Shown here piece after piece: positions 1 through 32,000 of a stretch of DNA of 32,000 bases; position 1 is the first letter of the stretch, and each line of letters begins with the position of its first letter. Location of the stretch: the NCBI RefSeq assembly GCF_001462395.1, contig NZ_LNTB01000001.1:1080001-1112000 (forward strand), in the 5' to 3' direction. The position numbers and the translations under genes were made by a program. The notes beneath the pieces were generated by a model. It worked only from the letters and a program-made list of their open reading frames with translations, was not told where the DNA came from and ran no database searches. Source of the DNA: Pyrodictium occultum (GTDB taxonomy: Archaea > Thermoproteota > Thermoprotei_A > Sulfolobales > Pyrodictiaceae).

Positions 1-186
1 TTCTCCCATCCCTGGGAGTACGTGGATATGTCAAGGGAGCCGGTTAGGCTGGACTGTAGATTCAACACTGGGGAGCCGGCGCTCGAGCTTCTACGGCGCC
101 TCATACGCTTCCTCCGCGGCGAGGGCTACATGCTGGCGACGCTGTGCGAGGCTGTACGCATGCTCGGCCACGATGTGGAGTGCTAG
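1..186 (+). CDS. 3' end of a CDS entering from upstream (possibly a polysaccharide-deacetylase-like C-terminus)
   Basis: Frame 1 is open from base 1 to TAG at 184-186: FSHPWEYVDMSREPVRLDCRFNTGEPALELLRRLIRFLRGEGYMLATLCEAVRMLGHDVEC*. Composition is host-like. The family guess rests only on the HPWE-type tail recalled from memory. Confidence 0.4.
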   Translation, partial: FSHPWEYVDMSREPVRLDCRFNTGEPALELLRRLIRFLRGEGYMLATLCEAVRMLGHDVEC

Positions 187-234
187 CCGGCCCTCCTCTC
201 GACGAGGCTCCGCACCGCCTCGGGAGAGCACTAG

Positions 235-780
235 AATTCCTTGAGGACTTGAGGAGAGCCATAGGGTTCTACTACACTGTTTACAGGGTTATGCTTGAAT
301 CAGGTGCTAGGTATACCCATGTCCTAAGAATGATCAAGGAATGGAATCCTAGTGAGATTATTGAGATACCTGGTGTAGACATAGTATACCAGAGACTAGT
401 ATGCTTTGGGGACAGGGGTTTCTGTAGATATTGTAGATACTACATGGGGGTACGTGGATCAACTAAGCAGTGTAAGCGGATATACTTCTCCCATAAGACC
501 CTGGAATTATTAGAGCAGATTACTCCTAGGAGTATAAGCAGGCATCAGCCTAGAAAATATGCTGAGAAACACGGCTTAATCCTACCAAAGTTATATGAGG
601 AAGATTGCTTGGAGACTAATGACCAAGGCTATGAACAGGGAGGTAGCAAAATTCATACAATCAAGGTTCGGGGAGCTAAGGGTAAGCGAGGCAAGATACG
701 AAGACCTACTAGAAGAAGCAGATCAAGCATACCCAGAATACCTAAAGCATCTGGTTAAAATAGGTCTTACCGACTACTAA
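235..780 (+). pseudogene. Tyrosine recombinase (archaeal SSV/pNOB8-like integrase), catalytic-domain fragment, N-terminally truncated and frameshifted
   Basis: Two overlapping ORFs (144..758 and 595..780) together read ...VMLESGARYTHVLRM... (box I Arg) ...HGLILPKLY / MRKIAWRLMTKAMNREVAKFIQSRFGELRVSEARYEDLL (RK...FIQxR...A-R-Y catalytic Tyr region). Joining them needs a 1-nt frame correction at ~590-597. The part of ORF 144..758 upstream of ~235 is GC-rich host sequence overlapping the preceding gene. Confidence 0.6.
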
Positions 781-788
781 TGTGAGTA

Positions 789-807
789 AATAAAGAAATG
801 AAAGAAT
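789..807 (-). terminator. T-rich tract downstream of the 554-aa gene (possible archaeal oligo-T terminator)
   Basis: The minus strand reads TTCTTTCATTTCTTTATTT about 60 nt after the stop at 866. Confidence 0.25.
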
Positions 808-865
808 TGGTCTTACATCACTCCCTCATTCCTATAACCTGTCACGATGAAGTCACCAGGTCTTC

Positions 866-2530
866 TTAACTGTTGATTAAGTTTTCCAGAAGCTCAGTGA
901 TTGGTATAATTTTTCTTGAACCAAAATCTACTCCGAAAAACTCTATCTTATCCCCATATCTCTTCCTGTAGATGTTTCTGAGAGCAAGTATATCCTTAAA
1001 ATATATCATTAACTGGGGGTTTGGTATTATTATCCATAACTTCAAGCCTTTCTTAAGCCTTGATTCTATTCTTCTCCTAAGCTTTAGCATTGGAAGACCT
1101 GTTCCATATAGGGTCTCTATTTCTACTGCTAATTCGCCTAATTCTGAATCTCTTACGTATACATCTAATCTCCCATCAACAAATTCATATTCGGTTCTTA
1201 TATTTTCTTCCCTAACTCCTATCCTCTTAAGATATTCAACAACAAAAGCTTTTAGTGCATAATGGAGGATAGATTCACCACCAATGTTTTCCTCATCCTC
1301 ACTGCTAGGTTCTACGGAAACTATTGTGGTTATTTTGCTTGCAAGTCTTTCTATTTCATCAAAGTACAAATCTTCTAATCTTACAACAGTCGCATCCAAA
1401 TTGAATAATACTGGAGTCTCCTTTCTTACTATACCCCACATGACTTGAGCAAGTTTAAAAACAATATCATCCTCTTTTATATTAACCTCATAGTATTTTG
1501 GAAATGGTGAATCGATCTTAAGAATCTCCTTAACCTTACTAAGCTTCTCCTCACTACCATAAAATACTAGGAAACCAAGGTTTTGAGAATAAAGTTCCTT
1601 AAGCCTATCCTTAAGATATCTTGTCTCAACATCTACTTTGTCTAAATCTAAGACCCAAACATGTTTATCAGCTCTTATGTCTAGTTTAATTTCATCGAAA
1701 TCTATAGCTTCCATGTGTGCTGGTCTTGGCAACCCTTTGCCATGTATTCTATAAATTTCTCTTAGAATTCTCTTTAATAACTCTACGTATTCGAATTTCT
1801 TGTTTTTAGGCTTTCTTGCAAGAATTATTGCTGGCCTATTAATGTTTAGCTTAAATCCCGACCCAAATATAGTTTGTATCGGATCAAGGAATTCTAATTT
1901 CTCCACTTCATCAGAAGGAATAGTAAGACCAGCTGATACCGCAGTCTTTTCAAATAATAAGTCCTTTAGATATCTTTTCACAGTAATTGTATCGATTCTA
2001 CGGAAAATTATTCTAGGGACAAAGATTAGGTCATGAATTTTATCTGATAATGTTTCTAGTTTTCTGGTAAATATAGTAATAGTCTTAGCTACTTTGCAAT
2101 CAGTAACGCTTTTAAACTCTACTTCTGGTATGTTATTAAGAAGATGTCTCATGATTTCATGTATCTGCGTCACCGGTATTATTGGATTCTCTTTATAAGG
2201 TTTTATTGTGATATCTGATTTCTTTTGAAATTCTAGTTTGGGGACACCAACAGTCCTTATTACAATGGACTTAGACTCTAAATGAATTCTTTTATCGCTA
2301 ATTTTCTCAGTAATCTTCTTAGCAACGTGGAAGTAGGGTACTAATAAAGGCACTTTAACTCTCTTAACTTTTTTGATTACCTCTTCTTCTAAACCATGTT
2401 CTGCAGCAATTTCTAGAGGAGGTATTATGACTTCTATTGTAAATTCAGATTCTCTTTCTTTCCTCTGCCCCCTTTTCTTTTCTTTAACTTCTAATCTACT
2501 CACTACAACCACCCTGTTATGCAGAGCCAA
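866..2530 (-). CDS. Hypothetical 554-aa protein with a C-terminal PD-(D/E)xK (restriction-endonuclease-like) signature; island cargo gene B
   Basis: A 1.66-kb ORF in ~1/3 G+C DNA is very unlikely by chance. The C-terminus reads GGESILHYALKAFVVEYLKRIG...EYEFVDGRLDVYVRDSELGELAVEIETLYG, matching a helix / D / E-x-E pattern. No Walker A GxxxxGK[ST] was seen. The listed start 2530 is TTG. GTG at 2503-2501 overlaps the upstream stop (TAGTG) and is an alternative start. Confidence 0.7.
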   Translation of the reverse strand: MALHNRVVVVSRLEVKEKKRGQRKERESEFTIEVIIPPLEIAAEHGLEEEVIKKVKRVKVPLLVPYFHVAKKITEKISDKRIHLESKSIVIRTVGVPKLEFQKKSDITIKPYKENPIIPVTQIHEIMRHLLNNIPEVEFKSVTDCKVAKTITIFTRKLETLSDKIHDLIFVPRIIFRRIDTITVKRYLKDLLFEKTAVSAGLTIPSDEVEKLEFLDPIQTIFGSGFKLNINRPAIILARKPKNKKFEYVELLKRILREIYRIHGKGLPRPAHMEAIDFDEIKLDIRADKHVWVLDLDKVDVETRYLKDRLKELYSQNLGFLVFYGSEEKLSKVKEILKIDSPFPKYYEVNIKEDDIVFKLAQVMWGIVRKETPVLFNLDATVVRLEDLYFDEIERLASKITTIVSVEPSSEDEENIGGESILHYALKAFVVEYLKRIGVREENIRTEYEFVDGRLDVYVRDSELGELAVEIETLYGTGLPMLKLRRRIESRLKKGLKLWIIIPNPQLMIYFKDILALRNIYRKRYGDKIEFFGVDFGSRKIIPITELLENLINS

Positions 2531-3717
2531 GAAAATCTATTTTTCGTAATTGGCCTAATATAGGCTAAGCCGAGGAGCATTTGAGGAGCAAGAAAAGCTA
2601 TGAACTCCGAATAACTCATTTTGTATTCCTTGTGTTCAAAGTCATGTCCAAATCCTATTCCTACCTCCCCTCCCTTTATAACTCCGTGATAACCATCATG
2701 TTTTCCATATCCTACCGAGTAGCGGAACGTAAGACCCGACCTGGGAGGTAATTGACATCTCCCCTTTTCATCAAGGCTCTCCGTAGAAGAAACAGATTCA
2801 ATTTTTGATATTACATTTGAGAATAGATCTTTTACTATGCTTCCTCTAAGTAAATCTATACAGCTCCTAACGTATTTATAGAATTCGTTTTCAATGTTGA
2901 AAAAGGATGAAACTACGTCCATTGAGAATAAACTGTACACATCTAGTATAACCTCCCTAATTAAGACACCTACGCTACCGTCAGCCCATCCTATAATTTT
3001 CCTTTCCTCCCTGATTTTATTATCAGGAACATCTGGTTCTAGTAAATCTACTAATTGTAGACCATATTTTTTGAGCAAGTTAATAGTGCTTTCCTCGAAT
3101 AGTTTTGGATAAGCTTCTTTAGCATAGAAGTAGGGTATTGAGTAAAGAGAGTTCACGAAGAATGATATAGGGTTATATAGAGGTAGAATAGCTTTTCCAG
3201 CATTGAGTATACTCCTTAAAGCCTCTAGTCCAAAGCTCTCATCCTTTACCTCAATTCTCTTTGGAGCTGGTTTCTCGACAACTCCTCTTAGCATCTTGAA
3301 AATAGCTTGGAGTTTTGAATATAATTCTGATAACCTTAATACAATATTTGTGCTCACTACACTACATGAGATATCTGTGATAGCAGATTCGAGAGTTAAC
3401 CCATCCTTCATCCTCGCTATAATCGTTGATATCGCGTCACGATCTATTCCTATACCAAGAACCTCCCAATAGAATCTAGCAAGTGCGTTATCTACGAAAG
3501 GTTTGTCCTCCTTCCCTTGTAATCCACCGAAAAATACGCTTTTATAGAATGGTTTTTCATTGATTATTGAACTTATGGGCCTACCTTCTAGGTTAGCCTT
3601 AATTTCTTCCCTTAGATTTATAAAGCCTTCAACACTCGCATATAAGTTGGCTAGGTCGTTGTTAAAATAATGTTTCCATGAGTCTTCCTCATAATATTTT
3701 ATCTTCTCGTCGAGCAT
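2503..3717 (-). CDS. Hypothetical 404-aa protein; island cargo gene A (His-rich duplicated motif and hydrophobic C-terminal tail)
   Basis: ATG at 3717 is preceded by GGAGG (3722-3726 on the complement). The 1.2-kb ORF lies in AT-rich DNA and no family was recognised. Near the C-terminus it reads GYGKHDGYHG...GFGHDFEHKEY, followed by FIAFLAPQMLLGLAYI. Its stop overlaps the start region of gene B. Confidence 0.7.
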   Translation of the reverse strand: MLDEKIKYYEEDSWKHYFNNDLANLYASVEGFINLREEIKANLEGRPISSIINEKPFYKSVFFGGLQGKEDKPFVDNALARFYWEVLGIGIDRDAISTIIARMKDGLTLESAITDISCSVVSTNIVLRLSELYSKLQAIFKMLRGVVEKPAPKRIEVKDESFGLEALRSILNAGKAILPLYNPISFFVNSLYSIPYFYAKEAYPKLFEESTINLLKKYGLQLVDLLEPDVPDNKIREERKIIGWADGSVGVLIREVILDVYSLFSMDVVSSFFNIENEFYKYVRSCIDLLRGSIVKDLFSNVISKIESVSSTESLDEKGRCQLPPRSGLTFRYSVGYGKHDGYHGVIKGGEVGIGFGHDFEHKEYKMSYSEFIAFLAPQMLLGLAYIRPITKNRFSWLCITGWL

Positions 3718-3718
3718 G

Positions 3719-3760
3719 ACTCCTCCCTTCTAAATAGACGACATTAATCTATAAAAAAGC
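3719..3760 (-). promoter_or_regulatory. Putative promoter and RBS of the A-B operon
   Basis: The minus strand reads GCTTTTTTATAGATTAATGTCGTCTATTTAGAAGGGAGGAGTC-ATG. The TATA-like TTTTTTATAG lies ~37 nt upstream of the ATG and GGAGG lies 4 nt upstream of it. Confidence 0.4.
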
Positions 3761-4031
3761 TTAATGAAGTAGAGAGGCTTTTCTTTACCTATTAACTCTT
3801 AAGCTTAGCTTATTTCAACCTCTACTAGATTACTAGCTGATGCCAAATATTTTAGTTTTAAGAACTAAGATATGGTGTGGTATCCGGCTTTGGAATCTGA
3901 GAGTACGTGTTGTTTTAGATCCTTTTGATAAAACAAGGTGTTATAGGAGGGAGAAGGGCTTAGAGGTAGGTTTTGAGGTATGTCTTCTATGCCAATTACA
4001 TTGGATAAGAGGCCTGCTCTACAGGCTGATA

Positions 4032-4371
4032 ATGGATTTTGAAGCATACGCGAAAATATCGATAGATACTAGTAGAAAAGGTTTTAAGGAGAAGACTTAG
4101 CCCTGAAGAAAGAGAGCTAGTAATAAAGCTTGTAGGTGAGGGAAGAACAATAAGGGAAATAATAAAAGAACTTAAGGAAGTAAGGAAGCTCGGCCAGCAG
4201 CCGGGCCTTCTCGGCGGGCCGCGAATAGGCAAGACAGTCCCACGTTATGCGGGCAGTAGTACTAATAAGGCGACAATAATACAGCGTATACGCACAGCCC
4301 TCGAAAGCACACCACATACAATAGGCAGGTGGAGCTCATGTGCTTCGAGTATGAGTACGAGTACGACCTAA
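4032..4371 (+). pseudogene. Broken helix-turn-helix gene (transposase/resolvase-type N-terminal HTH); its 3' part is chimeric with GC-rich host DNA
   Basis: The frame opening at 4066 reads ...RRRLSPEERELVIKLVGEGRTIREIIKELKEVRKL... but has no start codon. An ATG at 4032 (MDFEAYAKISIDTSRKGFKEKT*) is one frame off, so a shift is needed near 4078-4090. G+C jumps at ~4195 inside the ORF, which then runs to TAA at 4369-4371. Confidence 0.4.
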
Positions 4372-4502
4372 TACTAGAGGAGCTGAAGAAAAAGCAGGAG
4401 AACAAGAGTCGGAAGAAGATAGCTGAGGAGAGGAGGGAGCCCCAGGTAGAGCAGCCTAGAGAGATGGTGGAGATCACGCAAGCCGTAGCCTGCGCCAACT
4501 AA
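4338..4502 (+). CDS. Possible small charged protein (54 aa)
   Basis: ATG 4338 to TAA 4500-4502 reads MCFEYEYEYDLILEELKKKQENKSRKKIAEERREPQVEQPREMVEITQAVACAN. It is too short for the ORF track and has no recognised family. Confidence 0.2.
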   Translation: MCFEYEYEYDLILEELKKKQENKSRKKIAEERREPQVEQPREMVEITQAVACAN

Positions 4503-4749
4503 CCCCCCGGCCACCGGGAGCCTCTCAAGTCGCATAGCCCGTCTCTGCTCCCACCTTTTCCCCGCCTCGCCATTTATCAGCTGCCCGGGCTTCTACGCCG
4601 TTCGCCAGAGCCTGGATGCCCTGCCGAAGACGCTGGAGGCTAAGCCTCCACCTTCCCATAAGGCCAAGGTGAGGCCAAGGATTGTCAGTAACCGTGAGCC
4701 TCGTTGCCCTATCTCGCTGCCCCGGACCCCGCGCAGTAACAGCATCTCC

Positions 4750-4780
4750 AAAAGCCGTCATGGAGACGCCCCTAGGGGTC
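4750..4780 (-). terminator. Possible terminator after tRNA-Arg (palindrome plus T4)
   Basis: The minus strand downstream of the tRNA 3' end reads ...GACCCCTAGGGGCGTCTCCATGACGGCTTTTGG. It contains a 10-bp palindrome (CCCCTAGGGG) followed by TTTT. Confidence 0.25.
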
Positions 4781-4789
4781 TGCGTGTGG

Positions 4790-4867
4790 TGGCGGGCCCG
4801 CGGGGACTTGAACCCCGGACTACCGGCTCCGAAGGCCGGCGCCCTATCCTGGCTAGGCTACGGGCCC
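4790..4867 (-). tRNA. tRNA-Arg (anticodon TCG), no intron, CCA encoded
   Basis: The reverse complement folds by hand as a cloverleaf: GGGCCCG TA GCCT AGCCAGGATA GGGC G CCGGC CTTCGGA GCCGG TAGTC CGGGG TTCAAGT CCCCG CGGGCCC G CCA. The acceptor has 7 bp, the anticodon stem CCGGC/GCCGG, the 7-nt anticodon loop CU-UCG-GA, and the T-loop is TTCAAGT. Confidence 0.9.
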
Positions 4868-4890
4868 GCCCCCGGGTGCCGGGGTGTATC

Positions 4891-6900
4891 TTACATCCTC
4901 TCTACTGCCTTTATGCCTAGCAGGTCTAGGGCGTTGGCCAGTATCTGTTTCACCGTGTATACCAGGGCTAGCTTGAACACCCTCTTGCCGGGATCAGGCT
5001 CGTTTACCGCGCTGTCGCCACTGGTATACCACTTGTTGAACGTGTCTGCCAGCCTGTTTAGGTAGGCTACTATGAGCTCTGGACGCTGCTCGTCAGCGGC
5101 CTTGGCGAATATGTAGGGGTAGATTAGCGCCTGCAGCACGAGGCTGCGGCGTAGCTGGTTCTCCTCTGCGGCTGTGTAGTCTATGCTGTCCCAGTCTAGG
5201 CTTATTCCGCGCTCTCTCGCCTTCGCCAGTATGCTTGACGCACGGGCGTGTGTGTAGAGGACGTAGGGGGCGCTGTTCCTCTCGAAGTTGAGGGCCTCCT
5301 CTATGCTGAAGGTCATGGGCTTAGAGGCTGACACTGAGACGAGGGTGTAGCGCACCGCTGCCGTACCAACCGCCTCTGCTATCCTCTTCTTCTCGTCCTC
5401 GGGGAGGTCTGGGCTTCTCTTCTCCACCTCTCTCCGCGCCATCTCGACGGCCTGGTCTAGCAGCTCGTCAAGGGTTATGTAGCGGCCCCGGCGGCCGCTC
5501 ATCTTCTGCCCCGGGAGATTCACCATCTCGTACGCGTAGTGGATCATGTTTAGGCCTTCGCGGCGGTAGCCTAGGGCTATGAGTGCCAGCCTCACCTGTA
5601 GCTGTTCGAGCCTCTGCTCAGCCGCTATCACGTTGAATACCTTGCCCGCGTTGAACTCCCTGAACTTCTTTATGCTGTATGCTATGTCCCTCGTGGTGTA
5701 GAGTGTGGTGCCGTCACTCCTCTGGAGGATTAGCGGGGGCACCTCGTAGCTCTCGGGTACGCCCAGGTGCTTGCGCACCACTGGGTCCTTTAGGAGGGGC
5801 TGGAGGTCGAGTGCGAGGGCTCCCTTGTGCACTGTGGCGTAGGGGCTGCGGCGGGCCTGCTCGAGTATCTTGGAGACCATGCTTGTCCAGGCCAGCTCGC
5901 TCTCCCAGTCCCACTTGTCTATGACTATGCCGAGCCTTCCGAGTGTCTCCCGGAACCCCTGGAGGCAGAGATTCACTACTCGGCGGATCTTCTCTACCTT
6001 CTCGGGGCCTCGGCGGTACTCGTAGTCCTGCATTAGCCTCGATATCTCCTCCTCGGGGTTCCTGCCCTGTAGGGCCTTGGCTATCCTCTCAAATAGGGCT
6101 GGGTCCCGCTCCCTCAGCCTCGAGGCGTCTGCAACCAGCTCGTCGAGCTCGCGGAGGAGCTGGCGGTACTCCTCGTACCTCTCCTCCTTTCTGAGCCGCT
6201 CTAACCTCTTCTTCAGCTCCTCTATATCCGCGAGCGTATGCGTTATGGCGTAGACGAGGCCTATCCAGTGGTCTGGCTTAACCCCCTCGGGCGGCTCGCC
6301 GAGGCCTGCGGCGATGTAGCCGTAGGCCAGCACCGCCACCTGGCGGCCCATGTCGTTTATGTAGAAGCGCGTCTGCACCACGTGGCCGCGGGCGCGGAGG
6401 AGCCTGGCCAGGGTGTCCCCGAGGCTAGCGTTCCTCGCGTGGCCTATGTGGAGGGGGTGTACAGGGTTGGCGCTTGTATGCTCCACCACTATCCTCATGG
6501 GTTTATCCGTCTTGACGCGGCCGTACCCGAAGCCCTCCCGCCTAGCCGCGTCGAAGACCAGGCGGGCGGCCTCCACCGCGTTCAGGGTGATGTTCAGGTA
6601 GGCCCCGGCACGCTTGGCTTCGGACACAATCGGCTCCTCGGCGAGTATGCTTGAGGCGTCCTCAAAGAGCCTAGATATGTCGGCGCGGTAGCGTCTTGCA
6701 TACCTAGCCAGCGGGATCCCGTAGTCCCCTAGCTCGGGGTTGGGCGACTCTGCCACGGTGTACTCTATCTGCCTCCTCTCCTCCTCGGAGAGGCTGGCAC
6801 CCTGCCTTTCCAGCGCCTCAGCCACGGCACGGGCTAGAAGCCTCTGGGGAGCGGCCTCGTACACCCTCCTCGAGGGCTGGTCGGGCAAAACACCCCGCAC
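4891..6900 (-). CDS. argS: Arginyl-tRNA synthetase
   Basis: 669 aa with the class I HIGH motif (PLHIGHARNASLGD), an MSGRRG KMSKS-equivalent, and overall ArgRS-like N-terminal and anticodon-binding layout. GTG start. Confidence 0.9.
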   Translation of the reverse strand: MRGVLPDQPSRRVYEAAPQRLLARAVAEALERQGASLSEEERRQIEYTVAESPNPELGDYGIPLARYARRYRADISRLFEDASSILAEEPIVSEAKRAGAYLNITLNAVEAARLVFDAARREGFGYGRVKTDKPMRIVVEHTSANPVHPLHIGHARNASLGDTLARLLRARGHVVQTRFYINDMGRQVAVLAYGYIAAGLGEPPEGVKPDHWIGLVYAITHTLADIEELKKRLERLRKEERYEEYRQLLRELDELVADASRLRERDPALFERIAKALQGRNPEEEISRLMQDYEYRRGPEKVEKIRRVVNLCLQGFRETLGRLGIVIDKWDWESELAWTSMVSKILEQARRSPYATVHKGALALDLQPLLKDPVVRKHLGVPESYEVPPLILQRSDGTTLYTTRDIAYSIKKFREFNAGKVFNVIAAEQRLEQLQVRLALIALGYRREGLNMIHYAYEMVNLPGQKMSGRRGRYITLDELLDQAVEMARREVEKRSPDLPEDEKKRIAEAVGTAAVRYTLVSVSASKPMTFSIEEALNFERNSAPYVLYTHARASSILAKARERGISLDWDSIDYTAAEENQLRRSLVLQALIYPYIFAKAADEQRPELIVAYLNRLADTFNKWYTSGDSAVNEPDPGKRVFKLALVYTVKQILANALDLLGIKAVERM

Positions 6901-6941
6901 CCAGGCGCGGGGCCTGACTGCATGCTAGGGTAAAGTAGGCT

Positions 6942-7289
6942 CTAGCGCTTCTCGCTCTCCCGGAGCGCTTCTATCAGCTTCTCAAGCACCTGGTCAGCCG
7001 TAACCCCCTTGATGCGTATCCGCTTGGTCCGGCTCCCGGCCCCATAGACTATATCCACCATCGAGCGCGAGACCCCGAAGAGCCTTGAGAAGAACCTTAC
7101 GAGGCTAGCGTTGGCGCGGCCCTGCACCGGAGGCTCCTCGGTGTAGAATACCAGCTCCCCGGCCTCCATCCTCAGCCCGGTGAAGGAGGAATCAGGCTTC
7201 ACGTAGAGCTGGATATCTACGTATCCATCCCCCTCCGCTATGTGGGCGCGTATGGCCTCCTCCACGGCATGGACACCCTTCCACTCCAC
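6942..7289 (-). CDS. DUF167 (YggU-like, UPF0235) family protein
   Basis: 115 aa. It reads ...PPVQGRANASLVRFFSRLFGVSRSMVDIVYGAGSRTKRIRIKG..., matching the G-x-AN...L..FL...SV.IV.G..SR.K.I pattern typical of DUF167. Confidence 0.6.
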   Translation of the reverse strand: MEWKGVHAVEEAIRAHIAEGDGYVDIQLYVKPDSSFTGLRMEAGELVFYTEEPPVQGRANASLVRFFSRLFGVSRSMVDIVYGAGSRTKRIRIKGVTADQVLEKLIEALRESEKR

Positions 7290-7395
7290 AGCCCGGGGCC
7301 GCCTCCCCGGAGGGCTGGGCCGGAGGGTAGCGTGGGAGGGCTAAGGGAGAAAAAAGGTTCTAAGCAGCCTGCCGCGCACCTCCCAGTAGACCCGG

Positions 7396-8190
7396 GTGCC
7401 GTCAGCCCTGCTGCTACGCTTCTACGAGACCATTGAGCCAGACGCCACGGTTGCTAAGGCTATCCGGCTTCTCGGCACCCGTGGGATAAGCCACGCAGCC
7501 GTTGTGGATGACGAGGGCCTACTCATAGGCGTAGTATCCGTGAAGGATCTGGCACGGCACCTGCTGGACGTCTTTGAGGATGCCGGCGCTGTGGAGAGGT
7601 TCAATTTCAAGGCGGCGCTGGAGACAAGTGTCTACGAGGTGGCCAATAAGCCTCCATACGTGGCGGAGAGGATGGGCCCAAGGGAGGCGGCGGAGATCAT
7701 GATACAGAGGGGGATAGGCTTTCTCCCTGTAGTCGACGAGTCCGGCCGCTTCATCTCGGCCTACACCGAGCTGGACTACGCTATGCAGCTGCTGGGGAGC
7801 AACGAGCCCGCCCGGTGCTATGCCACCCACAGCCTGGTCATGGGTGATCCAAGCGAGCCCCTAATAGAGGCTCTCGGCTATATGTACGAGAAGGGGTTTA
7901 GGAGGCTTCCGCTTAACGTGGACGAGGAGTACTATCTGGCTACCATGACGTCCATACTCATGGCTATAGCCCGGCGCCCGTCCGAGGACACGCTCCTCGA
8001 GCCCCTTGCAAGCCGTTCAGCCCCCGCGCCGGTCCTAGACTATGAGGCAGCCGTGGTGTCTGACGTAGCCGAGCTAATCCTCTCAGTCAACGAGAGGGCC
8101 CTCCTGCTGCTGGACGGCGAGAGGCTAGCTAGAGCTATAATCACGGAGCGCGACCTCCTTAGGGCCTACCTGGGCAGGGGGGAATGCTAG
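7396..8190 (+). CDS. CBS domain-containing protein (tandem CBS pairs)
   Basis: 264 aa with repeated CBS-like segments (AIRLLGTRGISHAAVVDDEGLLIGVVSVKDLARHL; EIMIQRGIGFLPVVDESGRFISAYTELD; ...AIITERDLLRAY). GTG start. Confidence 0.7.
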   Translation: MPSALLLRFYETIEPDATVAKAIRLLGTRGISHAAVVDDEGLLIGVVSVKDLARHLLDVFEDAGAVERFNFKAALETSVYEVANKPPYVAERMGPREAAEIMIQRGIGFLPVVDESGRFISAYTELDYAMQLLGSNEPARCYATHSLVMGDPSEPLIEALGYMYEKGFRRLPLNVDEEYYLATMTSILMAIARRPSEDTLLEPLASRSAPAPVLDYEAAVVSDVAELILSVNERALLLLDGERLARAIITERDLLRAYLGRGEC

Positions 8191-8280
8191 CCAGCCCCGA
8201 GCCCGTGCTGGCGGCCCTGGCTGCTGTGGCAGCGAGCTTCATTATCCTCGGCCGGCTGCTATGCAGCCAGGGGAGGCGTA

Positions 8281-8508
8281 GTGGAGCTGGAAGAGCCGAG
8301 GAAGAGGAGGTACTGCATCGAAGACATCGAGAGAGTATGGATAGAGTATGACAGACAGAGCGACATACTCTACATACACTTTGGAGACATCGACGAGGAG
8401 GCGGAGGAGGCTATACTCACCGAGAACGATATAGTGTTCCGCGTTAAAAGCGGGAAGCTCCTAACAATGAGTATAATGGACTTTTCCCGGAAGGCGGGGC
8501 TTGAGTGA
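8281..8508 (+). CDS. DUF2283 family protein
   Basis: 75 aa. WIEYDRQSDILYIHFGD...ILTENDIVFRV..GKLLTMSIMDFSRK matches the Y-D-x-x-x-D-x-L-Y-I pattern of DUF2283. GTG start. Confidence 0.55.
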   Translation: MELEEPRKRRYCIEDIERVWIEYDRQSDILYIHFGDIDEEAEEAILTENDIVFRVKSGKLLTMSIMDFSRKAGLE

Positions 8509-8724
8509 CATAGGCTATCCAAGGCCCGATGAGGAGCCGTGTTTCAACGAGCAGCCCTGCAATGAAGACGCCACGGCCCTGGCCGAGGCTTCTATCCTAT
8601 TGCCGGTTCCGCCCAGCCCATAAACTCGGGTGTATGCCGGCAATACGCCCGGCCGAGAAGGGGGCGTAGGAGGGCCGGACAGCCGATACTGCTGCGAAGC
8701 CTAGGCACCGCAGGTTCTCTCTAG

Positions 8725-9171
8725 CTACCCGTGCTCCCCTGTAGCCCCGGGTATACTGCTCCGATCCGCGTAGTGCACTATGTAGTGCCTAGGCCTTAGG
8801 CTCGACACTATGTAGTTGAATGCCTTCCAGGGATCACTGTTGGCGCCGCAGGTGTAGACGTCTACAGTAGCATAGCCATAATCAGGCCACGTATGTATGG
8901 CTATATGGCTCTCGAGCACGAGAGCTATAACGGAGACGCCGCCATGGTAGCCGCTGAACTTCCAGGACTTGAGGTCGACTAGATGCATGTTAGCAACCCT
9001 GGCAGCCTCGACTACAATACGCTTTAGGCCCTCCTCGTCCCACAGTTTTTCCCGGGCTACACCGTAGAGGTTGCCATAGACGTGTTTGCCCACTATGAAG
9101 TCTTCCTGCGCGGTACCGGTCTGTCTAACCTCCCTACCGACGGCCTCCATCGCTGACACCCCTGAATTCAC
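8725..9171 (-). CDS. Pyruvoyl-dependent decarboxylase proenzyme of the AdoMetDC (SpeH/SpeD class 1) family; substrate (AdoMet vs arginine) unresolved
   Basis: 148 aa containing GGVSVIALVLESHIAIHTWPDYGYATVDVYTCG, with the E-S self-cleavage site and the HTWPE/D motif. The listed start is GTG 9171; ATG at 9150 is an alternative. Confidence 0.8.
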   Translation of the reverse strand: MNSGVSAMEAVGREVRQTGTAQEDFIVGKHVYGNLYGVAREKLWDEEGLKRIVVEAARVANMHLVDLKSWKFSGYHGGVSVIALVLESHIAIHTWPDYGYATVDVYTCGANSDPWKAFNYIVSSLRPRHYIVHYADRSSIPGATGEHG

Positions 9172-9283
9172 CTACACGGCGGAGACCCTACTTGCATCAG
9201 GGCTCTTCAAGCCCGGGGCCCTGCAGTCCGGGTTTTTCACCCTTACGCGTGAGCTTCTCGCCCGCCACGCTTATCTGCCGGCC

Positions 9284-9505
9284 CTAACCGGCGCGCTTCC
9301 CACAGGAGAAGCCCTCCACTATCAGGTTCAACCTCTCCACCAGCCCGCAAACCTCCTCCTCCGGGACGACAGCGACTGAGCCGTCCTCGCCGCGTAGTAT
9401 CACGATACCCTCCTTTACCTCGGCGCGGAAGACTACAGGCTTCTTTGGCCTGGCGAGGAGTATGACCTCAGATGGCGATGTGGACCTCTGCCTCCTCTGA
9501 GGCAA
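9284..9505 (-). CDS. Hypothetical small protein (73 aa)
   Basis: Host-like codon usage, TTG start, beta-rich sequence EVILLARPKKPVVFRAEVKEGIVILRGEDGSVAVVPEEE. No family recognised. Confidence 0.4.
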   Translation of the reverse strand: MPQRRQRSTSPSEVILLARPKKPVVFRAEVKEGIVILRGEDGSVAVVPEEEVCGLVERLNLIVEGFSCGKRAG

Positions 9506-9616
9506 GGCGGTAGCGCCCCAGGGTGGAGAATTTTACACATTGAGGTATAGAGGGGAGAAAAAGCTCAAGCCCCCTCAGCGCTTACCGTAGGCCGGTACTT
9601 CGAGGCTACCGCGCGG

Positions 9617-10018
9617 CTAGTTGGTCTGATCGGCCTGCTCATGAACGGCCTGGCCGGAGCGCCTCCTGGGCCTATCCGGCGGCCCATAGAGCCTCCACTC
9701 GAGACTCATGGCCTCGCGCAGCATTCTCCTGCGCTTCCTCTCCTCGATCTCCTCCCTGACGCCCGGCATGTCTGGTGTACCGTAGCGGCCTCCCCGCAGC
9801 TCCACTATGTCACCGCGCATCTTGAGCCTACTGAGCGCCCTCCGCAGCCTGTCCTCGCCCGCTATGCCGCTGAAGGCCTCGCGCAGCTCCTTCCATGTTA
9901 CCGGCCGGCCCTTGCTCCTTATGAACTTGTAGACAAGCTCCACCAGCTCCTCGTCCGTCGGAGCCTTCATCACCACGAGCTCCTCGTCCTCGTAGAGCAC
10001 CTTAAGGTCTAGACTCAT
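9617..10018 (-). CDS. Hypothetical winged-helix-like protein
   Basis: 133 aa. LVELVYKFIRSKGRPVTWKELREAFSGIAGEDRLRRALSRLKMRGDIVELRGGRYG looks like a wHTH, followed by a basic tail. Confidence 0.5.
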   Translation of the reverse strand: MSLDLKVLYEDEELVVMKAPTDEELVELVYKFIRSKGRPVTWKELREAFSGIAGEDRLRRALSRLKMRGDIVELRGGRYGTPDMPGVREEIEERKRRRMLREAMSLEWRLYGPPDRPRRRSGQAVHEQADQTN

Positions 10019-10134
10019 ATGCTCCCACCCATTAACTATTGTTCACGAAGCGTTCTTGATAAGTATTACCATATGCAGTGATCTCACAAGTTAACAATAT
10101 GATGTGTAAATCGAGAACTAAATATATTTCATCA

Positions 10135-10158
10135 TCCTAGGGATAGTCCTAGGGATAG
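10135..10158. repeat. Perfect tandem duplication of the 12-mer TCCTAGGGATAG
   Basis: TCCTAGGGATAG occurs at 10135-10146 and again at 10147-10158. It is flanked by the inverted CATCAT (10129-10134) and ATGATG (10162-10167), inside the AT-rich 177-bp spacer 10019-10195. Confidence 0.9.
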
Positions 10159-10195
10159 ATTATGATGCAGTAGAGCATTCAACGCAGGGTGCCAG

Positions 10196-10744
10196 CTAGT
10201 CTAGCCAAAACCTCTTGACAACATCCAGCACGGAGGCACTAACCCTAGCAAGCTGCGCTAGGACAACTGTGCTAACCCCCGCTATGTAGAGGTGGAGTGG
10301 TAGATAGAGGGGCATCATACTGGGCTCTTCCACATAGGACTCTATAAGGCCCAATGTACTGGCGAATGTGGTTACGAGGCTTGATGCCACCATATCCTCA
10401 TTTATGGATCCTCTCACCACGCTGTAGACGAGCCGCCTCAGTGTGTAAAGAAACTCGTTGAGGGCGCCTGAAAGCTCTCTTCCAGCACTACTGAGTCTAC
10501 AGAGGGTTTCCCTGCACTCGAGCATACCGTAGTAGGAGAGCATGTCTATTATCTCATTGAGCCTGGAACATTTGAAGCCGAAGCTTTCTATCCGCGCCTC
10601 CAGGTCGGCTACGCTGATCTCCTCGGAGCCCAGGAGCCGCAGGACCAGGACCACGCAGCGGGCATGCGGCGACAGGGTCTTCAGTACACGTCTATCGGCT
10701 CTTATGAGTATTTCCTCCGCTCCAGCATCTATACTCTCGCTCAC
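10196..10744 (-). CDS. Hypothetical protein with an N-terminal wHTH-like region
   Basis: 182 aa. LKTLSPHARCVVLVLRLLGSEEISVADLEARI...IIDMLSYYGMLE resembles an ArsR/MarR-like wHTH. The remainder is unassigned. Confidence 0.45.
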   Translation of the reverse strand: MSESIDAGAEEILIRADRRVLKTLSPHARCVVLVLRLLGSEEISVADLEARIESFGFKCSRLNEIIDMLSYYGMLECRETLCRLSSAGRELSGALNEFLYTLRRLVYSVVRGSINEDMVASSLVTTFASTLGLIESYVEEPSMMPLYLPLHLYIAGVSTVVLAQLARVSASVLDVVKRFWLD

Positions 10745-10782
10745 AATCCTGCACCTATCCCGTAGCCCTCGGGAGCCCTGGC

Positions 10783-11085
10783 CTAGGGCTTCCAGGCCAC
10801 AGTCCCACCCCTGGCCAGGAGGAGGGGTAGCAGCATTATCACTAGTGCCAGTATCATCAGTATTATCGCGCCTATTACTGCTATTTTTACAGCCCCGCCG
10901 CCCGAGCCAAACACTATGGGGAAGGGGCCTATGACCACTACCCCTCCGTACTCGCCTTTGCCACCGCTGCGGATGATACTATAGAAGACACCTATGAAGA
11001 TGAGGAGGACGCCTATGAAGATGAGCGCTATGCCCGCCGGCACAAGCTTTGATAACGTGCCGCCGCCCTCGACGGGGGTGCTCAA
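10783..11085 (-). CDS. DUF131 / TIGR00304-like small membrane protein
   Basis: 100 aa with two hydrophobic segments flanking GGVVVIGPFPIVFGSGGG, the pattern I associate with DUF131. Confidence 0.55.
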   Translation of the reverse strand: MSTPVEGGGTLSKLVPAGIALIFIGVLLIFIGVFYSIIRSGGKGEYGGVVVIGPFPIVFGSGGGAVKIAVIGAIILMILALVIMLLPLLLARGGTVAWKP

Positions 11086-11185
11086 CCCCGGCCCCCGGGT
11101 TCCTGCCCGGCGCTATCTCGGGACTCTTCTATAATAAGGTGACGTCAGCGGGGTGCATGCTCATAGACGGATTAGGTAGGGTTCT

Positions 11186-11851
11186 ATGCCCGGCGTCATC
11201 CAAAACCCCGCAGGATACAACCCCGAGTCTAACTCTATAATAGCCTCCGGCGCCCACGAACCAAACTATGGGAGGCTCTGGGTCATGATAGGGTTTGACT
11301 ATCAGCCCTCGGTGCCCTGGGTGCCCACAAGGGACGAGGTTATTCGCAGCCTGGTTTCGATACTCAACCCCAAGGAGGGCGACGTGGTCTACGATGTAGG
11401 CTGTGGCGACGGCCGCGTAGCAGTAGCACTGGCCGAGGCTTTCCCCCATATACGTGTTAAGTGCATTGAGCTGAGGAGCGATCTTGCGGAAAGGGCTAGG
11501 CAGGCTGTGAGAGAGCGGGATCTCACAGGCCGTGTAGAGGTTATAGAGGCTGACTTCTTTAAGACTCCCCTACGCGATGCCGACATAATCTATATGTACC
11601 TTCTGACGAGCGTGAATCAGAAGCTTAGGCCGAAGCTCGAGGAGGAGCTGAAGCCCGGCGCCATAGTGGTGACGCTTGACTTCCCTATACCCGGCTGGAA
11701 CCCGGTGACCACGTTCGAGCTGCAGCGTTCATGGCAGAAGACGCTATACGTCTACGTCAAGGGCGTGTCAGACCGGAGCATGGAGCCTTCTGAGAGGGAG
11801 AAGCTGCTCCAGCAAGCTATGGAGAGGATTAGAAAGATGCCGGGCGGCTAG
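11186..11851 (+). CDS. Crenarchaeal protein lysine methyltransferase (aKMT-like class I SAM methyltransferase)
   Basis: [16 protein letters not shown]...[19 protein letters not shown]...[40 protein letters not shown]...TLYVYV closely follows the Sulfolobus aKMT sequence as I recall it. The true start is probably ATG 11285 (MIGFDYQPS...). Confidence 0.7.
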
Positions 11852-13329
11852 TCTCCCATACGCTCTATACGCCACGTCGTTTTTCCGCCGGGATGGTCGT
11901 AGAGCCTTATCCCCAGCCGCGCTAGCTCCGATCTTATGGAGTCTGCCAGGTCGAATAGCCTTCTCTTCCTCAGCTCCTGGCGCACAGATACTATTATCTC
12001 GACCAGCTTCTCAGTCATCTCTGCCGCCGGCGCCCCGGCGCCCTGGAGCACGTCGTCGAGCACAGCGAATACCGTGTTAAACTCCTCGTAGACGCGGAGG
12101 GCGAGAAGCCCTGCCGTGTAGTACTCGCCGGGTATAAGGGTGCTATTGGTTATCCTGGTCAGCTTTAGGACGGCCGCTAGGGCTCTGGCTGTGTTGAAGT
12201 CATCACTCATAGCCTCGTGGAACCCGTAGTAGGCGTCAACCACCTCGCCCAGGGCCTTCAACTCCTTGTCGCTTAGCCTGCCCCTTGGCTCGGCCTCCCT
12301 CAGCATCCTGGCGAGGTCTGACACCGCGCCCCGGAGCCGGCGCAGGTTGGCCTCAGCCTGCTCGAGGGCACCCTCGCTGAAGTCGAGCTGAGTACGGTAG
12401 TGGGCGCTTAGCAGCCAGAGGCGTAGCACGCTCGGGCTCCACTTCTTCGAGGCCTCCCGGAAGGGTATGATGTTGCCAAGGCTCTTGCTCATCTTCTCCC
12501 CGCGTATGGTTAGGTAGCCCGTGTGGAGCCAGTAGCGTACCCAGGGCTTCTTCCCGAAGAAGGCCTCGCTCTGGGCCCTCTCGTTCTCGTGGTGGGGGAA
12601 GACCAAGTCCTGGCCCCCGCCGTGGATATCGAACTGCTCGCCGAGGTACTTGGAGGACATCACGCTGCACTCTATGTGCCAGCCGGGCCTTCCCCGGCCC
12701 CAGGGGGCCTCCCAGTAGGGCTCGCCGGGTTTCCAAGCCTTCCAGAGCGCGAAGTCGTAGGGATGCTTCTTCTCCCTGAGCACGTCCTCCTCCTGCCTCC
12801 ACTCCTCGGGGTGGAAGCGGCCGCTCAGCTCGCCGTAGCCGGGGAAGGCGTCTACGTCGAAGTACACGCTACCGCTGGGGGCCACGTAGGCGTAGCCCTT
12901 GTCTATCAAACCCTGGATGAATTCTATGATCTCCTTTATGTGGTCTGTAACCCTTGGGTGAATGTGGACGCTTATTTTGAGCTTCTGCAGCATCTCGAAG
13001 TAATCGCGGCTGTAGGTGTCCACTATTTCACGCCAGTCCCTCCCCTCGCGCCTGGCACGGTCGATAATCTTGTCATCGATGTCCGTTATGTTCTGTACAT
13101 GGATGACACTGTAGCCTCGGAGAGCCAGGTACCGTTTTATGGCGTCAAAGGCTACATAGGTGCGCGCGTGGCCGAGGTGGGTGTAGTCGTACACCGTCGG
13201 GCCGCAGACGTACATGCGGACAATGCCGGGCTCAAGGGGCTCGAAGACCTCGAGCCTCTGGCCCATAGTGTTCCTCACGCGTATTCGCGGCCTGCCACGC
13301 CACCTCAACGCCCTGAAGCCTTGAGACAC
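11848..13329 (-). CDS. cysS: Cysteinyl-tRNA synthetase
   Basis: [19 protein letters not shown] (HIGH), KMSKSLGN and WHIECS motifs. The listed start is GTG 13329; ATG at 13266 ([23 protein letters not shown]) fits the usual CysRS N-terminus better. Confidence 0.9.
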
Positions 13330-13396
13330 AATAGTCCATCCCCCGCGGCCCTAATAGACTGGAATGGGCTCGGTGGCGTGCTAGGGGGCCTGGCGG

Positions 13397-14545
13397 TTGA
13401 AGAGGTTTGCGAACCTTGTAGAAAGACTGCTGGCGGAGAAGAAGAGGCTAGCGGCCAGCATAGAGTCCAGGCTCGATCCGAGGGAGGCTGAGGAGGCCCG
13501 GCGGGACCATCACGCGAGACGCCGGCCGATACCCTGCGGCATGACCATACACACGGGGGTTGGCTGCAACTTCGGCTGCCTCTACTGCTACGTTCCAGAC
13601 ATGGGGTTCCCGCTCAAGCCCAGGCCCTATCCGCTCAGCGGCCTCCAACTGGTCTATGCGCTGCTCAACAACCCCTACTTCGTCCCGGGGCCCCGGGGGA
13701 CCCTGCTAGCATTTGGATCGGTTACCGAGCCCTTCATGCCTGAGACGGTGGATAGAGCCCTCGAGTATCTGGAGGAGACCTGGCGGCACTTACGCAACCC
13801 TCAACAGATATCGACCAAATCCGTGCTTGATGGGGAGAGGCTAGAGCGCTTCGTAAAGTCGAGCGACCCTAGGATAAACGTGCTTATAACGATAACAACC
13901 CTACGGTACGCCCATATGCTTGAGCCCGGCGCTCCTAGCCCGGATGAGAGGCTCCGCTTCGCAGCCGAGCTGGCGAGGAGAGGGGTTAGCGTGACACTCT
14001 TCCTACGCCCCATAGTACCGGGGGTGACTGACCGCGAGCTTGAGGATATAATCCGGAGGGCCCGTGAGGCGGGCATAAGGACTATGGTTCCGGGCAGCCT
14101 GCGGGTCACCCCCGGAATCCTCAGGAGGCTGGGGGCATCCGGGATAGTTGACATAAAGGTTATAGAGGAGAGGCTGCCTAGGAACCCCCGGGGCTCGAGG
14201 GACCAGGTAACGCTGAGGGAGTCGGATCTCAAGGAGCTAGCCGCCAGGATTGCGGCAAGATACGGGCTAAGAGTGCTTCCAAGCAGCTGCTCCGCCAATA
14301 TAGTCTCCCATGGGCTGGGCTGCTGGGCCTGTAAGTGGGGTCCCTGCGGCCATGCCCCTCCGCGCCCCCAGGAGGGCGAGGTGGCCGAGGCCGCCGAGGT
14401 TCTTGGCTGCAGGAGGGCTAGGGCCTCGGTTAAGGGCAATACAATATACCTTGTATGTAATGGAGACAGACGCCTAGCAGATATAGCGAGAGTCTGGATA
14501 GAGACGATTACCAAGTTTAGGACTGTGGCCAGGCAGGGCCGGTGA
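13397..14545 (+). CDS. Radical SAM protein (SPL/photolyase-like group)
   Basis: The CxxxCxxC cluster in HTGVGCNFGCLYCYVP. 382 aa, TTG start. Confidence 0.7.
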   Translation: MKRFANLVERLLAEKKRLAASIESRLDPREAEEARRDHHARRRPIPCGMTIHTGVGCNFGCLYCYVPDMGFPLKPRPYPLSGLQLVYALLNNPYFVPGPRGTLLAFGSVTEPFMPETVDRALEYLEETWRHLRNPQQISTKSVLDGERLERFVKSSDPRINVLITITTLRYAHMLEPGAPSPDERLRFAAELARRGVSVTLFLRPIVPGVTDRELEDIIRRAREAGIRTMVPGSLRVTPGILRRLGASGIVDIKVIEERLPRNPRGSRDQVTLRESDLKELAARIAARYGLRVLPSSCSANIVSHGLGCWACKWGPCGHAPPRPQEGEVAEAAEVLGCRRARASVKGNTIYLVCNGDRRLADIARVWIETITKFRTVARQGR

Positions 14546-14575
14546 CCCCAGGGCAACCCGCTTCTAGAAAAACGG

Positions 14576-15214
14576 GTGCCCGCTCCTCTTTTCTATACGC
14601 CCGCGGCACCGGCAGGGCGTGTTACAGGGGAGGACCAGGTAATGGAGCACGGGGGAGTGCCCAGGTACAAGCTGTTCAACATGATAGTGGCTCACGAGCC
14701 CGGCTACTACTCTATGAGGAGGGCCCTGAGAGAGATAGAGGGCATTCTAGGACGGGTGCGAGTATTTGACGCGCCGAGGTCGCTGCTGCTCCTTAAAGTG
14801 GACGACCCTTACGATGCTGTGGCTAGGCTGGCCCGGGGGCTTAGCGAGGACAGCGTCGTGCTGAGGGCTATACCTGTTGACCTCGAGGTAGCGCCCTACG
14901 TGGACTACGTGGCCGAGGCTGCCAGGGAGCTACTCTACTCCAAGTCAAGCGGGGGCTCCGCCTTCGCGATAAGGCTTGAAGGGAGGCTCTACGACCGCAA
15001 GACGGGGAGGCTTCTACACAAGAGGGACGCCATAGAGGCTATAGCCGATGGCATAGACCTGCCCGTAAACCTCGAGGAGCCGGACCTGCTCGTGCTGGTG
15101 AAGGTTGTGAGGGTGCACCGCTCCCTCAGCTACGCGGCCATAATGGTGGCGCCTCCATGCAGTATATACTCCAGGGCGCGACGTGGCCGGAGAGTGTGCA
15201 CGCCCGGCCATTAG
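14576..15214 (+). CDS. THUMP domain-containing protein
   Basis: AFAIRLEGRLYDRKTGRLLHKRDAIEAIADGIDLPVNLEEPDLLVLVKVV resembles the THUMP core. The likely start is ATG 14642 (MEHGGVPRYKLFN...). Confidence 0.55.
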   Translation: MPAPLFYTPAAPAGRVTGEDQVMEHGGVPRYKLFNMIVAHEPGYYSMRRALREIEGILGRVRVFDAPRSLLLLKVDDPYDAVARLARGLSEDSVVLRAIPVDLEVAPYVDYVAEAARELLYSKSSGGSAFAIRLEGRLYDRKTGRLLHKRDAIEAIADGIDLPVNLEEPDLLVLVKVVRVHRSLSYAAIMVAPPCSIYSRARRGRRVCTPGH

Positions 15215-15298
15215 TGCTAGCCCCTAACCCCCTTAGACCCGGGAAACGCCCCGGCTCTCAGAGGGGCGGCCTTCTCTCCCCCGGAGGCTGCAGCCGCT

Positions 15299-16840
15299 AT
15301 GCAGGAAAGCAAGACCCTACACGAGGAGCGCGGCAGGCCGGCCCCGGGCAGGCTGCTGGGCTTCGTGGTGGACAACTCCACCCCCATCGTGGCCCGCTTT
15401 GTCTCCTCCAACCCGCCCCCCATCGGCGACTATGTCCTTATAGAGTATCCTGGCGGCGCCCTACTGGGCCTGGTTGAGCAGGTGGGCACGAGGAGTATCA
15501 CCCTCAACGCGCTGCCCGGGATTTACGACCCTGCTATTGTCGAGAAGCTTAGCGGCGAGATGAGCGAGGACGACGTGTTCTTCGAGTGCACTGCCAGGCT
15601 GCTTGGAGACGTGGACACTCTCCGCATGCCCAGGCTCCCCCCACTGCCCGGGGCCCGTGTCTACCAGGCCCCCAGCGAGCTCCTTCAACGCGTGTTCGGG
15701 GGAAAGGAGCCCTACCGGCTCCGCCTGGGCGTGCTAGCCTCCCGGCCCGATGTGCCGGTCTACGTTGATGTAAACAAGCTTGTCACCAGGCATACAGCCA
15801 TACTGGCTGTCACCGGCGCGGGTAAGAGCAACACTGTGGCTGTAGTAGTTGACAGGCTCGTCCGAATAGGCGGTACCGTCGTAATATTCGACTTCCACGG
15901 GGAGTACCTTGGCTCCAGCCTGGGAGGCCGCGTCAACATTATAGAGCCTGTGCTCAACCCCAGACGGCTGAGCACCTCGGAGCTTATGGTGCTACTGGGC
16001 GTCGAGCAGCGCTACTATAAGCAGGAGCGCATCCTCCGCCGCGCCCTCAAGCAGGTACAGGAGACCGGTGAAGAGGAGCGGGGAGGCTTCCTAGAAACAC
16101 TGGCCCGGGCAGTTGAGCACGTGAGCCGGCGCCGTAACGAGGATACTAGCGCGGCGGCAGCTGTGGTTAACAAGATAGAGTCGCTCCAGGAGCGGTACGG
16201 CGACATTATACGCGACGATGCCGTCGACCCGGTCTCAAGGATCAGGCCTGGCTACGCCAATGTAATTGATCTAAGCCGTGTTGACCGCGACGCGGCCGAC
16301 GCCGTGGCCAGCCATGTGCTCCGAATACTCCTTGCCGAGAGGAAGCGGCACCGGCTGACCGGCTCGAGCCAGGTGCCATACCCCGTGCTAGTAGTGGTCG
16401 AGGAAGCCCACATACTGGCCCCAAGGGATGAGGAGACCCTCTCCAAGTACTGGCTCACAAGGATAGCTCGCGAGGGCCGCAAGTTCGGCCTAGGCCTCAT
16501 GCTTGTGAGCCAGAGGCCCAAGGGGCTTGACCCGGAGATACTGAGCCAGGCCAACAACATGATCGTGCTGCGGATCGTCGAGCCGAGCGATCAACGCTAC
16601 GTGCAGGCTGCCAGCGAGAGCCTCAGCGATGATCTCGTGGCCCACCTACCTTCGCTCAACACGGGGGAGGCCGTAGTGGTAGGCCCCTTTATACGGATAC
16701 CAGCCCTCGTTAGAATAGACAAGTATCCCGGCAAGCTCGGCGGATCCGATATAGATGTTGTCGCCGAGTGGAGGAGCATGTCATGGCTGGAGGCTGAAGC
16801 CGGGGGAGTGGACGAGCTGACCTCAGACTTCATGCAGTAA
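15299..16840 (+). CDS. herA: DNA double-strand-break repair helicase HerA
   Basis: Walker A AILAVTGAGKSNT, Walker B VLVVVEEAHILAP, and ...LMLVSQRP.... It lies immediately upstream of mre11-rad50. Confidence 0.85.
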   Translation: MQESKTLHEERGRPAPGRLLGFVVDNSTPIVARFVSSNPPPIGDYVLIEYPGGALLGLVEQVGTRSITLNALPGIYDPAIVEKLSGEMSEDDVFFECTARLLGDVDTLRMPRLPPLPGARVYQAPSELLQRVFGGKEPYRLRLGVLASRPDVPVYVDVNKLVTRHTAILAVTGAGKSNTVAVVVDRLVRIGGTVVIFDFHGEYLGSSLGGRVNIIEPVLNPRRLSTSELMVLLGVEQRYYKQERILRRALKQVQETGEEERGGFLETLARAVEHVSRRRNEDTSAAAAVVNKIESLQERYGDIIRDDAVDPVSRIRPGYANVIDLSRVDRDAADAVASHVLRILLAERKRHRLTGSSQVPYPVLVVVEEAHILAPRDEETLSKYWLTRIAREGRKFGLGLMLVSQRPKGLDPEILSQANNMIVLRIVEPSDQRYVQAASESLSDDLVAHLPSLNTGEAVVVGPFIRIPALVRIDKYPGKLGGSDIDVVAEWRSMSWLEAEAGGVDELTSDFMQ

Positions 16841-16925
16841 CACGCCCGAGGGAGAAGGAGGCCGGGCGGGGCACGCATACTCTATCGGGCTCTTGCGAGC
16901 ATGAGAAGGCAGGCGTGAAAGGTGC

Positions 16926-18119
16926 TTGGCAATGCCCGGGGATAACCTACGGGTACTACACGTGTCTGACACGCATCTCGGGTATAGACAATATGGCTTG
17001 ATAGAGAGGGAGATGGATATCTACCGCGTCTTCGACGAGATTATAGATACTGCTATCCGTGAGAAGGTTGATGCAGTGGTTCACGCAGGCGACTTCTTCG
17101 ACACAACACGGCCCCCGCCACAAGCCATACACCGTGCCATAAGGTCGCTGCGGAGGCTCAACACGGCAGGTATACCATTCATAGTGATACCCGGGGATCA
17201 TGACCTGCCGCGGCGGAGAATGCTCCCGCCCCTCCTCATTCTCGAGGAGGTGCTCGAGGACGTTCACGTGCTGGGGCTCCGGGGCCCGGAGCACCATAGG
17301 CTTAGGACGCGGAGCGGCGAGCTGCTTGTTGCAGGGGTGCGCAACGAGAAGGGGGTTGGGGCCAGGCAGAGGCTGCTAGAGCACCTAGCTAGGCTCCCGA
17401 AGGCTCCGAGGGAGCCCTCCGTGCTGCTGCTCCACCAGTCGCTCCACGAGGTGGCGCCCGAGTATGAGCTTGAGCTGGGCGAGCTGCCCCAGGGCTACTC
17501 GTACTACGCGCTAGGCCACATACACCTCTACCGCCGGTTTGCTGTTGGAGACTCGCTGGCGGTCTATCCTGGCTCGATAGAGGCTCTCCGTGTAGACGAG
17601 GCATCCGCGCAGCCGCGGCGCTACGTATCCCTAGTGGAGCTTGCCCCCGGCCGCACCGTGTCGGTAGACAAGATTGCACTAGAGACTCCGAGGCCGCAGA
17701 TAGTTGAGGAGATAGTATTTGACTCGCTTGACGCCCTCCGCTCCGCCCTGCTGAGGCTCCGTGACCGTCTAGCCCGCTACCCGGAGAGCCGGAAGCCCAT
17801 CCTGCACCTGACCGTATCCAACGTGCCGAGGAGCGCTAAGGCCAACGTCTACAAGACTGTCGAGACTGTTCTGTCGGGGTACGTGCTCTCCTACCGGCTG
17901 AGGGTCGACACTGTTGAGTCTAAGCTCCCGCCCTCGGTGCAGAAAGCATCCTCCAGTATAAAGCTCGAAGGGCTTCTAAAGGACTTTCTCGGCGACGAGA
18001 AGCTGGCAGAGCTGGCCTCGAAGCTCATAGACGTTCTCGGGGCCGACCCCCAGAGCCACGCCGAGGCAGAGGCTATACGTATCATAGAAGAGGCCTTCAA
18101 GCTCAATGAGAGGCGTTGA
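16926..18119 (+). CDS. mre11: DNA repair nuclease Mre11
   Basis: Phosphoesterase motifs LHVSDTHLG, HAGDFFD, GDHD and GHIH. The listed start is TTG 16926; ATG 16932 is an alternative. Confidence 0.9.
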   Translation: MAMPGDNLRVLHVSDTHLGYRQYGLIEREMDIYRVFDEIIDTAIREKVDAVVHAGDFFDTTRPPPQAIHRAIRSLRRLNTAGIPFIVIPGDHDLPRRRMLPPLLILEEVLEDVHVLGLRGPEHHRLRTRSGELLVAGVRNEKGVGARQRLLEHLARLPKAPREPSVLLLHQSLHEVAPEYELELGELPQGYSYYALGHIHLYRRFAVGDSLAVYPGSIEALRVDEASAQPRRYVSLVELAPGRTVSVDKIALETPRPQIVEEIVFDSLDALRSALLRLRDRLARYPESRKPILHLTVSNVPRSAKANVYKTVETVLSGYVLSYRLRVDTVESKLPPSVQKASSSIKLEGLLKDFLGDEKLAELASKLIDVLGADPQSHAEAEAIRIIEEAFKLNERR

Positions 18120-18122
18120 GCC

Positions 18123-20873
18123 GTGATAGTGGAGCGTGTCGAGCTGGAGAACGTGCTGAGCCACAGAAGGACGAGAATAGACTTCGGCCGCGGCATTATA
18201 GCAATAGTGGGGCCCAACGGCGCCGGCAAGAGCAGCATAATAGACGCTATAACATACGCCATGTTCGGCTCACATAGCCGCGGCACACGCAGCCGTAAAC
18301 ACGACCTGATAAGGCTCGGCGCCCATATAGCCCGTATAGCTGTAGAGTTCAGCTCCGGAGGCAACCGGTATAGGCTCCAGAAGGTGGTACAGCGCACCGG
18401 CGCTACGCAAGCGCTCCTCTACCAGCTCGATGACGGCTCCCCAAAGCTAATCGCCCGCGGAGTGGAGAGCGTGAAGGCAGAGCTGCGGAGGATACTCGGC
18501 ATAGACCCCTCGCTCGCAGACCTCCTCCTCGTGACCAGGCAGGGCGAGATAGACAGGATACTAGTGGATAAGGAGAAGCGCATAGATACAATAAACACTA
18601 TACTCAGGCTAAAAGCCATCGAGAAGACCTATGACCGCCTAGCCTCCATACTACGGCTCCTCCGGACGAAGAAGACAATGCTCGAGGAGCAGTACCGGAG
18701 CGAGGAGGCCAGGCTGAGAGAGGCGGAGGAGAGCGCCAAAGAATACGACAAGGTGGCCAAGAAGCTGGAGGAGCTGCGGCCGCTCCTAGCAGCTACGGAG
18801 AAGGAGTATGAGGAGCTGAGGGAGAAGGTAGAGGAGCTGCGGGCCCGCACGCAGCGGCTGGAGGCCCTGAAAGCCAGGATGGCTGAGCTGGAACGCAGCC
18901 TCCAGAAGCTCCGCGAGGAGTACGATGAGGCTCGCTCCGAGTACACGCGGGCCAAGAACGCTAAGGAGGAGTTGGAGAGCCTCCGGTGGATTGAGAAGAG
19001 CATAGAGCTTATAGAGGAGGCGTCGAGGATCCTGGAGGAGCTTGATAAGAATAGGGAGGTACTGGAGGCACTACGCCACAATAGAGAGAAGATCGAGAAG
19101 GAGCTGGAGGGGCTGCCGGAGGCTAGGCAAGCCTGGGAGGAGTATGAGAGGCTCAGGAGACAGGTGGAGAAGCTGGAGGAGGATAACAAGCGCTACCACG
19201 AGGTTAGAACCCGGATTGAGCAGCTTGAGGCTAGGGCTAAGAGGCTGAGAAAAGAAGTTGATACCAAGATGAGGAGGCTTATGGACAGGCTTAGGTCAGA
19301 CATACCCCTGGAGCTCCCCAAGGAGCCCGCTAAGATAGTGGAGAAGCTCGAGTCTATAATAGCAAGCCTCGACAAGGCCGTGGAGTCTACAAGGCTTAAG
19401 CTCGAGAGGCTGAAAGAGGAGGCTGGAGCTAAGAGCTCCGAGATACGCGACTTAGAGGAGAAGCTGATGAAGCTTACGGAGGCCCAGGGCCGCTGCCCGC
19501 TATGCGGCAGACCCCTCACCGAGGAGCATAGGATACAGCTGATATCGAGGCTTAGGCAGCAGAAGAGGAGGCTAGAGGCAGAGCTTAGGAGGATCGAGTC
19601 GCAGGCCGTGATGCTGCGCCGCGAGTACAGCGAGCTGGAGTACAAGAAGAAGCTGCTGGAGAGGCTTGCCAGGACGGTGCAGGGGGAGGCAAAGAGCATT
19701 GAGACCATGATAAAGGAGGCCGAGGAGGCGGAGAAGCAGATAGAAGAGCTGCAGAGAAAGTACCTGGAGTTATTCGCGAAGCGCCAGGAGTACGAGGAGG
19801 CCCGCCACCGGCTCCGGGAGCTGGAGCCGCTGGTAAGTAGGTACCAGAGGCTTCAGGCGCTAGCCGAGCAGTACGAGGAGCTGAAACGGCAGGAGGAGGA
19901 GATAGTGTCAAGGCTTGCCGAGCATGAGAGGAGGCTGGCGGAGATTCTAGACGAGCTGAATATGAGTATGGACGAATTGAGGGAGGCGGCAGAGAGGGTT
20001 AGCCACTACCGCGAGTACCTCGCCGGGCTAAAGAGTGAGGCTGAGAGGCTCCCCAAGGCGGAGGCCAGGCTGAAGAGGCTTGAAGCAGAGATCTCAAGGC
20101 TCGAGGCCGAGCTGGAGAAGACCAGAAAGGAGGTAGAGGAGGCTTCTAGTGTTGAGGCCGAGCTTCAAGAGGCTGAGACAAGGCTGCGCGAGCTTGAGGA
20201 GAGGCTTAAGGACCTGAGGAGCCAGGTGGCTAGGCTGGAAGGTGCAAAAGAAAAGCTCGAGGCTATAGTGTCGAAGATCGAGGTGCTACGCGGCAGGGTT
20301 GAAAGGCTGCAGGAGGAGCTGCAGCGCTACGGCAACGCCATAGCTGCTCTAGAGAAGATAAGACGCGCACTGAGCCCTAACGGCGTGCCACGCGCTATAA
20401 GGCACGCCTTGAAGAATATACTAGAGTACCATCTACGCGACACGCTCATGAGGTTCAACATAGACTTCCTCGATGTAAGGCTCGAGGACGACTACAGCGT
20501 AGTCCTTGTAACACGCGAGGGCGAGAAGACGGTGTCTATGCTAAGCGGTGGCGAGAGGATAGCGCTGGCTATAGCTTACAGGATTGCGCTCGCCCGCGTG
20601 GTGGGCGAGAAAATAGAGTCGATGATAATGGATGAGCCTACTATCCACCTCGACGAGGAGAAGAGGCGCGAGCTCGTAGACATTATAAGGTATGGGCTGG
20701 AGGCAAGCGGGCTTGCACAGCTCATAGTGGTTACCCACGACAGGGAGGTTGAGGAGGCGGCTGACAAGGTGGTGGAGGTCGTTAAGATCGACGGGGCGAG
20801 CACTGTGAGGATACGGGCGCCCGGGGAGAGCACCGCCCTGGAGGCCGGCCTGGCAGCTAGCCCTGCTGGATGA
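18123..20873 (+). CDS. rad50: DNA repair ATPase Rad50
   Basis: Walker A GPNGAGKSS, long E/K/R/L coiled coils, zinc hook CPLC at 19494-19505, signature LSGGE, and Walker B MIMDEP. GTG start 4 nt after the mre11 stop. Confidence 0.95.
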   Translation: MIVERVELENVLSHRRTRIDFGRGIIAIVGPNGAGKSSIIDAITYAMFGSHSRGTRSRKHDLIRLGAHIARIAVEFSSGGNRYRLQKVVQRTGATQALLYQLDDGSPKLIARGVESVKAELRRILGIDPSLADLLLVTRQGEIDRILVDKEKRIDTINTILRLKAIEKTYDRLASILRLLRTKKTMLEEQYRSEEARLREAEESAKEYDKVAKKLEELRPLLAATEKEYEELREKVEELRARTQRLEALKARMAELERSLQKLREEYDEARSEYTRAKNAKEELESLRWIEKSIELIEEASRILEELDKNREVLEALRHNREKIEKELEGLPEARQAWEEYERLRRQVEKLEEDNKRYHEVRTRIEQLEARAKRLRKEVDTKMRRLMDRLRSDIPLELPKEPAKIVEKLESIIASLDKAVESTRLKLERLKEEAGAKSSEIRDLEEKLMKLTEAQGRCPLCGRPLTEEHRIQLISRLRQQKRRLEAELRRIESQAVMLRREYSELEYKKKLLERLARTVQGEAKSIETMIKEAEEAEKQIEELQRKYLELFAKRQEYEEARHRLRELEPLVSRYQRLQALAEQYEELKRQEEEIVSRLAEHERRLAEILDELNMSMDELREAAERVSHYREYLAGLKSEAERLPKAEARLKRLEAEISRLEAELEKTRKEVEEASSVEAELQEAETRLRELEERLKDLRSQVARLEGAKEKLEAIVSKIEVLRGRVERLQEELQRYGNAIAALEKIRRALSPNGVPRAIRHALKNILEYHLRDTLMRFNIDFLDVRLEDDYSVVLVTREGEKTVSMLSGGERIALAIAYRIALARVVGEKIESMIMDEPTIHLDEEKRRELVDIIRYGLEASGLAQLIVVTHDREVEEAADKVVEVVKIDGASTVRIRAPGESTALEAGLAASPAG

Positions 20874-21885
20874 AGAAGTCCAGTGGCTCCCAGCACTGCC
20901 TGCAGGCCAGGGCTATCTCGCTATACTCCCCGCTGAGGACGGCCGGCCCCCGGCCCATCCGGAGCCCCTCTATCTTCTCGACCCCGTCTACCAGGCTCCG
21001 GAGCCATACCCTAATCCCCTCTATGCCCTCAAGCCGCAAGCCGCCTCCACTCCTGCGGGCCCAGACGGGAGTGTCTAGCCCCATGTCGTACAGCTTCCTG
21101 GCAAGCTCTGCCGGGTCGAGGAGGGAGTTGACAGCCGTGCCAGCGTAGAGCCGTGCAGCCACCGCCTCGAAGACTGGCCTCCGGGCGCGGGTGCTACGGA
21201 GCAGCTGGAGGTAGGGGGACACCCTGACTCCTCCTAGCTTGTTCACGCACTCGCCCCATACCTGGAGTCCATAGCCGCGGGCAGCCTCGCAGAGCTTTAT
21301 CCCGTCTACCTGCTCGTCGCCGGATAGGACCGGGTAGAGGGTTTCCAGGGGGCCCAGCCTAGTTGATAGGCCGTGCAGCTCGTCGAGCGCCTCGTCCACC
21401 ACGACCAGCTGGAGGGGTGAACGGCCCTCGAGGAGGGTGCGCTGGGTGAGCGTAACCACTGCAGACCTGCGGAAGGGGAGCCCGTAGAGCTCCAGACCCG
21501 GCCTGGAGTCAACCACGACGAATGCATCCACGACGCTGAAGGGAGGGTAGGGCTGGGGCAGTGCCGGCCTTGACGGGATGGTTTCTGGGAGGCTGCGGTA
21601 CTCCAGCCGCAGGCTCATTCTCCCTCCCCTGTTCCTGGCCACAAAGCACCCGGTGTCCCCTAGCACCTCCACCTCAGCACTCTCAGCGGGCTCTACCCGC
21701 ACCTCGCCGCAGACGTAGAGGATGCTGCACGTGGCCTCGTAGGAGGCTATAGGCGCAGGCCCTGTAGCGTCTACATATACGTTAACGCTGCACACCACCA
21801 GCAATCGCCCGGGCAGCACCCGGAGGAGGCCACAAGATTTAACTACACTACTAGCGGCTAGGCCAGGGGAGGCCTCCAAGAGCAC
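20857..21885 (-). CDS. nurA: Probable NurA 5'-3' nuclease
   Basis: 342 aa. AFVVVDSRPG and QLVVVDEALDE resemble the NurA acidic motifs (xVDxS and hhhhDGxL). Its position next to herA-mre11-rad50 supports the call. GTG start. Confidence 0.55.
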   Translation of the reverse strand: MLLEASPGLAASSVVKSCGLLRVLPGRLLVVCSVNVYVDATGPAPIASYEATCSILYVCGEVRVEPAESAEVEVLGDTGCFVARNRGGRMSLRLEYRSLPETIPSRPALPQPYPPFSVVDAFVVVDSRPGLELYGLPFRRSAVVTLTQRTLLEGRSPLQLVVVDEALDELHGLSTRLGPLETLYPVLSGDEQVDGIKLCEAARGYGLQVWGECVNKLGGVRVSPYLQLLRSTRARRPVFEAVAARLYAGTAVNSLLDPAELARKLYDMGLDTPVWARRSGGGLRLEGIEGIRVWLRSLVDGVEKIEGLRMGRGPAVLSGEYSEIALACRQCWEPLDFFIQQG

Positions 21886-21995
21886 GTTCTCCTTTCATAA
21901 CTACAGATTAGATGTAACTCTTGAACAGCGTTCACACTTCATGGTGGAAATACTTAGTTACATGTTCGGGGATTCCGCCGGCTCGGTGAACGCTT

Positions 21996-23387
21996 GTGCA
22001 GTCCGCAGGAGAGCAGCTCAAGAAGGTACGCTGGGTGGAGCTCCACTTCGTGGACGTGGCCGGCCACCTCCGCAGCGTAGCAGTGCCCTCCAGGGAGGTT
22101 GACGATAAGGCGTTCAAGCAGGGGCTCAACCTGCTCGACGGGAGCAGTGTAGAGGGCTTCGCCGGCATACATGAGAGTGATTACCGTCTCCGCCCCGATC
22201 CGTCGACGTTCGCCGTGATCCCCTGGGCCAAGGACACCGGTAGGATGATATCCGACGTCTACTCCACCGAGGGCAGATTCCCCAAGGACCCCCGCTACAT
22301 AGCTGACCGTGCTATGGAGTACCTCGCCTCCCAGGGTCTTGAAGCCTACTTCGGCCCAGAGGTAGAGTTCATGCTAGTGGACGGCCTCTTCCTCGACGTT
22401 GAGACGCCTACAAAGGGGCTGGGCTACCGTGTTGTATCCCGCGAGTACATGGACTATGAGGAGGAGCTAGGTTTCCAGAGGACTAAGAAGGCCTACCACA
22501 CCCCGTCCCCCATAGACAAGGTGGCTGCTGTAAGGTATGAGATAGCCAGCGTGCTGGAGGACTACTTTGGCTTTAGGGTCGAGTCCCACCACCACGAGGT
22601 TGCTGCACTAGGCCAGGTGGAGATAGACTTTAGGTTCGGCGATCTAAAGACAACCGCCGACCGCGTGGTCACCCTAAAGTACGTTGCCCGCAACGTGGCG
22701 GCAAAGCACGGCATGGCCGCTACTTTCATGCCCAAGCTGGTAGCCGGCGACAACGGTAACGGCATGCACGTCCACGTAAGCCTCTGGGATAGGAGTAGCG
22801 GTAGGAACCTCTTCTACGACCCCAGCGACGAGTACGCAGAGCTGAGCCAGACAGCCAGGTACTTCATAGGCGGGATACTGGAGCACGGGAGGGCGCTGGC
22901 GGCCATCGTTGCCCCCACAGTGAATAGTTACCGTAGGCTGGTACCCGGCTACGAGGCGCCGGTCTACCTGGTCTGGGGTAAGGCAAACCGCAGCGCTGCG
23001 ATACGTATACCATTCTACGAGAAGGGTGTAGAGAAGGCTAAGAGGATAGAGTTCCGGAGCCCGGATCCAACCGCCAACCCGTATCTGGCGTTCGCGGCCA
23101 TACTGGCCGCCGGCCTTGACGGGATTAAGAAGAAGATCGAGCCAGGCGACCCCGTGGACCGCAACGTCTACGAGATGGGTGAGGAGGAGAGGCGGAGGCT
23201 TGGTATAAAGCAGCTGCCGCGTAGCCTCGACGAGGCCCTGGACGAGCTGGAGAGCGATAACGAGTTCCTAAAGCCGATATTCACGAGGGATATCCTAGAG
23301 GCCTACATTGATGTGAAGCGCCGCGAGGCTATGGAGCTACGCCAGTACCCCAACCCGGTGGAGGTCTACATGTACTTCAACCTCTAG
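21996..23387 (+). CDS. glnA: Glutamine synthetase, type I
   Basis: FMPKLVAGDNGNGMHVHVSLW, NSYRRLVPGYEAP, and EFRSPDPTANPYLAFAA. 463 aa, GTG start. Confidence 0.9.
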   Translation: MQSAGEQLKKVRWVELHFVDVAGHLRSVAVPSREVDDKAFKQGLNLLDGSSVEGFAGIHESDYRLRPDPSTFAVIPWAKDTGRMISDVYSTEGRFPKDPRYIADRAMEYLASQGLEAYFGPEVEFMLVDGLFLDVETPTKGLGYRVVSREYMDYEEELGFQRTKKAYHTPSPIDKVAAVRYEIASVLEDYFGFRVESHHHEVAALGQVEIDFRFGDLKTTADRVVTLKYVARNVAAKHGMAATFMPKLVAGDNGNGMHVHVSLWDRSSGRNLFYDPSDEYAELSQTARYFIGGILEHGRALAAIVAPTVNSYRRLVPGYEAPVYLVWGKANRSAAIRIPFYEKGVEKAKRIEFRSPDPTANPYLAFAAILAAGLDGIKKKIEPGDPVDRNVYEMGEEERRRLGIKQLPRSLDEALDELESDNEFLKPIFTRDILEAYIDVKRREAMELRQYPNPVEVYMYFNL

Positions 23388-23443
23388 CGCGCCCTGCAAC
23401 GCTCTTTTCTCCCCTGTGCCCTCTCTCCCCCCGCTCCCGGCCC

Positions 23444-24238
23444 GTGAGGAGGGCTCCGGGCTTTTCCGAGGAGCCGAGTGAGGAAAAGGGGATGCCGGCC
23501 CGAGGCCCGCTAGAAGCCCTTGAGTCCAGGGAGGCGAGGGAGGCGGCCAGGCGGATAGCGTGCCTCGGTCTCTCCTTCCACGTCCTCTCCTACTACGTCG
23601 AGGACACCGGCGTCGATGCGGGCGTGGAGCCCCTCTGCAGCGGGGAGCCGCGCATAGTCATCCATGCTGCCAGCTGCGTGGATGACACGCTCGAAGCGCT
23701 GAAGAGGTCTCTTCCAAGGATACTCGGCGCCCCCATCATGGGCTACACCTTGGAGTGTGTTGAGGGCTTCGGGGGAGAGTACCCGGGGTTCTCACAAGTA
23801 ACAAGCATGATTGTAAGGCTCTTCAGCAACACGTTCTATAAGCCGCTCTCGGAGGCCTCTGTAACCGGCAGAGAGTACTTCGTCGTCATAGGCTGGAACG
23901 GCGAGATAGCCTATGGCCGTGGGGGCGAGTACGAGATACGCCTCCCCCTCATCCCTGCTGTGGCGTTCGCCCACACTCATCCGGGTCTCTCCTGCTACCC
24001 TTCTGCGCAGGACCTTAGCTCCGCCGCCGACTTCCTGGCAGCCGGAGGCCTGGCAGAGTTCCTGGTATCGCGTAGCTGCACGTCCTCGCTGAGGCTCCTG
24101 GCCCCGCTCAGCGAGGAAGACTATTGGACGCTGAGGCGCGTATCGGGCTGCGTTAAGGGGTCCAGGGAGAGCGAGGACTACCTGGAGTGCCTGGCTGCCC
24201 TCAACGGGCTGCGCACCGTGGCCTTTGAGGTGCTCTAG
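23444..24238 (+). CDS. JAB1/MPN/Mov34 (JAMM) metalloprotease-domain protein with a long N-terminal extension
   Basis: A complete JAMM motif H-x-H-x7-S-x2-D, read as AHTHPGLSCYPSAQD, at 23972-24013. The preceding ~160 aa are unassigned. ATG 23492 is an alternative start. Confidence 0.65.
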   Translation: MRRAPGFSEEPSEEKGMPARGPLEALESREAREAARRIACLGLSFHVLSYYVEDTGVDAGVEPLCSGEPRIVIHAASCVDDTLEALKRSLPRILGAPIMGYTLECVEGFGGEYPGFSQVTSMIVRLFSNTFYKPLSEASVTGREYFVVIGWNGEIAYGRGGEYEIRLPLIPAVAFAHTHPGLSCYPSAQDLSSAADFLAAGGLAEFLVSRSCTSSLRLLAPLSEEDYWTLRRVSGCVKGSRESEDYLECLAALNGLRTVAFEVL

Positions 24239-24492
24239 TACTCGGGAGGCGTGAGGGCTCCGCTAGGAAGGCCTAGGCCATCGGCTCGGGGGCGGGGCCT
24301 CCCCTATCTTCGGGTTCTTCACGGCCCCTAGAGCCCCTGGAGGGCTAGGAGGGTTTCCAGACGGGAAGCCTAAATCCTCCCTGGGTGTATACGTGGCTAC
24401 CCCCCGGGGCCGTGCTGAGGTGGACCGGAGCTGATTCCTCGGAGCCCCAGACACGCGGAGAGGGGCTCCTCTAAGTGATGATGCTTCGGGCG

Positions 24493-25776
24493 CTACTGAG
24501 CCCTCCTGATTGTGTCGACCACGTATGGCAGCAGGAGCCAGCCATGCTCTAAGGTCTTGGAGCCGCGCTTCCCACAGACGATCTCGTTGAACTCGCCGGG
24601 GCCCCCGGGGAGTCTGCGCCAGGATAGCATCCAGGGTACCGGGTCGCCGCTGTGGCTCCGGAGGCTCCAGGGCGTCGCGTGGTCCGAAGTCACTAGCACC
24701 GCTACATCGTCTAGGTCTATCCTCTCTATCAAGGGCCTTACAAAGTACTCGTCTATAAGCTCTATAGCATTCTTCTTTCTCTCGAAGTCGCCGTCGTGGC
24801 CTGGCTCGTCGGGGCCTTTTAGATGGACGTAGAGGAATTGGCTGCCCTCCTCGAGAGCCTTTACCGCAGCCTCCAGGCGCTCCGGCAGGTCGCGGGCAAG
24901 GTCACCGGAGGGGGGAGACACCCTGTAAGCCCTCATCCCAGCGGCTCTAGCTATGCCTATCTCTACCGGCATCTCGGCTACGGAGGCCGCACTGGAGAAG
25001 CCGAACCTGCTGGTAATAGGGGGCATCTCGGGTATCCTGTCGCCGGCATCACGCAGGAGCATTGCATTAGCCTTTAGCAGGCCCCTTCTAGCCCTCTCGG
25101 CGTTGACAGGGTGGTTCTCGAGAATCTCTATAGACTTGTCGACGAACTCGTCTACCAGCCTGCAGGTGCGACGAGCTTCCTCCGTGTCCTCTAGAGGCTT
25201 GCACCTGGGGAGAATCATCTCTGGGCTGCTCACAGCCTCCGAGATGAGGCCCTTCCTCACGTAGGCGGGATCTATATTGGAGACGGCGGCGCTGAGACGG
25301 CTTTCCCTGCTCCCTATGACCACTACTGCGCGGTGCCCCACGGTGGCCCTGACCAGGGCGTAGCCGTTCTCGCCTAGCTCCATGCCGTCGAGGGCTGCTG
25401 CAAGACTTCTCGCCTCCTCGCTTCCAAGGCTCCTGCCGACCCTGCGGTCGATTATCCTCCTAGTGGCAGGATCTATTGTCGCGAAGTTCGCTCTAAAGGC
25501 AACCTCGTAGCCGGCCTTTATGCTGAGACCTATCCCCAGGGCCTCGAGCGGCCCCCTCCCAGTATAGTACTTCTCGGGCTCGTAGCCGAGCAGGGATAGA
25601 GTTGCGAGATCGCTTTCCGGCGCTATTCCAGGAGCTACGGGATAGTGGAAGCCGCAGACAGCATGCTCGGCCAGAGCATCTAGGCCCGGAGTCCTCGCCT
25701 CGGAGAGAGGAGTCACACCATCCACCGGCCTATCGGCCGCACCATCGAGTATGAGCAGTATGAGCCTCGGCGCCAC
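24493..25776 (-). CDS. apgM: 2,3-bisphosphoglycerate-independent phosphoglycerate mutase, archaeal type
   Basis: N-terminus LILLILDGAADRPVDGVTPLSEARTPGLDALA, and ...YVHLKGPDEPGHDGD...VTSDHATP.... 427 aa. Confidence 0.85.
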   Translation of the reverse strand: MAPRLILLILDGAADRPVDGVTPLSEARTPGLDALAEHAVCGFHYPVAPGIAPESDLATLSLLGYEPEKYYTGRGPLEALGIGLSIKAGYEVAFRANFATIDPATRRIIDRRVGRSLGSEEARSLAAALDGMELGENGYALVRATVGHRAVVVIGSRESRLSAAVSNIDPAYVRKGLISEAVSSPEMILPRCKPLEDTEEARRTCRLVDEFVDKSIEILENHPVNAERARRGLLKANAMLLRDAGDRIPEMPPITSRFGFSSAASVAEMPVEIGIARAAGMRAYRVSPPSGDLARDLPERLEAAVKALEEGSQFLYVHLKGPDEPGHDGDFERKKNAIELIDEYFVRPLIERIDLDDVAVLVTSDHATPWSLRSHSGDPVPWMLSWRRLPGGPGEFNEIVCGKRGSKTLEHGWLLLPYVVDTIRRAQ

Positions 25777-26042
25777 GCCGCATTCACCATGCCGCCTCCT
25801 GTGCCCGGGCCCTAGCCCGGTTGGGATGCACCGCTGGGCTTCTGACCCGCGGTGGAGGGAAAAGACTTATCCACGGCTCCAAGTGCCTCGGTGCAACGCT
25901 TATTCTCTAGCAGCAGCTTACACGACACCCAGGAGCACCGATGAGGTATTCCGGCGGAGCTGAGGCCCTACCAGGGGCCTCTCCTAGACCCGCCCGCGTT
26001 GATGACCTCTTCGCTGTCCCGAGGCCCCTGCCCACTGCCCTC

Positions 26043-26690
26043 CTACCTGACTAGCGATACCAGGGTGAAGAACGCCACTGCGGCGAGGCCTATCAGAGCC
26101 AGCCTGGCGCCGCTTACCAATACATTCTCGCCGCTCACCTTCCCCAGGTACACGCCCAGCATGAATAGCTCAGCCACCATTATAGCTGCAGACGCGTAGA
26201 CAAGCATAGGTATGGGGGCCTTTACACCCGCGAACGCTGCAACAATGAAGGGAGAAATACCTATTGTTGGGAGGGCTATTGCACCAATACCGCTCCAGAG
26301 CGCCACGTACAGCGGCACCATTTTCGCAGCCTTCTCGTACACGCTCCCACGCAGCGGGTGAGCCATTACCCTCTCGGTCTTGCGGAGCTCTCGAAGCCTC
26401 TCAGCACGCTCGGAGAGGTATGTGGCTACGAACCCGCTGAAGAACCCCATAGAGAATGAAGCTCCCACTACACTACCAACATAACTGATAGGGTTTGTAA
26501 CGCCTCCAATAAAGCTTCCCAACACAACACCAAGTGCTGAGAGCAGTCCATCAAAGCTATTGGTGACAAACATCCTCCTGGCAATGCTCTTTGCATCCAG
26601 GATCCTAACATACCCTTTTATATCGCGATAAAGCCTGGCGATTCGACCGAGGAGCCTGCCCAACAAGGCCGCTGCACAGGCCCCCATCAC
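26043..26690 (-). CDS. VIT1/CCC1-related integral membrane protein (TIGR00267-like)
   Basis: 215 aa. RRMFVTNSFDGLLSALGVVLG is followed by several hydrophobic helices and a central charged loop, ERAERLRELRKTE. Confidence 0.5.
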   Translation of the reverse strand: MMGACAAALLGRLLGRIARLYRDIKGYVRILDAKSIARRMFVTNSFDGLLSALGVVLGSFIGGVTNPISYVGSVVGASFSMGFFSGFVATYLSERAERLRELRKTERVMAHPLRGSVYEKAAKMVPLYVALWSGIGAIALPTIGISPFIVAAFAGVKAPIPMLVYASAAIMVAELFMLGVYLGKVSGENVLVSGARLALIGLAAVAFFTLVSLVR

Positions 26691-26794
26691 CGGGATGAAG
26701 GCTGAGTAGGTAGATTCAACTCCTCCGTAGAGAGGGGCCCAGCAACCGAGAGGGCCCGCCTAGGCCGTATAGGCTTAAAAACGGGCCGCCGCCT

Positions 26795-27049
26795 TCAGCC
26801 CCTAGCCGCTCTCGCCTCCACTCTGCTAGCAGCCAGCCTCCTCTCCCTATACTCCTCGGTCTCGATTACCATACCCCCATTACTGCCGGGCCTGACTATT
26901 ATAGTCATGTCCGGGAGGCGGTAGCCGCACCTGGGGCATCGGTAGTAGTATCTTATCCTCTTGGCGCCGTCGCTGCCGAACTCTATCTCAACGCGATACT
27001 CCATGCGCGTACGACACCTTGGACATGTCCTCTCGCGAGAGGGCTCCAA
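26795..27049 (-). CDS. Zinc-ribbon protein (hypothetical)
   Basis: 84 aa with CPRC...CPRC pairs (TCPRCRTRM ... YRCPRCGYRL). TTG start. Confidence 0.5.
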   Translation of the reverse strand: MEPSRERTCPRCRTRMEYRVEIEFGSDGAKRIRYYYRCPRCGYRLPDMTIIVRPGSNGGMVIETEEYRERRLAASRVEARAARG

Positions 27050-27250
27050 GGCCGGGATACCTCCGCATCGTGATCGCGTTTAGCTGCCAGCATCGAGCCT
27101 GTGCATAATAGTCTCCATCTAGTCCCGAGGATGGTGGGTTACCGGCCTCCCGGGGTAATAATTTAAGCTCGCGCACTGAGGGGTATCTAGATGTTGGGGA
27201 TAGTGGCCGACGCCACAGTATAATACCTGCCAGGTACTATAGGGCACGTA

Positions 27251-28363
27251 GTGACGGGTGACCTCACTACGCCACTCATAGATCGTTACGGTAGGCCTCT
27301 CACAAACCTCCGTATCATGGTTACGGGCCGATGTAACTTTTCCTGCTTCTTCTGCCACATGGAGGGCTATAGGGAGCAGGAGCTGGAGGAGAAGGAGCTA
27401 AGGCTTGACGAGATAGAGCTCATAGCCGAGGCCGCCCGCAGGCTCGATATTAGGGCCTTCAAGCTCACCGGAGGCGAGCCAACACTCCGGAGGGACCTCG
27501 CTAGGATAGTATCAATACTGAAGAGCAGGGGCAAGGCATACGTCTCTATAACGACTAACGGGTCGCTTATACACCACCATATGCCCGGCCTAGCAGACGC
27601 TGGAGTAGATCATGTGAACGTGAGCCTCCACTCCCTCTCAGCTAGCAAGTTCAAAGCCATAACCGGCTCCAACATGCTTGAGAGAGTTCTCAGCAACCTC
27701 AAACTGCTCCACGACTATGGTATACCGGTTAAAATAAACTTCGTGATACTCCGAGGGCTAAACGAGAACGACATAACAGGGGTGATAGACCTAGCCGCCA
27801 AGATGGGTGCAAGCGTACAGTTCATAGAGCTTCACCCGGTAGGCAAGGCAGCAAGGAGGTTCAATGAACACTATCTGCCAAGGTGGCGTGTGCTGGAGAA
27901 GCTTGAGGGAAGGGTGGTCGAGATAAAATACCGTATAGGCCTGCACAACCGACCGGTACTAATACTGGACAATGGGGTCAAGGTAGAGCTGGTGGGGCCT
28001 GTCGGTAACTTCATCTTCTGTGCTGGCTGTACGAGAATCAGAGTAACCTATGACTTCAAGCTCCTTCCATGCCTTAACTGGCGGGGTAAGCCGGTAGAGG
28101 TGAGGCCCAGGCTCCAGGGCCTAAAGGGCTTCGAGGAGAAGGTTGAGGCCGTTATATCTGCCATAAAGGAGGCTAACATGCTGCGGGCCCCCTATGTCCT
28201 CTATCCTCTGGGCTCAAAGCTTGTCCCGCCCCGGAGGCGCTGGCGGACCGCTAGGATAGGGCTGCCCAAGAGGGGTGGCTCACTGCACTTCACGGGGCCG
28301 CGTAGCGATCAGCTGCTTAGAAAAATGCTGGCGGAGTGGGGAGACTACACAGCCTTGAAATAA
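27251..28363 (+). CDS. moaA: GTP 3',8-cyclase MoaA (molybdenum cofactor biosynthesis, radical SAM)
   Basis: DRYGRPLTNLRIMVTGRCNFSCFFCH, ...KLTGGEPTLR..., and a C-terminal CAGCTRIRVT cluster. Confidence 0.85.
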   Translation: MTGDLTTPLIDRYGRPLTNLRIMVTGRCNFSCFFCHMEGYREQELEEKELRLDEIELIAEAARRLDIRAFKLTGGEPTLRRDLARIVSILKSRGKAYVSITTNGSLIHHHMPGLADAGVDHVNVSLHSLSASKFKAITGSNMLERVLSNLKLLHDYGIPVKINFVILRGLNENDITGVIDLAAKMGASVQFIELHPVGKAARRFNEHYLPRWRVLEKLEGRVVEIKYRIGLHNRPVLILDNGVKVELVGPVGNFIFCAGCTRIRVTYDFKLLPCLNWRGKPVEVRPRLQGLKGFEEKVEAVISAIKEANMLRAPYVLYPLGSKLVPPRRRWRTARIGLPKRGGSLHFTGPRSDQLLRKMLAEWGDYTALK

Positions 28364-28398
28364 CTGCCGGCTACGAGCCGTCTTCCCCTCTGCCAGCG

Positions 28399-29322
28399 TT
28401 AATGGAGGACCAGCTTTTCCAGTATCATTACTAGGTAGAGCATGCCCAGGTGCATGTTGGTCACCTTGAAGGCCCTCTTGGCGTAGATCTCGTCACCGCT
28501 CATTATGCTGTACTTGACTGCCATAGAGAATACGTGTATTGAGGCCAACAGCCCGTAGGCTAGCGAGGCTAAGCCTATTGCACCGTTGAGCCATAGGCCC
28601 ACAACCACGTAGCCCATAACGATAGCCCCAAAGCCTATCCCCATGGCCGTCACGTTGGGATCCGCTATGACGGGCAGCATTGGAACGTTAGCCTTCCTAT
28701 AGTCCTCGCGGTAGAAGGTTGCCAGGAACCATATGTGGGCCGGCACCCAGGCTACCACGAGCAGCGATAGTAGAAGACCGTTTACATCTATGACCCCGGT
28801 TGCGGCCGCCCATCCGCCTAGGGCGGGGGCGCCGCCGGCAATGGCTCCGGCTATAATGCTTAGCGGGGTCTTACGCTTTAACAGGATAGTGTAGGCCACT
28901 ATGTCGAAGAGGAAGCCGATCAATATTGCAACGCTATAATACACGTTTATGTGTAGAGCTGCTATTACTAGGGATGCTGCGAGTAGTATGCTTGAACCGG
29001 CAAGTACACTGCGGGGGTTCATCCTGCCAGCGGCCAGGGGCCTATCCTTGGTCCTAGGCATTGCAGCGTCTATGTCGCGGTCGAAGTACATGTTTAGCGC
29101 TGTGACTGCCGCTATAGAGATGTAGCCAAGCACTACTACTAACAAGTGAAACAGCAGAGGCTTATGGAACCCCCCGCCAAGGATAAAGGCTGTATACATG
29201 GAGAACGCTAGAAGCGTCGTCTGGCGCAGCTTTATGAGCGCAGCTATGTCCGCTACCAGCTTGCTGAGTCCGCCTGAACGCCCAGCGTATTGGGCCCTAA
29301 GTCCTGGACCGCGTTCCGCCAT
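28399..29322 (-). CDS. ctaB: Protoheme IX farnesyltransferase (heme O synthase, UbiA family)
   Basis: NMYFDRDIDAAMPRTKDRPLAAG, multiple TM helices, and ...YREDYRKANVPMLPV.... 307 aa. Confidence 0.85.
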   Translation of the reverse strand: MAERGPGLRAQYAGRSGGLSKLVADIAALIKLRQTTLLAFSMYTAFILGGGFHKPLLFHLLVVVLGYISIAAVTALNMYFDRDIDAAMPRTKDRPLAAGRMNPRSVLAGSSILLAASLVIAALHINVYYSVAILIGFLFDIVAYTILLKRKTPLSIIAGAIAGGAPALGGWAAATGVIDVNGLLLSLLVVAWVPAHIWFLATFYREDYRKANVPMLPVIADPNVTAMGIGFGAIVMGYVVVGLWLNGAIGLASLAYGLLASIHVFSMAVKYSIMSGDEIYAKRAFKVTNMHLGMLYLVMILEKLVLH

Positions 29323-29521
29323 CCCGTATCATTCCCCGATAGCCGTTCTAGCCGCGGATGAGCCTGGGCATGATAGACCGTGTAGGTCACTGTTTAGAGT
29401 GTTCAACCCGAGTATTCTAGCCCAGCGGCGCTCGGGAATATAAGATGCCCCCGCCGGGACCGGCTGACGGCACACTCGGGCCGCGGCGGGCTACAGCCTT
29501 TCGGGAGGGCGCGGGGCGTCT

Positions 29522-29857
29522 ATGCCGGGGTATTGTGTACACAGGGTTGACCTTAGGCTGGTGTCCCCGGATGCCTCACTGCTTTTCGAGTGCCTCCTAC
29601 GGGCCGGCGAGAAGCTGTGCAAGGAGTCCAACTGCGCACCGGGATCCAAGGCGGGCTGGCTCGTAGCAAGCAGGAAGACATGCCTCGTCACTATGAAGCC
29701 CCCGAAACCGGTTAGTGCCGGGCTTCACGCTATACCCGCCTCCTATGAAGCCGGCGTGGTCGTTGAATGCAGCGAGCCATCTGATGTTGTGGAGTCTGTG
29801 ATGCTTCTGGAAAGCCTGGCCTCAGAGTGCCGGGGTGTTGGGCTGATGCTCACCTAG
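29522..29857 (+). CDS. Possible Cys-rich hypothetical protein (111 aa)
   Basis: This is the only ATG-initiated ORF of reasonable composition in the 695-bp divergent spacer. It has 7 Cys and no recognised family, and it could be a chance ORF in GC-rich DNA. Confidence 0.3.
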   Translation: MPGYCVHRVDLRLVSPDASLLFECLLRAGEKLCKESNCAPGSKAGWLVASRKTCLVTMKPPKPVSAGLHAIPASYEAGVVVECSEPSDVVESVMLLESLASECRGVGLMLT

Positions 29858-30016
29858 GAGGACGGTGATGTGGACTAGCGGTCTCAGACCCCCCGGGGGG
29901 ATGAAGACACTCCCATGGGCTGAGCGTGCTAGAAGCCCTGGCGTTCCCCGCCTCTACGACAAGGGAACCCTATTATCCCTGGCTTTTGTCATGGGGTAGG
30001 CCAGGGTGTATATGTT

Positions 30017-30961
30017 TTGCCGGGCACTCTCCAGGGGAGGGATCTCCTATCCATACGCGACCTCTCGCGCGAGGAGATCCGCCTAATACTAGACACGGCT
30101 AAGCAGCTCAAGCAGCGCTACTATGCCGGCGAGCGTGTGATACCCGTACTCAAGGGTAAGACTATAGCGCTCCTCTTCGAGAAGCCCAGTACGCGAACCC
30201 GGGTCAGCATGGAGGTTGCGGCGGTCCAGCTCGGCGCCTACCCGCTGGTGCTCCGGAAGGGCGAGACCCAACTCAGCAGGGGAGAGCCCATCAAGGATAC
30301 TGCTAGGGTTCTTTCGCGCTATGTTGACGCTATAGCGGCTAGGGTGTATAGCCACAAGAGCCTAGAGGAGCTGGCAGCATACTCCACAGTCCCAGTGATA
30401 AACATGCTGAGTGATCTGGAGCACCCTCTGCAGGCGCTGGCCGACGCGCTCACAATCGAGGAGCGCTTCGGCAGCGTCAAGGGCGTGAAGGTTGCCTATG
30501 TGGGTGATGGGCGCAACAACGTTGCCCACAGCCTGCTGCTCGTAGTAGCGAAGCTGGGAGGCCACATAGCTATAGCGTCCCCGCCCGGGCTGCAGCCCCG
30601 CAGCGACGTGGTGGAGGCTGCACAGGCCGCCGCGGAGGAGAGCGGGGCAACTATAGAGATCCTCGAGGACCCCAGGGAGGCCGTGCGAGGGGCTGATGTA
30701 GTATACACGGACGTATGGGTAAGCATGGGGGAGGAGGGAGAGGCCGAGCAGAGACGCAGGATGCTGAGAGGCTACCAGGTCAACGAGCAGCTCATGTCTC
30801 TAGCGTCGAGCAGGGCAGTGTTCATGCACTGCTTGCCAGCCCACCGTGGGGAGGAGGTAACGGAGGAGGTAATAGAGGGCCCCTGGAGCATTGTATGGGA
30901 CCAGGCTGAGAATAGGCTGCATGTACAAAAAGCCGTGCTAGCCCTGCTACTCTCCCCCTAG
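30017..30961 (+). CDS. argF: Ornithine carbamoyltransferase
   Basis: [28 protein letters not shown] and [11 protein letters not shown] motifs. 314 aa, TTG start. Confidence 0.85.
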
Positions 30962-30966
30962 CGCCC

Positions 30967-31452
30967 TCAAGGCCTAACCCGGCGGACTGACACGCCCAGC
31001 TCCTGAGCCGCCTTTTTAGCCTCCTCGGAGAGCCTCGGCCCAGACCCGTAGAGCACAAGCACCGGCGAGGCGTTTATCGACCTAGCCTTCTCCGAGAGAG
31101 CCTCCACAGCCTCGCGCCCGAGGATCTTGGACTCCGCCACCACGTCGACCGCCAGCACGCGGCCCTCCTTCCTGGCAACGAAGGACAGCCTGCCCTTAGC
31201 AGTGTTAAACCACATCCTGACACTGTAGCCTGCCTCAACGTACAGGCCGGCAACCCTGCCCTCTATGCCGTACTTCTCCTCGAGCTTCCTCTTCTGGAAC
31301 ACTATCTCCGCCAGGGTCAAGGCGTCCCTGCACCCCGGAGGAGCCGGCGCCGCGACCAGCCTTTTTATTGCTTCACAGAGAAGCGGGCCCTCCAAGGATG
31401 CCCTGGTGGCCGGCGCGGAGGCCGCCATAGGCATAGCAGGCATGCTATTCAT
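30967..31452 (-). CDS. Hypothetical protein with a restriction-endonuclease-like (Mrr_cat-type) fold signature
   Basis: GRVAGLYVEAGYSVRMW...GRLSFVARKEGRVLAVDVVAESK...SPVLVLYGSGPRLSEEAKKAAQELGVSV follows the Mrr_cat topology, but the first acidic position appears replaced. The start is uncertain because the N-terminus overlaps the divergent gene. Confidence 0.35.
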   Translation of the reverse strand: MNSMPAMPMAASAPATRASLEGPLLCEAIKRLVAAPAPPGCRDALTLAEIVFQKRKLEEKYGIEGRVAGLYVEAGYSVRMWFNTAKGRLSFVARKEGRVLAVDVVAESKILGREAVEALSEKARSINASPVLVLYGSGPRLSEEAKKAAQELGVSVRRVRP

Positions 31453-31669
31453 AATAGCCGGGTGGGCTGCCTCACTCCAGGCTACACCCCCGCTACGGCT
31501 GAGCGTCCTCTACTTCATAGGAAGCCTCCTGCTCACGATCTACGCCTTTGTAATACGCGACCCTATATTCACCCTACTCAACGCCCTCGCCTCCGCACTT
31601 GCATTAGCGAATATAGCTAGAGCCTTGAAGCTGAGGGCGGAGGCAAGCCAGAGGCCGGGGGTGAAGTAG
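31442..31669 (+). CDS. Small membrane protein (about 75 aa; PQ-loop/SemiSWEET-like tail is a weak guess)
   Basis: MLFIIAGWAASLQATPPLRLSVLYFIGSLLLTIYAFVIRDPIFTLLNALASALALANIARALK. The upstream part of ORF 31265..31669 is antisense to the previous gene, so I take ATG 31442 as the start. Confidence 0.35.
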   Translation: MLFIIAGWAASLQATPPLRLSVLYFIGSLLLTIYAFVIRDPIFTLLNALASALALANIARALKLRAEASQRPGVK

Positions 31670-31674
31670 AGACA

Positions 31675-32000
31675 TTGGCCAAAGCAGTCAGGGGCGCCGG
31701 AAAGGCCGAGAGGAGAGAGCCGCTACTCTCAAGGCTGTTCGGGAACCGGGTGTTCCTCGCGGTAGCAGCAGCGTCTATCGTGGCGCTGCTCACCATACTA
31801 GCGTTCTACATCAGGGCGCTGCCATACCAGAACTACAATCTCATCTACCATAGGGCGCTCAGCCTGGGCCCAGGCGACAAGGCCAAGTTCGCGTTTATAG
31901 ACGCCAACGACCCCTGGATAGAGTACTGGCTGGCATCATACCTTAGGAGCCACGGCATAGGGTCCTGGACGAGGCTTACGACGGATAACCCGGATACGCA
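31675..32000 (+). CDS. aglB: Oligosaccharyltransferase AglB/STT3, N-terminal part (continues beyond the window)
   Basis: TTG 31675 opens a frame to the window end: LAKAVRGAGKAERREPLLSRLFGNRVFLAVAAASIVALLTILAFYIRALPYQ...FIDANDPWIEYWLASYL.... This gives a TM1 followed by a D-x-D-containing first loop typical of STT3/AglB. Confidence 0.55.
   Translation, partial: MAKAVRGAGKAERREPLLSRLFGNRVFLAVAAASIVALLTILAFYIRALPYQNYNLIYHRALSLGPGDKAKFAFIDANDPWIEYWLASYLRSHGIGSWTRLTTDNPDT

Follow-up and report, generated by a model that had tools for sequence, protein, structure and literature searches.

The window analysed here, a 32,000-nucleotide stretch of DNA from Pyrodictium occultum, contains a low-GC island that carries two intact genes, denoted A and B, between remnants of other genes (Table 1), and that by its G+C content would be foreign DNA. 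At its left edge lies what is left of an SSV-type integrase. PF16795 is found across the two frames of this remnant, and the frameshift-corrected sequence matches with E=5.7e-16, the match covering positions 15-160 of the 161 in the profile. Three-frame translation places its 5' end directly against host DNA, and with the N-terminal part missing and the frame broken it is a pseudogene that retains no intact frame. The first-pass annotation had described the mobility genes on both flanks as decayed; this holds for the integrase, but the identity of the supposed HTH gene on the other side is weak, its matches to HTH_32, HTH_38 and HTH_7 reaching only E 0.02-0.09 and extending across two frames. 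The tRNA-Arg(TCG) gene beyond the right edge is a possible integration target for the island, and no att sites or att-like repeats were found between the island ends in the window.

Table 1 Features of the A-B locus in the P. occultum window
Feature	Position	Strand	Description	Basis
SSV-type (archaeal phage) integrase pseudogene	228-780	+	C-terminal catalytic domain only; one frameshift near 590-600	
Low-GC island	230-4300		33-46% G+C vs ~60% for the chromosome; right edge gradual, 4100-4500	Composition profiles
Gene B	866-2530	-	Longest ORF 554 aa from TTG at 2530; likely start GTG at 2503, giving 545 aa; stop codon 866-868	
B, putative PD-(D/E)xK-like nuclease domain	869-1309	-	Residues 408-554	DSSP, conservation, Foldseek
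B, putative catalytic codons	1163-1165; 1121-1123; 1115-1117	-	D456; E470; E472	Checked in sequence
B, AAA+/P-loop-like alpha/beta domain without Walker A, then helical lid-like segment	1436-1843	-	Residues ~230-365 (tested as ~230-405)	DSSP
B, N-terminal region	1898-2530	-	Residues 1-211; variable, K/E-rich; unmodelled by AF2, pLDDT 25-35	
TAGTG stop/start overlap	2501-2505	-	TAG of A shares its G with GTG of B	Read from sequence
Gene A	2503-3717	-	404 aa ORF	Conserved partner protein
GGAGG, Shine-Dalgarno-like motif	3722-3726	-	4 nt 5' of the ATG of A	Read from sequence
TATA-like box CTTTTTTATAG	3749-3759	-	~33 nt 5' of the ATG of A	Read from sequence
Small-gene fragment, frameshifted	4032-4371	+	Weak HTH resemblance	Translation and Pfam-type matches
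tRNA-Arg(TCG)	4790-4867	-	300-500 bp past the right edge of the island	ARAGORN, Rfam

The G+C content of the pair's region is 33-37%, that of the rest of the window ~60%. Two frames of 404 and 554 codons had been reported to stay open despite the low G+C content, and both are present; at the local base composition the chance of an open frame is 2e-15 for 404 codons and 1.5e-20 for 545 codons, and the longest open frame in 300 shuffles was 159 codons. The TTG listed earlier as the start of B is found where it was placed, 28 nt inside A, but B is probably 545 aa long, because the GTG at 2503-2501, in frame with B, corresponds to the annotated start in loci L018 and L021, the closest relatives (GTGAACAGATTA, versus GTGAGTAGATTA in the window). 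It is this GTG that overlaps the stop codon of A, as the first-pass annotation had read it, and the two genes are thus translationally coupled; in L001, L002, L018, L019, L021 and L022, too, stop and start codons overlap, by 1, 4 or more nt. Upstream of A, the TATA-like box and the GGAGG described before are both in place. The box reads TTTTTTATAG and is a putative promoter of A, and of the upstream sequence only GGGAG is conserved between the window, L018 and L021.

Purifying selection acts on both genes, with dN/dS values of 0.07-0.13 for A and 0.10-0.18 for B, and the pair is intact while the neighbouring integrase is a pseudogene. This is in agreement with the original proposal that selection has acted on the cargo while the vehicle decayed.

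The product of gene A matches a P. occultum hypothetical protein at 100%. Its AF2 model (pLDDT 92.9, pTM 0.91) consists mainly of helices, with a small beta domain at the C-terminus, and Foldseek returns no fold neighbours in the PDB (best E 0.6) or BFVD (best E 0.12). Neither A nor B has a family match in Pfam, NCBIfam, PHROGs, PADLOC 2.0 or PDB sequences, so that the early impression of a pair outside the named systems stands. The columns of A conserved across 135 relatives hold only G, P, aromatic residues and N182, with no conserved D, E, H, K or R of the catalytic type; A looks, as had been remarked from its sequence, like a non-enzymatic partner protein.

Gene B encodes a protein of three parts (residue numbers follow the 554-aa form), for which the AF2 model was built from 22 sequences only. 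Residues 1-211 align poorly among homologues, with dN/dS of 0.17-0.28 vs 0.11-0.14 in the core. The middle domain gives weak Foldseek matches to p97, NSF, Mpa, ORC and the clamp loader (E 2e-3 to 5e-2, TM ~0.15) and has invariant helix residues at K253, R257, E258, R261, E312 and Q316. Walker A (GxxxxGK[ST]) is absent from all 25 B homologues, in which the equivalent loop is KPxxxxFEY, and from every A homologue too; B was rejected as a functional AAA+/P-loop NTPase on the ground that the motif is missing in 25/25 homologues. No match to a helicase, HNH or methyltransferase was found in A or B, and the homologue scan and profile search thereby bear out what had first been noted by eye for all four motifs.

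The C-terminal core of B is predicted with pLDDT 85-94 as alpha-beta-beta-beta-alpha-beta (DSSP: H421-436, E444-450, E453-461, E465-471, H480-492, E497-501). Within it, H423...D456...E470-x-E472 is invariant in 22 B homologues, as are E419, K427, E447 and K483, and Q506 is nearly so; E419 precedes helix 1, D456 lies in strand 2 and E470-x-E472 at strand 3. The position of the canonical catalytic Lys of the PD-(D/E)xK motif is occupied by Glu (E472), an arrangement that we take to resemble that of BamHI (D...E-x-E), and the invariant K427 or K483 might substitute for the canonical Lys. Local Foldseek matches of this region are to SfsA (4dap; E 4.7e-3, prob 0.96), I-Bth0305I (3r3p; E 0.06, prob 0.89), Card1 and BstEII. 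The best whole-chain match of B (E 2e-3) is below threshold, Pfam searches with B homologues gave NucS_C (E 0.0025) and CoiA_nuc (E 0.031), each weak and from a single member only, and the B profile has no match among PDB sequences. From the sub-threshold matches and the conserved acidic residues, the C-terminus is tentatively assigned as a PD-(D/E)xK-like nuclease domain; the H...D...ExE block that had suggested this assignment is conserved and sits in a core of the appropriate pattern, but the fold matches stay sub-threshold.

Among the distinct loci whose sequence extends 1 kb or more past A, 75 in total, 73 carry a co-oriented B immediately after it, a count that includes relatives at 25-30% identity and in which many metagenomic loci represent closely related populations and are not independent. 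Identities among the A proteins correlate with those among the B proteins (Mantel r=0.93, a value attained in 0 of 5000 permutations). The A-B module is confined to archaea and moves between distant hyperthermophiles, with hosts in Pyrodictium, Ignisphaera, Caldivirga, Acidilobus, a Nitrososphaeria MAG, Odinarchaeota, Thermococcus indicus, a Methanococci MAG and Alkanophagales, and the distribution of the family is sparse and patchy, clustering at 50% identity giving 188 clusters of which most are singletons. The Ca. Alkanophaga pair has 43% GC against 58% in the flanks, its edges are those of the two genes, and it stands between Lactamase_B and POR genes, i.e., it has the appearance of a bare two-gene cassette insertion. 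Among the window, L018, L021 and L003, homology stops at the stop codon of B and ~20-50 nt 5' of A. One Desulfurococcales MAG appears to carry three divergent copies, and there are degraded copies (L004, L009 and L026) in which A is broken or lost and the B ORF remains, split in L026.

The pair appears often to be located in defence islands, where its neighbours include a HinfI-type R-M system and MazE/PIN (L018), a PLD nuclease (L021), NurA/HerA and type III-B Cmr (L022), a DUF1156 methylase, AriA/GajA-like (PARIS/Gabija-like) ABC ATPases, VapBC and HEPN/MNT (L023), an SNF2 helicase, methylase and DUF499 directly upstream (L109) and a 1404-aa STAND NTPase (L091), these being raw lists of neighbours, and TA and R-M genes being abundant in hyperthermophile genomes anyway. 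L002 and L003 have metabolic neighbours only. The Odinarchaeota contig L001 holds many ORFans and a faint Cas4-like match and looks like a mobile element, most A-B loci have no nearby integrase, and several stand between ordinary host genes. Pyrimidine-dimer glycosylase genes recur beside the pair in one branch.

The pair is accompanied, in separate branches, by linked genes for proteasome-like and HExxH-motif proteins, and some related loci add an ATPase gene; the first-pass description of a two-gene system thus fits the A-B core but not these fuller loci. The linked protein of proteasome-beta/HslV type has an N-terminal Met-Thr, an ADSR Asp and a KK(I/V) Lys, and its gene is absent from the window and from many loci.

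We regard the pair as a good candidate for a novel, nuclease-based system of defence or addiction in archaea. The reading we favour, with a probability of roughly 0.45, is that in hyperthermophilic archaea A-B is a self-contained conflict module that spreads horizontally and most likely serves innate antiviral or anti-plasmid defence. The assignment to defence is made only by guilt by association, because no PADLOC-DB 2.0 model matched. None of the three outcomes that the first-pass annotation had named as counting against its proposal, i.e., matches to known families, lack of co-occurrence of A and B, or a non-nuclease fold, was found.

The mechanism we propose is as follows. A and B would be made from one transcript, and they would be produced together because the overlapping stop and start codons couple both. 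B would be the effector, whose C-terminal PD-(D/E)xK-type domain (D456, E470-x-E472) would cleave nucleic acid, with DNA the most probable substrate; its Walker-A-less AAA+-like domain is probably used for assembly or partner binding and not for ATP hydrolysis, and the fast-evolving N-terminal ~210 residues probably act in regulation or target contact. A would be the non-catalytic partner, perhaps in complex with B, that senses the trigger and/or restrains the nuclease. A proteasome-type threonine peptidase or HExxH protein is part of the operon in some relatives, and its presence there suggests that proteolysis can gate the system. The pair in the window would have arrived on an SSV-type integrative element, which has since decayed, selection having kept the pair.

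A more ambitious form of this proposal is possible, if doubtful: A-B, with the optional proteasome-type peptidase, would be an archaea-specific immune system of an undescribed kind, in which A, with its new fold, senses or regulates B, and of which the fuller versions are gated by a peptidase (threonine or zinc). B would then combine a dead AAA+-like domain with a BamHI-like E-x-E PD-(D/E)xK domain.

Among the competing explanations, the likeliest, which we nevertheless think rather unlikely, is that the pair is an addiction module, i.e., a TA-like or restriction-like selfish cassette, in which B is a toxic nuclease and A a coupled neutraliser encoded first; such a pair would persist because its loss kills the cell, thereby stabilising carrier islands and mobile elements. 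This overlaps with defence, as many such modules do both. A gene order with the putative neutraliser first and its stop codon overlapping the next start is classic for antitoxin-toxin pairs, and the survival of the pair in a decaying vehicle, its bare insertion at atypical GC among unrelated host genes, the strict linkage and co-divergence of A and B and the apparent triplicate in one Desulfurococcales MAG are all as expected. However, A, at 404 aa and better conserved than B, would be an unusual antitoxin, neither a DNA-binding domain nor a known antitoxin domain can be detected in it, and L004, L009 and L026 keep a B ORF without an intact A, which is unexpected if B alone is lethal (in L026 B is itself split). 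The restriction-like form is further opposed by the lack of a modification enzyme motif in the pair, because of which A-B is not a classical R-M system. As a type II TA system A-B was rejected on the size and domain content of A, although gene order and coupling fit, and as R-M on the lack of a methyltransferase match in either protein and of conserved catalytic residues in A.

An improbable alternative is that A-B serves the maintenance, replication or mobility of a mobile element, either as a replication/partition module of a small integrative plasmid or as a nuclease-driven homing or transposon-like cassette. The pair is nearly all the cargo of the ~4 kb element with its SSV-type integrase, and some means of replication would be required by such an element; the ORFan-rich contig L001 with its faint Cas4-like match points the same way, the cassette-only insertion in L003 could reflect self-mobility, and the Foldseek match to I-Bth0305I points to homing or transposase-type use. 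Some transposases and homing endonucleases work through PD-(D/E)xK domains. Against this, no terminal inverted repeats, target-site duplications or conserved non-coding ends were found around the pairs in five loci, and flank homology ends at the coding ends, on which grounds a transposon or self-mobile cassette was rejected. The candidacy of A and B as virus or plasmid core genes was likewise dropped, there being no match to the A or B profile in IMG/VR or to A or B in INPHARED, nor to A in PLSDB, collections in which archaeal elements are poorly represented, and no circular contig among those carrying the pair. An integrase is missing near most loci, several of which lie among ordinary host genes, the pair has no primase, polymerase, helicase, HUH or Walker motif, and A is without conserved catalytic residues.

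That A-B is a cellular factor of hyperthermophiles for DNA repair, nucleic-acid processing or protein quality control, transferred horizontally by chance, would suit the confinement of the family to thermophilic archaea, the NurA/HerA genes adjoining the pair in L022, the glycosylase genes recurrent near one branch and the linked proteasome-like protein, but is made very improbable by the patchy, sparse distribution in 188 mostly singleton clusters, the foreign GC in two hosts, the pseudogenised copies, the multiple divergent copies in one MAG and the variable, island-like contexts.

A survey of 7747 archaeal genomes reports that no system other than CRISPR-Cas and R-M was detected in close to one-third of them, and it urges a search for archaea-specific systems (PMC12988326). 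At ~2.9 kb the A-B pair is a compact and directly testable candidate, conserved from Thermoproteota to Odinarchaeota, Thermococci and alkane-oxidising Euryarchaeota and unannotated everywhere. Should it act in defence or addiction, it would add a new partner protein and a thermostable nuclease with an unusual active site, and possibly a first link of proteasome-family peptidases to a conflict system; to our knowledge no such case has been described, and a limited literature search found none. If the archaea-specific form of the proposal is true, the pair would be among the few immune systems that arose in, and are confined to, archaea, Asgard included. If it is neither defence nor addiction, the pair still defines two new families of proteins and shows clearly that a cassette has passed between archaeal phyla.

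With respect to known systems, PADLOC-DB 2.0.0, which includes Shedu, Gabija, Hachiman, Septu, Lamassu and Kiwa as well as the PDC and HEC candidates, gave zero families for A or B at E<=1. Shedu (SduA) resembles B in its C-terminal PD-(D/E)xK effector, its highly variable N-terminal part and its occurrence in defence islands; however, Shedu is a single gene with a DUF4263 nuclease, whereas B has an obligate partner and no PADLOC Shedu match at E<=1. The first-pass annotation had counted Shedu among the systems with ATPase, helicase or TM signatures, which is incorrect, since Shedu is a lone nuclease. The CARF/SAVED effectors of type III CRISPR systems (Card1, Can2) share with B an alpha/beta domain followed by a PD-(D/E)xK nuclease, and Card1 (6xl1) is the second Foldseek match of B, a weak one (prob 0.63, TM 0.16-0.22). 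They differ in that CRISPR (III-B Cmr) adjoins the pair in one A-B locus only and no cyclic-nucleotide source is implied, and B was rejected as such an effector, no CARF or SAVED Pfam match being found in 22 B homologues at E<=1.

Type II TA systems and compact R-M cassettes likewise consist of two coupled genes that form a mobile unit of atypical GC and are kept in decaying elements, but A and B are far larger than typical TA components. The peptidase-unfoldase pairs HslUV and PAN-20S, and protease-gated immune effectors, are suggested as analogues by the linked proteasome-beta/HslV-like gene and by the weak likeness of the middle domain of B to AAA+ proteins, including proteasomal ATPases. 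B cannot be an unfoldase because it has no Walker A, and by this analogy a link of A-B to proteolytic gating is speculation. Closest to the C-terminus of B in core and acidic residues are the BamHI-type E-x-E PD-(D/E)xK nucleases, Hjc, NucS and the SfsA-like folds. B differs from these nucleases in having no canonical Lys and no above-threshold profile match, and in fusing the domain to a seemingly dead AAA+-like part and a long variable N-terminus in a protein that is always paired with A.

Gene A, which encodes the partner protein, and gene B, which encodes the nuclease-like protein, are found together throughout the relatives of the window pair. Loci gathered by exact-protein look-up and by scans of GTDB species genomes and JGI metagenomes comprise 97 distinct A genes, of which 75 are followed by 1 kb of sequence or more; B directly follows A on the same strand at 73 of these 75, which bears out the earlier proposal of a coupled A–B pair. 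The arrangement holds even in branches whose A proteins are 25–30% identical to that of the window. The exceptions are L009, in which A is frameshifted and B is still there, and L017, a Sulfolobales MAG locus with a distant A-like gene and no B. Pairwise identities of A and of the B core are correlated with r = 0.93, a value reached by 0 of 5000 permutations. These sequence comparisons indicate that A and B pass together, as a single unit, both by descent and by transfer.

Both open reading frames in the window are as the first-pass annotation had described them (see the table). Frames of this length are unlikely to arise by chance at the local base composition (2e-15 for A, 1.5e-20 for B), and the longest frame in shuffled sequence spans 159 codons. 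The TAG stop of A overlaps an in-frame GTG of B (TAGTG at 2501–2505, read from the sequence), and such an overlap of stop and start codons is seen again at other A–B loci. Since the B genes of the closest relatives have their called start at the position of this GTG in the alignment, with near-identical first bases (GTGAACAGATTA versus GTGAGTAGATTA), B most likely starts there and comprises 545 residues. The upstream signals are likewise in place, with GGAGG 4 nt before the ATG of A and a TTTTTTATAG box about 33 nt upstream. Relative to the two closest relatives (L018, L021) and the Ca. Alkanophaga locus (L003), at 60–81% protein identity, dN/dS is 0.07–0.13 for A and 0.10–0.18 for B; within B, the N-terminal third is more relaxed (0.17–0.28) than the core (0.11–0.14).

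The composition profile places the pair in an island of 33–46% G+C (about 230–4300), compared with about 60% elsewhere in the window, the remainder of which is ordinary host sequence. On the left flank lies an SSV-type integrase catalytic domain with one frameshift and a missing N-terminal part; its frameshift-corrected sequence matches PF16795 with E = 5.7e-16. A and B are both full length compared with their homologues, and this, together with their low dN/dS as opposed to the frameshifted, truncated integrase, bears out the earlier picture of intact cargo in a decayed vehicle. The accompanying claim of decayed mobility genes on both flanks holds for the integrase, whereas the presumed HTH gene is a two-frame fragment with weak HTH resemblance. 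Neither a comparison between the two island ends nor one of the ends with the tRNA gave att repeats; the matches were chance ones of 9–10 nt. The stretch from the island to the tRNA (4300–4790) is about 500 bp of 52–63% GC with no recognisable gene, and 23 bp separate the tRNA-Arg(TCG) gene from the arginyl-tRNA synthetase gene. A strong purine skew at 18–20 kb corresponds to the coiled-coil part of Rad50, an ordinary host gene. P. occultum itself was not returned by the scan of GTDB species-representative genomes, although the A of the window fits the pattern searched for; possible reasons are that the island is missing from the representative assembly or that this stretch is masked.

Features of the window and of related loci (L-numbers; positions within each locus)
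Locus	Feature	Position	Strand	Remark
Window	Gene A	2503-3717	-	404 aa
Window	Gene B	866-2530	-	554 aa from first TTG
Window	E/K-rich ORF	4329-4502		57 aa; in 4300-4790 stretch
Window	tRNA-Arg(TCG)	4790-4867	-	right of island
Window	Arginyl-tRNA synthetase gene	4891-6900	-	right of tRNA-Arg
Window	Rad50 gene	18123-20873		916 aa; PDB Rad50 matches, E 4e-49
L003 (= L008)	Alkanophaga cassette	8799-11656		
L026 (= L027)	Degraded locus	4831-9628		
L018	UPF0020-type methylase and HinfI-family endonuclease; MazE/PIN			
L021	PLD-family nuclease			
L022	NurA/HerA; type III-B Cmr module			one on either side
L023	DUF1156 methylase; two ABC ATPases; VapBC; HEPN/MNT			ATPases match AriA, GajA, Old and AbiLi models
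L026	AriA/GajA-like ATPase			immediately upstream
L091	STAND NTPase			1404 aa
L098	DUF1156 methylase, PDDEXK_1, helicase-like, N6/N4 methylase, 152-aa unknown	2527-9943		immediately upstream of distant pair
L109	SNF2 helicase, DNA methylase, DUF499 protein	1282-9811		immediately upstream of distant A-B pair
L007	C-type protein	7171-8007		
L010	C-type protein	3207-3893		
L024	C-type protein	4862-5668		
L028	C-type protein	2699-3505		
L044	C-type protein	6644-7441		
L046	C-type protein	8304-9119		
L015	LHELCHH protein	9084-9968		homologues in L050-L054, L067, L084

In Ca. Alkanophaga volatiphilum, A and B are 79% and 60% identical to the Pyrodictium proteins. The cassette of this genome has 43% G+C in surroundings of 58%, with the shift exactly at the two genes, and is placed between Lactamase_B and pyruvate:ferredoxin oxidoreductase (POR)-type genes, a few kb from mcr genes and with 2 bp between the stop of B and the end of the neighbouring gene. 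Nucleotide similarity among the window, L018, L021 and L003 stops at the stop codon of B and about 20–50 nt upstream of the ATG of A, and no inverted or direct repeats or duplications flank the pairs at the five loci searched; what moves is thus the two ORFs with a short leader, carried by another agent: in the window an integrative element, at other loci recombination. A transposon or homing cassette was rejected, as neither the repeat search of the five loci nor the flank alignment of the four closest loci yielded ends. An origin from a virus or plasmid was also rejected: no records were found in IMG/VR with either profile, in INPHARED for A or B, or in PLSDB for A, and none of the contigs was circular. 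Hosts comprise Thermoproteota (Pyrodictium, Ignisphaera, Caldivirga, Acidilobus, Desulfurococcales), a Nitrososphaeria MAG, Odinarchaeota, Thermococcus indicus, a Methanococci MAG and Alkanophagales, and no bacterial members were seen in the family searches. Three divergent copies of the pair, each on a short contig of its own (L009, L011, L012) and about 40% identical to the A of the window, are present in one Desulfurococcales MAG (JALVIT01), where mis-binning is possible.

Protein A has no match in Pfam, NCBIfam, PHROGs, PADLOC or PDB sequences, profile queries included; its recurrent weak Pfam matches (MUN, Cpf1 REC2) were discarded as helical-bundle noise. An AlphaFold2 model built with 30 homologues (pLDDT 92.9, pTM 0.91) consists mostly of helices, with a small β domain at the C-terminus, and Foldseek returned no fold neighbours in PDB (best E 0.6) or BFVD (best E 0.12). 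Searched with a profile, 1.84 billion representative proteins yield 188 clusters at E ≤ 1e-3; almost every full-length member is a stand-alone protein of 340–480 aa, and the few named ones are ‘hypothetical’ proteins from Acidilobus and Methanococci MAGs. An enzymatic role was considered for the acidic motifs EPDLPDE and IEDEF, which looked catalytic in the close family, and was rejected when they proved not to be kept across 135 relatives. Because the positions conserved in the alignment of these 135 members are Gly, Pro, aromatic residues and one Asn, and include no Asp, Glu, His, Lys or Arg, A seems to be a protein for binding or scaffolding and not an enzyme.

Protein B has no family match in Pfam, NCBIfam, PHROGs, PADLOC or PDB sequences. 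In its AlphaFold2 model, residues 1–211 are unmodelled and the structure is confident from about residue 230 on. Residues ~230–365 form an α/β domain, followed by a helical segment, with weak Foldseek matches to the AAA+ proteins p97, NSF, Mpa, ORC and clamp loader; its invariant residues are on helix surfaces. An active ATPase was rejected, as the Walker A motif is absent from every homologue, and the region is read as a degenerate AAA+-like domain that would serve in assembly or in contacts with a partner. Residues 408–554 display the αβββαβ order of PD-(D/E)xK nucleases, with local fold matches to SfsA (probability 0.96), the I-Bth0305I catalytic domain (0.89), Card1 and BstEII; NucS_C and CoiA_nuc profiles are touched by single members of the B family. 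Invariant are E419, H423, K427, E447, D456, E470, E472 and K483, and Q506 is nearly so. The motif is D...E-x-E, not D...E-x-K. The active site of BamHI consists of Asp94, Glu111 and Glu113, and by analogy the motif of B may be said to resemble it. A nuclease fold at the C-terminus is likely, not proven.

Many A–B loci resemble typical defence islands (see the table); L002 and L003 have metabolic neighbours only. Several metagenomic loci represent near-identical populations and are not separate counts for neighbour association, and toxin–antitoxin genes are common in these genomes. The association with defence genes is suggestive and not statistical. The genes upstream of the pairs in L109 and L098 constitute multi-gene restriction-like systems, which may or may not act jointly with the pair. 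A gene for a T4 endonuclease V-type pyrimidine-dimer glycosylase (PF03013) recurs among neighbours in L063, L069, L070, L072, L081, L093 and L095: of the 144 neighbours scanned, 5 matched it, and clustering puts it, in one branch, on the strand opposite to the pair and a few kb downstream. Its recurrence probably reflects shared synteny of related genomes.

Accessory genes are branch-specific, and a conserved core with such accessories is a frequent pattern in defence systems. The proteasome-like protein C (about 270 aa) is linked to the pair at 11 loci of several distant lineages, upstream of it in T. indicus, L024, L028 and L046 and downstream of B in L010, L036 and L044, with remnants in L022 and L026. 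It matches the proteasome-subunit profile PF00227 at or near threshold (E 7.7e-5; 22.9 bits, cut-off 22.4) and begins with Met-Thr-Leu-Val; by inspection, the ADSR aspartate and the KK(I/V) lysine are present, and we take these and the threonine to occupy the places of Thr1, Asp17 and Lys33 in proteasome β/HslV. Loci of the Caldivirga branch encode a 294-aa protein that matches nothing in Pfam or PDB and has an invariant LHELCHH motif (HExxH, zincin-like); its gene shares 4 nt with the start of the A-like gene. In one population, a 270-aa P-loop ATPase directly follows B. The window contains none of these three accessory genes. A universal third gene was rejected: in a comparison of Thermococcus, Caldivirga, Pyrodictiaceae and Sulfolobales loci, the genes that precede A proved mutually non-homologous. 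The occurrence of proteasome-like and HExxH proteins in separate branches hints, speculatively, at proteolytic control of the pair. The degraded locus L026 has a C-terminal remnant of the proteasome-like gene, a 217-aa ORF, an AriA/GajA-like ABC ATPase gene in the place of A, of which a 24-aa trace is left, and B split into 229 and 332 aa.

A nuclease-based defence module is the best single explanation for the pair, with a probability of roughly 0.45. A would serve as non-catalytic partner or sensor and B as effector, and an integrative element would have brought the pair into its site in the window. The closest rival, a toxin–antitoxin-like addiction cassette, is compatible with defence and seems rather unlikely. 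A function in the replication or mobility of the element fits the data more poorly than defence or addiction and is improbable, and a housekeeping role in repair, also a poorer fit than those two, is more improbable still. With respect to known systems, a literature search found no published descriptions of A or B proteins, and the pair is, as had been claimed from the sequence, a member of none of the named systems tested. A–B is best filed among the known nuclease-effector conflict cassettes, as a variant composed of two undescribed protein families.
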